Shown here in pieces: positions 1 to 60,932 of a DNA stretch of 60,932 nucleotides (the stretch's first letter is position 1; every line of letters starts with the position of its first letter). A program made the position numbers and the translations under genes. Under the pieces are notes generated by a model. It did not search any database. It had not been told where the DNA came from and worked only from the letters and a program-made list of their open reading frames with translations. This DNA is from Micromonosporaceae bacterium (GTDB lineage Bacteria > Actinomycetota > Actinomycetes > Mycobacteriales > Micromonosporaceae). The stretch spans positions 1-60,932 of the forward strand of contig JBOGDK010000001.1 in assembly GCA_050701795.1 (NCBI GenBank), given 5' to 3'.

Positions 1-601
1 CACGGGCCATCGACAGCGCCGCCGACAGCGTGGCGTCCGCCAGCACCGACAGCGCCGCCATCACGTCTTCCACATCGCGTTGCCCGGTGAGGTCAGCGGC
101 GGCGAGACCCAGCAACACCCGGCGGTACGCCGTTCGCAACGCTATCACCGCGTCCGCGCCGAAGGTGCCGACTCCCTCGATGCCTGACGCCCCGGACTTG
201 GCACCTTCGCCGGTACTGCCCGCCACCGCCGCGTCGAGCACAGCCGCCGAGGGTTCCGGTACCGCCACGGACAGGGTGCGCCACTCATCGGGATGGGCCA
301 CCAGATGGTCGCCGAGTGCGGTGGACGCACCGAGCACCGCGACGAGTTTCGTCCGCAGATCGGGGTCGTCACGTACCGCGTCGATGACGTCCGGGGCCAC
401 CTCCACCAGACGTTGCAGTTGGCGTACCGCGAGGTCCGGGTCGGCCGCGGCGCCGAGCGCGGTGAGCACCTCACGGGCCGGCTCGTCCGCCGGCTTCTGG
501 GTCTCCTCCCGCCACAGTGCCAGGCCGGCGTCCCCCAGGATGGCGGCCGCTCGGGCCCCGTCTCTGAAGCCGTACCGGGCGAGCCTGGCGGTGGTACCCA
601 T
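1..601 (-). CDS. glnE: Glutamine synthetase adenylyltransferase/adenylyl-removing enzyme GlnE, N-terminal part (gene runs off the left edge)
   Basis: Manual minus-strand translation from ATG at 601-599 gives MGTTARLARYGFRDGARAAAILGD...LGASTALGDHLVAHPDEW...LLGLAAADL. This matches the GlnE N-terminus as I recall it (LGDHLVAHP motif). It lies near glnA2, as in other actinobacteria. It is absent from the ORF track because it is edge-truncated. Confidence 0.8.
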   Translation of the reverse strand, partial: MGTTARLARYGFRDGARAAAILGDAGLALWREETQKPADEPAREVLTALGAAADPDLAVRQLQRLVEVAPDVIDAVRDDPDLRTKLVAVLGASTALGDHLVAHPDEWRTLSVAVPEPSAAVLDAAVAGSTGEGAKSGASGIEGVGTFGADAVIALRTAYRRVLLGLAAADLTGQRDVEDVMAALSVLADATLSAALSMAR

Positions 602-607
602 GTTCGG

Positions 608-1399
608 CTACTCGCCCAGCATCTGCAGCCGCCGCAGCGGATCCTGTGCCGCGTCGATGTCGAGATCACCGCGGGCCAGGGCGGCGAACCTGGCGGCGAA
701 CGGTTGCCACACCTCGGCGACGTCGTCCAACCCCGCGACGGTGGTCCGCACCATCGTGTCCGGGTCGTGGCCGAGTTCGATCAGTTTCGCGGCGTCCTTC
801 GCCGCCCAGTTCCGGATCATGTCGGCGTCGGGCTCGATGTGGAACTGGGTCGCCCAGGCCCGGGGACCGATCCGGAACGCCTGGTGTGCGTACCGGGGTG
901 AGCTGGCGAGCAGGGTCGCGCCGGCCGGTAGCTCGACGACCTCGTCGAAGTGCCACTGGATCACGTCCGGTGTGAACGGGACACCCGCGAACAACGGGTC
1001 GGAGTCGGCGACATCCCGGCGGGCGACCAGTCCTCGCCCGATCTCGGGTCCGGCCGCGGCCACGTCAACCCGCCCCCCGTACGCGTGGGCCAACATCTGC
1101 GCGCCGAGGCAGATCGCGAGGGTGGGCAGCCGTTCGGAGACCGCCCGCCGCAGCAGCGCCTGCTCGGCGGGGAACCAGTCGGTACGGTCCCCGGTCGGGT
1201 CGTTGACGCTCTGCCCGCCGCCCAGCACCACCAGCGCGGCGTACCCGTCCAGGGATTCCGGGAGCGGGTCTCCTGCGTACGGGCGTACCGGGGCGAGGCC
1301 CAGGCCCTCGCCGGTCAACCAGTCGCCGAGCCGGCCCACGGGGTCGCTCGCGGAGTTCTCGATCACCAGGGCACGCGGTTCGGCACGCGGTTCTGTCAC
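608..1399 (-). CDS. Class I glutamine amidotransferase (GATase1) family protein
   Basis: 263 aa. Nucleophile elbow LAICLGAQML, and a C-terminal QFHIE motif (His/Glu of the triad). GTG start. Confidence 0.75.
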   Translation of the reverse strand: MTEPRAEPRALVIENSASDPVGRLGDWLTGEGLGLAPVRPYAGDPLPESLDGYAALVVLGGGQSVNDPTGDRTDWFPAEQALLRRAVSERLPTLAICLGAQMLAHAYGGRVDVAAAGPEIGRGLVARRDVADSDPLFAGVPFTPDVIQWHFDEVVELPAGATLLASSPRYAHQAFRIGPRAWATQFHIEPDADMIRNWAAKDAAKLIELGHDPDTMVRTTVAGLDDVAEVWQPFAARFAALARGDLDIDAAQDPLRRLQMLGE

Positions 1400-1466
1400 G
1401 TCACCGAGGCTAGTCCCCGCCAGGTCCGGCCGGTGAGGTGTGTCGGCACCCCACCGGCCGTACCGG

Positions 1467-1994
1467 TCACCACCAGTGGTTGTTTTTCCAGAAGTTCCAG
1501 GCCCGGATCGGGCCGTTGTACCGCTGGTTGGCGTATCGCAGTGCCGCCAGGGACTGGACGTACCGGCGGTTGTGGGCGCAGTCGTTGTTGACGTACCAGT
1601 AGCAGGCGAACCGCACCCGGGCGTCGCTGATTGCGGGGCGGCCCATCTGCCCCAGGCCGTAATAACCGGCCGGGTTGTGCGCGCTGGTGTTGAAGCTGCT
1701 CTCGTTACAGATGATCTTCATCATCGCCCGGCGCTGGTCGAGGTTGGTACCCCATCCGCTGGGTACGCCGTCGCCCTGCTGCGCCGCCGCCCGGCGCAGT
1801 ACCGGGTAGAACCAGTCCGGCACCCCTGGATGGTTGTCGCAGCCCGCCGTGATCGTGACGTCGTCATTGGCGGTGGCCGCAGCCTCTGCCTGCCCCTGGC
1901 CGGTTCCGAGCCACATCAGCCCGGCGGTCAGCGCCAGCGCCAGCATCGCGGCCCAGTGCCGCCACCGGCGGACCGTTGTTTCCTGGTTGCTCAT
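1467..1994 (-). CDS. Secreted lytic transglycosylase (SLT-like) domain protein
   Basis: 175 aa. N-terminal signal/TM segment (WAAMLALALTAGLMWLG). SLT-type motifs: NESSFNTSAHNPAGYYGLGQM. Confidence 0.7.
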   Translation of the reverse strand: MSNQETTVRRWRHWAAMLALALTAGLMWLGTGQGQAEAAATANDDVTITAGCDNHPGVPDWFYPVLRRAAAQQGDGVPSGWGTNLDQRRAMMKIICNESSFNTSAHNPAGYYGLGQMGRPAISDARVRFACYWYVNNDCAHNRRYVQSLAALRYANQRYNGPIRAWNFWKNNHWW

Positions 1995-2229
1995 GTCGCC
2001 TCCCTCACAGTGCCCCGGACGGGCCGCCCCGACGACGACACAGACCCCGGAGACTTGAGCGTTCGGCAGGACCCGTGCTCCCGGTCACTGCCGGCTCACA
2101 TGGTGCAAGGGAGCGCTGACCGATCGCTGACCGCACACGCGACCGCCCCGCACCGGGCTACCGGTACGGGGCGGTTCGCGGCTGACGTCAGCGTCAGCCG
2201 TACTCAAACGGGCCTCTGGCCCCTAAATG

Positions 2230-2520
2230 TCAGATTTGCTGCTCGGCGAGCTGGAACGAGACTTTGCCCTGGTCGTCGACGTCGGCATCGAGCGCCTTGT
2301 CGTCGAGCACGTTGGCGGCGGTCTCCTCAAGGAACAGCCGTGCGCCACCATTGTCGACCACCTTGTCGCCCGTCTCGGGCTCGGTGGCCAGCGACAGGGT
2401 GAGCCCGCCGCTGTTGTCGGTGGCGTCCGCCGCGATCCGCAGCCCGGAACCATCCGGAACCTCAGGTTGTGAGGTGAGCGTACGAATCACGGAAACCGCG
2501 TTGTCGGTCAAGGTGAGCAC
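2230..2520 (-). CDS. HesB/IscA-like Fe-S cluster assembly accessory family protein (lacks the C-terminal Cys motif)
   Basis: 96 aa. MLTLTDNAVSVIRTL...GLRIAA...GGLTLSLA...D.VV...GARLFL pattern is typical of the HesB/IscA fold. GTG start. Confidence 0.65.
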   Translation of the reverse strand: MLTLTDNAVSVIRTLTSQPEVPDGSGLRIAADATDNSGGLTLSLATEPETGDKVVDNGGARLFLEETAANVLDDKALDADVDDQGKVSFQLAEQQI

Positions 2521-2891
2521 GATGGGATCCCTCGCTAGTCGACTACTTGGTCCGCCTACCCACGTTTCCTCGGATCGGTGGATCCGTCAAATCGGGCACA
2601 ACCGTCCAGCCACGTGACCCGGACACTGCCCGCGCGGGGAGAACGGCACGCGTGCCCCAGCCGGAAACCAGGTACGCATGCTCATCTGCGTACCCGAACG
2701 ACGTCGCGGTAACCGTCGGTGACAGCAGGAATTGGCGCCTGCGCGGGGCAGTGACCAGCGCCACACCTCAGGGGGTCGGACGGGTGTCGCCCGGGCCGGT
2801 GTCTGAGGATCCACAGTGGACAGTTAGATTGCCCACCAGCCGGAGAGATCTGAGCGACCCCCGTAGAACCGGGGCCGACCGCTGTGACGTC

Positions 2892-3821
2892 TCAGCCGCT
2901 GCCGGCCGCGCGTACGTACTGGAGCACCTCGTCCGCACACCCCCAGGAGACGGTGACGCCGGCACCGCCGTGCCCATAGCAGTGCACGGTGAGCAAGCCG
3001 TCAGCCCGTACCGCCTCGCACCGGATCGACGGACGTGCCGGCCGCAACCCCACCCGGTGCCCGAGCAGCTCCGCACCCCGCAACGCCGGCACCAGCTCCA
3101 CGGCACGCCCGAGGATCACGTCCGAGGTTTCCGCAGTGGGATGTACGTCCCACTCCCCCGGCTCGCTCGTGCCGCCCACCACCACGTCGTGCTTGCGCGG
3201 CACCACGTACGTCAGGCCCCTGGCACCCTGGTCGGCGATCAGCCATTCAGTGAGGCCAGGCTGCCTGAGATACACCACCTGACCGCGTACCGGTGTCACG
3301 GCGGGATCCCCCGCCAGGTGGCGCGCACCCAGGCCGGTGCAGTTGACCACCACGTCGGCCTGGTTGGGCAGCTCGTCCAGCGTCACCCGGGTCAGCGTGC
3401 CGCCGGCCGCCTCCAACCGTCCCACCAGGTACGGCAGGTACCCGGACATCTCCACCACCGGAGAGGTGAACGACCAGCCGTCCGCGAAGCCAACGGGCGG
3501 GGTGATCCTTCGCAGCCGCGGTACGGCGTCCGCCCACCACGGCTCGGCCGCCGGCTCGACGAGGTACTCGCTGCCGGTACGCATCCGTACCGTGTCGGTC
3601 TCGCGGGCCAGCCGCGCGAACTCGGAGTACGTGGCGGCCGACCACGCCGCGACCCGCTCCGGTGGCGAGACCAGGTACGGATACCACACCGCCGCCGCCA
3701 CCGAGGAGGTCGTCTCGGCGGGCAGATCCCGCGCCAGCACCCCGACGTCGTACCCGGCCTCGGCCAGGCGTACCGCGCAGGACAGGCCGGTCACGCCGGC
3801 CCCGATCACCACGACACGCAC
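2892..3821 (-). CDS. FAD-dependent oxidoreductase, D-amino-acid oxidase family
   Basis: 309 aa. N-terminal dinucleotide fold MRVVVIGAGVTGLSCA. DAO-like HCYGHGGAGVT near the C-terminus. Starts 4 nt after the glnA2 stop. Confidence 0.75.
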   Translation of the reverse strand: MRVVVIGAGVTGLSCAVRLAEAGYDVGVLARDLPAETTSSVAAAVWYPYLVSPPERVAAWSAATYSEFARLARETDTVRMRTGSEYLVEPAAEPWWADAVPRLRRITPPVGFADGWSFTSPVVEMSGYLPYLVGRLEAAGGTLTRVTLDELPNQADVVVNCTGLGARHLAGDPAVTPVRGQVVYLRQPGLTEWLIADQGARGLTYVVPRKHDVVVGGTSEPGEWDVHPTAETSDVILGRAVELVPALRGAELLGHRVGLRPARPSIRCEAVRADGLLTVHCYGHGGAGVTVSWGCADEVLQYVRAAGSG

Positions 3822-3825
3822 CGGT

Positions 3826-5199
3826 TCACAACTTCAGGTAGCGGGACCGCTCGTACGGGGTGACCTCTCGGCGGAACGCTTCCCACTCGGCGCGCTTGTT
3901 CTTGCAGAAGAAGTCGAACACGCCCTCACCGAGGGTCTCGGCGACGAACTCGCTGCTGGCCATGATGTCCAGCGCCTCGGAGAGGTTCTGCGGCAGCGCC
4001 TGGTAGCCCATCGCCTTGCGCTCGGTGTCGGTGAGCGACCAGACGTCGTCCTCGGCGCCGGGGGGCAGCTCGTACCCCTCCTCGATGCCTTTCAGACCCG
4101 CCGAGAGCAGCACCGCGAAGGCCAGGTACGGGTTGCACGCCGAGTCCAGGGAACGCACCTCGACCCGGGCCGAGTTGGGTTTCCCGTACGCGGGCACCCG
4201 GATCAGCGCGGAGCGGTTCAGGTGGCCCCAGCACACGTACGCGGGAGCCTCGGTGATCCAGTCCGCCAGTGGCTGCGGGAACAGCCGCTTGTACGAGTTC
4301 ACCCACTGGTTGGTGATCGCGGTGAACTCCCGGGCGTGGGTGAGCAGACCGGCGATGAACGCCCTGCCCACCTTGGACAACTTCATCTCGTCGCCCGGGT
4401 CGTGGAACGCGTTGCGCTCCCCTTCGAACAGCGACAGGTGGGTGTGCATCCCGTTGCCGGGCTGGTTGGTGAACGGCTTGGGCATGAAGGTCGCGTACAC
4501 CCCGGCGGAGATCGCGACCTCTTTCACCACGTGCCGGAAGGTCATGATGTTGTCCGCGGTGGCGAGCGCGTCGGCGTACCGCAGGTCGATCTCCTGCTGT
4601 CCGGGCGCCACCTCGTGGTGACTGAACTCCACGGAGATCCCGATCCGCTCCAGCGCGAGTACGGCCTGGCGCCGGAAGTCGCGGGCCACCGCGTGCGTGG
4701 TGTGGTCGAAGTAGCCGCCGTGGTCGATCGGGGTCGGCTCGGTGCCGTCCATCGGGTGATCGTTGAGCAGGAAGAACTCGATCTCGGGGTGGGTGTAGAA
4801 GGTGAAGCCCTTCTCCGCCGCCCGGCTCATGGTGCGGCGCAGTACGTGCCGCGGATCAGCCCACGAGGGGGAGCCGTCCGGGGTCAGGATGTCGCAGAAC
4901 ATCCGGACGCTCTCACCGTCCCCGCCCTCGAACGGGAACACCTGGAACGTGGTCGGATCCGGCATCGCCACCATGTCCGACTCGTAGACCCGGGCGAAGC
5001 CCTCGATCGCGGAGCCGTCGAACCCGAGCCCTTCGTCGAAGGCGGACTCCAGCTCGGCCGGCGCCACCGACACGCTCTTCAAGGTGCCGAGCACATCGGT
5101 GAACCACAACCGTACGAACCGGATGTCCCGCTCTTCGAGTGTGCGCAGCACGAACTCCTGCTGACGGTCCACAGCATCCTCCGGCGGCAGCTCAGTCAT
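3826..5199 (-). CDS. glnA2: Type I glutamine synthetase paralogue GlnA2
   Basis: 457 aa. The N-terminus QQEFVLRTLEERDIRFVRLWFTDVLGTLKSV...FDGSAIEGFARV is nearly identical to the mycobacterial GlnA2 N-terminus as I recall it. Lies near glnE. Confidence 0.9.
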   Translation of the reverse strand: MTELPPEDAVDRQQEFVLRTLEERDIRFVRLWFTDVLGTLKSVSVAPAELESAFDEGLGFDGSAIEGFARVYESDMVAMPDPTTFQVFPFEGGDGESVRMFCDILTPDGSPSWADPRHVLRRTMSRAAEKGFTFYTHPEIEFFLLNDHPMDGTEPTPIDHGGYFDHTTHAVARDFRRQAVLALERIGISVEFSHHEVAPGQQEIDLRYADALATADNIMTFRHVVKEVAISAGVYATFMPKPFTNQPGNGMHTHLSLFEGERNAFHDPGDEMKLSKVGRAFIAGLLTHAREFTAITNQWVNSYKRLFPQPLADWITEAPAYVCWGHLNRSALIRVPAYGKPNSARVEVRSLDSACNPYLAFAVLLSAGLKGIEEGYELPPGAEDDVWSLTDTERKAMGYQALPQNLSEALDIMASSEFVAETLGEGVFDFFCKNKRAEWEAFRREVTPYERSRYLKL

Positions 5200-5221
5200 G
5201 ACGGCAGTGTTCTCCGGTCCT

Positions 5222-5237
5222 GTTACGCCTACGTTAC
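5222..5237. promoter_or_regulatory. Candidate GlnR-type box (GTTAC-n6-GTTAC; GTAAC-n6-GTAAC on the gene strand) upstream of glnA2
   Basis: Two identical pentamers spaced by 6 nt, 23-38 nt upstream of the glnA2 start. Resembles the actinobacterial GlnR half-site pattern gTnAc-n6-GaAAc. Pattern match only. Confidence 0.3.
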
Positions 5238-5331
5238 GACGCGGCGGGCGGTGACCGTGCGCCGACGCGGCCAGCGGGCGCTGCGGGGCGGTACCTCGCA
5301 GGCCGCACCCGGAAGGGGCCGCACCCCGAAG

Positions 5332-5364
5332 CCGGCCGGATCCGCATGATGCGGACCCGGCCGG
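5332..5364. terminator. GC-rich hairpin downstream of the S8 protease gene
   Basis: CCGGCCGGATCCGCA / TGCGGACCCGGCCGG, 15-nt arms with one mismatch and a 3-nt loop. Confidence 0.5.
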
Positions 5365-5385
5365 CGGGGGGACCCAAGGGGGTGG

Positions 5386-6516
5386 CTAAAGGTCCGGCGC
5401 CTTGTAGAGCAGCCGGTTCGGGGTGTTCGCCGGATTGTTCTTGATCACGTTCCTGGTCGACACCGAGATCACCCAGGCGTTGACCTCCGCGCTGGAGGAG
5501 GTGGGGTCCACTTCCCGGTAGATCGCGCCGGCTCCGGTGACGTGAGCCGCCGCCATCGAGGTGCCGCTCAGGGTGGCGGTGCCGGACCCGGGCCAGGCAC
5601 CGGTGACGCTCACCCCCGGTGCGTACAGGTCAACGCAGGGGCCGTAGTTGGTGAACGAGGCCCGGCTGTCCGACCCGTCACTTGCCGCGGTGGTGATCAC
5701 GTTCTCCGCACTGGCCGGGGAGAAAGCGCAGGCGTCGGTGTTGCTGGCGCCCGAGGCGACGGCGGTGAACACCCCGGCGTCGGCCATCCCGGTGGTCGCG
5801 TTGTTGATCGCTTCGTTGTAGCTGCCTCCGAGCGCCAGCAACGCGACAGCCGGACCGGTGTGATGCCCCGCGACCCAGTCGATGCCCTCGATCACCCCGG
5901 AGAAAGTGCCGCTGCCGTTGCAGTTGAGCACCCGTACGCTGCGCAGCGCCACGTCCTTGGCGACGCCGTACCGCTGCCCTCCGACGATGGAGCCGAGGTG
6001 CGTACCGTGGCCGTTGCAGTCCTGCCCGTCGCCTCCGAACACGTCGTAGGCCACCGCGGCGCGACCGGTGAACTCGGGGTGGCTGGTCTGCAGCCCGGTG
6101 TCGATGATGTACGCGGTGACGCCCTGCCCGCTGTGCTGCCAGGAGTACGACGAGTCGAGATCCGGTTGCCGTTCGTCGATCCGGTCCAGATTCCAGGTCG
6201 GGTCCAGCTGGGTGGCCTGGGCGTGGACCTGCCCGTCCGGCTCAATCCGGTCGACGTGTGGGTTGCGCCGTAGGGCAAGTACCTGGGCGTCGGTGAGCGT
6301 CGCGGCAAAGCCGGACAACGCGGTGGTGTAGACGTGACGCGGCCGGACCCCGAGCGACTGTGCCAGCGACGTGGCCTTCACGCCGTCGGTGAGCGTGACG
6401 ATGTACGGGTTGCCCCGGTCCGGGGCGGCAACCGCGCCGGGCGCCAACGAAGGGGCCAGGACCAGTGGCAATACCGCGGCGAGGACGATCAGGGAGCGTC
6501 GCATCGTCAGCCACAC
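5386..6516 (-). CDS. Secreted S8 (proteinase K/subtilisin-like) serine peptidase with I9 propeptide, copy A
   Basis: 376 aa. Signal peptide, then an inhibitor_I9-like propeptide. Catalytic motifs YIIDTG (Asp), NGHGTH (His), SGTSMAAAH (Ser). Confidence 0.9.
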   Translation of the reverse strand: MWLTMRRSLIVLAAVLPLVLAPSLAPGAVAAPDRGNPYIVTLTDGVKATSLAQSLGVRPRHVYTTALSGFAATLTDAQVLALRRNPHVDRIEPDGQVHAQATQLDPTWNLDRIDERQPDLDSSYSWQHSGQGVTAYIIDTGLQTSHPEFTGRAAVAYDVFGGDGQDCNGHGTHLGSIVGGQRYGVAKDVALRSVRVLNCNGSGTFSGVIEGIDWVAGHHTGPAVALLALGGSYNEAINNATTGMADAGVFTAVASGASNTDACAFSPASAENVITTAASDGSDSRASFTNYGPCVDLYAPGVSVTGAWPGSGTATLSGTSMAAAHVTGAGAIYREVDPTSSSAEVNAWVISVSTRNVIKNNPANTPNRLLYKAPDL

Positions 6517-6644
6517 CTTTCCGGAAGGCGACTTTCTGTACGGGTACGACTACCGGGTGCGCGCGACAGCTTATCAACATTTATCGATATCCCGGTACCC
6601 GCGACCCCATACCGGACCCCTGTCCCGGGCTGGGCATGAAACAG

Positions 6645-6672
6645 CGGGGCCAGGCGCTACCGCCCGGCCCCG
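6645..6672. terminator. Hairpin downstream of S8 protease copy B
   Basis: CGGGGCC ... GGCCCCG, 7-bp GC stem, about 35 nt after the stop at 6705. Confidence 0.4.
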
Positions 6673-6704
6673 CCGTCACGACCAGTTCTTTGAGGAAGCC
6701 CCCG

Positions 6705-7859
6705 CTACAGAGCCGGCCGCTTGTAGAGCAGCCGCTTCGGGGTACCGGTCGGGCTGCCCTTGATCACATTCTTGGTGGAGACGTCGATGATCCACCTGTT
6801 GACCGCGGCACTGGACGCCCCAGGGTGCAACTGCTTGTAGATCGCCGCGGCGCCGGCCACGTGCGGTGAGGCCATGGACGTTCCACTGATCGTGTTGGTC
6901 CCACCGTTCAACCAGGTCGAGGTGATGTTGACGCCGGGCGCGTACACCTCGACGCAGCTGCCGTGGTTGCTGAACGACGCCTTGGTGTCCGTACGGTCGC
7001 TGGCGGCCACCGTGGTGACGTTCGCGGCACTCGCGGGCGAGGCGTTGCAGGCGTTGGCGTTGCTGTTGCCGGCCGCCACCGCGGTGAACACCCCGGACCG
7101 GGTCATCGCGGTCACCGCGTCGTTGACCGAAGCGCTCCTGGACCCGCCCAGCGACATGTTCGCCACCGCCGGGTTGCCGTGGTTACGGGTCACCCAGTTG
7201 ACCCCCGCGATCACCCCGGAGAACGTCCCGCTGCCGTTGCAGTCGAGCACCTTCACACCACGCAGCTGGACCCGCTTCGCGACCCCGTAACGTGTCGCGC
7301 CGATGGTGCCGGCGACGTGCGTACCGTGCCCGTTGCAGTCCCGGCCGCTGCCACCGAACGCGTCGAAGACGTTCCGTGCCCGGCCGTCGAACTGCGGGTG
7401 TCCGGCCTGGATGCCGGTGTCGATGATGTACGCCTTGACCTGGTAGCCCCTGTGGTTGTAGCTGTACGTGTCCGACAGCGGGCGCTCCCGCTCGTCGATC
7501 CGGTCCAGCCCCCACGGCGGGTTGTTCTGGGTGGCGGTCGCCCGCACCACTCCGTCCTCCTCGATGCGCGCCACCCGCGGGTTGCGCTGCAGCGCGGAGA
7601 CCTGCCCGGAGGAGAGCTTCGCCGCGAACCCGTTCAATGCCGCGGTGTATGTGAACAGCGGTTTCGCCGCGACCCCGGCCGCCACGTCGGTGGCCCCGAT
7701 CCCGCTGTCCAGGGTCACGATGTACTGACCGGCGACCTTCTCGCCGCTGGCAGGTGTCACCTTCACGTGCTCGACGGTGGTCGCCGTGGCGGGCAGCATT
7801 CCCGCCACGGCCAACGGCACTGCCGCCGCGAGAACGAGCAGATGTCTGAGACCTCGCAT
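6705..7859 (-). CDS. Secreted S8 (proteinase K/subtilisin-like) serine peptidase with I9 propeptide, copy B
   Basis: 384 aa. A paralogue of copy A with colinear motifs YIIDTG, NGHGTH, AAGN and SGTSMASPH. Confidence 0.9.
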   Translation of the reverse strand: MRGLRHLLVLAAAVPLAVAGMLPATATTVEHVKVTPASGEKVAGQYIVTLDSGIGATDVAAGVAAKPLFTYTAALNGFAAKLSSGQVSALQRNPRVARIEEDGVVRATATQNNPPWGLDRIDERERPLSDTYSYNHRGYQVKAYIIDTGIQAGHPQFDGRARNVFDAFGGSGRDCNGHGTHVAGTIGATRYGVAKRVQLRGVKVLDCNGSGTFSGVIAGVNWVTRNHGNPAVANMSLGGSRSASVNDAVTAMTRSGVFTAVAAGNSNANACNASPASAANVTTVAASDRTDTKASFSNHGSCVEVYAPGVNITSTWLNGGTNTISGTSMASPHVAGAAAIYKQLHPGASSAAVNRWIIDVSTKNVIKGSPTGTPKRLLYKRPAL

Positions 7860-7904
7860 AGGTACGCCTTTCCGGAGCGGATCCGATGGAGATTGAAGAA
7901 AAAT

Positions 7905-7932
7905 CCTTCAGTTTTGGTGGATGAACTGAAGG
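7905..7932. promoter_or_regulatory. Perfect 9-bp inverted repeat in the AT-richer leader of S8 copy B
   Basis: CCTTCAGTT-n10-AACTGAAGG, 46-73 nt upstream of the start codon at 7859. The local GC content is clearly lower than the flanks. Confidence 0.3.
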
Positions 7933-8089
7933 AAACAGACATAACCCGCGGGACATCAAGAACCCGCATACAGATCGTCAGGCGTTTGTAAAACCTGTAC
8001 CGCTGGTCAGGTGGCACTTCTTGTGGTGCGACCCGGTCCCTCCGGGAACCGCGAGGCAGCCCGCTGTGTGGCGTTGCGATGATGGGTGC

Positions 8090-9841
8090 ATGCCAACGTT
8101 GCGCGTCGCACTTGCCCAGACGAATCCGACCGTCGGCGGGCTGGCCGGCAACTCGGCCCTGGTCCGCGACTGGACCCGCCAGGCCGTGGCCGCCGCCGCT
8201 CACGTCGTGGTGTTCCCGGAGATGACGCTGACCGGGTATCCGCCGGAGGATCTGGTGTTCCGGGAGGCCTTCGTCGCCGCCAGCCGGGCCGCCCTGGCCG
8301 ACCTGGCGTCGACTCTGGTCGGCGATGGCGCCGGGGACTGCGCGGTCGTCGTCGGTTACCTCGACGCCGACGGACCCGCCCGGCTGGACGCCGACTCCGA
8401 CCCCGCCCGCGGACCCCGCAACGCCCTCGCCGTACTGCACGGCGGCCGGGTGGTCGCCACGTACTACAAGCACCACCTGCCCAACTACGGGGTGTTCGAC
8501 GAAGACCGCTACTTCGTCCCCGGCGACACCCTTCCGGTGGTACGCATCGGCGGCGTCGATGTCGCGCTCACGGTCTGCGAAGACCTCTGGCAGGCCGGCG
8601 GCCCGTTCGCGGTCGCCGGACGCGCCAACGTCGGGCTGGTGGTGAACATCAACGCGTCCCCGTACGAGCGGAACAAGGACGACGTACGGCTCCCGCTGGT
8701 ACGGCGTCGCGCCGCCGAGGCCGGCGCCACCGTGGCGTACGTGAACACCGTCGGCGGCCAGGACGAACTGGTCTTCGACGGCGACTCGATGGTGGTCGCC
8801 GCCGACGGCACCCTGCTCACCCGCGGAGTCCAGTTCGACGAGCAGCTCCTCGTCACCGACCTCGACCTGCCGGCCGCCGCCGGAGGCCCGTCCGGCGACG
8901 TCGGTGAGATGTCGGTGGAGCGGGTGACGCTGTCCGAATCCGTGGACACCCCGGCCGAGCCGGCGCCCCCGCCCGGGATCGCGGACCGGCTCGGCAGCGA
9001 GGCCGAGGTGTGGCAGGCGCTGGTCACCGGCACCCGGGACTACGTACGCAAGAACGGCTTCCGCTCGGTGGTCATCGCCCTGTCAGGCGGCATCGACTCC
9101 GCGGTGGTCGCCGCGATCGCCGTCGACGCCCTCGGAGCTGATCACGTTGTCGCGGTGTCATTACCGAGCCAGTTCTCCTCCGAGCACTCCAGGGACGACG
9201 CCGCCGACCTCGCCAAGCGCACCGGCCTGGAGTACCGGGTGGAGCCGATCCAGGAGATGGTCGACGCGTTCCTGGTCAACATGTCGCTGTCGGGTCTGGC
9301 GGTGGAGAACCTGCAGGCGAGGATCCGCGGTGTGGTCCTGATGGCGTTGTCCAACCAGGAAGGCCACCTGGTACTCGCCACCGGGAACAAGAGCGAGTAC
9401 GCCGTCGGCTACTCCACCCTGTACGGAGACTCCGTGGGCGGGTACGCGCCGATCAAGGACGTACCGAAGACGCTGGTACAACGGCTGGCGCGGTGGCGCA
9501 ACGAGCACGCCGCGACCCGTGGCCAGACCCCACCGATCCCGGAGCACACCATCTCGAAACCACCGAGCGCGGAGCTGCGTCCGGGCCAGTTGGACAGCGA
9601 CTCGCTCCCCCCGTACGACGTACTCGACGCGATCCTGGCCGGCTACGTCGACGACGATCTCGGCCACCGAGAGCTGATCGCCGCCGGGCACGACCCCGCC
9701 ATCGTGGAACGCGTGATCCGCCTTGTCGACACCGCCGAGTACAAACGCCGCCAGACCGCGCCAGGCCCCAAGATCAGCCACAAGTCCTTCGGCCGCGACC
9801 GCCGCCTCCCGATCACCAACCGCTTCCGCGAACACGCGTAA
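8090..9841 (+). CDS. nadE: Glutamine-dependent NAD+ synthetase
   Basis: N-terminal CN-hydrolase domain (LRVALAQ, VVFPEMTLTGY, CEDLW) plus a C-terminal synthetase domain with LSGGIDSAVVAA. The ATG at 8090 is preferred over the track start at 8021. Confidence 0.9.
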   Translation: MPTLRVALAQTNPTVGGLAGNSALVRDWTRQAVAAAAHVVVFPEMTLTGYPPEDLVFREAFVAASRAALADLASTLVGDGAGDCAVVVGYLDADGPARLDADSDPARGPRNALAVLHGGRVVATYYKHHLPNYGVFDEDRYFVPGDTLPVVRIGGVDVALTVCEDLWQAGGPFAVAGRANVGLVVNINASPYERNKDDVRLPLVRRRAAEAGATVAYVNTVGGQDELVFDGDSMVVAADGTLLTRGVQFDEQLLVTDLDLPAAAGGPSGDVGEMSVERVTLSESVDTPAEPAPPPGIADRLGSEAEVWQALVTGTRDYVRKNGFRSVVIALSGGIDSAVVAAIAVDALGADHVVAVSLPSQFSSEHSRDDAADLAKRTGLEYRVEPIQEMVDAFLVNMSLSGLAVENLQARIRGVVLMALSNQEGHLVLATGNKSEYAVGYSTLYGDSVGGYAPIKDVPKTLVQRLARWRNEHAATRGQTPPIPEHTISKPPSAELRPGQLDSDSLPPYDVLDAILAGYVDDDLGHRELIAAGHDPAIVERVIRLVDTAEYKRRQTAPGPKISHKSFGRDRRLPITNRFREHA

Positions 9842-9970
9842 CCCTGCGCGAGGGGGGTGTGACATGTTGCATGGTTTGGTATCGGGGGGTTGGGGTGGTG
9901 TCAGGATGACGGGATAAGGCTATGTCCACCCGGGGACCCGTACGCGGGCCTCGAGGCAAAGGAGCCGACT

Positions 9971-10828
9971 ATGTCCGTACCGCATGCCCAGCCACCCGAG
10001 GTGGCCTCTCTCTACGGCGGCCAGACCAGTACGAAACGGGTCCGGATCCCTCACCTGCTCGCCGCGAAGGAACGCGGCGAGAAGTGGCCGATGCTCACCA
10101 GCTACGACCAGTACACGGCGTCGATCTTCGACGAGGTCGGGATCCCGGTGCTGCTGGTCGGTGACTCCGCCTCCAACAACGTCTACGGCAACGAGACCTC
10201 GCTTCCGGTCACCTTGGACGAGTTGATCCCGCTGCTGCGGGCGGTGGCCCGCTCCACGAAACGCGCCCTGGTCGTGGGCGACCTGCCGTTCGGCAGCTAC
10301 GAGGCCGGCCCGGAACAGGCGCTCGGCAGCGCCGTACGGCTGATGAAGGAGGGCGGCGCACACGCGGTGAAGCTGGAGGGCGGCCGCCGGATGCGGCGCC
10401 AGATCACCGCGATGGCCGTGGCCGGGATCCCGGTGATGGGACACGTCGGCTTCACCCCGCAGAGCGAGCACCAGCTCGGCGGCTACCGGGTGCAGGGACG
10501 CGGGCTCTCAGCTGAGAACGTGGTCGCCGACGCGCACGCGGTCGCCGAGGCGGGGGCGTTCGCCGTCGTGCTGGAGATGGTGGCCGCGGATGTGGCGAAG
10601 CGGATCACCGCGGAGCTGCCGATCCCGACCGTCGGCATCGGCGCCGGCCCCGACACCGACGCCCAGGTGCTGGTGTGGCAGGACATGGCGGGCCTGCGTA
10701 CCGGGAAGACGCCGCGGTTCGTCAAGCGGTACGCCGACCTGCACGGCGTACTGAGCCGGGCGGCGGGCGAGTTCGCCGAGGAGGTGCGCGGCGGCGTCTT
10801 CCCGTCCGAGGAGCACGCCTTCTCGTAG
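9971..10828 (+). CDS. panB: 3-methyl-2-oxobutanoate hydroxymethyltransferase
   Basis: KWPMLTSYDQYTASIFDEVGIPVLLVGDSASN and GHVGFTPQ motifs. ATG at 9971 is preceded by AAGGAG. Confidence 0.9.
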   Translation: MSVPHAQPPEVASLYGGQTSTKRVRIPHLLAAKERGEKWPMLTSYDQYTASIFDEVGIPVLLVGDSASNNVYGNETSLPVTLDELIPLLRAVARSTKRALVVGDLPFGSYEAGPEQALGSAVRLMKEGGAHAVKLEGGRRMRRQITAMAVAGIPVMGHVGFTPQSEHQLGGYRVQGRGLSAENVVADAHAVAEAGAFAVVLEMVAADVAKRITAELPIPTVGIGAGPDTDAQVLVWQDMAGLRTGKTPRFVKRYADLHGVLSRAAGEFAEEVRGGVFPSEEHAFS

Positions 10829-10837
10829 GGTTGCCGG

Positions 10838-11182
10838 ATGCCGGTAACTGTGGACGAGGTCCGCGCGCTCGCCCTGACCCTGCCACGTACCGAGGAAGCC
10901 CTGGTGTACGACAGGGTCAAGTTCCGGGTACGCGGCCTCGTCTACGTGTCGTTCAGCCGGGACGAGACCCTGATGGGTTTCGGTTTCCCGAAGGAGGAGC
11001 GGGAGGCGCTGGTCGCCTCCGAGCCGGAGAAGTTCCTGATGCCGGAGCGTTCGGACCTGCGCTTCCAGTGGGTACGCGCCCGGGTCGCGGCGCTGGAGCC
11101 CGACGAGATGCGGGAGCTGGTGATCGACGCCTGGCGGATGGTGGTGCCGAAGCGGGTCGCCGCCGAGCACCTGGGCGGCTGA
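10838..11182 (+). CDS. MmcQ/YjbR family protein
   Basis: 114 aa. VDEVRALALTLP.TEE...FRVRG..Y pattern is typical of YjbR-like proteins. Confidence 0.6.
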   Translation: MPVTVDEVRALALTLPRTEEALVYDRVKFRVRGLVYVSFSRDETLMGFGFPKEEREALVASEPEKFLMPERSDLRFQWVRARVAALEPDEMRELVIDAWRMVVPKRVAAEHLGG

Positions 11183-11320
11183 TCAGACCCGTACGCCTCG
11201 CTGCCGGGCCAGTGTGCGGTCCGCCGTCAGCGCCGGCAGGTTACGGTCTGGCTGGTAATCGGTTCCTGTCGCTATGATTCCCGCGCCGGTGGAGCGATCC
11301 CCCGGCAACGGGGAGGGCAC

Positions 11321-14218
11321 ATGGGCCAGCCGGCGTTCGCGGTGCTCGGCCCCCTGCTGGTGTCCACCGGCGGTGCCCCGATCCGGATCGGCGGCCGGAA
11401 GCCGTCCGCGATTCTCGCCACGCTCCTGCTGCAGCCCTCCAGGTCGGCGTCCGTCGACGTACTCACCGAAGTGTTGTGGCCGTCGGGGGCGCCTCCGTCA
11501 GCGGTGGCGAACATCCGCACCTACGTCAACTCGCTCCGCAAGACGTTGGCCGCCGGCGGACTCGACCCCCAATGTGTGCGTACCGACCCCTCCGGGTACC
11601 GCCTCGACGTCGCTGACGACGACATGGACCTGGTGTGCTTCGAGCGGTTGCTCGGACAGGCCAGGTCCCGACACGCCGCCGGAGAGGATGCGCGAGCCCT
11701 CCAGGCGTACGACTCCGCGCTCGGTCTGTGGCGGGGACGTGCCCTGCAGGACCTCACCACCAGCGTGGTGTGGGACCCGGTGCTGACCCACCTCGGAGAG
11801 CTACGGGCGGCGGCGGTGGAGGAACGCGCCGAACTTCACCTCGCCCTCGGCCGGTACGAGACCGTCGTCGCGGACCTCAGAGCGATGCTGGCCGAAGACC
11901 CGATCCGGGAGAACCTGTGGCGGATGCTGGTGCAGGCGCTGTACCAGACCGGACGTACCGCCGAGGCGAGATCCGCGTACACCCGAGCCGAGACGGTGCT
12001 CGCGACCGAGCTCGGGGTCAGCCCGGGCGTAGCGCTGCGGCAGCTCGGCAGCCAGATCGCCACGAACGACCCGGACGGCCGTTGCGGGGGCGGTTGCGCG
12101 ACGCCGGTGCCGATCTGTCAGCTCCCGATGGACATCGCCGACTTCACCGGGCGAGGGCCCACGGTGGAGTCGACGCGAGAGCTGCTGCGCTCCGCCGGGC
12201 AGTGCCCCGTGGTGGCAGTGCTGTCCGGTGCGCCGGGCGTCGGAAAGACCACGCTCGCGGTGCACCTGGCGCACCAGGTACGCGACGCCTTTCCCGACGG
12301 TCAGTTGTTCGTCGAGATGGGGTCGGTGTCCGGCAGCCCGCGCCACCCCGCGGACGTACTGGCCGAACTCCTGCGGTGCCTCGGGCTGCCAGATCCGGCG
12401 ATCCCCGCGGACCTGGCCGAACGCGCCGCGGTGTTCCGGGCCCGGGTCGCCAGCCGCCGGGTGCTGGTGGTGCTTGACGATGTCCCCACGGGCGATCAGG
12501 TACGACCCCTGCTACCGGGCGCGGGTGGCTCCGCTGTCCTGATGACTTCCCGGCGCCGGCTGCCGGACGTACCGGGCCGGCACTGTGAAGTCGGCGTAAT
12601 GGAGCACCGGGAGGCTCGCAGGCTGTTCGCGGCGATCGTCGGTGAGGACCGGGTTCGTGACGAGACCGCCGACACCGACCGGGTGTTGTCCGCCTGCGGC
12701 CTGCTGCCGCTCGCGGTACGGATCGCCGGCGCCCGGCTGGCGAACCGTCCGGGTTGGACGATTCGGGAGTTGGCGGAGTCGCTGCACCCCGAGGACGGCC
12801 GCCTGGATCAACTCCGGGCAGGTGGGCTGGAGGTACGGGCCAGCGCCGACCTCAGTTACCGAGCGCTGTCGCCGTCGGCCGCCGCGACGTTCCGGGCACT
12901 GGGTCAGCTTCCCCACGTACCACTGCCCGGCTGGATCGTGTCCGCGGTCGGCCGAGGGTCGCCGCCACAGGACGACCTCGAGACCCTGCTCACCGAACAC
13001 CTGCTCCAGTACGTCGGAGCGGACCGGATCGGGCAGCCGCGGTACCAGCTGCACGGTCTGCTCCACGCGTACGCTGCCGAACTCGCCGCCCATGGCCCGC
13101 TTCCGGAGCGCCGGGCAGGTCAGCAGCACCTGGTACGAGCGTTCACCAACCTGGCACGTACCGCCAATCAACGTATGTCGACCCGATTCTTCGGCATCGT
13201 GGGCCATCGGCCGCGCAACGGCAACGACACCCACCACACCGCCGAGACGGTACGACGTGACCCCGTCACCTGGTTCGAAACCGAACGCCATCTGCTGGTC
13301 ACCTCCGTCGACTCCGCTGTCGCTCTTGGCCTGGCACCTCAGGCGGCCGATCTGGCGGTCGAACTCGCCGGCTACTTCGACCTGCGGGGGCACTACCGGG
13401 ACTGGTTGCACACTCATCGGGTGGTGCTGCGGGCGCTGCCCAACACACCCGACCGGTCCGCGGCGTCACTGCTGCGCAACATGGGCCAGCTGCACCTCTA
13501 CCAGGACCGGTACACCGATGCGCTGGCGGCTTTCGAACAGTCTCGATGGATGCTTCGAGAAGTCGGTGACGGCTGGGCGGAGAGCGTCGCCGCGATCGGC
13601 ACCGGGTCGGTGCACCGGATTCTCGGGGACTCCGACACCGCACTGAGCGACTTCACCTCGGCGCTGCACCACTTCGACAGCGCCGACGACCAGCACGGAC
13701 AGACCGTCGCTCACAACGCCATCGCCTCCGTCTGGCTGGACCGGCGGCGCCCCGACAAGGCGTCCCCGTGGTTGCGGACCGCGCTGCGGTTGTCATCGGC
13801 ACTCAGCGACCGGCACCGGGAGGCGCAGGTACGCCGCCGGATGGCGGTGCTGCACGAGATGGAAGGCGACCGCCGGAGCGCACAGCGACAGCTCGAGAAC
13901 GCGTTGGTGACCTTCGACGATCTCGGCGACGCCCACTGCGCCGCGTACGTCCAGCAGGCGATCGCTGAGCTGTGCTTCCGGGATGGCCGGCCGGCGGTGG
14001 CCTCCTCGCTCCTGACCGATGCGTTGAGCGTGCAACGGCAACTCGGGGATCGCCGTGCCATCGCGAGCGCGACCTCGCTGCTCGGTGAGCTGAATCAGGC
14101 GACCGGTCGTACCGGGACGGCGCGTCGCTATTTCCAGAGTTCCCTGTCGGCCTGGCGGCAGCTTGCACAGCAGGATCAGGTGGCGTTGATCGACGCGCGG
14201 CTGCGCAATCTGGGGTGA
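11321..14218 (+). CDS. AfsR/SARP-family regulator (OmpR-type winged helix + BTAD + NB-ARC STAND ATPase + TPR)
   Basis: 965 aa. N-terminal FAVLGPLLV...RIGGRK; BTAD-like LWRGRALQDL; Walker A GAPGVGKTTLA; TPR-like C-terminal half. Confidence 0.85.
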   Translation: MGQPAFAVLGPLLVSTGGAPIRIGGRKPSAILATLLLQPSRSASVDVLTEVLWPSGAPPSAVANIRTYVNSLRKTLAAGGLDPQCVRTDPSGYRLDVADDDMDLVCFERLLGQARSRHAAGEDARALQAYDSALGLWRGRALQDLTTSVVWDPVLTHLGELRAAAVEERAELHLALGRYETVVADLRAMLAEDPIRENLWRMLVQALYQTGRTAEARSAYTRAETVLATELGVSPGVALRQLGSQIATNDPDGRCGGGCATPVPICQLPMDIADFTGRGPTVESTRELLRSAGQCPVVAVLSGAPGVGKTTLAVHLAHQVRDAFPDGQLFVEMGSVSGSPRHPADVLAELLRCLGLPDPAIPADLAERAAVFRARVASRRVLVVLDDVPTGDQVRPLLPGAGGSAVLMTSRRRLPDVPGRHCEVGVMEHREARRLFAAIVGEDRVRDETADTDRVLSACGLLPLAVRIAGARLANRPGWTIRELAESLHPEDGRLDQLRAGGLEVRASADLSYRALSPSAAATFRALGQLPHVPLPGWIVSAVGRGSPPQDDLETLLTEHLLQYVGADRIGQPRYQLHGLLHAYAAELAAHGPLPERRAGQQHLVRAFTNLARTANQRMSTRFFGIVGHRPRNGNDTHHTAETVRRDPVTWFETERHLLVTSVDSAVALGLAPQAADLAVELAGYFDLRGHYRDWLHTHRVVLRALPNTPDRSAASLLRNMGQLHLYQDRYTDALAAFEQSRWMLREVGDGWAESVAAIGTGSVHRILGDSDTALSDFTSALHHFDSADDQHGQTVAHNAIASVWLDRRRPDKASPWLRTALRLSSALSDRHREAQVRRRMAVLHEMEGDRRSAQRQLENALVTFDDLGDAHCAAYVQQAIAELCFRDGRPAVASSLLTDALSVQRQLGDRRAIASATSLLGELNQATGRTGTARRYFQSSLSAWRQLAQQDQVALIDARLRNLG

Positions 14219-14259
14219 CATGTGGCGGCCCGCGGCCGCCAGATGGGACGGCGCACGCT

Positions 14260-14292
14260 GATGGCCGGCGGTAGCCACCACCGCCGGCCATC
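14260..14292. terminator. Bidirectional terminator hairpin between convergent genes
   Basis: GATGGCCGGCGGT-agccacc-ACCGCCGGCCATC, a perfect 13-bp stem. A second small hairpin (CAGTCCC-gc-GGGACTG) follows about 17 nt downstream. Confidence 0.6.
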
Positions 14293-14330
14293 AGGGTGAA
14301 TCGGTGTTCAGTCCCGCGGGACTGGACCGT

Positions 14331-14903
14331 TCAGCAGGCCTTCTGCTTCCGCTTGAGGTAGTCGTACCAGCGGACGCCCTCGACCACGGAGACGACGACG
14401 TTGCCGTCGTGCTTCTGCTCGTAGTGCAGGTGCGGAGACAGGTTGTACTTCGCGGACGACTTGCCGACCTTCCCGATCACCTGGCCCTTGCTGACCGTTG
14501 CGCCCTTGGAGACCATGCGATCACTGAGGTGCGCGTACCGGGTCCGCCAGTAGCCGCCGTGGCCGATCACGATGGTGTGCCCGTAGCCGGTGGCTGTCGA
14601 GTAGTAGGACGCCAGGACCTTCCCCCCGGCGCTGGCGACCACCCGGCGACCGAAGTCGTCGGGGGCGCCGCTCGCGTTGTAGTGGTTCCAGTCGATCGAG
14701 TGCGGCGGGTCGTGACCTCTCCAGTTGTTGCCCGTCCAGGTCTGACCACAAATGAACGGCATCCGGAAATTCGGCCGGGCGGTGACCCCGACCTCCGCCT
14801 CCGCGTTCGCCATCGTGGCCACCAGCACGCCAGCTGCCAGCGCCAACGTGGCCAGGAAGGCGAACAGTCGCCATCTGGCACGCGGCAAGCTCAATGCACG
14901 CAT
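14331..14903 (-). CDS. Secreted M23 family metallopeptidase
   Basis: HxxxD and HLH motifs (HSIDWNH, SPHLHYE) and GHTIVIGHG. ATG at 14903 is preceded by GGAGGAGG; the track start at 14954 is less likely. Confidence 0.8.
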   Translation of the reverse strand: MRALSLPRARWRLFAFLATLALAAGVLVATMANAEAEVGVTARPNFRMPFICGQTWTGNNWRGHDPPHSIDWNHYNASGAPDDFGRRVVASAGGKVLASYYSTATGYGHTIVIGHGGYWRTRYAHLSDRMVSKGATVSKGQVIGKVGKSSAKYNLSPHLHYEQKHDGNVVVSVVEGVRWYDYLKRKQKAC

Positions 14904-15035
14904 CGTTCCTCCTCCGGGAGTGAAGCGACCCGCCAAGGGCGGGCAGGTGTTCATCCAACGAGGAACGGATACAAACCAGATACAAGTCGGCTACTTGTCA
15001 GCGAACCCTTCCAGCCTCCGCGCCGGCAGCAGGCC

Positions 15036-15707
15036 CTAGACGTCGGTGACCCGGATCCCGGCGTGGGACTTGTACCGCCGGTTGACCGCTATCAGGTTCG
15101 CCGTCAGCGCCTCCACCTGACGCGCGTTACGCAGCCGACCGGCGTACACGCCCCGGATCCGCGGAATCCGGCCGGCGAGCGCGATCACCAGGTCGGTCGC
15201 CTCACGGTCGTCGCCGAGCACCAGGACGTCGGTGTCGATCTCGGCCACCTCGGGGTCGGCCAGCAGCACCGCGCTGATGTGGTGGAATCCGGCCACCACC
15301 CGGGATTCCGGCAGCAGCGCCAACGCCTGCTCCGCCGCGCTGCCTTCCGGCACCTCCAGGGCGTACGGCCCACGCTTGTCGAAGCCGAGCGGGTTCACAC
15401 AGTCGACCACGATCTTGCCGGCGAGCTGGTCGCGTACCGACTCCAGGGTCTTCGCGTGGCCGTCGTATGGCACCGCGACGATCACCAGGTCGGCCTCGGC
15501 GCTCACCGTGGCGTTGTCCCCGCCCGTGACCCGCCCCGCTTCGGCACCCGGCAGCGCCGAGAGCTCGGCGGCGACCGCGGCACCGCGCTCAGCGTCCCGG
15601 GACCCGATGAGCACCCTCTGGCCAGCACGGGCGAACCGGTACGCCAACCCACGCCCCTGGTCACCGGTGCCGCCCAGGATCGCCAGCGTCACGTCATCGA
15701 CAGACAT
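15036..15707 (-). CDS. npdG: NADPH-dependent F420 reductase
   Basis: 223 aa. LAILGGTGDQGRGLA dinucleotide-binding motif. Length and overall pattern are typical of NpdG. Confidence 0.75.
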   Translation of the reverse strand: MSVDDVTLAILGGTGDQGRGLAYRFARAGQRVLIGSRDAERGAAVAAELSALPGAEAGRVTGGDNATVSAEADLVIVAVPYDGHAKTLESVRDQLAGKIVVDCVNPLGFDKRGPYALEVPEGSAAEQALALLPESRVVAGFHHISAVLLADPEVAEIDTDVLVLGDDREATDLVIALAGRIPRIRGVYAGRLRNARQVEALTANLIAVNRRYKSHAGIRVTDV

Positions 15708-15717
15708 CCGGCCATCT

Positions 15718-17136
15718 TCACACGTCGGCGACGGTGAACTGGACGCGGCGTCGTGTGGGATCGGCCTCCACGAGGCGTACCCGTACCGGCTCGCCGGGTT
15801 TCAGGCCGGCCCCTTCACAACGGGCGCGTACCGGTGGGTCCTGCAGCGTGATCGAGGCGCGGTTGTCGCCGTTGACCTCGATCACCGCCGCGTCGAACGT
15901 CTGCCCGACCCGATCTGCGAGCAGCACCGCCTCGGTGAGGTCGATGGTGGCGCGTTCGGCTTCACCGGCGCGCCGGTCGGAGGACGTGATCACCTCTGGC
16001 AACTTCGGTACGGCCTCCCGCACCTCGGGCGGCACCTCGCCACCGGAGTGCAGCGCGAGACACACCTCGGTCGCGTACCGGTCCGGCAACCGCCGCAACG
16101 GGGCCGTGACGTGCGCGTACGGGGCGCCCACCCCGGCGTGTTCGGGATGATCCGGGGCCGCCCCGTCGAAGGCGGTGTAGCCGGCACCGCGGAGCAGTTC
16201 CGTGATCACGTCCAGCGCGGCGGCGCCATGCGGGGTAGCCGGGTCGAGCTGCGTCACCACCTCGCCGACGGTCACCCCGTCCGGCCACCGCACACCGAGC
16301 GCCTGGGCGGCCGCGCGTACCCGCGCCAGGTCTTTGGCTTCGGCCGTCGGGAGGGTACGCAGCAACCCGAAGCCCCCGTCGAGCATGATCGTGGCGGCGG
16401 CCATGCCGGTGAGCAGCGAGATCTGCGCGTTGTACTCCTCCACCGGGTACGGCGCCCGCAGCTCCAGCCGCCAACCATCCCCGTCCCGGGTGATCTCCTG
16501 TTCCGGAAGCGGCAGGTTGATCGCGCCGTGCCGTTCGGACCAGGCATGCCGCAACCTCCCCACCTCGGGCAACAGCGCGATCGGCTCCGGCGTGGTCCCG
16601 GCGTCGACGGCCCGCTGCACCTCGGCGTAGTCGAGCTTGGCGCGACTGCGTACCGCGGCGCGTGCCACGGTGACCCCGGTCTGTTCCGCTTCGCCGTCCA
16701 GGTCGATGGTCCACAGCACCGCGGGGCGTACCTGGTCCGGCAGCAGGCTCGCCGCGCCCTCACTGAGCACCTGCGGGTGCAGCGGCACCCGGTCGTCCGG
16801 GAAGTAGATTGTCTGACCCCGGGCCCAGCTTTCCGCGTCGAGGGCGGAGCCGTGCGGCACGTACGACAGCACGTCGGCGATCGCGTAGTGCACCCGGTAG
16901 CCGGAGCCCTGACGCGCGATGTGGACCGCCTGGTCGAGGTCGAGCGAATCAGGTGGGTCGATCGTCACGAAGCCGATGTCGGTGCGGTCCGGCAACCCGG
17001 CGAGCACATCGGTGGCGCGTTCCGCCGCTTGTTCAGCCTGTCGCATCGCCTCGGCGGGGAACTCGGTGGGCAGCTCCAGCTCGCGGCGCAACGCGCTGAA
17101 GTCGATCCGCGGGGCACGTACTCGCAGACTCGCCAC
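15718..17136 (-). CDS. RNB domain-containing ribonuclease (RNase II/R-like)
   Basis: 472 aa. FVTIDPPDSLDLDQAV and HAGVGAPYAHVTAPLRRLPDR match RNB catalytic motifs. Confidence 0.8.
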   Translation of the reverse strand: MASLRVRAPRIDFSALRRELELPTEFPAEAMRQAEQAAERATDVLAGLPDRTDIGFVTIDPPDSLDLDQAVHIARQGSGYRVHYAIADVLSYVPHGSALDAESWARGQTIYFPDDRVPLHPQVLSEGAASLLPDQVRPAVLWTIDLDGEAEQTGVTVARAAVRSRAKLDYAEVQRAVDAGTTPEPIALLPEVGRLRHAWSERHGAINLPLPEQEITRDGDGWRLELRAPYPVEEYNAQISLLTGMAAATIMLDGGFGLLRTLPTAEAKDLARVRAAAQALGVRWPDGVTVGEVVTQLDPATPHGAAALDVITELLRGAGYTAFDGAAPDHPEHAGVGAPYAHVTAPLRRLPDRYATEVCLALHSGGEVPPEVREAVPKLPEVITSSDRRAGEAERATIDLTEAVLLADRVGQTFDAAVIEVNGDNRASITLQDPPVRARCEGAGLKPGEPVRVRLVEADPTRRRVQFTVADV

Positions 17137-17173
17137 GCCTCACCAGCCTTCCTGGTCATCCCTCTGGCAGGGT

Positions 17174-17359
17174 CTACTCACCCTCCCACCGGGCGTCCTC
17201 GGCTTCCAGTTCAGATTCGCGCTGCTTGACCCGTTCCAGCGCCTGCTCCGCCTCGGCCGGCGTCCGGTACGGCCCGAGGAGATGCTGCGCGGGGCAGACG
17301 TCGCCGGTGGACTCCACCCGACTGTGCCGCAGGCACCAGGAATACGCCGTCTCGCTCAT
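17174..17359 (-). CDS. Small conserved-looking hypothetical protein (61 aa)
   Basis: MSETAYSWCLRHSRVE...RESELEAEDARWEGE. High GC3. The internal ATG is chosen because the upstream part of the 139-aa track ORF is Arg/Pro-rich. Confidence 0.5.
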   Translation of the reverse strand: MSETAYSWCLRHSRVESTGDVCPAQHLLGPYRTPAEAEQALERVKQRESELEAEDARWEGE

Positions 17360-17466
17360 GACCTCCACTCTGCCCGATGTCCGCACCTGGTTGGCTGCCG
17401 ACATCTCGACACGCCATCGCGGTCGGCGTGTTGACCCGCCCTCACCCCACCACGTGGGATGGGTCA

Positions 17467-18024
17467 ATGGCTGAACGGGTGAGCGCGGGCATCGAGCTGG
17501 CATTCGATGCCGAGACCGAAACCCGGATCCGCGAACTCTGGACCCGGGTGGAGGCCGAAGGCGTCGCCCCGCTGGCGAGTCACACCCATGCACAGCATCG
17601 CCCGCACCTGTCGGTCACGGTCGCCGACTGGCTCGACGTGACGGTGGTACGCGATGCCCTCGCCGCCCTGCCGTACCCCACCGGGCTACCCGTCGACCTG
17701 CGGTGCGTCGGCCTGTTCCCCGGTGGCGTGCTCTGGCTCGGCCCGGTCGTCACGGAGGAGCTGCTGACGCTGCACCACGAGATCCACCGGGCGCTGGATC
17801 GCGCTGGCATCGTGTGCTGGCCGTACTACCGTCCGGGGCGCTGGATGCCGCACTGCACGCTGGCGATGCAGGTCGACGACCACCTGCTCGGGGCCGCCGC
17901 TCGGCTTGCCTCGGACGCCCTGCCGATATCCGGCCAGCTCGTCGGCATGGACCTGGTACGCCACACCACGGACGCCGCCGAATACCACCCGCTGTCCTCA
18001 GTCGAGCCGCGGCACCGGCCATGA
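17467..18024 (+). CDS. 2H phosphoesterase (2'-5' RNA ligase/LigT-like) family protein
   Basis: Two HxT/S motifs (HRPHLSVT and MPHCTLA) at the expected spacing. Confidence 0.7.
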   Translation: MAERVSAGIELAFDAETETRIRELWTRVEAEGVAPLASHTHAQHRPHLSVTVADWLDVTVVRDALAALPYPTGLPVDLRCVGLFPGGVLWLGPVVTEELLTLHHEIHRALDRAGIVCWPYYRPGRWMPHCTLAMQVDDHLLGAAARLASDALPISGQLVGMDLVRHTTDAAEYHPLSSVEPRHRP

Positions 18025-18131
18025 CGGGGGGCGGGACGGAAGTCGCACCAGGTGCCGTCGAACGGGAAGTCTCCGGCTTCGATCAGCTTCACCACCCGTA
18101 CGCGGCCGTCGTACGGGTACCGTGCCGAGCT

Positions 18132-18605
18132 GTGGAGACCTCAGACAGAGACGACCAGGCGACCGTACGGCGGGCGGACCCCCGCGACGCCGCCGCCGTC
18201 GCCGAGGTGTGGCTGAGGTCGTACGCCGCCGCCCTTCCCACCGTCCGCCGGGCACACTCCGACGACGAGGTACGAGCCTGGTTCCGCGACGTGGTGGTGC
18301 CGTCGCGAGAGACCTGGGTCGCGGTCGTGGACGGCACGGTGGCGGCCGTGATGGTGCTGCACGGCGACTGGCTGGAGCAGTTGTACGTCGACCCGCCGTA
18401 CCAGGGGCGTGGGATCGGCGGCGACCTGACCACGCTGGCGAAGCGACGCTGTCCAGGGGGCCTGCGGTTGTGGACGTTCCAGGTGAACGCGCCGGCGCAA
18501 CGGTTCTACGAGCGGCACGGGTTCCTGGCGGTGGAGCGTACCGACGGCGCCGGAAACGAGGAGCGTGAGCCGGACATCCGGTACGTCTGGCGGCCCCGGA
18601 GCTGA
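18132..18605 (+). CDS. GNAT family N-acetyltransferase
   Basis: LYVDPPYQGRGIGGDL (acetyl-CoA-binding Q/RxxGxG/A) and RFYERHGF. GTG at 18132 is preferred because codons 18021-18131 have low GC3. The ATG at 18021 (ATGA overlap with the upstream stop) is an alternative. Confidence 0.7.
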   Translation: METSDRDDQATVRRADPRDAAAVAEVWLRSYAAALPTVRRAHSDDEVRAWFRDVVVPSRETWVAVVDGTVAAVMVLHGDWLEQLYVDPPYQGRGIGGDLTTLAKRRCPGGLRLWTFQVNAPAQRFYERHGFLAVERTDGAGNEEREPDIRYVWRPRS

Positions 18606-18694
18606 GCCCACGTGGCGAGCCGATCCGAGCCGGTGCCCGGCAGACCCGCCGTGGCAGGCCGAGCTGTGGCAGGCGGGGCCGCCAGACGTACTTG

Positions 18695-19780
18695 TCAGAT
18701 CTTGGTGACCCGTACCGCGTCGGCGATCACGTACCCGGTCGCGGTGGTCCACCGGCTCACCGCGACCAGATCCCGGTCACCGGCGGCGAGGCTGAACGTG
18801 CCGAGGGAACGCCAGGCTCCTCCCCCGCTGCGCTGGTCCACGTTCACGACCTGGTTGCCGCTGGTGGTGACGATGACGTGCGGGGTCGAGCTGCTGTAGC
18901 CGGCGTTCGACGGGTACCACACCTCGACCCGGTAGGTACCGGCCTCGGGAAGGTTCACCTTGAACCACGCAGCGTCGCTGGCGAGCACGGGATCGGCGTA
19001 CCGGTAGTTGGTGCCGTACCGGGCGCTGGAGAACGTCGAGACACCCCAGTTGGCGCTGGCAGTGAATCGGCCAGCGGTCGCGTTGTCCACGATCACGCTC
19101 CAGGAACCGCCGCCGCCCGCGAGTCGCTCGGCGACGTCGGCACGCAGCTGCGGCAACCTGCTGTAGAGCACATCGCCCGGGCAGGCGGTGGAATTCACGT
19201 CCCGGTGGCCGATGATCCTGCTGGTCGCGATGCCGTACTCCTGGCAGATGTACGCGCAGTGGTCCACCAGCGCGTCGTACAGCGCGGTCGTCGGACCCAC
19301 GGATGTGTACGTTCCTTCGTTCTCGATCCCGATCGACGTGCTGTTCGCGCTGCCGGCGTGGGCGCCGTGGACGAACCTGATGCCGTCCCGCAGGGTCTCC
19401 AGGCTGCGGTGCCGGCCTTCGGTGACGTACCCGCCGCGGCTGATCGTGAAGTGCTGTCCGGTGTCGATCCAGCCGTTGTTGTCCATGTGCCAGTTCTGGA
19501 TCGACCGGGACAGCGCGAACGCGTGCGACAGCGAGTAGTCGGTGGAGTTGGACGTCGCCGTGTGGTGGATGATCAGGTTGGTGGGCCGGTAGTTGTTGAT
19601 CGACACCGCGGACCGCGGGGGCCGGGCGCCCCACTCCGCGGTGCCGTAGATCCGCGGTTCCGGTACCGCGGCGTACGCCGCCGCGCTCCGGACCAGTTCG
19701 AACCCACCGGCGGCGACGCCGACGCCGAGCAGGACGGCGCCGCGCATCAGGTCACGGCGGGGTAGACGGGCAGCGGACAT
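18695..19780 (-). CDS. Secreted N-acetylmuramoyl-L-alanine amidase (Amidase_2/PGRP type) with a C-terminal ~135-aa module
   Basis: Twin-arginine-like signal MSAARLPRRDLMRGAVLLG. LIIHHTAT and IIGHRDVNSTACPG amidase_2 motifs. ATG at 19780 is preceded by GGAGG. Confidence 0.85.
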   Translation of the reverse strand: MSAARLPRRDLMRGAVLLGVGVAAGGFELVRSAAAYAAVPEPRIYGTAEWGARPPRSAVSINNYRPTNLIIHHTATSNSTDYSLSHAFALSRSIQNWHMDNNGWIDTGQHFTISRGGYVTEGRHRSLETLRDGIRFVHGAHAGSANSTSIGIENEGTYTSVGPTTALYDALVDHCAYICQEYGIATSRIIGHRDVNSTACPGDVLYSRLPQLRADVAERLAGGGGSWSVIVDNATAGRFTASANWGVSTFSSARYGTNYRYADPVLASDAAWFKVNLPEAGTYRVEVWYPSNAGYSSSTPHVIVTTSGNQVVNVDQRSGGGAWRSLGTFSLAAGDRDLVAVSRWTTATGYVIADAVRVTKI

Positions 19781-19978
19781 GGGAGCCTCCTGAGCAGGGG
19801 TGAACGGGGGGTGGTGTGTGGTGCCGGGGGGTGTGGTGCGGGTGGGACCAGATCGTGGGTCCCGCAACGTCGCTGTGAGGACATCGAGGGGCCCGTGACG
19901 CGGCGGGACGGGCACGGCCAGGGTGGCCGGAGAACTCGCGACCGGCCTGACGGGAGGGCCAGGACCGGTGTCGCACCG

Positions 19979-21973
19979 TTACGCCCGGGTGATCCGGACC
20001 GCGTCGGCGATCACGTACCCGGTGGTGGACGTCCACCGGCTCACACCTACGACGTTCTGGGCACCGACTGCCAGCGAGAACGTGCCCAGGCTGACCCAGC
20101 GGCCGCCGTTCGTACGCTGGTCGACCCGTACGGTCGTCAGGCCACCGACGGCATCCACCAGGTACGGGGTGGCGCTGTTGTACCCAGGGTCGGCCGGATA
20201 CCAGACCTCGATGCGGTACGTGCCCGCCTCCGGGATGGTGGCGCGGTACCAGGCCGGGTCACTGGCCGGCACCGGCGAGGCGAACCGGTAGCTGGTGCCG
20301 TACCGCTGGCTGGACCAGGTGGAGGTGCCCCAGTTGGCGCTGGCCGCGAAATCGCCACTGGTGTTGTCGACGATGGTGGTCCAGGTACCTGAGCCGGTCA
20401 CCACCCGCCGCCCGCTGCTGGGGCTCTCGTTGTGCAGCCGGTCCAGGGCGGTGACGTAGTAGGTGTATGTCCCGGAGCCAGCCGCGGTGTCGGTGAAGGT
20501 GGTGTCGCGCACCGTCCCGATCAGATGCTGGGCGTCGGCGAACCCGCAGGGGTCGGCGGTGACGTCACCGGAGAACCGGTAGACCGCGTACGAGGTGCCC
20601 TCGCCGGTCCACGTCAGCCGGATCCCGTCGGTGCCCCGGGTGGCCCCGGTGATCGTCGGTGCCGCCGGGGGCGCGCCCCCGAGCTGCGGCATCACCGGGA
20701 TCAACGCGGGCCGCGAGTAGTGGTCGGTCGCGACCCTGCTGATCCCACCGAGCCGGTCGGCCCGGACGTCCTTCGCGCTGAACCACACGTCGCCTGTGAC
20801 CTGCGAGTAGCCGCGATTGAGGGTGAGGTGCCGGGTCAGCTCGGTCGGGTCGTCCCACGCTCCCCCGGTGCCCACCTTGTACGCCGCCTGCCCCACGTAC
20901 AGGTCCACGTCGGTGCCGGCGACCACGTCCGACCACCACGGCACCAGCTTCGCGTAGTCCGCCGCGGACTGGCCGATGTACCAGTAGAGCTGCGGATTGA
21001 TGTAGTCCAACCAGCCCTGCCTGACCCACCTGCGGGAGTCCGCGTAGATCGCGTCGTAGGACTGCAGCCCGTTGGTGTCCGAGCCGAGCGGGTCGGTCGC
21101 GGAGTTCCGCCAGATCCCGAACGGGCTGATCCCGAACTTCACCCACGACTTCGTGTCATGGATCCGCTGGTCCATCTCCTGCACCAGGAGGTTGACGTTG
21201 TTACGGCGCCAGTCGCCGATGTTGTCGAACCCGGCGCCGTACCGCTCGTAGGTCTCCTGATCCGGGATCGTGACACCGCTGACCGGGTACGGGTAGAAGT
21301 AGTCGTCGAAGTGCACCCCGTCGACGTCGTAGTTCTCCACGGCGTGCAGGATCGCGCCCTCGACGTGGCGGCGTACCTCGGGGATTCCAGGGTTGTAGTA
21401 GAGCTTCCCGCCGTACGAGAACGCCCAGTCCGGGTGCTGCCGTACCGGGTGGGAGGAGTGGAGCCGGCTCCGGTCGGTGTGCATCGCCACCCGGTACGGG
21501 TTGAACCAGGCGTGGAACTCCAGGTTCCGCTTGTGTGCCTCGCTGACCAGGAAGGCAAGCGGGTCGTACCCGGGGTTGGTGCCCTGGGTGCCGGTCAACC
21601 ACTCCGACCACGGCTCGTACGGTGACGGCCAGAACGCGTCGGCGGTGGGCCGGACCTGCACCACCACCGCGTTGAAGTTGCGTTGCCGGGCGAGGTCCAG
21701 CCAGGACAGGTATTCCGCCTTCTGGGCCGAGATGCTCAACCCGGTACGGCTCGGCCAGTCGATGTTGGCGACACTGGCGATCCACATCGCACGGAACTGG
21801 CGCTTCGGTTTCGCGGGATCCAGAGTGCAGAGGATGGTCGGTGTCTCATCGGGGACGGCCGCGATCCCGGGGGACGTCGAGGCGACCAGGACACCGGCCG
21901 ACACGGCGCACACCGTGAGGACCGCCACTGTGTGGCGGATCAGGTGACCGAGGGAGATCCGCGGTGCACTCAT
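19979..21973 (-). CDS. Secreted GHL10-type (family 10-like, YngK/DUF187) glycosyl hydrolase with an Fn3-like domain and the same C-terminal module
   Basis: FRAMWIASVANIDWPS...FNAVVVQVRP..DAFWPS...EFHAWFNPYR. The start MSAPRISL at 21973 precedes a signal peptide. The upstream 160 aa of the track ORF is Arg/Gly-rich noise. Confidence 0.8.
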   Translation of the reverse strand: MSAPRISLGHLIRHTVAVLTVCAVSAGVLVASTSPGIAAVPDETPTILCTLDPAKPKRQFRAMWIASVANIDWPSRTGLSISAQKAEYLSWLDLARQRNFNAVVVQVRPTADAFWPSPYEPWSEWLTGTQGTNPGYDPLAFLVSEAHKRNLEFHAWFNPYRVAMHTDRSRLHSSHPVRQHPDWAFSYGGKLYYNPGIPEVRRHVEGAILHAVENYDVDGVHFDDYFYPYPVSGVTIPDQETYERYGAGFDNIGDWRRNNVNLLVQEMDQRIHDTKSWVKFGISPFGIWRNSATDPLGSDTNGLQSYDAIYADSRRWVRQGWLDYINPQLYWYIGQSAADYAKLVPWWSDVVAGTDVDLYVGQAAYKVGTGGAWDDPTELTRHLTLNRGYSQVTGDVWFSAKDVRADRLGGISRVATDHYSRPALIPVMPQLGGAPPAAPTITGATRGTDGIRLTWTGEGTSYAVYRFSGDVTADPCGFADAQHLIGTVRDTTFTDTAAGSGTYTYYVTALDRLHNESPSSGRRVVTGSGTWTTIVDNTSGDFAASANWGTSTWSSQRYGTSYRFASPVPASDPAWYRATIPEAGTYRIEVWYPADPGYNSATPYLVDAVGGLTTVRVDQRTNGGRWVSLGTFSLAVGAQNVVGVSRWTSTTGYVIADAVRITRA

Positions 21974-22059
21974 CGGCGACGTCCTTGACAGTGTCGGACG
22001 ATTTGCTGTTGTTGTAGGAAAGTTTCGAGCAACACCACGTCCACCGCAATAGCCGGGGG

Positions 22060-22272
22060 TCAGGAACCTCGGACGTCGATCACCATGCTGAGCACGAACA
22101 GCGCCACCACCGCGACCGCGCCGGTCAGCACCAGCGCCGCCCCGGCGAGCACTCCGGTGATCAGCAGGATCGCGGTGAGCGCCAGTGCGGTGACCACGGC
22201 GGCGGCGATCTTCCAGTCGTCGCCGATGATGAAGTCGTACCAGAACCTGCCGAATGCGGTGAGAAGCCGCAT
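22060..22272 (-). CDS. Small membrane protein (70 aa)
   Basis: MRLLTAFGRFWYDFIIGDDWKIAAAVV followed by two hydrophobic helices. Starts 2 nt after the upstream gene's stop. Confidence 0.55.
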   Translation of the reverse strand: MRLLTAFGRFWYDFIIGDDWKIAAAVVTALALTAILLITGVLAGAALVLTGAVAVVALFVLSMVIDVRGS

Positions 22273-22274
22273 CG

Positions 22275-23057
22275 TCACACCTCCTCGGCAACTGGCGTGG
22301 CATGCCGAAGCTTCGGAAGTACGGCGACCAGCACCCGGGAGACCACGAACCACACCACGAGCAGGCCGACGATGGCCCAGTCACCACCGGGCCACGCCAT
22401 GCTCTGGTGCCCGGGTCGCAGCGCCCCGAGCCCTTCCACGGCCCAGTACGTGCCAAACGCGCCGAGCAGCAGGCCGACCCCGTACTTGAGGGTGTTCTCC
22501 GGTATGGCGGCCAGCGGACTGTGCAGCACCGCGCCGAGAACGAGCACGATCGCGCCCGCGCTCACAGCTCCCCAGATGGCGGCCGGCATGTTGTTCGCGC
22601 TGAGCCCGAAAGTGATCACGATGAAGACGACCTCCACTCCTTCCAGGAACACGCCCTTGAGTGACACCACGAAGCCGAACATGTCGACGCCGTGGCGCTC
22701 GTTATCGCCCGCGGCGCGCGCGGCGGCGGTCTGGCTGGCGTACTCCTGGCTCTCGTCATGAAGTGCCTTCAGCCCGCTGGCACGCAGGGTGGCCCTACGC
22801 AGCCACTGCAGGCCGAAGATCAGCAGCAGCGTGCCGACGACGAGCTGCAGCGCCGCCTCGGGTAGCCAGGTGCTCAGCGCGTAACCGGCCGCGGCGGTGA
22901 ACGCCGCGAGCGCGACCAGCGCCGCCGCGGCGCCTGCCAGGGCAGAACGCCAGCCACGGGTGAACCCCATGGCGAGCACGATCGTCAACGCCTCGACGAA
23001 CTCGACGAACGAGGCGAGAAAAGTGGCTGTCACCACCCCCCAGGTTGCGGCGCCCAC
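22275..23057 (-). CDS. Integral membrane protein (possibly TMEM165/GDT1-like)
   Basis: 260 aa, about six hydrophobic helices in two halves (FVEFVEALTIVLAMG / FLEGVEVVFIVITFG). Family assignment is tentative. Confidence 0.6.
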   Translation of the reverse strand: MGAATWGVVTATFLASFVEFVEALTIVLAMGFTRGWRSALAGAAAALVALAAFTAAAGYALSTWLPEAALQLVVGTLLLIFGLQWLRRATLRASGLKALHDESQEYASQTAAARAAGDNERHGVDMFGFVVSLKGVFLEGVEVVFIVITFGLSANNMPAAIWGAVSAGAIVLVLGAVLHSPLAAIPENTLKYGVGLLLGAFGTYWAVEGLGALRPGHQSMAWPGGDWAIVGLLVVWFVVSRVLVAVLPKLRHATPVAEEV

Positions 23058-23153
23058 CGCAACTCCTCTCCGTCACACAGCCGCCATGATGTGGCGCCTG
23101 TTCCCCACCACGCTAAGCATGATGGGGCCTCGAGAGGGGGTTTCCGGACCAAC

Positions 23154-24407
23154 TCAACGGCAGGGGAAGTTGCTCCTGGTACAAGTCACCCCGGTGTTGT
23201 ACGCGGAGTTGAAGTGGGTGTAGTAGGCGTCGTACAGCGGATGTGTGCCCCCGGTCTCCGAGGCCATCTTGACGAAGATCTCGTCGTTCTCGTTCAACGC
23301 GTCCTGAGTCCAGTTCTGAGAGCCGCTGTACACCTTGTACTGGTACGAGGTGCCGTACTTGCCGTACGCGAGGAAGAACTTGTCGTGGATCTTGTCCTTC
23401 CTGTGGATCGCCACACCCGCGCTGAGCAGGTCGTCGTAGACGGCCCGGCTCATGGAGATCCCGTCGGTCGAGTTGCCGCCCACCGCCATCCAGACGTGGC
23501 AGCCCTTCGACTTCATGCTCTTGACCTGGCTGACCAGTTTCGGGCGTCCTCCGGTGACAGCCGCCATCCCGATTCTCAGTCGGCAGTTGCTGTCCGGCGT
23601 CATGTCGTTGATCCGGGTCACGATCGTGTCGGTCTCGTTGGCACCTTCCGGCGAGGCGTACGCGTCCGCGGCGGTCGCCTGGTAGTAGCCGCGACCGGAT
23701 GCTGAGTCGTAGTAGTTGTTGCCGGAGTAGTGCCTGCGGTTCCACATGTCGGAGAAGTTGGCGTTGAGACCGTTCATGAACCCGGTGTCGCCGTAGATCG
23801 TGATCGTGTTGTTGAACGCGTCAGGGCCGCTGGAGTAGGTGAGGTTCGCCGATCCGAACCAGGAGACGCTGCTCCGGGCCACACCGTTGGGGTCCTTTGT
23901 GGACGTGAAGGTGAACATCTTCGTGTGCATGTCACCGTCCGCGCTGGTGCTGATGCACCCACGGCCACCGCTGCTGTTCTGGCAGAACTTGTGGTACGTC
24001 AGTTGCTTCAGTGTGCTCACCGCGGGGTCGGTGGAGGATTCGTTCTTACCGTCGATCACCACCATCACGGTGACGCCACGGTTCTGCGCCGCCAGCAACG
24101 CGTCGGCGACAGAGTTGATGCTGATCGAGTGGATCGCACCTTTGATGGTCGAACCGGCAGGCGCCGCGTTGATGAGACGCTGCAGTTCGGTGTGGATGGT
24201 GTAGTCGCGACCTGCGCTGGGGTTACTGAAGTGGGCCCACACGGGGTAGCCGGCGATGATCGCCGACCTGGAAAACCCGGCGGCACCCACCGATCCTTGC
24301 GGCGTTGACGTGGATCCGGACGCGGCCACCGGGGAGGCGAGCCCGCCTACCAGGGCCAGGAGAACTGCCAGGGAGCCAAGGGAACCGGCGGGTAGCGAAA
24401 TCCTCAT
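23154..24407 (-). CDS. Secreted phospholipase D superfamily protein (two HxK...GSxN motifs)
   Basis: Signal peptide MRISLPAGSLGSLAVLLALVGG. HTKMF...FGSANLT and HDKFF...SGSQNWT form a pseudo-dimeric PLD fold. Confidence 0.75.
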   Translation of the reverse strand: MRISLPAGSLGSLAVLLALVGGLASPVAASGSTSTPQGSVGAAGFSRSAIIAGYPVWAHFSNPSAGRDYTIHTELQRLINAAPAGSTIKGAIHSISINSVADALLAAQNRGVTVMVVIDGKNESSTDPAVSTLKQLTYHKFCQNSSGGRGCISTSADGDMHTKMFTFTSTKDPNGVARSSVSWFGSANLTYSSGPDAFNNTITIYGDTGFMNGLNANFSDMWNRRHYSGNNYYDSASGRGYYQATAADAYASPEGANETDTIVTRINDMTPDSNCRLRIGMAAVTGGRPKLVSQVKSMKSKGCHVWMAVGGNSTDGISMSRAVYDDLLSAGVAIHRKDKIHDKFFLAYGKYGTSYQYKVYSGSQNWTQDALNENDEIFVKMASETGGTHPLYDAYYTHFNSAYNTGVTCTRSNFPCR

Positions 24408-24537
24408 GCTGCACAATGCTGATTGGAAACCTTCACTGTCAACGGTTGCTCAGAAGGAAATATGCACGGGGTGTGGTTGCAGCCCGACACCAACCCCGAC
24501 ACCCGGAGGCCGTACGGTGCTCCGCCCAGCGGACCCG

Positions 24538-25155
24538 TTACATGGGGAAGTACTTGATCGTGGCCGGCTTGCCTCCCGGGCCACCGAACGCGGGGAACCG
24601 GGCCACCAGCCAGCCGTCACCCATGCCGATCAGCTCGGCGTCCCGAGCTCGCCACAGTTGCCGACCGTTGCGCGCGTCGGCCACCCGAAGGTCCGCGATC
24701 GGATCGACGCGGCCGTCCGCTGACAGGGCTTGCCCATCGAACGCGAAGACGCCACCCACGGCCCCGAATCCGCCGAACCTGCCGAACCCGCGGAGCGCCG
24801 GCAGTCGCCGCCACCGTTCCCTACCGCCTGTGATGTCCACTGCGACAAACTCCACGTGTGCGCCGGCGGGATCCGTCCCGGCGTCGCGGAGCAGCACAGC
24901 GATGTCGCCATCGACAGCGACCACAGGGGAGGCGAACGAGCCCCGCCACGCGTTCTCTCCGGTCGCGAAATCGACCAGCTTCGGCCGCTCCGACTGTCTG
25001 TAGTGGACCACCAGCATCTCGGACAACAGCAGGGGAAGCCCCGGACAGTCGCCGGCGATCTCCTCCGGTGCCCGGGTCAGAGGCACCCTGTTGATCAACG
25101 TACGGTCACCAAGGTTCCGTGACCACTGCTTCCGCCCGGTACGCACGTCCCGCAC
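24538..25155 (-). pseudogene. PQQ-like (BamB-type) beta-propeller repeat protein, probable N-terminally truncated remnant
   Basis: About four blades with the recurring tG...W signature (TGRKQWSR, TGENAWRG, GGRERWRR, NGRQLWRA). The frame stays open upstream to 25344 with no ATG/GTG/TTG start, and it overlaps the 3' end of the neighbouring ORF. Confidence 0.5.
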
Positions 25156-25268
25156 CGTCAGCTCACCAGGGCAACTCCACCGCGGCCGCTGATCCCGTCT
25201 TACGTCGCCGACTCGACGGTGTCGGGTCAGGACCCGGAACCAGGGCCCTGACCCGACCGGTAGTCCAC

Positions 25269-25886
25269 TCAGGCCGCGCTCGTGGCCAGTTCCCAGTGGT
25301 GGGCGTACGCGACAGCCTCCGACTGCATCCAGCCCGCGAAGCCTTTACGGACTCGCTTCCCCGGCCTGAACCATGTGCCGCGCCGCACGTCGACGACGAC
25401 CGCGGCGCCGTCCGGCAGCAGCGACGGCATTCCACGACGCATCGCATCGAGAACCACCTGCGCCACGTCCCGGGAAAGCGGTGCCTGTTTCAGGTAGAGA
25501 ACGCATACGTCGGTCGTACCGTTCGCGCGCCGCAGGCCCAGGTCCGGCTTTACCCTCACCGTGACAGGACCGATGTCGACGGTTGTCTCGCCCACCGGCA
25601 CATAGCTCGGACGCCTGGTCGGCATCGTCCCCAGCCAACCCGAGGTGAGCTGCTTGTAGTGGGGAGCCTGCACCGGGCGTGCTCGCTCCACGGCCTGCGC
25701 CAACATCACCTCATCGCGGCATTCCTGGCGGCCGCGCTTGATGGCGATCCGAATGGGTTGGTAGAACATCCAGGCAGCGCCACCGGGCGCGTACATCGCG
25801 GCCTGTGCACTAATCAGACCGATCCGGCGACCTCCCGCCGTGTTGACGTAGTCGGCGAAGGTGAGGACGTTGATTCTCGGTGTCAC
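25269..25886 (-). CDS. Hypothetical protein (about 206 aa), no recognisable family
   Basis: Balanced amino-acid composition and high GC3 from VTPRINVLTFADYVN onward. The first 26 codons of the track ORF have low GC3 and were trimmed. Confidence 0.5.
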   Translation of the reverse strand: MTPRINVLTFADYVNTAGGRRIGLISAQAAMYAPGGAAWMFYQPIRIAIKRGRQECRDEVMLAQAVERARPVQAPHYKQLTSGWLGTMPTRRPSYVPVGETTVDIGPVTVRVKPDLGLRRANGTTDVCVLYLKQAPLSRDVAQVVLDAMRRGMPSLLPDGAAVVVDVRRGTWFRPGKRVRKGFAGWMQSEAVAYAHHWELATSAA

Positions 25887-26255
25887 TCCGGGTACCACCT
25901 CTCTGCCCAAAGGCAATCCCGTGACACCACACGCGTGACGATTTCCCAATTGGTGTGTACACACCCGAGGTGAAACCGTTAGGGTCGCGTTGTCTACGCG
26001 CGGACCCGGTGCGGGTGGCGCCGCCTGGAGCGGGCCCTCCGCCCCGGGTTCCTTCCATTCTACTGTGGACGTCTGTCAATTTCCGCGCTCCGGAGCCCGG
26101 CGGAACGACACGTATTCCAACGCTCCCGGAGCGCGTCGAGTGGTCGAGAAACCGCAGTCCCAGGAGCCGCGGTGAGCCCGCTATTCAAGCGACGTCCGGG
26201 CTCGCTCGGACACGGCAGATGGCAGTCACCAGGCGGCTACCTCTAGGATCTCCGC

Positions 26256-27404
26256 ATGCCTGGACCGATGAGACTTCTCGGGCAGTCACCACTCGGCTAC
26301 AGAGAGCAAGACCTTGACGTTGTCCGAGGGTTGGCGATCCTGCTCGCGATGGGTTGGCACCTCAACGGTGCGGCCACCGGTATCGGTGTCATCGACGCCC
26401 TCCGGTGGCCCGGAACGACGTTCGGCTGGGCCGGTGTGGACCTGTTCTTCGTTCTCTCTGGCCTCCTCGTCGGACGGCTCATCTTTCGGGAGATCGAAAA
26501 CACCGAACACTTCGACCGCAGGAGATTCCTCGTCCGAAGAATCTTCAAACTCTGGCCCGTGCTCTACGTCTTCCTGATTGCCCAGCTACTCCTCGGCGAC
26601 AACCCGTGGAACACCTACTTCTTCCAGACGCTGCTTCACGTACAGAACTACGCCGACACCTCCCACAAACACCTGTGGTCGTTGGCCGTGGAAGAACACT
26701 TCTACCTGGCCGCCGCGCTTCTCCTACCTTTCGCCGTACGCCGCAAGTGGCCCAGCTCGGCACTTCTCTGCGCGTTGCTGGCGGTCGTCGCGGTGGAGCC
26801 GATAGCACGCACCGCGGGATACCTCGCCGGAGAGCCGTACGTCGACCTGCAGTGGCTGACCCATTTCCGGGTCGACGGACTCGCCCTCGGCCTTGCCCTT
26901 GCGGTACTGCAGGTGTATCACGCACCGGTATTCGATCGGCTGGTCGCTATGAAGGTGTTGTGGGCGGCGATTACCGTGGCGGGCCTGGTGTGGCTGATCC
27001 TGGTGCCGAAGTACAGCCTTCTCGGGTCGACCATCGGCTATACGGTCACCGCGGTGACCGGCGTGGCTGTGATGCTCGGCATTTACCGATCCCGGATCGC
27101 GGCCACGCTACGGAAACCATTGAGCGTCGTCGCCGTCCTTGGAGTATTCAGCTACTCGATCTACATCTGGCATATCGCCGCCGCCAGCGCGTACGAGAAG
27201 CTCGCGGCGTGGCTGAAGGTGGAGGTTCCGGCGTGGGCTGACCTCGGTCTGCGTTACTTCTCGGCGATAGCCGTTTCGATCATCATGGTCCGGATGGTGG
27301 AGTGGCCAGCACTGCAACTGAGAAACCGGCTTTTTCCCACGCAATCCACGGTGCGGGAGCCCGAGCCGCTCAGCGCGCGTACCGGTGAGCCCGGGCCAGC
27401 ATGA
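26256..27404 (+). CDS. Acyltransferase family 3 (OafA/YrhL-like) membrane protein
   Basis: LDVVRGLAILLAMGWH...GVDLFFVLSGLL and about 10 TM helices. GC3 is visibly lower than in the backbone genes. Confidence 0.8.
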   Translation: MPGPMRLLGQSPLGYREQDLDVVRGLAILLAMGWHLNGAATGIGVIDALRWPGTTFGWAGVDLFFVLSGLLVGRLIFREIENTEHFDRRRFLVRRIFKLWPVLYVFLIAQLLLGDNPWNTYFFQTLLHVQNYADTSHKHLWSLAVEEHFYLAAALLLPFAVRRKWPSSALLCALLAVVAVEPIARTAGYLAGEPYVDLQWLTHFRVDGLALGLALAVLQVYHAPVFDRLVAMKVLWAAITVAGLVWLILVPKYSLLGSTIGYTVTAVTGVAVMLGIYRSRIAATLRKPLSVVAVLGVFSYSIYIWHIAAASAYEKLAAWLKVEVPAWADLGLRYFSAIAVSIIMVRMVEWPALQLRNRLFPTQSTVREPEPLSARTGEPGPA

Positions 27405-27547
27405 GCCTTTCCGCGGGGAACGCCGTCATGCCGGCGGTGGCCATTGCGGGGAATCACGACCGGCGGCTGATGGACATGGCCGAAGGCCGTTCCAAGTAGG
27501 CCTTCAAGGGAACCGACCCAGGCGCCCGACCACCGCGGGCCGCAACC

Positions 27548-28381
27548 TCACCTGAGCGCTGCGGCCGCGCTATGACGCGAGACGAATTCGGCGATCGGGT
27601 CGGCTACGGCCGCCGGGGCCGTGGTGACCGAGAAGTGATCTCCGTCCACGAGGATGGCCTCCTCGCGCTGCGGGAACAACTCGTAGAGGAAAGCTCGCGC
27701 CGCGGGGTTGATCGGGTTCTCCGAGGCGGTACCCCACGAGAGCACCGGGCTGTCGATCTTTGCCGCCTGCTCGACCCCGTAGGTCCACTCGACCAATGCG
27801 GAAATTTCGCCCTCGACGAACGTCGCCGCGTCCTTGATGCCCTGGTCGACGACGCCGGGCCCCGCGGCCTGTGCCGCCGCCCGCCAGTCCAGCCCAGTTG
27901 GCTCGAAGAGCGCCTCGTAGGCGCCAGCGATGTCACCCGCCTGGTAACGACCCACCGCCGCCTCGAACGCCGGTCCCAGAATTCCCAGCAGCTCCGCGAA
28001 GTCGCTGGCAGCCAGCCAACTGCTCGACGGCAGCGGCTCGAGCAGCGCCAGAGACCGTACCCGATCGGGGTAGGAGGCTGCGAGTACGAGCGCGATCATC
28101 GCACCCTCGGAGTGGCCGACAAGGTGTGCCCGGTCCACGTCGAGGTGGTCCAGCAGGGCGACGATGTCGGCCGCCTGCATGTCGAAGCCACCCGCCGGTC
28201 CGCCGCTCTCGCCGTACCCGCGCCGGTGGTAGCGGATCCTCTGGAAACCGCTGAACGCCGGCTGTTCGGCCAACGGACGAAGGAAGTCTGCCCAGATGGC
28301 GCCGTGGATGAACAGCAGCGGCTCCCCTTCACCCTGGACGTCGTAGGCCAACTCGATGCCGTTCACGTTCGTCGTCTTCAT
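27548..28381 (-). CDS. Alpha/beta hydrolase
   Basis: 277 aa. PLLFIHG and nucleophile elbow GHSEGA. Confidence 0.8.
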   Translation of the reverse strand: MKTTNVNGIELAYDVQGEGEPLLFIHGAIWADFLRPLAEQPAFSGFQRIRYHRRGYGESGGPAGGFDMQAADIVALLDHLDVDRAHLVGHSEGAMIALVLAASYPDRVRSLALLEPLPSSSWLAASDFAELLGILGPAFEAAVGRYQAGDIAGAYEALFEPTGLDWRAAAQAAGPGVVDQGIKDAATFVEGEISALVEWTYGVEQAAKIDSPVLSWGTASENPINPAARAFLYELFPQREEAILVDGDHFSVTTAPAAVADPIAEFVSRHSAAAALR

Positions 28382-28548
28382 CGGAACCCCCCGGGTCGTA
28401 GGTCTCTTTCATCTGATGCCCGCCTAGCGAGCTTCTGGTTCGAGACTGGCCGACCGGGGCAGCCGTACGGATCGGCATTGGCTGCCACCTGAGTCCGAGG
28501 GCGTGGGTACAACTACCCATCTCCTATCCGGCGGGCCATGCTGGAGGT

Positions 28549-30186
28549 ATGGAAGCCGTCGCGACGGCACACCTGGTCCGCGCACGGGACCTCCACCGTG
28601 CGTCCCGGTGGGAGGAGGCGTGCGCGGAGTACGCCGCGGCAGACGCCGAAGAGCCGCTCGCCGTCGAGGATCTTGAAGCGTTCGCCGAGGCGGCCCAGGT
28701 CTCTGCCCGAGGCGACGAGGCGGTCGCCCTGCTTCACCGTGTCTTCGACCTCCGGGTCAGTGCCGGCGAACTCGATGACGCGGCGCAGGTGGCGTTCTGG
28801 CTGTGGTGGGTCCTGTTGAACAGCAACGAGGTCGTCCAGGCAAGCGGTTGGCTCAAGCAGACAAGCCGCACCCTGGGCCCCGCGATGGCCACCAGCCTGT
28901 GGCTCAGGATCCCTGAGGCGATGTTCCACGGAGCGACGGGCAACCGCTCTCGCGCCGGCGAGATGCTGGGGGCGATCGTCGACGAAGGTCAGGGCGAGGT
29001 GGTCCCCTGGGCCTTGTGCATGTGGGGCCAGACCCTGATCGACGAGGGGCGGCTGCAGGACGGGCTCGATCGCCTGGAGGAGGCGATGGCCATTCTCCAC
29101 CATGGCCTTTCGCCACGCGTCACCCCATGGATCTACTGTGCCGCCGTCCGCGGGTGCTGTCTGGCACGCGACTTCGCCCGCGCCGGGGCCTGGAACCGGT
29201 CGATGAGCAGGTGGCTCGATTCGCTGAGCAGTCTGGGAGGCGCGTATCTCGGGAACTGCCGCATCTACCGCTCGCGGTTGATGTGCCTCAACGGCGCCTG
29301 GCCGGACGCCCTCGAGGAGATCGCCGCGGTCTGTACCGACCTCGACGGCTACACCGGCTGGGTCTGCGGCCACGCGTACTACCAGCTCGGTGAGGTCCGG
29401 CGGCTACGTGGCGAGTGGGATGCCGCCGAAGCCGCCTACCGCCGCGCGGCGGAACATGGCTGCCCGACACAGCCGGGACTCGCCCTGCTCAGACTCGCCG
29501 AGAGTGACGTCGACGCCGCGTCAGCCGGCGTCCGTCGGGCGCTGACCGAGGTGACCGCGAAGCCCGACCGCCTGGACCTGTTGAAGGCCGCGGTCACCAT
29601 CTACCTCGAGGAGAGGAATCTCGAGGCGGCCCGGGATGCGGTGACCGAGTTCGAGGAGATCACTGGCGAGCTGACGACGCCTGTCATCGAGGCCGAGACG
29701 TCGGCCGTGAGAGGCGCACTGGCGCTTGCCGAGGGCGACCCCGGAAGTGCGTTGCCACTCCTCCGGCGGTCCGCCGGTACCTGGCAGGAGCAGGATGCCC
29801 CGTACGAGAGGGCCAAACTGAACGTCATGATCGGGCAGGCCTGCCGCGCGCTCGCTGACCATGATGGTGCGCGGCTCGAATTTTCAGCGGCCCGGGAGAC
29901 ATTCGAACGGCTCGGTGCGCGTCCGGATCTGGCTCAGCTAGACCGTATCGTCGCGGCCACGGACCCTGGTCCCGAGACACGCGGACTCACTCCACGGGAG
30001 ATCGAGGTTCTCTGCCTCATCGCCCGAGGCAAGGCGAACCGTGCGATCGCCAACGAGCTGCATCTCAGCGAGCGTACGGTGCATCGCCACGTGTCCAACA
30101 TCTTCACCAAGCTCGGCGTCGACTCGCGTGCCGCCGCGGTCGCGTACGGAATCAAGCACCGCATCGTCGAGATGGGCACCCTCTAA
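28549..30186 (+). CDS. LuxR-family transcriptional regulator with a helical-repeat (TPR-like) N-terminal region
   Basis: C-terminal HTH LTPREIEVLCLIARGKANRAIANELHLSERTVHRHVSNIFTKLGV. Confidence 0.85.
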   Translation: MEAVATAHLVRARDLHRASRWEEACAEYAAADAEEPLAVEDLEAFAEAAQVSARGDEAVALLHRVFDLRVSAGELDDAAQVAFWLWWVLLNSNEVVQASGWLKQTSRTLGPAMATSLWLRIPEAMFHGATGNRSRAGEMLGAIVDEGQGEVVPWALCMWGQTLIDEGRLQDGLDRLEEAMAILHHGLSPRVTPWIYCAAVRGCCLARDFARAGAWNRSMSRWLDSLSSLGGAYLGNCRIYRSRLMCLNGAWPDALEEIAAVCTDLDGYTGWVCGHAYYQLGEVRRLRGEWDAAEAAYRRAAEHGCPTQPGLALLRLAESDVDAASAGVRRALTEVTAKPDRLDLLKAAVTIYLEERNLEAARDAVTEFEEITGELTTPVIEAETSAVRGALALAEGDPGSALPLLRRSAGTWQEQDAPYERAKLNVMIGQACRALADHDGARLEFSAARETFERLGARPDLAQLDRIVAATDPGPETRGLTPREIEVLCLIARGKANRAIANELHLSERTVHRHVSNIFTKLGVDSRAAAVAYGIKHRIVEMGTL

Positions 30187-30265
30187 GGGGCGAGCTCCGA
30201 TTCGTCGCGGCGTGCCGCTGACGCAGGTCAGGGCCATGTTGTGCGGCCATGACCTGGGGCACGGC

Positions 30266-30673
30266 GGACGAGTCGGCCTGTACGCCGGGTTCTGTCGCCG
30301 GACGCCGAAGCGCCCCGCGGGCGGTCATCCATCTCGGCCTGCCGTCGCCGACAGGCTCTAGCGATCTACCCGCAGGCTCGGGCGGGCCGCCCTCGAATGC
30401 CTGCACAGGAGCCCGAAGACTCCCTCTTGACCTTGCTCCGGGTGGGGTTTACCGAGCCACCCCGGTCACCCGGGGCGCTGGTGGTCTCTTACACCACCGT
30501 TTCACCCTTACCTGTTGTGACGCCGTAACGCCGCACCAGGCGGTCTGCTTTCTGTGGCACTGTCCCGCGGGTCACCCCGGGTTGCCGTTAACAACCACCC
30601 TGCCCTGCGGAGCCCGGACGTTCCTCGGCGGCGGGAGTCCCCCACCGACGCGACCGCCCGGCCAACTCGTCCG
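30266..30673 (-). ncRNA. rnpB: RNase P RNA, bacterial type A
   Basis: The reverse complement contains the universal blocks GAGGAACGUCCGGGCUCC (P4 5' strand), CACAGAAAGCAGACCGCC, GGGUGAAACGGUGGUGUAAGAGACCACCAG and GACAGAACCCGGCGUACAGG (P4 3' strand). P1 pairs GGACGAGUUGGCC with GGCCGACUCGUCC. Total length about 408 nt. Confidence 0.9.
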
Positions 30674-30798
30674 CCGTGCCTGTCCATGGTACCGACGTGC
30701 GGTCCGGCACCACGATCTCGTACCGACGGGTCTGCGTGTGCCGTCAGCAGTGGAAAACCCCGCGATACGGCATCAAGCGGGCCCCGTAACCTCAGTCT

Positions 30799-31563
30799 GT
30801 GGATGTTGCCGATGCACTCCTGCTGCTGGCTGCCGGGCTCGCGGCCGGTGGCGTGAACGCGCTGGCCGGTGGCGGCTCCCTGGTGAGCTTCCCGGCCCTG
30901 CTGGCCACGGGGCTGCCTCCGGTGGCCGCGAACGTGTCGAACTCGATCTCGGTGTGTCCGGGTTACCTCGCCAGCGTGTACGGCAGCCGCGCGGATCTGA
31001 GGGGTGAGCGGCGGACGGCGTACGAACTGCTCCCCACGACAGCCGCCGGCACCGCTGTGGGGTGCGCCATCCTGCTGCTCACCCCCGCTCGGGCGTTCGA
31101 ACTCGTGGTGCCGTTCCTGGTACTCGGCGCCGCGGCGACGTTGGCGTTGCAGGGACGGCTCCGGCGGATCGTCGGCCACCCACACGAGTTGAGCCACCGG
31201 CGGCGGCGTCTCTACCTGCACCTGTTGGCCGGCCTCGGCGCGGTGTACGGCGGCTATTTCGGTGCCGCCCTGGGGGTGGTGCTGGTCGCCGTACTGGCGC
31301 TCGTGATCGAGGAGCGGATGGCGGGGATCAGCGCGTTGAAGAACGTGTTGGCGGCAGTCGTCGGCCTGATGACCGCGGTGGTGTTCGGACTTTTCGGGCC
31401 GGTGCACTGGTTGTCGGTGCTGGTGCTGGCTCCGGCGACGATCGCGGGCGGCTACCTCGGGGCCCGGTTGACACGCCAGTTGCCGTCCGCTGTGCTCCGG
31501 TGGGTGATCGTCGGCTACGGCACGGTGATCGGGTTGGTTCTGCTGGTCCGCGCATTCGCCTGA
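30799..31563 (+). CDS. TauE/SafE family sulfite exporter-like membrane protein
   Basis: 254 aa. LAAGGVNALAGGGSLVSFPAL and a repeated half with GGYFGAALGV. Confidence 0.8.
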   Translation: MDVADALLLLAAGLAAGGVNALAGGGSLVSFPALLATGLPPVAANVSNSISVCPGYLASVYGSRADLRGERRTAYELLPTTAAGTAVGCAILLLTPARAFELVVPFLVLGAAATLALQGRLRRIVGHPHELSHRRRRLYLHLLAGLGAVYGGYFGAALGVVLVAVLALVIEERMAGISALKNVLAAVVGLMTAVVFGLFGPVHWLSVLVLAPATIAGGYLGARLTRQLPSAVLRWVIVGYGTVIGLVLLVRAFA

Positions 31564-31882
31564 ACCGCCCGGGGAAGGTCAACCGCGCACACCGCCTCTG
31601 GGCAGAAGATTGTTGACAATCAGAGGATCTCGGTTGTCACCATCCTGTCTCGAGTCCCTGCGTCCGTGAGGAGCCACTGGTGGAGGCCACGACCGCAATT
31701 CCTTCACCGCAGGCCGCTGCACCAGTGGCGCGCCGACGACGTACTGGTCGGTGGGGTGGCCGCCACCCCCGGGGGCGAGCTGCGGCTGCCGGACGGGACG
31801 GGCCTGGAGGTCACCGTGGACCCCGAGCGGGTGGCCCGGTACGCCGAGCTAAACCGCACCGAGGGCCCGCGCGGCCGTGGCA

Positions 31883-33184
31883 CTACGTGGCCAGAACGCC
31901 CAGGTGACTGGTGTCGTTGACCAGGCGTACCGAGATGCCACCGTCCGGCCAGGTGTCCACGATGGAGACCCCGGCCGGGTCGAGATGCAGCTGGTGCAGG
32001 AACCGTACGCCGCCGTCGAGCGCGTCCCGGAGCACCACCTTGATGGTGGTGACATGGCCGACCACCACGATAGTTTCCGCTGGGTACGCGGCCAGCAACC
32101 GCGCCACGGCGGGGCGTACCCGCGCGGTGACCTCATCGATGGATTCCCCGTCCGGCGGCGACACCGCGGTGGAGGCCAGCCAGGCGTCGAGTTCCACCGG
32201 CCACCGCTGGCGTACCTCGCCGAACGTGAGGCCTTCCCAGGCGCCGAAGTCACACTCCGCGAAGGCATCTTCGACCACGACCTCCGGTACGCCGAGCACC
32301 TCAGCGAGCTCCTCGCCGGTACGTCTCGCCCGCACCAACGGCGAACTGACCACCCGGGTTTTCGCGCCGGAGTCGACCAGTGCGCTGAGGCGGGCAGCCG
32401 CGGCCAACGCCTGCGCCTGGCCCTGCTCCGTCAGCACCGGATCACCACGCCCGGAGAACCGGCGCTGTACGGACAGCGAGGTCTCCCCGTGCCGTACCAG
32501 GATCAGGCGGGTGTGCTGCTCGGCCCGCGGGGCCCAGTGTCGTGGCCGCGCCGACCCCGCGGTGGGCTCGTCAGTCCGGGCGCCCAGCACAGCGGCCGAC
32601 TCCGAGTCGGTGCTGGGGACAGGCGACCGGTCGGCGGCCGCGGCGGTCAAGCTGCCGGTGGTGGGAGCCGGCGCAGTGGGAGCCGGCGCGGTGAGGGCTG
32701 GCGGGGTGGGCGCGTCAGCGACGGGCCGCCCCGCCGGGCCTTTTCCCACCGCGGCTCTCCCCGGCTGCTTGCCGGCCGCGGCGTCCATCGCGGCGTTCGC
32801 GAGGGCGTCGGCTTTGAGGTTCCGCGCCCTCGGGATCCAGGTCAGTTCGACCTTGTCGAAGCCCCGGATCAGCTCGGCGGCCCGGGTCGCGAGCGGACGT
32901 AGCCCGGGGTGCTTGATCTTCCACCGGCCCGACATCTGCTCCACCACGAGCTTGGAGTCCATCCGTACGCCCACCACCCGGGCACCCAGCTCGGCCGCCG
33001 CCTCCAGCCCGGCGATCAGGCCCGAATACTCCGCCACGTTGTTGGTCGCGGTGCCCAGCGACTCCGCACGCTCGGCCAGCACGATCCCGCTGTCCGGATC
33101 GACGACCACCGCGCCGTAACCCGCCGGTCCCGGGTTGCCCCGGGCTCCCCCGTCGGCCTCGACGATCACCCGTTCGACCGCCAT
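31883..33184 (-). CDS. Bifunctional RNase H / histidine phosphatase (Rv2228c-like)
   Basis: N-terminal RNase H domain (VIVEADGGARGNPGPAGYGAVV) and C-terminal phosphoglycerate-mutase-like domain (LILVRHGET). The ATG at 33184 overlaps the upstream stop (TAATG). Confidence 0.85.
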   Translation of the reverse strand: MAVERVIVEADGGARGNPGPAGYGAVVVDPDSGIVLAERAESLGTATNNVAEYSGLIAGLEAAAELGARVVGVRMDSKLVVEQMSGRWKIKHPGLRPLATRAAELIRGFDKVELTWIPRARNLKADALANAAMDAAAGKQPGRAAVGKGPAGRPVADAPTPPALTAPAPTAPAPTTGSLTAAAADRSPVPSTDSESAAVLGARTDEPTAGSARPRHWAPRAEQHTRLILVRHGETSLSVQRRFSGRGDPVLTEQGQAQALAAAARLSALVDSGAKTRVVSSPLVRARRTGEELAEVLGVPEVVVEDAFAECDFGAWEGLTFGEVRQRWPVELDAWLASTAVSPPDGESIDEVTARVRPAVARLLAAYPAETIVVVGHVTTIKVVLRDALDGGVRFLHQLHLDPAGVSIVDTWPDGGISVRLVNDTSHLGVLAT

Positions 33185-33930
33185 TACAGACCCGACTCCT
33201 TGGTACGCACGAGGATCCGCCGGCACTCCTCGCACCGTACGACCTCGTCCGGGGCGGACAACCGTACCCGCGACAGGTCGCTGCCGGCCAACTCCAGGCG
33301 GCACCCCTCACAACGCCCGGCACGCAGCATCGCCGCACCCTGGCCCGTCTGCTCCCGGATCTTCTCGTACAGGGCCACCAGGTCATCGGGTAGCGAGCCG
33401 ACCAGAGGACCCCGGTCGCCGCGAAGCTGCTGCTCCTCCGCGGAGACCTCCGCCAACGCGGCGTCCCGGCGACGCGCGGTGGCGTCGGCCTGCTCGGTCA
33501 GACTCGCCAGCCGGTTGTCGACGACGTCGAGCGCCGCCTGGGCCCCCTCACGCTGCTCCATCAGCTCCAGCTCGGAGTCCTCCAACTCCTCCTGCCGCCT
33601 CGCCAGGGTGGCGATCTCGTGCTGCAGGCTCTCCAGCTCCTTCGGCGCCCCGGAACCCGAGTCCAGCCGGCCCTGGTCCTTGGCGGCGCGCTGCCGTACC
33701 TGGTCGACATCGCGTTCCAGGCGGGCGATGTCACGGTCCAGGTCGTCAACGGCCACCAGCGCCTTGGCCCGCTCGTCCGCGAGGCTCTGCAGTTCGGATT
33801 CCTGCCGCCGCAGTTCCTCATGATCGGGCAGGTGGCGGGAACGGTGCGCCAACTGGGCCAGCGACGTATCGATCGCCTGAAGCTCCAGCAGGCCCCGTTG
33901 GGCGTCCGGATCGGCCTTCACGAGTGGCAT
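33184..33930 (-). CDS. C4-type zinc-ribbon, coiled-coil protein (Rv2229c-like)
   Basis: Long coiled coil followed by CEGC...CEEC. ATG at 33930 is preceded by GGAGGA. Confidence 0.75.
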   Translation of the reverse strand: MPLVKADPDAQRGLLELQAIDTSLAQLAHRSRHLPDHEELRRQESELQSLADERAKALVAVDDLDRDIARLERDVDQVRQRAAKDQGRLDSGSGAPKELESLQHEIATLARRQEELEDSELELMEQREGAQAALDVVDNRLASLTEQADATARRRDAALAEVSAEEQQLRGDRGPLVGSLPDDLVALYEKIREQTGQGAAMLRAGRCEGCRLELAGSDLSRVRLSAPDEVVRCEECRRILVRTKESGL

Positions 33931-34817
33931 TCCTCCTTGGTCGTCGCGCTGTCGGTACGCAGATTCCACGGGTCGGTGCAGAGGTCGGATACCACAGTCT
34001 CCACCCCGGTCTGCGCGAGCTGCCCGGCAACCGTATCCAGCCAGGGTCGTTCGGTGGCCCAGTGCGTCGCATCCAGCAGCGCCGGGCCGCCCCCGGCGAG
34101 GTGTTCGGATGCCGGATGGTGCCTCAGGTCGGCGGTGAGGTACGCGTCCGCGCCCGCCGCGTCGCGCAGGAACTCATCACCCGCCCCGCCGCACACCGCG
34201 ACCGTACGGATCTCCCGCTCGGGGTCACCCGCGGCGCGTACCCCCGAGGGGGTTCCCGGCAGCGCCGACCCCACACTCCGGACGAAATCGGCGAACCGCA
34301 TCGGGGCAGGCAGGTCTCCGACCCGGCCGATGCCGCGCCCCTCCCCGGCCGCCACGCCATCGGCGACCCGCAACGGCCGCAGGTCCGCGAGGCCCAGGCG
34401 GGTCGCCAGCGCATCCGAGACCCCGGGGTTGGCGACGTCGGCGTTGGTGTGCGCCACGAACAAGCCCATCCCGGCCCGGATCATCCGGTGCACGATCCGG
34501 CCCTTGTACGTGGTGGCCGCGACGCTGGAGACGCCGCGCAGCAGCAGCGGATGGTGGGCCACGATCAACTCCGCGCCCACCTCGATCGCCTCCGCCACGG
34601 TCTCCGGCACCACGTCGACCACGCAGAGCACCCGGCGCACCCGATCGGACGGCTCACCCAGCACCAGCCCGACCCGGTCCCAGGGCTGTGCCCAGGAGGG
34701 CGGATACCAGGTGTTCAGCTCGTCGATCAGCTCGCAGACGGTACGGGTCGCCGGCTCGGGACCACGAGGTCGCGAAGATCCGTCCCGACCCTGCGGCCCG
34801 CTCCGTTGCATGCTCAC
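33918..34817 (-). CDS. Nif3-like dinuclear metal centre protein (Rv2230c-like)
   Basis: AQPWDRVGLVLGEP, ELIVAHHPLL and FVAHTNADV motifs. Confidence 0.85.
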   Translation of the reverse strand: MSMQRSGPQGRDGSSRPRGPEPATRTVCELIDELNTWYPPSWAQPWDRVGLVLGEPSDRVRRVLCVVDVVPETVAEAIEVGAELIVAHHPLLLRGVSSVAATTYKGRIVHRMIRAGMGLFVAHTNADVANPGVSDALATRLGLADLRPLRVADGVAAGEGRGIGRVGDLPAPMRFADFVRSVGSALPGTPSGVRAAGDPEREIRTVAVCGGAGDEFLRDAAGADAYLTADLRHHPASEHLAGGGPALLDATHWATERPWLDTVAGQLAQTGVETVVSDLCTDPWNLRTDSATTKEECHS

Positions 34818-34865
34818 GGCGGGGAGGCTACCTCGTTCCGCGAGGTTCGGCGCAGCGGCGCGGCC

Positions 34866-35459
34866 TCACGCTCCGGCTTTCCGTTCCCATGCCCGCGGCG
34901 CGTCCGGTAATGCTCCGGAATTGCGTTCCAGTGCCCGTAGCGCGTCCCCCCAGGGGAACTGGGACATTCGGTCATCGCCGGTGCCTGGTGGGTGCAACGG
35001 GTACACGTCGTCGCCGTACAGCACGGTGACGCCCCACCGGCGCAGCCGTTCGAGGTTCTCCCCGAACGCGGGGTGCGCCGCCTGGGCGGTGTTCGTGAAC
35101 GGCATCGTGACGATCGGCAGGCCCTTTCCGAGGCCCTCCACCAGCAGACCCAGCAGCAGCGTGTCACTGATCCCCGCCGCCCACTTGTTGATCGTGTTGG
35201 TGGTGGCCGGCGCCGCGATCAGGGCCGACGGCGGCGGCAGGATGTCCGGGTCCGCCGGCTGCTTGTACTGGCTTCGCACAGGGTGGCCGGTCTGCTTCTC
35301 CAGAGCGTCGGAGTCGATGAACTTCACGCCGTCCGGAGACGCGATCACACACGTCTGCCACCCCGCCTGTTGCGCGAGATCGACCAGCCTTCCGACATCT
35401 CGCGCGGCGGGACAACCACTGACGAGGATGTACAACACGGCGCCCATGGCACCCGTCAT
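34866..35459 (-). CDS. Stand-alone flavoprotein of the HFCD (CoaC/EpiD-like) family
   Basis: 197 aa. LIAAPATTNTINKWAAGISDTLLLG matches the HFCD PxTxNTxxKxAxGxxDxLL signature. The start ATG overlaps the XRE gene's stop (ATGA). Confidence 0.75.
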   Translation of the reverse strand: MTGAMGAVLYILVSGCPAARDVGRLVDLAQQAGWQTCVIASPDGVKFIDSDALEKQTGHPVRSQYKQPADPDILPPPSALIAAPATTNTINKWAAGISDTLLLGLLVEGLGKGLPIVTMPFTNTAQAAHPAFGENLERLRRWGVTVLYGDDVYPLHPPGTGDDRMSQFPWGDALRALERNSGALPDAPRAWERKAGA

Positions 35460-36685
35460 ACCGCAACACCCATGTGGTCGGCGAGCTCAACGAGCGGTCT
35501 GACCGGATTCGTACGGGCGCGGCGCAGCACTTCGATGAGCACTTCGTGCGCCAGCGGGCGGCACCGCACCTCCGAGGGGGCCAGCCGGTCGGCGTCGAGC
35601 AGCATCTCTCCCGCCATCTCCAACTTCCCCATCTGGGTGTAGCCGCGGGCCACGTCGACGAAGTGATTCGCGCGCCGCTCCGCGGTGAGCCCGTTCAGCG
35701 CCTCCGTACTGAGTAGCCCCTCATGCGTCTCCACCGCGATATGGCCTTCTCCCAGCTCCACCGCCGCGGCCGCCTTGTGCACCAGTACATTCGTCGGCCC
35801 GAACGAGGTCCAGTAGTGGTTGGCGTCGGCGCCCAGCTCGTCCGCGGCGTCGACGGCCTCGCCGATCAGCTCCTTGACCGCGGGAGCGTCACCGGAACGC
35901 GCCGCCGCCATCGCACCCTGCAGCAGCAGGATTCCGTACACCGAGAGTCGTTCCGGGGTGGGTTTGTCCTTACCGGGCCTGATCTTCTCGGCGACGCTGA
36001 CGTTGAGGTTCTGCGCGGGGCCGGGACGTCCGAGGGCAAGCAACGCGTTCGCGACCCGGTACGTGGCGACCCCGGCCAGCAGCGGGTTGTCGGCACGCTG
36101 CGAGACCGCGATCGCCCGGTCGGCCGCGAGCCAGCACAGGTCGTACTCGCCGAGCTTGCGCAGCACCGACGCCGCGATCTGGTACGCCTGGGCGAGCAGC
36201 GAGGCCGCCCGCCGGTCGTCGGTGGAGTCGAACGCCGCGTCGGCGGCCTGTGCGTCCCGGATCAGCCGGGGAAGGATCCGCGCCAGCACGCCGTACTTCG
36301 CGTGGTGGAACGTCATCCAGGAATGCCGTACCGCCTTGTCCAATTCGTCCAGGGACGGCGGCGCGGCGTACTCCGGCTCGAACAGGGAACCGATCTGGTC
36401 GTACCGCTCCAGGGAGTCGCGGATCTCTTCGACTTCGACTTCGTCGATGCAGTTGACCGACTCTGGACGGCGCTTCGGGAGTTCTCCGAGCATCAGCTGG
36501 ACGTCGACCTGCAGCACCTCGGCGATCTCGTACAACACCGAGAATTTGTCCAGTCGGCGGGCGCCCCGCTCGACCTTGTCCACCCAGCTCTTGGATTTGC
36601 CGATCCGATCGGCAAACACCTGCTGGGACATTTTGCGCCGTTGCCGCCAATACGCTACGCGGCGGCCGGTCGGCAAACCGTCCAT
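35456..36685 (-). CDS. XRE-family HTH regulator with a large helical (TPR-like) C-terminal domain
   Basis: 409 aa. RRKMSQQVFADRIGKSKSWVDKVERG is the HTH_XRE motif. Confidence 0.8.
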   Translation of the reverse strand: MDGLPTGRRVAYWRQRRKMSQQVFADRIGKSKSWVDKVERGARRLDKFSVLYEIAEVLQVDVQLMLGELPKRRPESVNCIDEVEVEEIRDSLERYDQIGSLFEPEYAAPPSLDELDKAVRHSWMTFHHAKYGVLARILPRLIRDAQAADAAFDSTDDRRAASLLAQAYQIAASVLRKLGEYDLCWLAADRAIAVSQRADNPLLAGVATYRVANALLALGRPGPAQNLNVSVAEKIRPGKDKPTPERLSVYGILLLQGAMAAARSGDAPAVKELIGEAVDAADELGADANHYWTSFGPTNVLVHKAAAAVELGEGHIAVETHEGLLSTEALNGLTAERRANHFVDVARGYTQMGKLEMAGEMLLDADRLAPSEVRCRPLAHEVLIEVLRRARTNPVRPLVELADHMGVAV

Positions 36686-37034
36686 CGTGGCCCCCCACAG
36701 TCAACCCGTTCCCGGTCGTCTGGGCCGGGGCCCAGAACGTGAGGCTTTCGGGGTCCGGCGGGTCGCGCCGCCGGTTCTTCACAGCAGGTCCGCCGCCTGG
36801 TGTCCAGCGGTGGACTTCTTCTGCCCGGTGCTTTTGGCTGACGCAGCAACTCACCTTGTCGGGACGGTCACCTGTCTCCGCGTTCAGCGGATCCAGAGCG
36901 ATTTCGAACCGTCGCACTTGGTGTGCGTTGCGTGACGTCCTGACCTCCTTAGCGTGATCCCCCGAAGCTTCCGAGTAGCGGTTCTACCTAACGCAACGAA
37001 TCCATTCGCTGTGTGGTAACGAGGAGGTGTCGTA

Positions 37035-37649
37035 ATGCAGTGGCCGCTACAGACACAAGGGCTGCGGCGGGCGGTATTGAAACGGGCCGCTTCGCAGTAT
37101 GCCCGCCACGGCTGGCCTGTGGTACCAGGCGCGTACCCGATTTCTGGACGGTTTCTGTGCGATAGGCCCGGATGTCCGACCCGCGGCTGTCATCCCGCAT
37201 TTGAAGACTGGCAGCAGAAGGCCGCACGCAGGCCGGCCGACGTCAACGGATGGTGGTCGCGGCGTCCGCACAGCGTCCTGTTGCAGACCGGTACGGCGTT
37301 CGACGTCATCGAGGTGCCCGGGAATCTCGGAAAGGCCGCGCTGCGCCGGCTCGGCCCGTACCGGCGCGACCCGGTCTCCATCGCCCCGAATGGACGGTGG
37401 ATGTTCTTCGTACGCCGCGGCGAGCAGCTCCGTGCCGAGCTGACCGACCAGCTCCGGGTGATCCTCCACAGTGAAGGCTCATGGGTGCCGGCACCACCGA
37501 CCCGGTTCCCCGAAGGCCGGGTGCGCTGGTTGATCACACCCACCGACGCCGGATGGCGGCTCGGGGACCCGGGCCGGATCCAGGGTGCCCTGGCGGCGGG
37601 TGGTCGGTGCCGGGAGCGGCCCGATCAGGTTTCCGGATACCGGTGGTAA
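37035..37649 (+). CDS. Bifunctional DNA primase/polymerase (Prim-Pol) N-terminal-domain-only protein
   Basis: 204 aa. YARHGWPVVPG...C..PGCPTRGCHP...WWSRRPHSVLLQTGTAFDVIEVP resembles the actinobacterial Prim-Pol domain. Strong RBS GAGGAGG. The first ~50 codons have low GC3. Confidence 0.65.
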   Translation: MQWPLQTQGLRRAVLKRAASQYARHGWPVVPGAYPISGRFLCDRPGCPTRGCHPAFEDWQQKAARRPADVNGWWSRRPHSVLLQTGTAFDVIEVPGNLGKAALRRLGPYRRDPVSIAPNGRWMFFVRRGEQLRAELTDQLRVILHSEGSWVPAPPTRFPEGRVRWLITPTDAGWRLGDPGRIQGALAAGGRCRERPDQVSGYRW

Positions 37650-39184
37650 CCCGGGAAGTTGCCGTACAGCTTCTCATCCGGTACGTCGGTGACCGCCTGC
37701 ACCAGCAGCTCGCCGCCCGCGAACGCGCCCTTCCACGACGCCCCGACACCACCGAACGGTTCCGCCTTGTCCCCGCGGGAACGTGGCTTGTTCACCCCCA
37801 CCTTGAAGGCCTGTACCTCGGCGGCGAGCTTGCCCGCGAGCTCCTCGTCGTCACAGGCCAGGCTCGCCACCAGGGCGCCGTTGGACGCGTTCATCGCGGC
37901 CAGCAGCTCCGCCTCGGTGTCCACCACCACGATCGTGTCCACCGGGCCGAACGGCTCGGCGTGCATCAACCGGGCCGATCCGGGCGGGGCCAGCAACGTC
38001 ACCGGAGCGACGTACGCGGAGCTGTCCTGACCAGGTACGAACCGCGCCGGATCCAGCGAGGCACGGTGCAGCGGTACCGCCCCGCCGGCCAGTGCTTCGT
38101 CGACCCGTTCGTGCAGCTCGGTCACCTTCGCGGCACTGATCAGCGGGCCGAAATCCAGCTCCGGCAGCGGGTCGGCATCGTCGGCGACCGCCAACGGGTG
38201 CCCGATCGCGATCGACCTGGCCACCGGCAGGTACGTGTCCAGGAACTTGTCCACCAGCTTGCGCTGCACCACGAACCGGGGGTACGCGGTGCACCGCTGC
38301 TTGCCGTACTCGAAGCCCCTCTTCAGGTGCTTGGCCAGATCGTCCCACTGGGAGTACTCCCAGACGCCCCAGGCGTTGAGGCCCTCCATCTCCAGCATGT
38401 GGCGTTTGCTGGTGTCCACCAGCTGGGCGGCCACCCGGCCACCGACGTCCCGGCCGCCGACGAACGCCACGGCACCCACCGCGTCGGAACGTACCAACAC
38501 TTCGGACAGTTGCGACCCACGCCCGGACAGCAGCGTGACCGGCAGCCCGGCGGCGTGCATCAGGGCGTGCGCCACGGTCAGGCACACCCCGCCACCCTGC
38601 GTCGGGGTCTTCGCGATCACGGCGTTGCCGGCCAGCAACTGCACCAGTTCGGCATGCACCAGCACACTCATCGGGTAGTTCCAGCTCGCGATGTTGCTCA
38701 CCGGGCCGGGTAGCGGGTTACGCCGGCGACCGTCAGGGTCGACGAGCATGCCGTCGACCTCGTCGAGGTACCAGCGCACCCCGTCCAGAGCACGGTCCAC
38801 ATCGGCGCTGGCTAGCCGCCACGGCTTGCCGATCTCCCACATCAGCAGGTGCGCCAGCAGCTCCCGCTGCTCGGTCATCGCCTGCACCGCGGCGCGTACC
38901 CGGGTCTTTCGTTCCGCCAGCGGCACCGCTCCCCATTCGGCGTGCTGCTCGGTGGCCGCCCGTACCGCCCGGGCGGCCTGGGAGGCGTCCAGCATCGGGA
39001 GGTTCAACAGGGTGCTGCCGTCGACCGGGGTCACCACTGGCGCCGAGGCGCCCTCGTCGCTCCACCGGCCGTCGATCAGGTTGCGGGTACGGTCCCCCGC
39101 GAACCCCTCGGGGGCAACTCTGGCGGCCGTGGCGAGCAGCCGGTTCCACTGCAGATGGGCGGGTACGTGAAGCTGCGCTGTCAT
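37625..39184 (-). CDS. Aldehyde dehydrogenase family protein
   Basis: 519 aa. LEMEGLNA (catalytic Glu region) and GKQRCTA (catalytic Cys region). Confidence 0.85.
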   Translation of the reverse strand: MTAQLHVPAHLQWNRLLATAARVAPEGFAGDRTRNLIDGRWSDEGASAPVVTPVDGSTLLNLPMLDASQAARAVRAATEQHAEWGAVPLAERKTRVRAAVQAMTEQRELLAHLLMWEIGKPWRLASADVDRALDGVRWYLDEVDGMLVDPDGRRRNPLPGPVSNIASWNYPMSVLVHAELVQLLAGNAVIAKTPTQGGGVCLTVAHALMHAAGLPVTLLSGRGSQLSEVLVRSDAVGAVAFVGGRDVGGRVAAQLVDTSKRHMLEMEGLNAWGVWEYSQWDDLAKHLKRGFEYGKQRCTAYPRFVVQRKLVDKFLDTYLPVARSIAIGHPLAVADDADPLPELDFGPLISAAKVTELHERVDEALAGGAVPLHRASLDPARFVPGQDSSAYVAPVTLLAPPGSARLMHAEPFGPVDTIVVVDTEAELLAAMNASNGALVASLACDDEELAGKLAAEVQAFKVGVNKPRSRGDKAEPFGGVGASWKGAFAGGELLVQAVTDVPDEKLYGNFPGYHRYPET

Positions 39185-39529
39185 CGGCGTCCTCGACTCT
39201 CGAGTCCGGGCCCGTGACCGGGCTGAGTGCTGGGCGGGATGCGCCGCGCTGGGTGGTCACCGCGCGGCGGTGTGCGAGCTCCTCGCCGTTGAGCAGCCGA
39301 GACTTCCCTCTGAGGCTAAGCGCCGGCGTCGGCCACGGCCACCGGTAGGTGACCGAACCCACTGGGACCGCGTACCAGCATCTGGTAGATGATCTCCAGC
39401 CTTCGGGACCAGCCGGTGCCGCCGCGACGCACGCCACCCACGCGACGGACCACCAGAGACGTTGCGCTGCGACGAGTTTCACCGTGCTCCGGTAGGGCCG
39501 AACGGCGGCATCCCCGGGATGCTTGTCCC

Positions 39530-40780
39530 GTGCGCATCACCTCCGTACCCGCCGACACCGAGCTGCTCGACCTCCCCTGGTCGACCCCGCTGGAACAGTG
39601 GCGCTCCGCCCAGCTGGTGACCCTGCCCCGGGGGATCTCCCGGCACGTGGTGCGGTTCGTACGGATCAACGGCACGGTGTACGCGATCAAGGAGACCCCG
39701 ACCCGGATGGCCGAACGCGAGTACGGGCTGCTGCGTGCTCTGGAACGGATCGGCACCCCGTCGGTCGAGGCGATCGCGGTGGTGCACGACCGTACCGGGT
39801 CCGACGGTGCCGAGATCGGCGCGGCGTTGATCACCCGGCACCTGCAGTTCTCGCTGCCGTACCGTGCCTTGTTCAGCCACACGCTGCGTCCGGACACGCT
39901 GAACCGGCTGCTCGACGCGCTCGCGCTGCTGCTGGTACGGATGCACCTGGCCGGCTTCTTCTGGGGCGACTGTTCCCTGTCCAACACCCTGTTCCGGCGC
40001 GACGCCGGTGCGTTCGCGGCGTACCTGGTGGACGCCGAGACCGGGGCGATCCACCCTCACCTGTCCGACGGGCAACGTACCGAGGACATCGAGTTGGCCC
40101 GGGTGAACATCTTCGGGGAGGCGCTCGACGTCCAGGCCGCGGAGTTGCTGGACCCCTCGATCGACCCCGAACAGGTCAGCGCCGAGGTGGTACGCCGCTA
40201 CCAGGCACTGTGGCACGAGCTGACGTACTCCGAATTCGTGCCGTACGACGAACGTCACCGCCTGGAGGCACGGGTACGCCGCCTCAACGAGCTGGGCTTC
40301 GACGTGGAGGAGCTGACACTGGCCACGGTGGGCGGGGGCTACACCGTGCAACCGAAGGTGGTCGACGCCGGGCACCACACCCGGCGGTTGATCCGGTTGA
40401 CCGGGCTCGACGCCCAGGAGAACCAGGCACGCCGGCTGCTCAACGACCTCGACCGGTTCCGTGCCGAACACGGCATCGACGACGAGGACGTGGCCGCACA
40501 CCGCTGGCTGACCCAGATCTTCGAACCGGTGGTACGTGCCGTACCACCGGAGCTGCGCGGCAAGCTGGAGCCGCCGGAGGTCTTCCACCAGCTGCTCGAC
40601 CACCGCTGGTATCTGTCCGAAACGGCCGGCGGGGACGTCGGATTCACCGGCGCCCTGCCCTCGTTCCTCACGGGCGTCCTACCTCACAAACCGGACGAGC
40701 GGGCGCTGCTCGACCGCGAAGACCCAGACGCCGGCGCCGACATCGACGAGTCCACTGGGGGCGTAGCGGCTCAGCCGTGA
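39530..40780 (+). CDS. DUF4032 / lipopolysaccharide-kinase-like domain protein
   Basis: The GTG start gives VRITSVPADTELLDLPWSTPLEQW...YAIKET...EY.LLR, a kinase-like N-lobe. The upstream 47 codons of the track ORF are Arg/Pro-rich. Confidence 0.65.
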   Translation: MRITSVPADTELLDLPWSTPLEQWRSAQLVTLPRGISRHVVRFVRINGTVYAIKETPTRMAEREYGLLRALERIGTPSVEAIAVVHDRTGSDGAEIGAALITRHLQFSLPYRALFSHTLRPDTLNRLLDALALLLVRMHLAGFFWGDCSLSNTLFRRDAGAFAAYLVDAETGAIHPHLSDGQRTEDIELARVNIFGEALDVQAAELLDPSIDPEQVSAEVVRRYQALWHELTYSEFVPYDERHRLEARVRRLNELGFDVEELTLATVGGGYTVQPKVVDAGHHTRRLIRLTGLDAQENQARRLLNDLDRFRAEHGIDDEDVAAHRWLTQIFEPVVRAVPPELRGKLEPPEVFHQLLDHRWYLSETAGGDVGFTGALPSFLTGVLPHKPDERALLDREDPDAGADIDESTGGVAAQP

Positions 40781-42288
40781 TCGTAGTGTCCGGGTGGATC
40801 ACCGACCCGGCCCCGGGAGCCTGGTTTCACCAGGACGAACTGGCCCATCATCCCGCTGTCCTCGTGCGCCAGCAGGTGGCAGTGGAACATGTACGGCGCC
40901 CGGCGGTCCGGGTACGGGCCGAACCGCACCGCGAACCGTACGGTCGCCCCAGGTGGTACGTACACCGTGTCCTTGCGTCCACGTTGCCAGGCCGGGGGCG
41001 GCCGACCGTCCACATCGATCACCCGGAACGCCGCGTTGTGTACGTGGAAGTTGTGCGGAATCCCCTGGGTGTTGCGTACCCGCCACACCTCGGCGGTCCC
41101 GGACGTGGCGGCGAAGTCGATCCGGTCCATGTCCATGGTGCGACCGTTGATGGTGAAATCCCCCAGGTCGAAGGCTCGCCGCGGGGCATCCGGCGACGGG
41201 GTGATCGGCGGTGCGCTCCTAAGTGGCCGCGGTGGTGCCGGATTGCCGGTCAGCTCGGCGGCGGTTCGTAACTGCAGCAGGTCGAACGTGTCGTCGCCAC
41301 CGGCAAGCTTCTCGTAGAACGGGTTGCCGCCCAGCTCAGGGGGAAAGCTTCGCAGCACCACCCGCTCCGAGGGCCTGAACCTGGCCACGATCTCGATCCG
41401 CTCCCCCGGCGAGAGCATCACCCGCCGGGTGGCCACCGGCGCGGGCAGCAGGCCGGTGTCGGTGCCGACGACCTCGAACGGCCGGTCGTCGGTGAAGCCG
41501 ATGTCGTACACCCGGGCGGTGCTCGCGTTGAGCACCCGGAACCGGGTGTACCGCGACCTCACCGTCAGGTACGGATCGTGCGTCCCGTTGACCAGGATCT
41601 CCTCGCCCAGCAGCCCGGTGACGTGCCGCCCACCGAAGCTGATGCCAGTCTCGTCCAACCGCCCGTCGGCGGTGAAGTTCTTGTCCTGCACCACCAGCGG
41701 GATGTCGTCGACGCCGTACCGCCTGGGCAGGCCGGACCGCGCGGACGTCGCGTCGTTGACGTAGATCAACCCGGCGACGCCCCGGTAGACGTGCCGCGCG
41801 GTCTGTCCGTGCGGGTGCGGGTGGTACCACAGGGTGGCCGCCGGCTGGTCCACCGTCCAGGACGGTGACCAGGTGGTCCCGGGCGCGATCGATTGGTGCG
41901 GCCCGCCGTCGGAGGCCGCGGGAAGCTCCATCCCGTGCCAGTGCATCGTGGTCGGCTCCGGCAGCCCATTGTGGACGTTGACGCGGACCCGGTCACCACG
42001 GCGGATCCGCAGTGTCGGGCCCAGGTAGCTTCCGTTGACCCCCCAGGTGGGGGTGCGCCTGCCCGCCAGAAGCTCAGTGACACCGGTGTCTGCCCGCAGA
42101 TCGAAGACCCGACGGCCGCCTTGCGTGGTAGCCGGATCCAGCATCGGCGGGATCGCCAGGGGCTGCCGGAAACTCAGCTCGCCGACGTTGCCGCGGCTGG
42201 CGTCGTACCACAGCCAACCGGCGACCGCCGCGACCGGCAGCAGCACCGCGACCACCAGAACACCGACCAGCAACCGCACCACCCGCAT
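40771..42288 (-). CDS. Multicopper oxidase, membrane-anchored or secreted
   Basis: All four copper motifs are present: HWHG, HPHPHG, HNFHVH, HCHLLAHEDSGM. The start MRVVRLLVG overlaps the upstream stop (TGATG). Confidence 0.9.
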   Translation of the reverse strand: MRVVRLLVGVLVVAVLLPVAAVAGWLWYDASRGNVGELSFRQPLAIPPMLDPATTQGGRRVFDLRADTGVTELLAGRRTPTWGVNGSYLGPTLRIRRGDRVRVNVHNGLPEPTTMHWHGMELPAASDGGPHQSIAPGTTWSPSWTVDQPAATLWYHPHPHGQTARHVYRGVAGLIYVNDATSARSGLPRRYGVDDIPLVVQDKNFTADGRLDETGISFGGRHVTGLLGEEILVNGTHDPYLTVRSRYTRFRVLNASTARVYDIGFTDDRPFEVVGTDTGLLPAPVATRRVMLSPGERIEIVARFRPSERVVLRSFPPELGGNPFYEKLAGGDDTFDLLQLRTAAELTGNPAPPRPLRSAPPITPSPDAPRRAFDLGDFTINGRTMDMDRIDFAATSGTAEVWRVRNTQGIPHNFHVHNAAFRVIDVDGRPPPAWQRGRKDTVYVPPGATVRFAVRFGPYPDRRAPYMFHCHLLAHEDSGMMGQFVLVKPGSRGRVGDPPGHYDHG

Positions 42289-42515
42289 CAGGCCGTGCCC
42301 TGCCGGTCGTGGTCCTCGCCGGTGCCCCGCCGTCGCGGCCACGCCGCCAGCGCCACCCCGACCCCGACACCCCAGAACCCGAGCAACCGCTCCGGCATCG
42401 GCACCAGGCCCACGTTGCCCACCAACTCCGGCAACGGGATGAAGAATCCGCCGATCAGGAAGAACCCGCTCAGCAGGATCAGTCCCGCACCGACGATCAC
42501 GCGCGCGCTCCGCAT
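42288..42515 (-). CDS. Small two-helix membrane protein translationally coupled to the multicopper oxidase
   Basis: 75 aa, high GC3. RBS GGAGG lies 8 nt before the ATG at 42515. The stop overlaps the oxidase start. Confidence 0.6.
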   Translation of the reverse strand: MRSARVIVGAGLILLSGFFLIGGFFIPLPELVGNVGLVPMPERLLGFWGVGVGVALAAWPRRRGTGEDHDRQGTA

Positions 42516-42668
42516 CGACACCACCTCCGATTCGACTGGTACACGACGCTACGGTCGGTCACCGCGCTGGCGCGTCGTCGTACCGGAGCCGGGTTACCTA
42601 CTCATCCCGTACGGCAACTACTCCCTGAGGAGTACGCGACAGTCCACGGCGTCCGCGATCATCAGTGC

Positions 42669-43835
42669 ATGAGGTTCGTACGCTGGCCCGACCGCCCAGT
42701 CGACGCGCTGCTCGCGCTGCTCGTCGCCGCGGCCCTGGCGCTCGCGGTGGCGCTCGCGGAGGAGCCTGCGTCCCGACCGTCCGCGGTCGGTGGCTACCTG
42801 GTGAGCGTCACGCTCGGTGGCCTGCTGCTGGTCAGGCGCCGGTACCCGGTGGGTGTCCTGGTCGCCTCGGCGGCCGCGGTGCTGGCCTACCACGCAGCCG
42901 GATGGCCGGCGATCGGCTACCTGTGGCCGCTGACAGTGCCGCTCTACACCGCGGGTGCCGCCGGCCGGGCCGCGCTCTCGGTCGGGGTGGGTTCGGTGCT
43001 GATCGCCCAGGGCGCGGCGTGGCGGCTGCTGATCGACGCCGAATCCGGGCTACGGCTGGCCGACGAGGTGATCCGGGACGCCGCATGGCTCGGGCTCGTG
43101 GTCGCGCTCGGGGTGGCGGTCCACAACCGGCGCGGCTGGGAGACCGCCACCCGGGAGCAGGTCCGTGCCGTCGCGCAGGAGCAGGCCGAGGCACTACGAC
43201 GGCGGGGGGTCGAGGAACGCTTGGGGGTCGCCCGCGAGCTGCACGACCTGGTGGCTCACACCCTCACGGTGGTGGGTGTCAGTCTGCACGTCGCCGACGA
43301 GGCTCTCGACCGGTCTCCCACCCGGGCACGGAAGGCGATCGCCGAGGCCCAGCGGGTACGCGGCGACGCGATGGGAGAACTGCGCTCCCTGATCCGGGTG
43401 TTGCGGGCTGACCCCGACGAGGCCGCGCCCCGGCTGCCGTCACCCGGGTTGGCCGAGTTGGACGCCGTACTCGCCGACGCTCGTCGCGGCGGCCTGTCGA
43501 TCACCCGGGACGAGACGGGTGATCCGTCCTCGGTGCCCCCGGCGGTGGCGCTCGCCGCGTACCACATCGTGCGGGAGGCGATCACCAACGTGCTCCGCCA
43601 CGCCGATGCCCGGCACGTCACCCTGCGGTTGTGCTACGACCCCGACGAGGTGGCGGTCGACGTCGTCGACGACGGCACCGGGGCAGGCGGCGCCCCGGTC
43701 GCCACGACCGGGCACGGGATCTCCGGAATGCGGGAACGCGCCCTCGCGCTGGGCGGCGGGCTCGACGCCGGGCCCGAGGCGGACGGTGGGTACGCCGTCC
43801 GCGCCCGCCTCCCCGTGGCAGGGTCGGTGGCATGA
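42669..43835 (+). CDS. Sensor histidine kinase (HisKA_3 / NarL-partner type)
   Basis: Multi-TM N-terminus. H-box RELHDLVAHTLT. HATPase_c with ITNVLRHA and GHGISGMRERA. Confidence 0.9.
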   Translation: MRFVRWPDRPVDALLALLVAAALALAVALAEEPASRPSAVGGYLVSVTLGGLLLVRRRYPVGVLVASAAAVLAYHAAGWPAIGYLWPLTVPLYTAGAAGRAALSVGVGSVLIAQGAAWRLLIDAESGLRLADEVIRDAAWLGLVVALGVAVHNRRGWETATREQVRAVAQEQAEALRRRGVEERLGVARELHDLVAHTLTVVGVSLHVADEALDRSPTRARKAIAEAQRVRGDAMGELRSLIRVLRADPDEAAPRLPSPGLAELDAVLADARRGGLSITRDETGDPSSVPPAVALAAYHIVREAITNVLRHADARHVTLRLCYDPDEVAVDVVDDGTGAGGAPVATTGHGISGMRERALALGGGLDAGPEADGGYAVRARLPVAGSVA

Positions 43836-44497
43836 CGATCCGTGTCCTGCTCGCCGACGACCAGTCCCTGGTACGGGCGGGCTTCGCCGAGCTGCTCTGC
43901 CGGGACGGCGACATCACAGTGGTCGCCGAAGCGGCCACCGGGACCGAGGCGATCGCCAAGGTACGCAGGCACCGCCCCGATGTCGCACTGATGGACATCC
44001 GGATGCCGGAGCTGGACGGCCTCGACGCCACCCACCGGATCGCCGGCGACCCGGAACTGGCCGGCACCAAGGTCATCGTGGTGACCACGTTCGAGCTCGA
44101 CGAGTACGTCTTCACCGCGCTGCGCGGCGGCGCCAGCGGTTTCCTCACCAAGGACGTCACCCCGGATGAACTCCGTCGCGCGGTACGCATCGTCGCCGCC
44201 GGCGACGCGTTGCTGACACCGTCGGTGACCCGCCGGGTGATCTCCCAGTACGCGGGCCGTGCCGCGGTCTCCGCGTACGACAGGGACCGACTCGCCATGC
44301 TCACCGAGCGGGAGCGGGAGGTGGTCGCCCTGGTGGCCGAGGGCCTGTCAAACTCCGACATCGGTTCCCGGCTGTACATGAGTCCGCTCACCGCGAAGAC
44401 GCACGTCAGCCGGGCGATCGGCAAGCTCGGGGTGCGCGACCGGGTGCAGTTGGTGGTGCTGGCGTACCAGACCGGCTTGGTGGCTCCGCCACGGTGA
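43832..44497 (+). CDS. Response regulator, NarL/LuxR family
   Basis: MTIRVLLADDQ...DVALMDIRMP receiver domain. LTEREREVVALVAEGLSNSDIG HTH. ATGA overlap with the kinase stop. Confidence 0.9.
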   Translation: MTIRVLLADDQSLVRAGFAELLCRDGDITVVAEAATGTEAIAKVRRHRPDVALMDIRMPELDGLDATHRIAGDPELAGTKVIVVTTFELDEYVFTALRGGASGFLTKDVTPDELRRAVRIVAAGDALLTPSVTRRVISQYAGRAAVSAYDRDRLAMLTEREREVVALVAEGLSNSDIGSRLYMSPLTAKTHVSRAIGKLGVRDRVQLVVLAYQTGLVAPPR

Positions 44498-44614
44498 CTC
44501 CCGCTCCCCGCTCCCGCACGGGCACCGCGCGGCCCGGTCGGGTGATTATCGGTGGCGCGGACGGTGGGGCTGGCGCAGACTGGCGTGGTAGGCCAAGACT
44601 CCGGGGTGTTGCTG

Positions 44615-45331
44615 ATGAAACCCGCACTCGACGCCACACCAGACCTGATCCCCGTGCTGTCCCGCGGCAAGCACCGTAACCCCCGTAAGGGCGCGTGCTT
44701 GATGGAGTTCGCCTCGTACCTCGCCGGGGAACGCTGGAGCGACCATCCGGACTGCACCCATCCGCTGCTCGCCACGCTGGCCCGTCTGGTCAACGACTAC
44801 ACCACCGACGTGGGTCGCAACCGGCTCGCGGGCCTCGCCCCCTCGGTGATCGGAGTCACCGGCGACGATCTGCGGCTGGAGGCCCGGATCGTGCTGCGCT
44901 GCGCGACGACGGCACTGCCGATCGCGTCGTACGAACGGCAGCGGGTGATGGCCGTGGCCGTCCTCACCGCGGAACGCATCCTCGCCGACCTGAACGGCGG
45001 ATGTCCCCACTCACTCACCACCCGGAGTAGCTGGGCGCTGTCCCAGGCGCCGGACGCGGCATTGTGGGCCGAACGGTTCACCCGGCGCAGCCGTACCTCC
45101 CAGCGGCGATTCCGTCGCCATGCCGCACCCAGTGCGGTGCACTTCGCGGTGGATGGGATCGCCCGCGCCTGCGTACCGGATCCTGACGCCGTCCTGTACC
45201 AGCTACTCGCGAACACGATCGACGACTGCCGCTCCCTGCTCGGCTCGCAGGCCCAGGAGTCCCCTACCGCAGTTGTTTCGGTGGCACGCGTGAACGCCGC
45301 TAGTGAGCCTCCACACCTCACCTGTGCATGA
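44615..45331 (+). CDS. Hypothetical protein
   Basis: 238 aa from MKPALDATPDLIPVLSRGKHRNPRKGACLMEFASYLAGERWSDHP. Protein-like composition and high GC3. No family recognised. Confidence 0.55.
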   Translation: MKPALDATPDLIPVLSRGKHRNPRKGACLMEFASYLAGERWSDHPDCTHPLLATLARLVNDYTTDVGRNRLAGLAPSVIGVTGDDLRLEARIVLRCATTALPIASYERQRVMAVAVLTAERILADLNGGCPHSLTTRSSWALSQAPDAALWAERFTRRSRTSQRRFRRHAAPSAVHFAVDGIARACVPDPDAVLYQLLANTIDDCRSLLGSQAQESPTAVVSVARVNAASEPPHLTCA

Positions 45332-45386
45332 TCAGCGGCAATGGGTAATGAACCCGACAAACCCCTATTTCCGGGTATGCAACTGT

Positions 45387-45404
45387 TAGCCGATCTGTCG
45401 GCTA
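45387..45404. promoter_or_regulatory. Perfect palindrome TAGCCGA-tctg-TCGGCTA in an AT-richer leader
   Basis: 7-bp arms, about 100 nt upstream of the ScyD/ScyE-like gene start. Confidence 0.3.
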
Positions 45405-45503
45405 TACGACAAATGTGCCCGAAGTATCACCGGAGCCCCGCCAGCTCGTCCGGTTCCGACGGAGACTCCCGGAAGGCTCCGTACGTGATGGAGGGGGTTC
45501 ACA

Positions 45504-46616
45504 ATGCGGAAGCTTTCCCGTTCTCTGCTGGTCGTGATCGCGGCCACCGCGAGCGTCGCGTTTTCGCTGGTCGGAGCACCAGCGCAGGCGGCTGGAGCGA
45601 CCCGTACAATCGCCAGCGGCCTCGATAATCCACGTGGCCTGACCTTCGGGCCCGACGGCTCCTTGTACGTCGCCGAGGCCGGTCGCGGCGGCACCGAACC
45701 GTGCATCACCGGCCCGGAAGGTGAGGAAGTGTGCTGGGGTTCCAGCGGCGCCATCACCAGGATCGGGCACGGAGGCACGAAGCGAGTCGTGAAGGGCCTG
45801 GGATCGCTCGCGAACCGCGACGGCTCATCGGCCATCGGGCCGTCGGACGTGTCGTTCGCCGGAAAGCACATGTACTTCACCGTCGGTCTCGGGGCGGACC
45901 CGGCGGTCCGCAACGATCTGCCGAAACGTGGTCAGCAGACCAATGGCTGGCTGCTGCACGGCAGCAAGCACAAGCTCAGCGCCGAACAGGTCGCCGACAT
46001 CGCCGGATTCGAGGCCCGACGGGACCCGGACCGCGCCGGACCCGACAGCAACCCGAACTCGCTCCTCGCCACCAGGCACGGCCAGGTGGTCGTGGACGCG
46101 GGCGGCAACACACTGCTGTGGGTGACGCGGAGCGGGCGGATCTTCAAGATCGCGCAGTTCCCCACCAGAAACGTCCCCGCCCCACCTGAGCTCGGAGAGC
46201 CTGCCGGGACCGAGATACCCATGCAGGCCGTACCGACCTCGGTGGTCTGGGGACCTGACGGCGCCCTGTACGTCGGTCAGCTGACCGGCTTCCCGTTCCC
46301 GAAGGGTGAGGCGCTGGTCTACCGGGTCGTACCGGGCAAGAAACCCACGGTGTACGCCAAGGGCTTCACCAACATCATCGACATCGGCTTCTCGGGCAGG
46401 AACCTGTACGTACTCGAGATCTCCGCCAACGGGCTGCTGTCAGGCAACCCTCAGGGCGCGTTGATCAAGGTCGGCAAGGGCTCCACGCACAAGACGGTGT
46501 TGTCCAAGGGCCTCACCATGCCGGGTGGTCTGGCGATCCGCCACGGCTTCGGCTACGTGTCCAACTGCAGCGTCTGCCCCGGTAAAGGCAGCGTGCTGCG
46601 GGTACGGCTGCACTGA
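45504..46616 (+). CDS. Secreted ScyD/ScyE-family (NHL-like beta-propeller) protein
   Basis: Signal peptide, then IASGLDNPRGLTFGPDGSLYVAEAGRGG and repeated propeller blades. Confidence 0.75.
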   Translation: MRKLSRSLLVVIAATASVAFSLVGAPAQAAGATRTIASGLDNPRGLTFGPDGSLYVAEAGRGGTEPCITGPEGEEVCWGSSGAITRIGHGGTKRVVKGLGSLANRDGSSAIGPSDVSFAGKHMYFTVGLGADPAVRNDLPKRGQQTNGWLLHGSKHKLSAEQVADIAGFEARRDPDRAGPDSNPNSLLATRHGQVVVDAGGNTLLWVTRSGRIFKIAQFPTRNVPAPPELGEPAGTEIPMQAVPTSVVWGPDGALYVGQLTGFPFPKGEALVYRVVPGKKPTVYAKGFTNIIDIGFSGRNLYVLEISANGLLSGNPQGALIKVGKGSTHKTVLSKGLTMPGGLAIRHGFGYVSNCSVCPGKGSVLRVRLH

Positions 46617-46645
46617 GTCGCACGGCGCGGTGCGCGGTCGGTTAC

Positions 46646-46672
46646 GGCCCCGCACCGACGGCGTTCGGGGCC
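46646..46672. terminator. Hairpin between convergent genes
   Basis: GGCCCCG-n13-CGGGGCC. Confidence 0.4.
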
Positions 46673-46685
46673 CGTGGCCCCACGA

Positions 46686-47186
46686 TCAGACCAGGACCGT
46701 GAGATCCCGGACGTAGGACAGTCCTGGTCGGCCGCTCAGGACAGTCTCGCCGACCGGTACGAATCCGGTGCGGGCCAACACGGCTCGGGACCCCGCGTTG
46801 TCCACGGTGGTGGACGCGCGCAGTGTCGTGAGCCCGTACTGGGTCGCGGACAGGGCGCAGACCCGTCGTACGGCGTCAGTGGCCAGGCCGCGCCCCGCGG
46901 AGCGCTCCGCGATCCGGTACCCGAGATCAGCCGAGCCGTCCGCCACGTCGATCAGGTTGACGCGCCCCACCACCGCGCCCTCAGTGTCCACCAGCACGTG
47001 GAAGTAGCACACGCCCGCGGACTGTTCCTCGAGCAGCTCGCGATGCCGGATCTCGAACCTCGCGAAGTACTCATCGCCGCGGTCAGGTATCACCGCGGCG
47101 AAGTACGCCCGGTTCTCCCGTTCGAACGCCAGGAGGGGCGGCGCGTGGTCGGGCCGGAGCAGCTCGAGTGCGGGCAGGGCGGGCAT
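46686..47186 (-). CDS. GNAT family N-acetyltransferase (RimJ/RimL-like)
   Basis: GYRIAERSAGRGLATDAV and the overall GNAT pattern. The internal ATG at 47186 is preferred. Confidence 0.75.
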   Translation of the reverse strand: MPALPALELLRPDHAPPLLAFERENRAYFAAVIPDRGDEYFARFEIRHRELLEEQSAGVCYFHVLVDTEGAVVGRVNLIDVADGSADLGYRIAERSAGRGLATDAVRRVCALSATQYGLTTLRASTTVDNAGSRAVLARTGFVPVGETVLSGRPGLSYVRDLTVLV

Positions 47187-47551
47187 GACACGAAGATTAC
47201 GTGCCAGGTTCGCGGTACCCACCCGACGGCGGGTGGGCAGTCCATCCAGTGCCTGGGCGCGCGATGCGTCGCGGGGCATCAGCACCTCTTACGACCGGCA
47301 GTCCCCAGACAAGGCCGGCTCCGGCGTGGGAGTTCGCCGATATCCCACGAAATCCGCTCAAATTGGCTTAGCCTTTCCGTGCCGCAACCGCTCCTTGCCA
47401 GCGTTGGGGAGCGCGCATCAAGCGCACTCCCCACCTGTCTGGAGCCACCACCCCGATCCGGATCGTTGCGCACCGGGTCGGAGCCACCTGGTCGATGCGC
47501 CCGGCGACGTCCACAGCCTGGGCCCCCGAGCTAGCTCGCGAGGAGTGCACG

Positions 47552-48892
47552 TTGTCAAGAAGGAGACGCCGGGTCACGGTGCAGAAGCTCACCGTCCCCC
47601 GGCTGGAGAAGGCGAAGGCCGCCTTCACGACTCGCCGAGTGCCGCGCAACCGGATGCGGACTCTGGTCAGCGGAACGGTACGTCCCCGTTCCGGTGACCT
47701 GGTGCTTGCCGCGGTGACGAGGATCGGCCAGCACCGCAAGATCGAGCAACCGAACGGACGACGCGCGATGCTGCATGTCGGTGACGAGATCCTCGTGACC
47801 TATGCCGACCGCTACGCCCCCGATCAGTTCGAGGCGCAGGTGCCCCACGATCTGGGGCGGGCGCAACTGGTGGCGGCAGGTGGCGTGGCCGCGACAATGC
47901 TCAGCCGGAGCCGGGACGTCAGGAACGCCACCGACATCCTCCCGATCGGACTCGTCGGCGACAGCTACGGCCGGGCGCTGAACCTGAGCGACTTCGGTCT
48001 CAAGGCGGTGAAACCTGATCGTCCGCGGCCGCGCACCATCGCCATCATCGGCACCTCGATGAACTCCGGAAAGACCACGACGATCCAGCACATGGTGCAC
48101 AGCCTCAGTAGCGCGGGAGTCGCGACCGGCGCCACCAAGGTCACGGGTACGGGCTCCGGCGGCGACTACTGGGTGATGCTCGATGCCGGGGCGCTTCGGA
48201 TGCTCGACTTCACCGATGCGGGGCTCGCTTCGACGTACCGGCAGCCGATATCCACCGTGGAACGCGTCGTACGGCAGTTGGTGGACCATCTGACCCACGC
48301 CCGATCGGACGTGAACTTCGTCGAGGTCGCCGATGGTGTGTACCAGCGCGAAACGGCGTTGCTGCTTCAGTCGAAAGTCTTCCACTCCCTGGTTGACGCC
48401 GTCCTTTTCACGGCGGCCGACGCGGCCGGAGCGGCAGCGGGAGTCGCCGAACTGAGGCGGGCCGGCCTCGACGTGGTCGGCGTGACCGGGCGGCTGACAC
48501 GCTCGCCTCTGGCGATTCGGGAAGCCGAACGGGCGGTTGAGCTACCGGTGTTCACCAGGGCTCAACTCGCCGACCCGAAGACAGTGTGTGAACTCATCGG
48601 ACTGAGCCCCACCCTCCTGGGGGAGGACGGCGCGGAATCGGAGCCGTGGCCCTCCAGCGGGTTGGACTGGGACGTCCCACCTGACGCGGACGTCGACGCC
48701 CCCGATGCCGAGGTCTTCGGTGCTGGTGCCGAGGATGCTGGCGCTGACAGTGCTGGCGCCAACCGTGCTGGCGCCAACGGTGCTGGCGCCAACGGTGCTG
48801 GCGCCGACGCCTCCGGTACCGACGATGCGGAACGGGCCGCTGACGAGGAGATCACCGAGCACGACGACCTCGCGGCCCCGGCTGCGATCTAG
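47552..48892 (+). CDS. P-loop (Walker A GTSMNSGKTTT) protein with an Ala/Gly/Asp/Asn pentapeptide-repeat acidic tail; family uncertain (DTBS/CobQ/DUF1611-like P-loop)
   Basis: IAIIGTSMNSGKTTT Walker A after a ~150-aa N-terminal domain. A TTG at 47552 follows AGGAG by 6 nt; GTG at 47579 is an alternative start. The last ~90 aa are low-complexity. Confidence 0.6.
   Translation: MSRRRRRVTVQKLTVPRLEKAKAAFTTRRVPRNRMRTLVSGTVRPRSGDLVLAAVTRIGQHRKIEQPNGRRAMLHVGDEILVTYADRYAPDQFEAQVPHDLGRAQLVAAGGVAATMLSRSRDVRNATDILPIGLVGDSYGRALNLSDFGLKAVKPDRPRPRTIAIIGTSMNSGKTTTIQHMVHSLSSAGVATGATKVTGTGSGGDYWVMLDAGALRMLDFTDAGLASTYRQPISTVERVVRQLVDHLTHARSDVNFVEVADGVYQRETALLLQSKVFHSLVDAVLFTAADAAGAAAGVAELRRAGLDVVGVTGRLTRSPLAIREAERAVELPVFTRAQLADPKTVCELIGLSPTLLGEDGAESEPWPSSGLDWDVPPDADVDAPDAEVFGAGAEDAGADSAGANRAGANGAGANGAGADASGTDDAERAADEEITEHDDLAAPAAI
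48721..48810 (+). repeat. Six tandem 15-bp units (TGCTGGCGCCAACGG consensus) inside the P-loop gene
   Basis: Units at 48721, 48736, 48751, 48766, 48781 and 48796; units 4 and 5 are identical. They encode (G/A)A(G/N/D)xA pentapeptides (AGANRAGANGAGANGAGAD). Confidence 0.85.
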
Positions 48893-48894
48893 GG

Positions 48895-50625
48895 GTGGCA
48901 CCGGTGAAACCCGACACGGATCTCTTCACGCTGAAACGGACCGGCGTGGCCATCGTGATCACGCTGGGAGTGCTGCAGGCCGCGGCCCTGGTCGGCTTCG
49001 TACTGCTACTGATGGCGACGGTGGACGCGCTCAAGGCGCCCACCCTGGGCCCCGCGGCGGATGCGGCCTGGAGAACCACCTTGTACCAGCTCGGCGCGCT
49101 CCTGGTGTTGGTGATGCTCCACGGCCTGCTGCGGGCGTGGGAATTCAACATCACGGAGAAGATCGGCTACCACGTGGTGGCGCGCATCCGGATGCGGATG
49201 TACCGGCACCTGCAGGGCATGATGGCCCGGCAGTTGCAGGGCCGGTCACGAGGTGGGCTGCTCCTGCGGTTCATCGGCGACCTGTCGATGCTGCGGATGT
49301 GGATCAGCCGCGGGTTCCTCGGCGGCATGGTCTCGCTGATCGTGCTGGCGGCCGCGCTGACCACATTGCTAGTGCTCAACGTGTTCATTGGGATGACTCT
49401 GGTGGCCGTGCTCTCGGCGGGCGCGGCCGTCTCGCTCACCAGCGGAGCTGCGATGCGCCGCGCGACCCGGATCATGCGCCGCCGCAGGTCGCTGTTGACC
49501 AGCAACCTGGACGAGCAGGTCAACGCCCTGACGGTGCCGCAGGTGTTCGGCCGCTCCAGAGGGGAGCACACCCGGCTCTCCCGCCAGAACAACGCCCTGC
49601 TGCGCGCGTTGTTCCGGGTGGCGGAGTTCCGCGGCCGGCTCCGCGGACTCGCGACCGCGTCGGCGTTGCTGGCCGTGGTGGCGGTGCTGCTCGTCGGCCT
49701 GGTGGAGGTACGGCGGGGAACGGCAACCCCGGGCATCGTGATAGCGGCGATCATCACCAGCCGCCTGCTCGCCACCCCGGTACGCAGGCTCGGACTGGCT
49801 CACGACTACTGGCACCGCGCCGATGTGTCGCGACGGAAGATCCTCGACTTCCTGCGCAGCTCCAGCCGGGCACTCGATCCGCCAGAGCTGGCCAAGTTGG
49901 CGGTACGCAAGGGTGGCATCGAATTCCGGGAAGTCACCGTACCCGGCGCGCTGGAGCGGATCACCGCCTCCGCGCAACCCGGCCAGCTGATCGGTGTGAC
50001 CGGTCCCAACGGGTCCGGCAAGTCCACACTGCTCGGGGTGGTGGCACGCCTCGTCGAACCCGCCGACGGTCAGGTGCTCATCGACGGGCAGATCCTCACG
50101 GAGATGACCCCCCGGTCCACCTTCCGGATGATCGGCATGGTGGGCCCGGACCTGCCGCTGATGCGAGGCACCCTACGACGCAACCTGACGTACCGGCAGC
50201 GCAACACCGACGCCGAGGAACTGCGTCGCGTGGTGTTCGCCACTGGGCTCGACCGCGTCCTCACCCAGCTCCCCGAGGGGCTGATGACCTGGCTGGTCGA
50301 GTCGGGCCGGAATCTCTCGGCCGGCCAGCGGCAGCTCATCGCGCTCGGCCGCGCCATGATCGGCAACCCGCCGATCCTGCTCCTCGACGAGCCGACCGCG
50401 GGTCTGGACGCGCAAGGCAAAGCCGACGTACGACGCACCATGGCCCGCTACCACGGGACGGTTCTTCTGGCGTCCCACGATCCTGCGGAGCTGGCGCTCG
50501 CTGACCAGGTGTGGGTGCTGGAGCGAGGCCGGGTGATCGAGACCCTCTCGGCCGACGAGTACCGCAGCCGGCTCTGGTTGACAGCGCAGAGGGAGGACGC
50601 GTGGCACCACGTAGCCGTCCATTAG
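48895..50625 (+). CDS. ABC exporter, fused permease/ATPase half-transporter
   Basis: 576 aa. Six-helix TMD, then Walker A GPNGSGKST, signature LSAGQRQ and Walker B ILLLDEP. The GTG start is 2 nt after the upstream stop. Confidence 0.9.
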   Translation: MAPVKPDTDLFTLKRTGVAIVITLGVLQAAALVGFVLLLMATVDALKAPTLGPAADAAWRTTLYQLGALLVLVMLHGLLRAWEFNITEKIGYHVVARIRMRMYRHLQGMMARQLQGRSRGGLLLRFIGDLSMLRMWISRGFLGGMVSLIVLAAALTTLLVLNVFIGMTLVAVLSAGAAVSLTSGAAMRRATRIMRRRRSLLTSNLDEQVNALTVPQVFGRSRGEHTRLSRQNNALLRALFRVAEFRGRLRGLATASALLAVVAVLLVGLVEVRRGTATPGIVIAAIITSRLLATPVRRLGLAHDYWHRADVSRRKILDFLRSSSRALDPPELAKLAVRKGGIEFREVTVPGALERITASAQPGQLIGVTGPNGSGKSTLLGVVARLVEPADGQVLIDGQILTEMTPRSTFRMIGMVGPDLPLMRGTLRRNLTYRQRNTDAEELRRVVFATGLDRVLTQLPEGLMTWLVESGRNLSAGQRQLIALGRAMIGNPPILLLDEPTAGLDAQGKADVRRTMARYHGTVLLASHDPAELALADQVWVLERGRVIETLSADEYRSRLWLTAQREDAWHHVAVH

Positions 50626-51446
50626 TGGGGCGCGCCTCCGCTCGCGGACCGCGCCCCCCGGTGAGCTACCGCACGTACGTACCGGAGCGCAACGACGGAC
50701 GTCCGGCTCTGGTCCTGGTGCACGGACGGGCCCGCGCCGCCGCGGCACTGTTCCGGGCGTTCCTGCCGATGGCGGTTGCGCGCAACGTTCCGCTGCTGGT
50801 ACCGACGTTCCCCCGTACCCGTTATCACCACTATCAACAGCTCGCAGGTGTCCAGGGTCCGCTCGCCGCACGAGGGGCGCTGCTGGCCGTACTGGAGGAT
50901 GCCCGTAGCAACCTGGGCGCCTCCGTGGACACGATCGACCTGCTCGGTTTCTCCGGCGGCGCGCAGTTCGCCCACCGGTTCGCGATGCTGACAACGACGC
51001 GGATCCGTCGCCTCGTCGTCGCCTCCGCGGGGTGGTACACGTACCTGCGGCCGGGCACACCGTTCCCGTTAGGGGCCGGTGCCAGCAGGCTCAGCGGCGG
51101 CATGCCGGTCGACGTCGAGGCGTTCCTGCGACTCCCGGTGCATGTGCTCGTCGGTGCTCTGGACACCCAGCACGGGCCTGGGCTGCGTACCAGCAGGGCC
51201 ATCAACCGGACCCAGGGCGACGACCGGCTGGTACGGGCGCTGCGCTGGCTGGACCACCTCGAGGAACGCGCGTACGCACACGACCTCGGCCCCCGGGTGA
51301 CGTTCGACCTGATGCCGGATACCGGCCACTCGTTCAGCCAGGCCGTCTTCACCGGCGGCCTGGTCGGCCGGGCGTTCGAGTTCCTCCACCCGGTGTCGCC
51401 GGACGCCATGCCCCTGCAGGAGACAGATGTGGAGCTGCTGCCATGA
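50625..51446 (+). CDS. Alpha/beta-hydrolase (esterase/depolymerase-like), no signal peptide, copy 1
   Basis: ALVLVHG and nucleophile elbow GFSGGAQFAHRF. The GTG start overlaps the ABC gene's stop (TAGTG). The start is uncertain. Confidence 0.65.
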   Translation: MGRASARGPRPPVSYRTYVPERNDGRPALVLVHGRARAAAALFRAFLPMAVARNVPLLVPTFPRTRYHHYQQLAGVQGPLAARGALLAVLEDARSNLGASVDTIDLLGFSGGAQFAHRFAMLTTTRIRRLVVASAGWYTYLRPGTPFPLGAGASRLSGGMPVDVEAFLRLPVHVLVGALDTQHGPGLRTSRAINRTQGDDRLVRALRWLDHLEERAYAHDLGPRVTFDLMPDTGHSFSQAVFTGGLVGRAFEFLHPVSPDAMPLQETDVELLP

Positions 51447-52546
51447 CCCGGGACCGGAAACTGATCACTGCGCTCACCACGCTCGCGGTGCTCGCCGCCG
51501 GCGCGGTCGTCGCCAGAGTCGTGTTCAGCGATCCTCCGGTGGCGGCGGTGCAGCGATCGGTGTCCCTGGGCTCGGACGGCCGGCTGTCCATACAGTTCGT
51601 CGGCGACACCTTCACGGGGGGCCGGGGTGAGCCCTACATCGCCAAGTACGGGTACGACTGGCCGTTCAAGAACATCACGTCGATGCTGGACGCGGACTTC
51701 ACCATCGCCACCGCCGAAGCGGCGATCACCGCGCGCAAGGGCGTCTGGAACCTGGGCAAGAAGGACGCCTACAAGACACCACCACCATCCGCCGCCGCGA
51801 TGGCGAGTGCCGGAATTGACAGCGTCACACTGGCCAACAACCAGGTTTTCGGTGCCGGGCCAGGTGGTCTGGCCGACACATTACGACATACCCGCGCCGC
51901 GGGCCTTTCCGCGTTTGGCGCCGGTTCCCGCCTTGCCGCGGCGGAGCAGCCACTGCTACTCAGGTCTGAGGTCGGCACCGTCGGCATCGTCGGGCTCGGG
52001 GAGAGCGTCGGGTTCAAGGCCTCTGACACCACACCGGGCATCGTGGTGCTCAACAGGAAGAGCATCGAACGTGGTGTGGGGATCGCCCGGGCGGCGGGCG
52101 CGGACTGGGTGGTCGCGTACGTGCACTGGGGCGAAAACTACGCGCCCATCAGCAAAGGTCAACGGTACTGGGCCGGGCTGCTCGCCCGGGCCGGGTACGA
52201 CCTGATCATCGGCAGCGGCCCGCACGCCGCGCAGCCGATCGAGGTGACCGGTTCGGTGCCGGTCGTCTACAGCCTCGGCAACTTCGTGTACAGCACCCGG
52301 GGTCAATGGGAGAACGTGGCCGTGGGCGGGGTCGGCTTGTCGGTCGACCTGGTTCTGGCACGAGACCGCAAGCCGGAGCTGTCCGCACGGTGTCTGCTGA
52401 CCGACAACGCGGTGGTGCGATACCAGCCGAGGCCGTGCACGGCTGAACAAGCACAGCGCTACCTGCCCAAGCTGCACGCCGGCAATGTGGGCAGGCAGAG
52501 CCGCAGCACCGTGCACTGCGACTGTTTCACCCGGTGGTACGAATGA
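51443..52546 (+). CDS. CapA/PgsA-like metallophosphoesterase-fold protein with N-terminal membrane anchor, copy 1
   Basis: MTRDRKLITALTTLAVLAAGAVV anchor. FVGDTF, ANNQVFGAG, YVHWGENY, GSGPH and SLGNFV motifs are typical of the PGA_cap family. ATGA overlap with the upstream stop. Confidence 0.8.
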   Translation: MTRDRKLITALTTLAVLAAGAVVARVVFSDPPVAAVQRSVSLGSDGRLSIQFVGDTFTGGRGEPYIAKYGYDWPFKNITSMLDADFTIATAEAAITARKGVWNLGKKDAYKTPPPSAAAMASAGIDSVTLANNQVFGAGPGGLADTLRHTRAAGLSAFGAGSRLAAAEQPLLLRSEVGTVGIVGLGESVGFKASDTTPGIVVLNRKSIERGVGIARAAGADWVVAYVHWGENYAPISKGQRYWAGLLARAGYDLIIGSGPHAAQPIEVTGSVPVVYSLGNFVYSTRGQWENVAVGGVGLSVDLVLARDRKPELSARCLLTDNAVVRYQPRPCTAEQAQRYLPKLHAGNVGRQSRSTVHCDCFTRWYE

Positions 52547-52602
52547 CACCAGGGGCGACCAGCGGACAGCTCCGGCGAGCGGTGACGGCGGGCCGCCGGT
52601 GC

Positions 52603-53568
52603 ATGGTCGGGTCCGTCCGGTGGCGGGTGCTCGCCGCGATGAGCTGTGTGTCGTTGCTCGCGGGCTGCTGCATCGGGCCCTCAGAAGACCCGCTCGAACG
52701 CGCCCGGTCCCACCGTGGCGGCTCGCCCGGGCCTTGCCCGGCCGCGGGCCCGGCCATCACACCCGGCGCAGGCACGTTCAGTTTCACCGGGTACGCCCCG
52801 CTCGCCGACCGACCGGTACGGGTCTGGTACGTCGCGCCCGAGGACCCCGCCACCGCCGAGATCGTGTTCGTGATGCACGGCATGGAGCGCAACGGCGAGG
52901 AGTACCGGGACGACTGGGAGGCCCTGGTACGTGGCCGCAACGTACTGGTCGTGGTCCCGGAGTTCTCCGAGGACGCGTACCCGGGAACGTCGTCGTACAA
53001 CCTGGGCAACATGGTCGACAGCGACGGCGACCCGGTCCCCGAGGAACAGTGGAGCTTCCACATCATCGAGGCGCTGTTCGACTTCGTGGTGTGCGAGGTG
53101 GGCAGCACCGCCGGGGACTACGCGATCTTCGGTCACTCGGCTGGGGCACAGTTCGTCCACCGCTTCCTGGAGTTCATGCCCGCGCACCGGGCCCGGGCCG
53201 CGGTGGCCGCCAACGCCGGCTGGTACACGTTCCTCGACAAGTCCGAGGACTTCCCGTACGGGCTCGACGGCAACCCGGTGGACGAGGAGACCACGGAGGC
53301 GGCGTTGGCGTCGAACCTGATCGTCCTGCTGGGCGCCGACGACATCGACGACGATGACGACTCGCTGAACAACGACGACCGCGCCAGGGAGCAGGGGCGG
53401 CATCGGCTGGAACGTGGGATGCGCTTCTACCTCAACGCGCGCGCCCTCGCCGATCGCGAGTCCGTACCGTTCGGCTGGCGGCTGGCCACGGTGCCGGGGA
53501 TCGCCCACTCACACACGGACATGGCGGCGTACACGGCGTCACTGCTGTTCGACCGTAAGGACCCATGA
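52603..53568 (+). CDS. Lipoprotein alpha/beta-hydrolase, paralogue of 50625-51446, copy 2
   Basis: MVGSVRWRVLAAMSCVSLLAGC lipobox. GHSAGAQFVHRF elbow and ANAGWYTF align with copy 1 (GFSGGAQFAHRF, ASAGWYTY). An alternative ATG at 52543 overlaps the capA-like stop (ATGA). Confidence 0.7.
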   Translation: MVGSVRWRVLAAMSCVSLLAGCCIGPSEDPLERARSHRGGSPGPCPAAGPAITPGAGTFSFTGYAPLADRPVRVWYVAPEDPATAEIVFVMHGMERNGEEYRDDWEALVRGRNVLVVVPEFSEDAYPGTSSYNLGNMVDSDGDPVPEEQWSFHIIEALFDFVVCEVGSTAGDYAIFGHSAGAQFVHRFLEFMPAHRARAAVAANAGWYTFLDKSEDFPYGLDGNPVDEETTEAALASNLIVLLGADDIDDDDDSLNNDDRAREQGRHRLERGMRFYLNARALADRESVPFGWRLATVPGIAHSHTDMAAYTASLLFDRKDP

Positions 53569-53582
53569 GCACCAGGGGTACG

Positions 53583-53646
53583 CGGCGTTCGACCTGATGC
53601 CGGACACCGGCCACTTGTTCAGAGATAGATGTGGAGCCACTGCCAT
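53583..53646 (+). pseudogene. Relic of the 3' end of a copy-1-type hydrolase gene upstream of the second capA-like gene
   Basis: GCGTTCGACCTGATGCCGGACACCGGCCACTTGTTCAG...AGATAGATGTGGAGCCACTGCCATGA matches 51301-51338 plus 51418-51446, with the ~80 nt between those two blocks missing. It would encode AFDLMPDTGH versus TFDLMPDTGH. Confidence 0.75.
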
Positions 53647-54748
53647 GACCCGGGACCAGAAACTGATCACCGTTCTCACCGCGATTGCCGTACTGGCCGG
53701 AACGATGGTGGTGGCCAGAATGGCTTTCAACGACCCACCGCCGGTCAAGGCGGTGGAGCGTACGGTCGACGTGGGCCCGGACGGGCGTTTGTCCATACAG
53801 TTCGTCGGCGACACGTTCCTCGGCGACGCAGCACAGCCCTACCTCGACAAGTACGGGTATGACTGGCCGTTCAAGAACGCCAAGGCGATGCTGAACGCGG
53901 ACTTCACCATCGCCACCGCCGAGGCCGCGATCACCTCGCGTGTCGGACTCCTGAATCCGGGCAAGAAGTACGCGTACGCGGCGAAGCCGGCAGCCGCCCC
54001 GGCGATGCGCCGGGCGGGGATCGACGCCGTGACGCTGTCGAACAACCACGTCTTCGACGCCGGCGCGAAGGGCCTGGCCGACACGGTGCGACACACCCGG
54101 AGAGCGGGACTCGCGTCGTTCGGTGCGGGCCGCAACGTCGCTGAGGCGGAGCAGCCACTGCTGCTCAAGTCCTCGATCGGCACGGTGGGCATCGTCGGGA
54201 TCGGGGAGAGCTTCGGGTTCACCGCTAGAGACGACGCCGCAGGAACGGTCGTGCTCAGCACGGAGAGCGTCCAGCGCGGGTTGGCTCTGGCGCGCGCGGC
54301 GGGTGCCGACTGGGTCATCGCCTACGTGCACTGGGGAGACAACTATTCACCAATCAACAAGCCGCAACGCCGGTGGGCTCGGGAGTTCGTACGCGAAGGT
54401 TACGACCTGGTCATCGGGAGCGGTCCTCACAGTTCACAGGGGATGGAGGTGATCGACTCGGTACCGGTCTTCTACAGCATCGGCAACTTCGTGTTCGGTG
54501 CCCCCGGCCGATGGGCCAGCTACAACCTGCCGGGAATCGGCCTGTCGGTGGAGCTGGAACTCGCGAAGCACCGCAAGGCCCAGCTGTCTGTACGGTGCCT
54601 GCTGACCGACAACGTGATCGTCGGGTACCAGGCGAGGCCCTGCACGGCGAACGAGACACGCCGCTACGTCACCGATCTCCACCGGGACATAGTGGTTAAG
54701 GGGCGCCACGCGGTGATGCCTTGCGACTGCTTCCGGGAACGCCACTGA
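53645..54748 (+). CDS. CapA/PgsA-like metallophosphoesterase-fold protein with N-terminal membrane anchor, copy 2
   Basis: MTRDQKLITVLTAIAVLAGTMVV anchor. Colinear with copy 1 along the full length (FVGDTF, SNNHVFDAG, YVHWGDNY, GSGPH, SIGNFV). Confidence 0.8.
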   Translation: MTRDQKLITVLTAIAVLAGTMVVARMAFNDPPPVKAVERTVDVGPDGRLSIQFVGDTFLGDAAQPYLDKYGYDWPFKNAKAMLNADFTIATAEAAITSRVGLLNPGKKYAYAAKPAAAPAMRRAGIDAVTLSNNHVFDAGAKGLADTVRHTRRAGLASFGAGRNVAEAEQPLLLKSSIGTVGIVGIGESFGFTARDDAAGTVVLSTESVQRGLALARAAGADWVIAYVHWGDNYSPINKPQRRWAREFVREGYDLVIGSGPHSSQGMEVIDSVPVFYSIGNFVFGAPGRWASYNLPGIGLSVELELAKHRKAQLSVRCLLTDNVIVGYQARPCTANETRRYVTDLHRDIVVKGRHAVMPCDCFRERH

Positions 54749-54809
54749 TGCCCGGCTCGGTCATCACCCCCGGCGCGGGGAAGTTCATGGTGTCGGGATC
54801 GGCGCCGCC

Positions 54810-55811
54810 TCAATCGGTGGCCAGCGGCTCGACGAGGTCGTCTGCCGGACGTGATGCTGAAGCCGGCTGAAGCCGTCGCGGCATCAGCTCGATGGTCTGT
54901 ACCAACCAGAAGACGGCGAAGAGCAGGGCTACAGCTATCTCGAGCCAGAAGATGCTGATCACTTCGAGCCTCCACAGGGCGACCCCGCTCACGGCGACGA
55001 GAACCAGCAGCACGGCGATCCAGTGGTAACGATTCCGGGTCGGCGTGTCGACTACCAGGCGCAGCGGCCGCTCATCGTGGCGACGCGCGTTGGCGACGGC
55101 GACCACGAGAACACACACCAACAGGCCGACGGCGGTGGTGAAATGCGCATAGTCGATAAGCCATTCGATGCGGACGATGAAGGCAACCGTTCCCACCACC
55201 CACACAAGCAGAGCGAGGCCGAATCCCCACCAGAATTCCGCCCCGAAACGCCCCCGGCCCCTCCGCTTGAACACCACAGCGAGGCACACAGTGGCGACCA
55301 GACCCAGCAGGCCCATGACCAGCAGCGCGAAGATGTTGTTCTCGACGTTCGCCCTGGTGGCGACGGCCAGGGCCTGAACCGTGGGGCAGTCCGTGTCCGT
55401 GAGCAGGGGGCTGTCCGCCTGCTCGCAGATCGCAACGGCCGCCCGGTAATCCTGGATCCGCGAGGTGGGAACGATCGCGACCACGGCCGCGAAGATGCCG
55501 CCCAGGTTGAGAAGAACCTCCTCCACACTGGTCGTGCCCTTCAAGGCGATCATGCACGCGCCGAGACCGATGAGGGCACCAACGAAGATCGCTTGTGCAG
55601 GGGTGTAGTAGTACGCACTCACCGACGGCAACGGTCGGAATCCCTGGTGCGAGGTCTGGTAGAACACGGCTGCCCCTAAGCCGACCAGCAGAGCGACCAT
55701 CGCCGTTCGCAGGTAGCTGTAGGACTTCACCCAGATGTCGTTGTACAGCTGTGCCTCAGTTGAGGAGTTGGCCTGGCCCGCCGGAACGGCTTCTCGAACA
55801 TCCCCAGACAT
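54810..55811 (-). CDS. Polytopic membrane protein, unknown family
   Basis: 333 aa, about 7-8 hydrophobic helices, high GC3. Confidence 0.6.
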   Translation of the reverse strand: MSGDVREAVPAGQANSSTEAQLYNDIWVKSYSYLRTAMVALLVGLGAAVFYQTSHQGFRPLPSVSAYYYTPAQAIFVGALIGLGACMIALKGTTSVEEVLLNLGGIFAAVVAIVPTSRIQDYRAAVAICEQADSPLLTDTDCPTVQALAVATRANVENNIFALLVMGLLGLVATVCLAVVFKRRGRGRFGAEFWWGFGLALLVWVVGTVAFIVRIEWLIDYAHFTTAVGLLVCVLVVAVANARRHDERPLRLVVDTPTRNRYHWIAVLLVLVAVSGVALWRLEVISIFWLEIAVALLFAVFWLVQTIELMPRRLQPASASRPADDLVEPLATD

Positions 55812-56033
55812 CTCGAAACTCCTATGTGTCGTTCCGGTCCACCAGGACAGCGGAGATGGTCAATGTGGAGGCACGTGGCCGTGTAACGGATCTACAGCCC
55901 CTGGACGGCGTTGTCAACGCTTGTCCACCTGCTCGTGAAAGGGGCCGATCAGCTGCGATCCGGTTCGCGCGGCATGCGGTAATCGCCTACACCTGACGAC
56001 CGATGGAGGAGCAACTCTCAGCCTGGCGATCTC

Positions 56034-56050
56034 GCGGAAAGCGTTTCCGC
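56034..56050 (-). terminator. Hairpin immediately 3' of tRNA-Val
   Basis: GCGGAAA-gcg-TTTCCGC, 11 nt beyond the tRNA 3' end. Confidence 0.45.
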
Positions 56051-56060
56051 TGGACGGGTG

Positions 56061-56135
56061 TGGTGGGCGCGGCTGGGTTCGAACCAGCGACCCCTCGCTT
56101 GTAAGGCGAGTGCTCTTCCACTGAGCTACGCGCCC
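56061..56135 (-). tRNA. tRNA-Val (anticodon TAC), CCA encoded
   Basis: The reverse complement folds as a cloverleaf. Acceptor stem GGGCGCG/CGCGCCC; D arm GCTC/GAGC; anticodon stem CTCGC/GCGAG with loop CTTACAA; T arm GCTGG-TTCGAAC-CCAGC; then ACCA. Confidence 0.9.
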
Positions 56136-56219
56136 GCTGGCTGGCGGCAAGATTACCCTGCCGCCAGCGTACGGCTCATCCCGGTTCCCCACCCGTACGG
56201 CTCGGAGCCGGGCCCGTTG

Positions 56220-56687
56220 TCAGACCTCCGCGACCTCGGACAGCGCCTTCTTCCATCCGCCCTGGTCACGGGCATCGCCGGGCATGTTCATCTCCGCGAA
56301 CCGGACCACGCCCTGCTTGTCGATCACAAAGGTGCCGCGGTTGGCGATGCCGGCGGTGTCGTTGAACACCCCGTACGCCTGGGCGACTGAGCCGTGCGGC
56401 CAAAAGTCCGACAGCAGCGGGAAGTCGAGATTCTGCTGGTCAGACCAGACCTTGTGGCTGTACGGCGAGTCAACACTGACCGAGAGCACCTGCACCTCGT
56501 CGGTGCTGAAGTCGCTGAGGTTCTCCTGGACCTGGCACATCTCACCCTGGCAGACCCCGGTGAAAGCCAGTGGGTAGAACACCAGCAGGACGTGCTTCTT
56601 GCCAGCGAAGTCGCCGAGCGAGACCTCCTGGTTGTTCTGGTCCTTCAGGGTGAATTCTGGCGCCTTCGTACCCACCTCGATCGGCAT
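56220..56687 (-). CDS. ahpE: AhpE-like 1-Cys peroxiredoxin
   Basis: 155 aa from MPIEVGTKAPEFTL. Active site FYPLAFTGVC. The upstream 70 codons of the track ORF were rejected. Confidence 0.85.
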   Translation of the reverse strand: MPIEVGTKAPEFTLKDQNNQEVSLGDFAGKKHVLLVFYPLAFTGVCQGEMCQVQENLSDFSTDEVQVLSVSVDSPYSHKVWSDQQNLDFPLLSDFWPHGSVAQAYGVFNDTAGIANRGTFVIDKQGVVRFAEMNMPGDARDQGGWKKALSEVAEV

Positions 56688-56757
56688 GTGGTCCCTTTCC
56701 GGCTTGTCGGTCGCATCGTGATACTCAACCGATCCTAGAAAGCCGGAACGGGAACGC

Positions 56758-57192
56758 CTAACGCCGGTTACGGGATGTGCGCGGCGCCACGAGTCGGGCA
56801 CCCACCCAGTCCCGGCCGACGCTGACACTCGAGGTCTGCTGCAGCCCTGCGGTCGGGGTCGACTCGCTGATCTCACTCGGCTCGACGTGGCCCTCACGTC
56901 CGGCCTTCGGCGTCAGCAACCAGATCACCCCGGTATCAGCCAGCGGTGTACGAGCGTCCATCAGGGCGTCCACCAGGTCACCGTCGTCGTCACGCCACCA
57001 GAACAGCACGACGTCGACCACCTCATCGGTGTCCTCGTCGACGATCTCGCCACAGCGGTCGATCACGACGTCGCGAAGCTCGGAGTCGACATCGTCGTCG
57101 TACCCCACCTCCATGACGACCATGTCCGGCTCCATACCAAGCCGGTCCGCCAGGCTCTTCAGGCCGTCGGCCTGACCAGCGGTCGCGCTCAC
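56758..57192 (-). CDS. DUF3052 domain protein (Rv2239c-like)
   Basis: 144 aa. VVMEVGYDDDVD...VVLFWWRDDDGDL...IWLLTPK pattern. Sits next to ahpE, as in mycobacteria. Confidence 0.75.
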   Translation of the reverse strand: MSATAGQADGLKSLADRLGMEPDMVVMEVGYDDDVDSELRDVVIDRCGEIVDEDTDEVVDVVLFWWRDDDGDLVDALMDARTPLADTGVIWLLTPKAGREGHVEPSEISESTPTAGLQQTSSVSVGRDWVGARLVAPRTSRNRR

Positions 57193-57318
57193 CTTCCACT
57201 TCCCCCTCTGATCGGGCGTGCCCGTACGGCACCGTCAGCGCGTAGTTCACACGCCTCCGGACGCCGAACGCAAGTGGCACACCAAAGGAATCCCCTCCGT
57301 GATCACACTTGACGGCCC

Positions 57319-59589
57319 TCACAGTGGCCGCGCCACCAGGGTACGGGCTGCATCCTCCACCGCGTGCTCCGCCACCAGAACGTGTGCCGCGGCGGGCCCC
57401 ACCGGAACGAAGGAGTCTTCGCTGGCCAGCATGGCGATCCGGCCCGCGAAGCCGGAGCCGACCAGCCTCGACACCATGGCGTCGGCGATCCCCCCGCAGC
57501 GGCGGGCCTCGTCGACCACGAGCACCCTGCCGGTCGCGGCCGCCTCCCGCAGGACATCGTCGGCGGGTAACGGCGCAAGCCACCTCAGATCCACCACCCG
57601 GCAGGCGATCCCCTCCTCGGCAAGTCGCGCGGCGACCCGCAGGCTGGCCCACAGCCCGTCCCCGTACGTGACGACGGTGAGTTCATCGCCCTCGCCGTAC
57701 ACCCGTGCCCGGCCGACCGGAACGTGGCCGGTGACCCACTGCTCAGGGGCCGGGTACTGGGCCAGCCACTGACTGTCACCCTCTACGTACAGGTCTCGGG
57801 CGTGGTAGAGCGGTGCCGGCTCCAGGAACACCACACAGGTGCCGTCCGTGCTGGCGGCCGCGATGCAGGTACGCAACATCGACGCCGCGTCGTCGGGACG
57901 CGCCGGTGCGGCGATCACCAGCCCGGGGATTTCCCGCAGGGCACCGATCGCGTTCTCGTTCGCGCTGTGCCCACCGCTGCCGTCCGGGGCGGCGAACCCG
58001 GGCACCCGGATCACCAGGGGGTTGCGGAACTGGCCCTGGGAGAAGAACTGGGTGGGCGCCGCCTCGTCCCGCAGTTGACCAGCCGCGTTGTGCAGGGCCG
58101 AAAGCCGGGGGATCTCCGCCACCGGCAGCAGACCGGCCAGCCCGCAACCGAACGCCAGCCCCAGCACCGAGGTCTCGTCAGCGAAGGTGTCGAACACCCG
58201 GGCCGCCCCGAACCGGTCGCGCAGCTCCTCGGTGATCCCGTGGTCGCCTCCGCCCGCGACCGCGTCAGGGCCGAAGACGACCATCCGGGGGTACGCCGCC
58301 AGGGCGTCGCACAACGTACGGTTGACCGCCCGGGCGAGGGTCACCGGACCCTCGTTCTCCGGCAGCCGATCGGGGAATCCCCGGGCCCGTACGTCAGGGG
58401 TGGCGGCCACCGCGGCGGTCTGCGCCACCCGCAGCGGCCGGCGCGGCGCCAGTGGCGCGGTCACCTCCTTCACGGAGCTGAGCCGGGGCTCGGCGACCAC
58501 CTGCTCAGCAGCCTTGCGGACCCGCCAGCCGATCTCGTCGTACCTGCGGATCAGGTCTTCCGGGGTGGCGACACCGGCGGAGACCAGCTGTGTCGCCGCC
58601 ACCAGCAACGGATCCCTGGACGCGTCGTCCGGGGTGGTGTGGTCCATCAGCCGTAGCAGATCCAGGTGTAGTACGGCTGGCCGGCGCCGCCCGCGTACCC
58701 ACCGGACGGCCTCGGCGGCGGCCCGGTGGGTGTCCACCAGGTCGCATCCGTCAGCGGTGAAGTACGCCACGCCGGGCCGGGAACGCAGTACGTCCCCGAC
58801 CCAGGCCGCGGTACCCCCGGTGCCGGTGGTGTCGTCCTGGCAGACGAACAGCAGCGGCAGCGGTACGCCGGCGTACTGGCACCAGCCTGCCGCGTTCAAC
58901 GCCGCCGCGGTCGTGCTGTGGTTGACCTCCCGGCCCCCGAACGCGGCCGCCACCACCGCGTCGTCCGGCAGGTCCAGATCCGCCGCCCCGAGCCGCCGGG
59001 CCCGCTCCGCGCCGAACGCCAACCCGAGGGCGCGGGGCAGGTGCGAAGAGCCGTTCGACGAGGTGGGCAGTACGGCCAGCGCCCGGGAACCGTACGGCTC
59101 GTGCCGCCCACCCGACATCGGCTCAATGGCCGCGCCGACAACGGCGGAGAGCACGTCCAGCACCGGGTCGCTGGCGGGCACCTGCGCCGCCCGGGCGCAG
59201 TAGAACCCACCGGAACGCGGGTACAGCAGCGCCGGATCGGTGGGACGCAACGCCGCGGCGACCGCGGCCACTCCTTCGTGGCCAGCGGAGCTGACCGCGT
59301 GGTAGCCCTCGTTCCAGGACCGCAACCAGTACGCCGCGAGGTCGAGCTGCCGGCTGGTGAGTTGGGCTTCGTACAGCTCCTGAACCTGGTGTCCGGTCAG
59401 GTCGCCGTCGGCGCGAACGGGTACCGCGCCGGGATCTGGAGACTCTCCGGCGGGCTCCGGGGCCGCCAGCGCGGCGACCGCGTCACGAAAACTGCTGTCA
59501 AGATCCCAGGCCGACGTCACCGCAACAGGATCGCTGATATGCCCCGTTCCTGTCTCGCCGGGGTGCCGCCCATGCTGCGAGTCGGTCAT
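57319..59589 (-). CDS. Thiamine-diphosphate-dependent 2-oxoacid dehydrogenase E1 component, fused alpha/beta subunits
   Basis: 756 aa. The N-terminal half is E1-alpha-like; the C-terminal half is E1-beta/transketolase-like (VVFGPDA, IAEIPRL..., VVDLRWLAPLP). Confidence 0.8.
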   Translation of the reverse strand: MTDSQHGRHPGETGTGHISDPVAVTSAWDLDSSFRDAVAALAAPEPAGESPDPGAVPVRADGDLTGHQVQELYEAQLTSRQLDLAAYWLRSWNEGYHAVSSAGHEGVAAVAAALRPTDPALLYPRSGGFYCARAAQVPASDPVLDVLSAVVGAAIEPMSGGRHEPYGSRALAVLPTSSNGSSHLPRALGLAFGAERARRLGAADLDLPDDAVVAAAFGGREVNHSTTAAALNAAGWCQYAGVPLPLLFVCQDDTTGTGGTAAWVGDVLRSRPGVAYFTADGCDLVDTHRAAAEAVRWVRGRRRPAVLHLDLLRLMDHTTPDDASRDPLLVAATQLVSAGVATPEDLIRRYDEIGWRVRKAAEQVVAEPRLSSVKEVTAPLAPRRPLRVAQTAAVAATPDVRARGFPDRLPENEGPVTLARAVNRTLCDALAAYPRMVVFGPDAVAGGGDHGITEELRDRFGAARVFDTFADETSVLGLAFGCGLAGLLPVAEIPRLSALHNAAGQLRDEAAPTQFFSQGQFRNPLVIRVPGFAAPDGSGGHSANENAIGALREIPGLVIAAPARPDDAASMLRTCIAAASTDGTCVVFLEPAPLYHARDLYVEGDSQWLAQYPAPEQWVTGHVPVGRARVYGEGDELTVVTYGDGLWASLRVAARLAEEGIACRVVDLRWLAPLPADDVLREAAATGRVLVVDEARRCGGIADAMVSRLVGSGFAGRIAMLASEDSFVPVGPAAAHVLVAEHAVEDAARTLVARPL

Positions 59590-59630
59590 CGCGCCTGGCC
59601 ACGGGTCTCAAGCACCCCCGCTTCACGCCG

Positions 59631-60605
59631 CTAGGCGAACTGGATCGCGATGGCGACACCGATGGCCTCACCCATCAGCGTGTCGTCGAGCCCCTCCTTG
59701 GCGTCCTTACCGTCGTAGTACGCCGCGGTGGCGTAGATCACGTACTCCTTCGTCGACGAGACGTACGTGTAGATCTTCGTGTCCTCGGTGATCTTCGAGC
59801 CCTCCGGGGTCAGGTACTTGAACCACGAGTTGTAATCCGGGTAGTCGCCGTACTTCTCGGCGCCACCGTCCTTGGCGGCGGACTCCGAGCCGACATCGAC
59901 GTAGCCCATCGTGACCGCGTACTTGTCGTCGTCGGAGGTGTAGAGCGCGAGGTAGACCTTCTTGCAACCCACCTCGGAGAGGGTGTTCTTCGCCTGGTCA
60001 CCCGCCGCGACGTTCTCGCAGTCGGTCTCTCCCAGGGCCTCGCGGGTGTACTTCGGATGCTCCGGCGGTTCCAGATTGTCCGGGAACAGCACATCCGCGC
60101 GCTCCGAGTCGGTCATCGGGATGCCTTTGGAGTCGTCGCCCTCCGGGGCCGCGCTGGTCGCGGCGGCGGTCGGCGACGGGTCGGCGGTCCCGCCGCCTCT
60201 CGAGGCGTACCAGACACCGCCCAGCACCAGCACCAGGACCAGCACCAGGCCGCCACCGGCCAACGCCATGATCGCGCCGCTGGACATTCCGGAACCGCCG
60301 CTGGGAGGCGGCGCCCACGGCTGCCCGTACGGCGGCGCCGACTGCGCCGGGACCCCCGAGTACTGCTGCGGCGGGGCGGACGCCTGCGCGTACGGGTCGG
60401 CCTGGTACTGCTGGCCGTACCCCTGGTACGCCTGGGACTGATCGTAGGACTGTGGCTGGTCGTACGACTGTGGCTGGTCGTACGACGGGTACTGCTCGTA
60501 CGACTGCGGCTGCTGATAGGACGTGTATTCGTCCGGCTGCGGTGATCCGTACGGATCCGGCTGCCCCTGGGGCGGCTGGCCACCGGCCGGCCCCTGGTAG
60601 CTCAT
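59631..60605 (-). CDS. Pro/Gln/Tyr-rich single-pass membrane protein
   Basis: 324 aa. Low-complexity N-terminal region (QSYDQP repeats), one TM helix (ALAGGGLVLVLVLVLGGVWY), then a ~170-aa globular extracytoplasmic domain. Confidence 0.65.
   Translation of the reverse strand: MSYQGPAGGQPPQGQPDPYGSPQPDEYTSYQQPQSYEQYPSYDQPQSYDQPQSYDQSQAYQGYGQQYQADPYAQASAPPQQYSGVPAQSAPPYGQPWAPPPSGGSGMSSGAIMALAGGGLVLVLVLVLGGVWYASRGGGTADPSPTAAATSAAPEGDDSKGIPMTDSERADVLFPDNLEPPEHPKYTREALGETDCENVAAGDQAKNTLSEVGCKKVYLALYTSDDDKYAVTMGYVDVGSESAAKDGGAEKYGDYPDYNSWFKYLTPEGSKITEDTKIYTYVSSTKEYVIYATAAYYDGKDAKEGLDDTLMGEAIGVAIAIQFA
60444..60515 (-). repeat. Four tandem 18-bp units encoding the (P/S)QSY(D/E)Q hexapeptide repeat
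   Basis: GTAGGACTGTGGCTGGTC / GTACGACTGTGGCTGGTC / GTACGACGGGTACTGCTC / GTACGACTGCGGCTGCTG. Confidence 0.8.
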
Positions 60606-60932
60606 TTCTCGCCTCGCTCAACCGCACCGGTCGCGCCCGTACGGACCGGAGAGTCGTCGTACCGTGCTATCAGTTTCGCTGGCTGGCGCTCGCTCATGAC
60701 GGTCAGGGTACGGGTCCGCCGCACGGCCTGATCAACACCGACCCTCAGGGGTCGCCGCCGGCTCACCCCGTGAGCAGCGACAGCCGCACCTGCCGGGTCG
60801 GATTGTCCCCGTTGGTATCGACCAGGCAGACCGACTGCCAGGTGCCGAGCGCGAGCCGGCCGTCGACCACCGGCAATGTGGCGTACGGCGCGACGAACGC
60901 CGGCATCACGTGGTCCCTGCCGTGTCCGGGAC
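60602..60932 (-). CDS. YjbQ/UPF0047 family protein, C-terminal part (5' end off window); 3' end uncertain
   Basis: Manual translation gives PGHGRDHVMPAFVAPYATLPVVDGRLALGTWQSVCLVDTNGDNPTRQVRL..., which matches the YjbQ C-terminal region. The frame stays open for about 55 extra codons to a TGA at 60604-60602 that overlaps the next gene's ATG. Confidence 0.55.
   Translation of the reverse strand, partial: SRTRQGPRDAGVRRAVRHIAGGRRPARARHLAVGLPGRYQRGQSDPAGAAVAAHGVSRRRPLRVGVDQAVRRTRTLTVMSERQPAKLIARYDDSPVRTGATGAVERGEK

Follow-up and report, generated by a model that had tools for sequence, protein, structure and literature searches.

What an operon makes, moves or remodels is hard to say when it encodes two CapA/PgsA-type proteins, known from poly-γ-glutamate (PGA) synthesis, together with a P-loop protein, an ABC exporter and two α/β hydrolases, but neither the PgsB ligase nor PgsC. 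This question is raised by six genes on the forward strand of the 60,932-nucleotide stretch of a Micromonosporaceae genome analysed here (the window). The original prediction was synthesis, export or remodelling of an envelope-associated polymer, an idea with which the PahZ1-type hydrolases, CapA proteins and exporter-type ABC protein described below are consistent. The operon is real, widely conserved and hitherto undescribed; no description of it was found in the searchable literature. Our best reading, with a probability of roughly 0.4, is that it serves to make or activate, export and then, outside the cytoplasm, epimerise and trim a β-aspartyl-type acidic polymer, i.e., a PGA-like system without PgsB and PgsC. 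If this is true, there would be a natural aspartate-type polymer at the surface of bacteria, made or remodelled by the cells themselves.

Architecture of the operon

An ORF check of the sequence found all six reading frames on the + strand between 47552 and 54748 (Table 1), and the junctions match the gap and overlaps from which tight coupling had been proposed. The stop codon of g1 (TAG 48890–48892) is separated by 2 nt from the GTG start of g2 (48895). The next two junctions are overlaps: TAGTG at g2/g3 (stop TAG 50623–50625, in-frame GTG start 50625) and ATGA at g3/g4 (stop TGA 51444–51446, ATG start 51443). The g4/g5 junction is either a 4-nt overlap or a 56-nt gap, depending on the start of hyd2. 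The database gene call (P0271) begins at ATG 52603 and gives 321 aa, and from there the protein opens with a textbook lipoprotein signal, MVGSVRWRVLAAMSCVSLLAGC, with lipobox LLAGC. Alternative starts are GTG 52534 and an in-frame ATG at 52543, which would form an ATGA overlap with the g4 stop (TGA 52544–52546). A 76-nt gap separates the end of g5 (53568) from the ATG of g6 (53645). Genes on the opposite strand bound the operon, one encoding a GNAT protein (46686–47285, −) and the other a membrane protein (54810–55811, −).

Table 1 Features of the operon in the window.
Feature	Position	Strand	Basis
g1, P-loop protein, 446 aa	47552..48892	+	TTG start
15-nt tandem repeat in g1 tail	48718..48809	+	TRF, 6.1 copies
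g2, ABC half-transporter, 576 aa	48895..50625	+	ABC_membrane + ABC_tran
g3 (hyd1), predicted divergent PahZ1-family α/β hydrolase, 273 aa	50625..51446	+	family profile
g4 (CapA1), membrane-anchored PGA_cap protein, 367 aa	51443..52546	+	PGA_cap 155 bits
g5 (hyd2), predicted PahZ1-type hydrolase lipoprotein	52603..53568	+	family profile, lipobox
Relic of hyd1 3' end, now capA2 leader	53569..53644	+	nt match to hyd1
g6 (CapA2), membrane-anchored PGA_cap protein, 367 aa	53645..54748	+	PGA_cap 182 bits

Conservation across loci

Co-occurrence of the genes extends well beyond this genome. In 72 of 72 loci, from Actinomycetota, Alpha- and Gammaproteobacteria and a cyanobacterium, the P-loop gene is immediately followed by the ABC exporter gene; this adjacency, counted as spanning four phyla, speaks for synthesis and export. 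Of the 72 loci, 51 also have PahZ1-like hydrolases and 47 have CapA. The P-loop/ABC pair stands alone in 18/72, so the core function can do without hydrolase and CapA, and the invariant core of the operon is this pair, not CapA. The gene order of the operon is found again in dozens of unrelated genomes, far beyond chance, and the ancestral unit has four to five genes: P-loop, ABC, (hyd1), CapA and hyd2. The two hydrolase–CapA pairs first noted are a local accident. The predicted lack of PgsB and PgsC holds for the six genes, and no other conserved neighbour family was found beside the cluster in 80 related loci. The locus most closely related to that of the window (L082) has other genes on its flanks, so the cluster is a portable unit.

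The P-loop protein and its ABC partner

The TTG start of g1 at 47552 has a GGAG 7 nt upstream, and the residues right after it are kept in homologues. The protein consists of a novel all-β N-domain (residues ~1–158), a SIMIBI-class NTPase domain (~159–355) and an acidic low-complexity tail (366–446). Its predicted Walker A motif, IIGTSMNSGKTTT, was confirmed; the NTPase domain is BioD/MobB/DUF1611_C-like, with the motifs GTSMNSGKTT (Walker A) and VEVADG. Every score against Pfam and NCBIfam fell below cut-off (AAA_26, MobB and DUF1611 each ~16–17 bits), and the weak matches to AAA_26, MobB and DUF1611_C are mostly confined to the Walker A region. NCBI annotates relatives of g1 as 'DUF1611 domain-containing', and membership of that group had been guessed, but there is resemblance only: DUF1611_C reaches 16 bits against a 25-bit cut-off, in the Walker A region only, and DUF1611_N is absent, the N-domain having a different, all-β fold. 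The proposed D-glutamate link through DgcN, the DUF1611 protein reported as a D-glutamate N-acetyltransferase, is therefore unsupported.

In the AF2 model of g1 (89 sequences), pLDDT is 96 and pTM 0.92. Foldseek matches are limited to the P-loop domain (DTBS at TM ~0.6, 2g0t, SRP/FtsY, HypB and MeaB), and no relative of the extremely conserved, charge-rich N-domain was found in the PDB or Pfam. What stands of the predicted pentapeptide-repeat tail is the repeat, which comes from a 15-nt tandem repeat (6.1 copies, TRF score 121) encoding (A/G)GAN(G/R)-type units; the tail itself is missing from homologues and disordered in the model (pLDDT <50). g1 is a cytoplasmic protein and the founding member of a large unnamed family (1626 homologues, the top matches 55–76% identical; 1766 cluster representatives at 50% identity).

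Its partner g2 carries ABC_membrane (66 bits) and ABC_tran (89.5 bits) in a single 576-aa polypeptide and is a half-transporter. The order of the two domains, TMD then NBD, bears out the predicted exporter type, and Walker A, signature, Walker B and H-loop are intact. The best NCBIfam matches (LssB, CydC and MsbA, 196–213 bits) are far under the equivalog cut-offs; the nearest families, MsbA, CydC and T1SS, argue for export.

Two hydrolases related to polyaspartate hydrolases

Family profiles place both hydrolases, by sequence, in the PahZ1 family of poly(aspartic acid) hydrolases and not among the generic esterases or PHB depolymerases first supposed. The hyd2 profile (A4) matches PahZ1 KT-1 (6ve6; 1.9e-94), PahZ1 KP-2 (5.7e-81) and 3d0k (2e-67), and hyd2 is 43.8% identical to KT-1 over 256 aa. 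For hyd1, which has no Pfam match even at E ≤ 10, the profile (A3) matches PahZ1 KP-2 (9o7u; 2.7e-38), 3d0k (1.3e-32) and KT-1 (8e-32). Both proteins keep the Ser/Asp/His triad and the Arg that positions β-Asp (R246 in PahZ1), the latter invariant in both families: Ser110 (GFSGG), Asp180, His235 and Arg201 in hyd1, and Ser199 (GHSAG), Asp267, His322 and Arg288 in hyd2 (numbering from the 52543 start). The predicted motifs GFSGGA and GHSAGA are thus both present. The two hydrolases are thus akin to the only enzymes known to cleave polyaspartate, and this kinship points to β-aspartyl rather than γ-glutamyl chemistry.

As foreseen, one hydrolase looks cytoplasmic and the other is a lipoprotein. 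In this genome hyd1 is basic (pI 10.6), with no signal peptide and no hydrophobic segment found; hyd1-type proteins in some Gram-negative loci carry signal peptides, so an intracellular role would not be general. Mature hyd2 is acidic (pI 4.4–4.5), as are actinobacterial hyd2 and CapA ectodomains overall (pI ~4.4–5).

These properties bear on a somewhat doubtful alternative, in which the same machinery builds or remodels another envelope polyanion or conjugate, the specificity of the hydrolases and CapA having shifted; candidates include, for example, a polyester such as poly-β-malate, a γ-Glu or mixed isopeptide, and a lipid- or peptidoglycan-linked acidic peptide. A cationic surface binds the polyanion in characterised PahZ1 enzymes; the basic pair H230/H231, used there in PAA binding, is missing from hyd2. 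Identity to PahZ1 is only ~30% for hyd1 and 44% for hyd2, PahZ1 itself is tied to PHB-depolymerase-type esterases by 3d0k (annotated as LpqC) and a weak NCBIfam match, PGA_cap members act on γ-Glu polymers and on a lasso-peptide C-terminus, and the pair-only loci dispense with hydrolase and CapA. Yet the β-Asp-positioning Arg is invariant, homologues of pI 6.3–6.8 still degrade PAA, and no glycosyltransferase, PHA synthase, ATP-grasp or NRPS is conserved nearby. All four tested homologues ~45–93% identical to KT-1 degrade PAA (PMC13017698).

Comparison with catabolic loci

An unlikely reading is uptake and catabolism: hyd2 and CapA would depolymerise and epimerise an environmental β-Asp/D-Asp-containing polymer or aged isoaspartyl peptides, the oligomers would enter through the ABC protein, and hyd1 and the P-loop protein would finish breakdown or salvage. 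Exporter-fold ABC proteins that work as importers exist (IrtAB, Rv1819c) but are rare; here there is no solute-binding protein and g2 has exporter architecture. Cytoplasmic hyd1 would make sense for imported oligomers, whereas it is not obvious what a BioD/MobB-like NTPase would do in catabolism. The characterised PahZ1 enzymes all act catabolically in the periplasm (PMC13017698), and their genes lie in different, clearly catabolic loci. KT-1-like PahZ1 genes sit in nutrient-acquisition loci, which in sphingomonads comprise a TonB receptor, PahZ1, a PahZ2-like M28 peptidase, isoaspartyl peptidase (Asparaginase_2), D-amino-acid oxidase (DAO) and S58; in one (L084), PahZ1 adjoins a periplasmic PGA_cap protein 32% identical to CapA2. 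In a single P-loop locus (L046), the P-loop/ABC cluster has such a catabolic block as its immediate neighbour. However, neither the window nor 81 of the 82 other P-loop loci have M28 PahZ2-like, isoaspartyl peptidase, DAO, S58, SDF or TonB receptor genes, the sphingomonad catabolic loci lack the P-loop/ABC pair, and in sphingomonads that do carry the P-loop cluster it forms a unit of its own.

PahZ1 and CapA are linked in three ways: by a natural fusion in Brevifollis (PMC13017698), by adjacency in L084 and by adjacency in the present operon. Both this linkage and the homology to PahZ1, with triad and R246 kept, count for a β-aspartyl polymer.

CapA proteins and a local duplication

Both predicted CapA/PgsA-type proteins, g4 and g6, are membrane-anchored, with one N-terminal TM helix (residues 6–29 in CapA1) and a PGA_cap domain each. 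They share 62% amino-acid and 72% nucleotide identity. CapA1, in the ancestral position, carries NNQ..G where every orthologue has NNH..D (motif table, 50 orthologues) and has lost the His/Asp catalytic dyad, the role of which is described in MslH (PMC10406935). CapA2 keeps the full active-site set (GD, E, NNH..D, HWG and GPH) and is predicted to be catalytically competent. It is a recent, lineage-specific duplicate; the closest relative locus has a single CapA. The 76-nt gap before it, suspected to be a gene relic, is indeed one, of the 3' end of hyd1 (..FDLMPDTGH..), brought along by the capA duplication: bases 53586–53622 match the hyd1 codons TFDLMPDTGHSF (51301–51337) at 35/37 nt, and the last 22 nt correspond to those that end hyd1, with ~83 nt deleted internally.

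CapA also matches MslH weakly (NCBIfam 34–49 bits) and g2 resembles bacteriocin/T1SS exporters, as would suit RiPP-like export of an unannotated precursor modified by the P-loop enzyme and an MslH-like epimerase and cleaved by the hydrolases. We consider this highly improbable: an upstream search gave no conserved small ORF or RNA element, the extracytoplasmic CapA and hyd2 would act after export, g2 has no peptidase domain, and RiPP recognition and cyclase genes are absent. A canonical but split PGA locus, with PgsB and PgsC encoded elsewhere, is scarcely tenable despite the good PGA_cap scores, given the lack of these genes here and of any extra family conserved beside the related loci, partner hydrolases that are PahZ1-type and not γ-glutamyl hydrolases or GGT, and an accessory CapA beside a P-loop/ABC core.

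A β-aspartyl-type polymer as the proposed product

In the preferred reading, the operon would be a self-contained envelope unit whose product is an acidic, isopeptide-linked (β-aspartyl-type) poly- or oligo-amino-acid. The cytoplasmic P-loop protein may activate or ligate the building block with a nucleotide while its N-domain holds the substrate, as suggested by its BioD/MobB/DUF1611-type fold, since SIMIBI members of the BioD/CobQ/CTP-synthase type make C–N bonds via phosphorylated intermediates. Foldseek does not separate enzyme-type from switch-type relatives of g1, and its closest sequence match is MobB (E = 0.036), a GTP-binding adaptor and not a ligase, which argues against a ligase role. 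The ABC half-transporter, which has exporter architecture and whose gene invariably follows that of the P-loop protein, would then carry the product across the membrane. Outside, anchored CapA would act directly on the polymer and most probably introduce D-residues as a metal-dependent epimerase; the PGA_cap protein MslH epimerises a peptide, and the authors of that work have put forward PGA epimerisation as the role of CapA (PMC8179263; PMC10406935). Finally, trimming, release or recycling of the polymer may fall to the PahZ1-type hydrolases, with hyd2 working outside the membrane and hyd1 in the cytoplasm, and with a β-Asp–Asp specificity suggested by characterised relatives such as PahZ1 KP-2, which cuts β (L-Asp)-(D-Asp) bonds best (PMC4456602).

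The absence of the Asp-catabolic genes that surround bona fide PahZ1 genes favours this synthesis and export reading. Operons for other exopolymers commonly include their own depolymerase (pgdS/capD, algL, bcsZ). Against it stand the acidic hyd2 without H230/H231, the catabolic role of all characterised PahZ1 enzymes and the pair-only loci; moreover, natural free poly-β-aspartate has never been reported, and reviews list polyaspartate as synthetic.

Relation to known systems

DUF1611/DgcN-like proteins (2g0t), BioD and MobB share with g1 the SIMIBI P-loop domain and a GT-x4-GK[TS] Walker A; the all-β N-domain without detectable homologue and the obligatory pairing with an ABC exporter are foreign to them. 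Compared with PahZ1 (KT-1 and KP-2), hyd2 aligns across the whole catalytic domain, with the GHSAG Ser, triad and R246, and is likewise extracytoplasmic, but it is acidic and without the His pair; hyd1 is a more distant relative, here without signal peptide. PahZ1 loci carry a TonB receptor and PahZ2, whereas hyd1 and hyd2 sit with the P-loop/ABC pair. The sphingomonad PAA-catabolic locus shares with the window a PahZ1-family hydrolase and, in L084, an adjacent PGA_cap protein, but not the TonB receptor, M28, Asparaginase_2, DAO, S58 and SDF genes.

Relative to MslH (8gq9), the lasso-peptide C-terminal epimerase, CapA2 keeps the equivalents of N87, H88, D91, H259 and H295 and the N-terminal GD and E motifs, while the family-typical HWG stands in place of H261; in CapA1 the H88 and D91 equivalents are missing. 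The similarity is only ~30%, in two segments (42 bits) covering NNH..D, H and GPH, and unlike MslH the CapA proteins are membrane-anchored and extracytoplasmic, with no lasso-peptide genes present. The PgsBCA(E)/CapBCA systems with PgdS/CapD share the membrane-anchored PGA_cap protein with its catalytic domain outside, and the operon, as read here, would follow their logic, in which the work of an NTP-dependent enzyme in the cytoplasm is followed by a membrane step and the operon brings its own depolymerase. In place of PgsB (Mur-ligase-type) and PgsC it has an ABC transporter for export, its depolymerases would be PahZ1-type serine hydrolases instead of a DL-endopeptidase or GGT, and the expected chemistry is β-Asp rather than γ-Glu.

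Operon structure and flanking regions

The six ORFs lie head-to-tail on the forward strand (47552-54748) and encode, in order, a P-loop protein (g1), an ABC half-transporter (g2), an alpha/beta hydrolase (hyd1, g3), CapA1 (g4), a second hydrolase (hyd2, g5) and CapA2 (g6). Their junctions, as read from the sequence, bear out the tightly coupled unit of the original prediction. The start of g1 is a TTG at 47552 with GGAG ahead of it. Translation of hyd2 from the database start gives a lipoprotein signal of canonical form, with LLAGC at its end; hyd2 therefore either overlaps g4 by 4 nt or begins after a gap of 56 nt.

The gap before capA2 had been described as a gene relic, and so it proves. 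Positions 53586-53622 are identical to hyd1 positions 51301-51337 at 35 of 37 nucleotides and correspond to the hyd1 codons for TFDLMPDTGHSF; the final 22 nt of the gap match the very end of hyd1, and about 83 nt between the two segments have been deleted. The relic (53586-53644) and the start regions of capA1 (51443-51475) and capA2 (53645-53677) share ~95% DNA identity, compared with just 72% in the gene bodies. Either gene conversion or a conserved translation-initiation/coupling element upstream of capA may explain this high 5' identity.

Features at and around the operon
Feature	Position	Strand	Description
259-aa flanking ORF	44552-45331	+	No Pfam family
370-aa flanking ORF	45504-46616	+	No Pfam family; hydrophobic, signal-peptide-like N-terminus
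GNAT gene	46686-47285	-	Opposite-strand boundary of the unit
Tandem repeat inside the g1 coding region	48718-48809		15 nt, 6.1 copies, 84% matches; encodes the acidic tail
g1/g2 junction	GTG at 48895	+	TAG plus two bases, then GTG; read from sequence
g2/g3 junction	GTG at 50625	+	TAGTG, GTG in frame; read from sequence
g3/g4 junction	51443	+	ATGA; read from sequence
g4/g5 junction	52543	+	In-frame ATGA; database start of g5 is ATG 52603 (P0271, 321 aa)
g5/g6 junction		+	76-nt gap; read from sequence
Membrane-protein gene	54810-55811	-	333-aa hydrophobic ORF, no Pfam family; opposite-strand boundary of the unit
tRNA-Val (anticodon TAC)	56061-56135	-	1.3 kb downstream of the operon

Beyond the tRNA-Val gene lie genes of the AhpC/TSA and DUF3052 families on the minus strand. 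An Rfam scan of 44000-57000 matched the tRNA-Val gene alone, and no riboswitch or leader ahead of g1; scans for promoter and terminator consensus sequences gave none exceeding shuffled expectation.

Conservation of the arrangement

Using the six window proteins, we searched 80 loci from named genomes by tblastn and by iterated HMM searches of all ORFs; the 72 with at least 2 kb of downstream sequence were scorable. In this check on neighborhood conservation, which the original prediction had proposed, the ABC gene lies directly 3' of the P-loop gene in all 72. Within 8 kb, a PahZ1-family hydrolase is present in 51 loci, CapA in 47 and both in 44. This shows the hydrolase and CapA to be a recurrent functional pair, joined to an invariant NTPase/ABC exporter module in no fewer than 44 of these 72. 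The P-loop/ABC core occurs alone in 18.

The usual actinobacterial order is P-loop, ABC, (hyd1), CapA, hyd2, found in Pseudonocardia, Arthrobacter/Pseudarthrobacter, Microbacteriaceae, Intrasporangiaceae, Propionibacteriales, Acidimicrobiia and Thermoleophilia. In sphingomonads, hyd2 and CapA precede the P-loop, ABC and hyd1 genes; the order in Nitrosomonas and several gammaproteobacteria is P-loop, ABC, hyd1; and Hoeflea, Pseudoalteromonas and Xenococcus have the P-loop/ABC pair alone. Clustering of ORFs from the 80 related loci revealed no further conserved neighbor family around the cluster, which also counts against a PgsB or PgsC gene beside it. In the closest relative (locus L082), whose P-loop protein is 76% identical to g1, the flanks differ from those in the window. 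Taken together, the lack of another conserved family and the differing flanks indicate that the cluster is a self-contained module.

Two local variations were seen. Just downstream of the first cluster in Arthrobacter sp. AL12 lies a second, inverted P-loop/ABC pair (15284-18192, minus strand), with a P-loop protein ~47% identical to g1; paralogous core pairs can share one genome. Sphingomonad clusters (9092-10030 in locus L035, and 13 other loci) contain a conserved ORF of ~312 aa after hyd1, which has a weak OMP_b-brl outer-membrane beta-barrel signature (22 bits, below cut-off) and may encode an outer-membrane component.

Two hydrolases of the PahZ1 family

Neither hyd1 nor hyd2 matches a Pfam model, even at E<=10, and public annotation of proteins of these types reads 'hypothetical', 'alpha/beta hydrolase' or 'PHB depolymerase'. 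Orthologue profiles searched against the PDB identified both as relatives of the poly(aspartic acid) (PAA) hydrolase PahZ1. The hyd2-type profile matched 6ve6 (PahZ1 KT-1; 1.9e-94), 9o7u (PahZ1 KP-2; 5.7e-81) and 3d0k (2e-67), and the hyd1-type profile matched 9o7u (2.7e-38) and 6ve6 (8e-32). With 43.8% identity to PahZ1 KT-1 over 256 aa, hyd2 is a full-length PahZ1 homologue; the published PahZ1 screen used ~40% identity or more. Despite its profile E value, hyd1 is only ~30% identical to PahZ1.

The PahZ1 catalytic residues S157/D225/H280 and R246, which sets beta-linkage specificity (PMC13017698), correspond to S199/D267/H322 and R288 in hyd2 and to S110/D180/H235 and R201 in hyd1. Both hydrolase alignments keep the Ser, Asp and Arg without exception; the His is invariant in the hyd1 type and nearly so in the hyd2 type. 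The cationic substrate surface of PahZ1 (H230/H231 pair, basic or near-neutral pI) is absent from hyd2, which has an acidic stretch, DDIDDDDDSLNNDD, in that place and a pI of 4.4 (median of its actinobacterial orthologues, 4.85). Hyd1 is basic (pI 10.6), as is its type throughout, and the hyd2 and CapA proteins are acidic in actinobacteria (ectodomains pI 4.4-5) and basic in sphingomonads. Given this ambiguity, bulk pI was set aside as a proxy for polyanion binding.

PahZ1 came from two river bacteria growing on thermally synthesized PAA; it cuts beta-Asp-beta-Asp amide bonds in the periplasm, and the M28 peptidase PahZ2 completes degradation (PMC13017698). The KP-2 enzyme requires L-Asp in subsite 1 and cuts the beta-linked (L-Asp)-(D-Asp) bond best (PMC4456602). 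A 2026 paper reports that four further homologues degrade PAA (TM-align sequence identities to KT-1 of ~45-93%) and describes a protein of Brevifollis gellanilyticus (A0A512MCT2) in which PahZ1 and CapA-like domains are naturally fused; its text nowhere mentions operons, gene clusters, neighbors or natural substrates (PMC13017698). PahZ1 enzymes have been studied only as degraders of a synthetic polymer, and their natural substrate and physiological role are unaddressed in the searchable literature.

Catabolic loci around bona fide PahZ1

Near homologues of PahZ1 KT-1 (60-87% identity) reside in plainly catabolic loci that encode a TonB-dependent receptor, PahZ1, an M28 (PahZ2-like) peptidase, an SDF dicarboxylate/amino-acid symporter, Asparaginase_2 (the isoaspartyl-peptidase family), a D-amino-acid oxidase and an S58 (DmpA/BapA-type) peptidase. 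This gene content points to a natural substrate or nutrient in the environment, which would carry beta-linked and D-Asp residues. More distant homologues (52-55%) adjoin M20/M28 peptidases. The PahZ1 loci on sphingomonad contigs of metagenomic and genomic origin (L083-L085) are PUL-like and also include D-Ser-dehydratase-like genes; their gene context is undescribed in the searchable literature. In one of them, L084, a periplasmic PGA_cap gene overlaps the pahZ1 stop. The encoded protein retains every motif of the set and aligns with CapA2 along the entire domain, C-terminal extension included, at 32% identity. Three independent links thus join PahZ1 to CapA: a fusion, a catabolic locus and the window operon.

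The P-loop/ABC pair is missing from the bona fide PahZ1 catabolic loci. Conversely, tblastn over 83 sequences found the catabolic proteins in neither the window nor 81 other P-loop loci, and only in L046 (Sphingorhabdus rigui DSM 29050, 750-15900). There, a catabolic block directly abuts a cluster of P-loop, ABC, hyd1 ... CapA; the block encodes a symporter of the SDF family, a TonB receptor, a PahZ1-like protein and an M28 peptidase of PahZ2-like type.

Duplication and divergence of CapA

PGA_cap (PF09587) scores 155 bits on CapA1 and 182 bits on CapA2, and each protein has a single N-terminal TM helix (residues 5/6-29), so that both combine the domain and the membrane anchor of PgsA/CapA proteins. 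CapA1, the copy in the ancestral position, acquired NNQ..G after the duplication, at a site where CapA2 and all 50 orthologues examined have NNH..D. The equivalents of NNH..D in the PGA_cap epimerase MslH are the catalytic His88/Asp91 dyad (PMC10406935), suggesting that CapA1 may be catalytically dead or have a new function and that the duplicate, CapA2, now bears the activity. Compared with the MslH residues D11, E44, N87, H88, D91, H259, H261 and H295, CapA2 keeps GD, E, NNH..D, H(WG) and GPH; the H261 position is G in CapA2 and all orthologues. The NCBIfam MslH model gives the CapA proteins 34-49 bits against a cut-off of 700. The authors of the MslH work demonstrated peptide epimerase activity and proposed CapA as the epimerase that puts D-Glu into poly-gamma-glutamate (PGA) (PMC8179263).

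Because L082 has five genes with one CapA, the sixth gene is a local duplication. Independently of it, hyd1 and hyd2 of Pseudonocardia aurantiaca JCM 11838 (locus L003, 13190-17173) are separated by three CapA copies in tandem, of which the middle one reads ATDH in place of NNH. Thus, CapA amplification followed by motif drift seems to be recurrent.

The P-loop protein and its ABC partner

No Pfam or NCBIfam model matches g1 at cut-off; AAA_26 (17 bits, cut-off 27), MobB and DUF1611_C reach ~16-17 bits each, essentially in the Walker A region. A word-indexed search yielded 1626 homologues, the best 120 of which are 55-76% identical over the first ~360 residues; 1766 cluster representatives (50% identity) match the family at E<=1e-3, and 288 of the species-representative genomes scanned encode a relative. 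The AlphaFold model, based on an 89-sequence alignment (pLDDT 96, pTM 0.92), has two parts, an all-beta N-domain (~residues 1-158) and, C-terminal to it, an alpha/beta domain with the P-loop. Foldseek searches of the PDB matched the P-loop domain alone, to SIMIBI-class proteins (SRP54/FtsY, HypB, MeaB, CTP synthase and the DUF1611 structure 2g0t). Dethiobiotin synthetases (3of5, 3fgn, 1dts) align with TM 0.57-0.62, E ~1e-6 to 1e-5 and rmsd ~5 Å, and SRP, HypB and MeaB are comparable. The full family profile has a single sequence-level match in the PDB, MobB (E=0.036), with motif-level agreement around Walker A and a G-x-D-x-W...AGA segment.

The original prediction had guessed DUF1611 membership for g1. 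NCBI labels relatives this way and the resemblance is real, but it is superficial, since membership fails on both DUF1611 domains. DUF1611_C (PF07755) scores 16 bits against a 25-bit cut-off with residues 160-202 alone aligned, and relatives reach at most 20-24 bits; the Rossmann-like DUF1611_N domain is missing, as no Pfam model matches residues 1-158 in any of 22 family members, even at E<=10, and the region is all-beta in the model. The searchable literature offered nothing usable on DUF1611, DgcN or PgsA epimerization.

Many charged residues of the N-domain are fixed, with R70, D78 and E94 invariant and R28, R87 and Q92 present in at least 90% of the family. Its profile found no relative in the PDB or Pfam, S1/CSL4-like 'GDxVxAxV' matches being insignificant (E at least 0.06), and a PanD-like double-psi barrel was rejected (hhalign probability 0.6%). 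Long homologues of g1 offered no 'Rosetta stone' fusions, their extensions lacking informative domains except for one transposase artifact. A 429-aa 'CbiA-faint' protein encoded upstream in locus L081 was rejected as a g1 paralogue. The anticipated acidic tail is present, but its repeat is a 15-nt DNA tandem repeat; the tail itself is neither conserved in homologues nor ordered in the model, and is lineage-specific and Ala/Gly/Asn/Asp-rich. Even on a conservative reading, g1 defines a large, highly conserved, unannotated family with a novel N-domain and an obligate ABC partner.

That partner, g2, is a half-transporter of exporter architecture with ABC_membrane and ABC_tran domains. It is the equivalog of no named NCBIfam family, the best partial matches (LssB, CydC, MsbA) reaching ~200 bits against cut-offs above 300-700. 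A cyanophycin link through the NCBIfam model CphA_assoc_ABC was dismissed (131 bits, cut-off 880), as this match is weaker than those to generic exporters.

Proposed function of the operon

The operon has three parts: (i) a cytoplasmic NTPase-fold protein obligatorily paired with an exporter-type ABC transporter; (ii) extracytoplasmic CapA and PahZ1-type hydrolases whose active sites, judged by their residues, appear intact except in CapA1; and (iii) a further PahZ1-type hydrolase without a signal peptide. In the mechanism that we favor, the P-loop NTPase would activate or ligate a building block, the ABC protein would export the product, CapA would epimerize it, and the hydrolases would trim or recycle it. 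BioD/CobQ/CTP-synthase-type SIMIBI enzymes form C-N bonds via phosphorylated intermediates, and Mur-ligase-type P-loop domains do likewise, with beta-Asp in cyanophycin synthetase and gamma-Glu in PgsB. We give this joint reading a probability of about 0.4. The role of g1 is its weakest link, an enzyme and a nucleotide switch not being separable from the computed data.

A more specific proposal, which we consider improbable, is that the cluster makes a new natural homopoly(amino acid), namely a beta-linked D/L-polyaspartate that is secreted or bound to the cell surface, with a new-class synthetase, a dedicated ABC transporter and CapA epimerases, and that this polymer is what the poly(aspartic acid) hydrolases act on in nature. 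The synthetase would then combine the novel beta-domain with a BioD/MobB-like NTPase.

Slightly better placed, though still doubtful, is the same machinery acting on another substrate. The acidic ectodomains of actinobacterial hyd2 and CapA (pI 4.4-5), the Asp-rich stretch of hyd2 in place of PahZ1 H230/H231 and the 18 of 72 loci with the P-loop/ABC core only are consistent with it. The main rival, that the operon serves uptake and catabolism, would fit the catabolic lifestyle of every characterized PahZ1, the cytoplasmic hyd1 and the composite locus L046, but the ABC protein has exporter architecture, a binding protein and catabolic enzymes are missing, and the two locus types stay separate, and we regard it as improbable too. 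A RiPP-type system is unlikely, a small-ORF search for a precursor in the 267-nt gap upstream of g1 having given spurious high-GC ORFs only, and so is a canonical PGA system: no Mur_ligase, PgsB or PgsC/CapC model matches the six proteins, as the original prediction had stated, and the top 50 Foldseek matches of g1 include SIMIBI proteins and no Mur ligase.

Through the attachment of the hydrolase/CapA pair to the NTPase/ABC module, two questions become testable, namely the purpose of PAA hydrolases and the role of orphan CapA proteins without PgsB/PgsC. A natural polyaspartate-type polymer, if real, would extend the very small set of poly(amino acid)s made by microbes, reveal a new class of polymer synthetase and provide a biological means of making a biodegradable polymer that industry already uses. 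The system itself has a wide distribution, in soil Actinomycetota, sphingomonads and marine Proteobacteria.

Comparison with known systems

In the searchable literature, which excludes subscription-only papers, no description of this operon arrangement was found. Scoring below every curated threshold, g1 is a member of none of DUF1611, BioD and MobB. Sequence and catalytic residues place hyd1 and hyd2 in the PahZ1 family, whereas the surface charge of hyd2 does not. The sphingomonad PAA-catabolic locus has a TonB receptor, M28 and isoaspartyl peptidase/DAO/S58 genes beside PahZ1, and the window has none of these. The PGA system (PgsBCA/CapBCA) is the most alike in working, although the operon differs from it in the missing PgsB, the missing PgsC and another type of depolymerase. 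We class the operon as a putative PGA-like envelope system for a poly(amino acid), in a new form.
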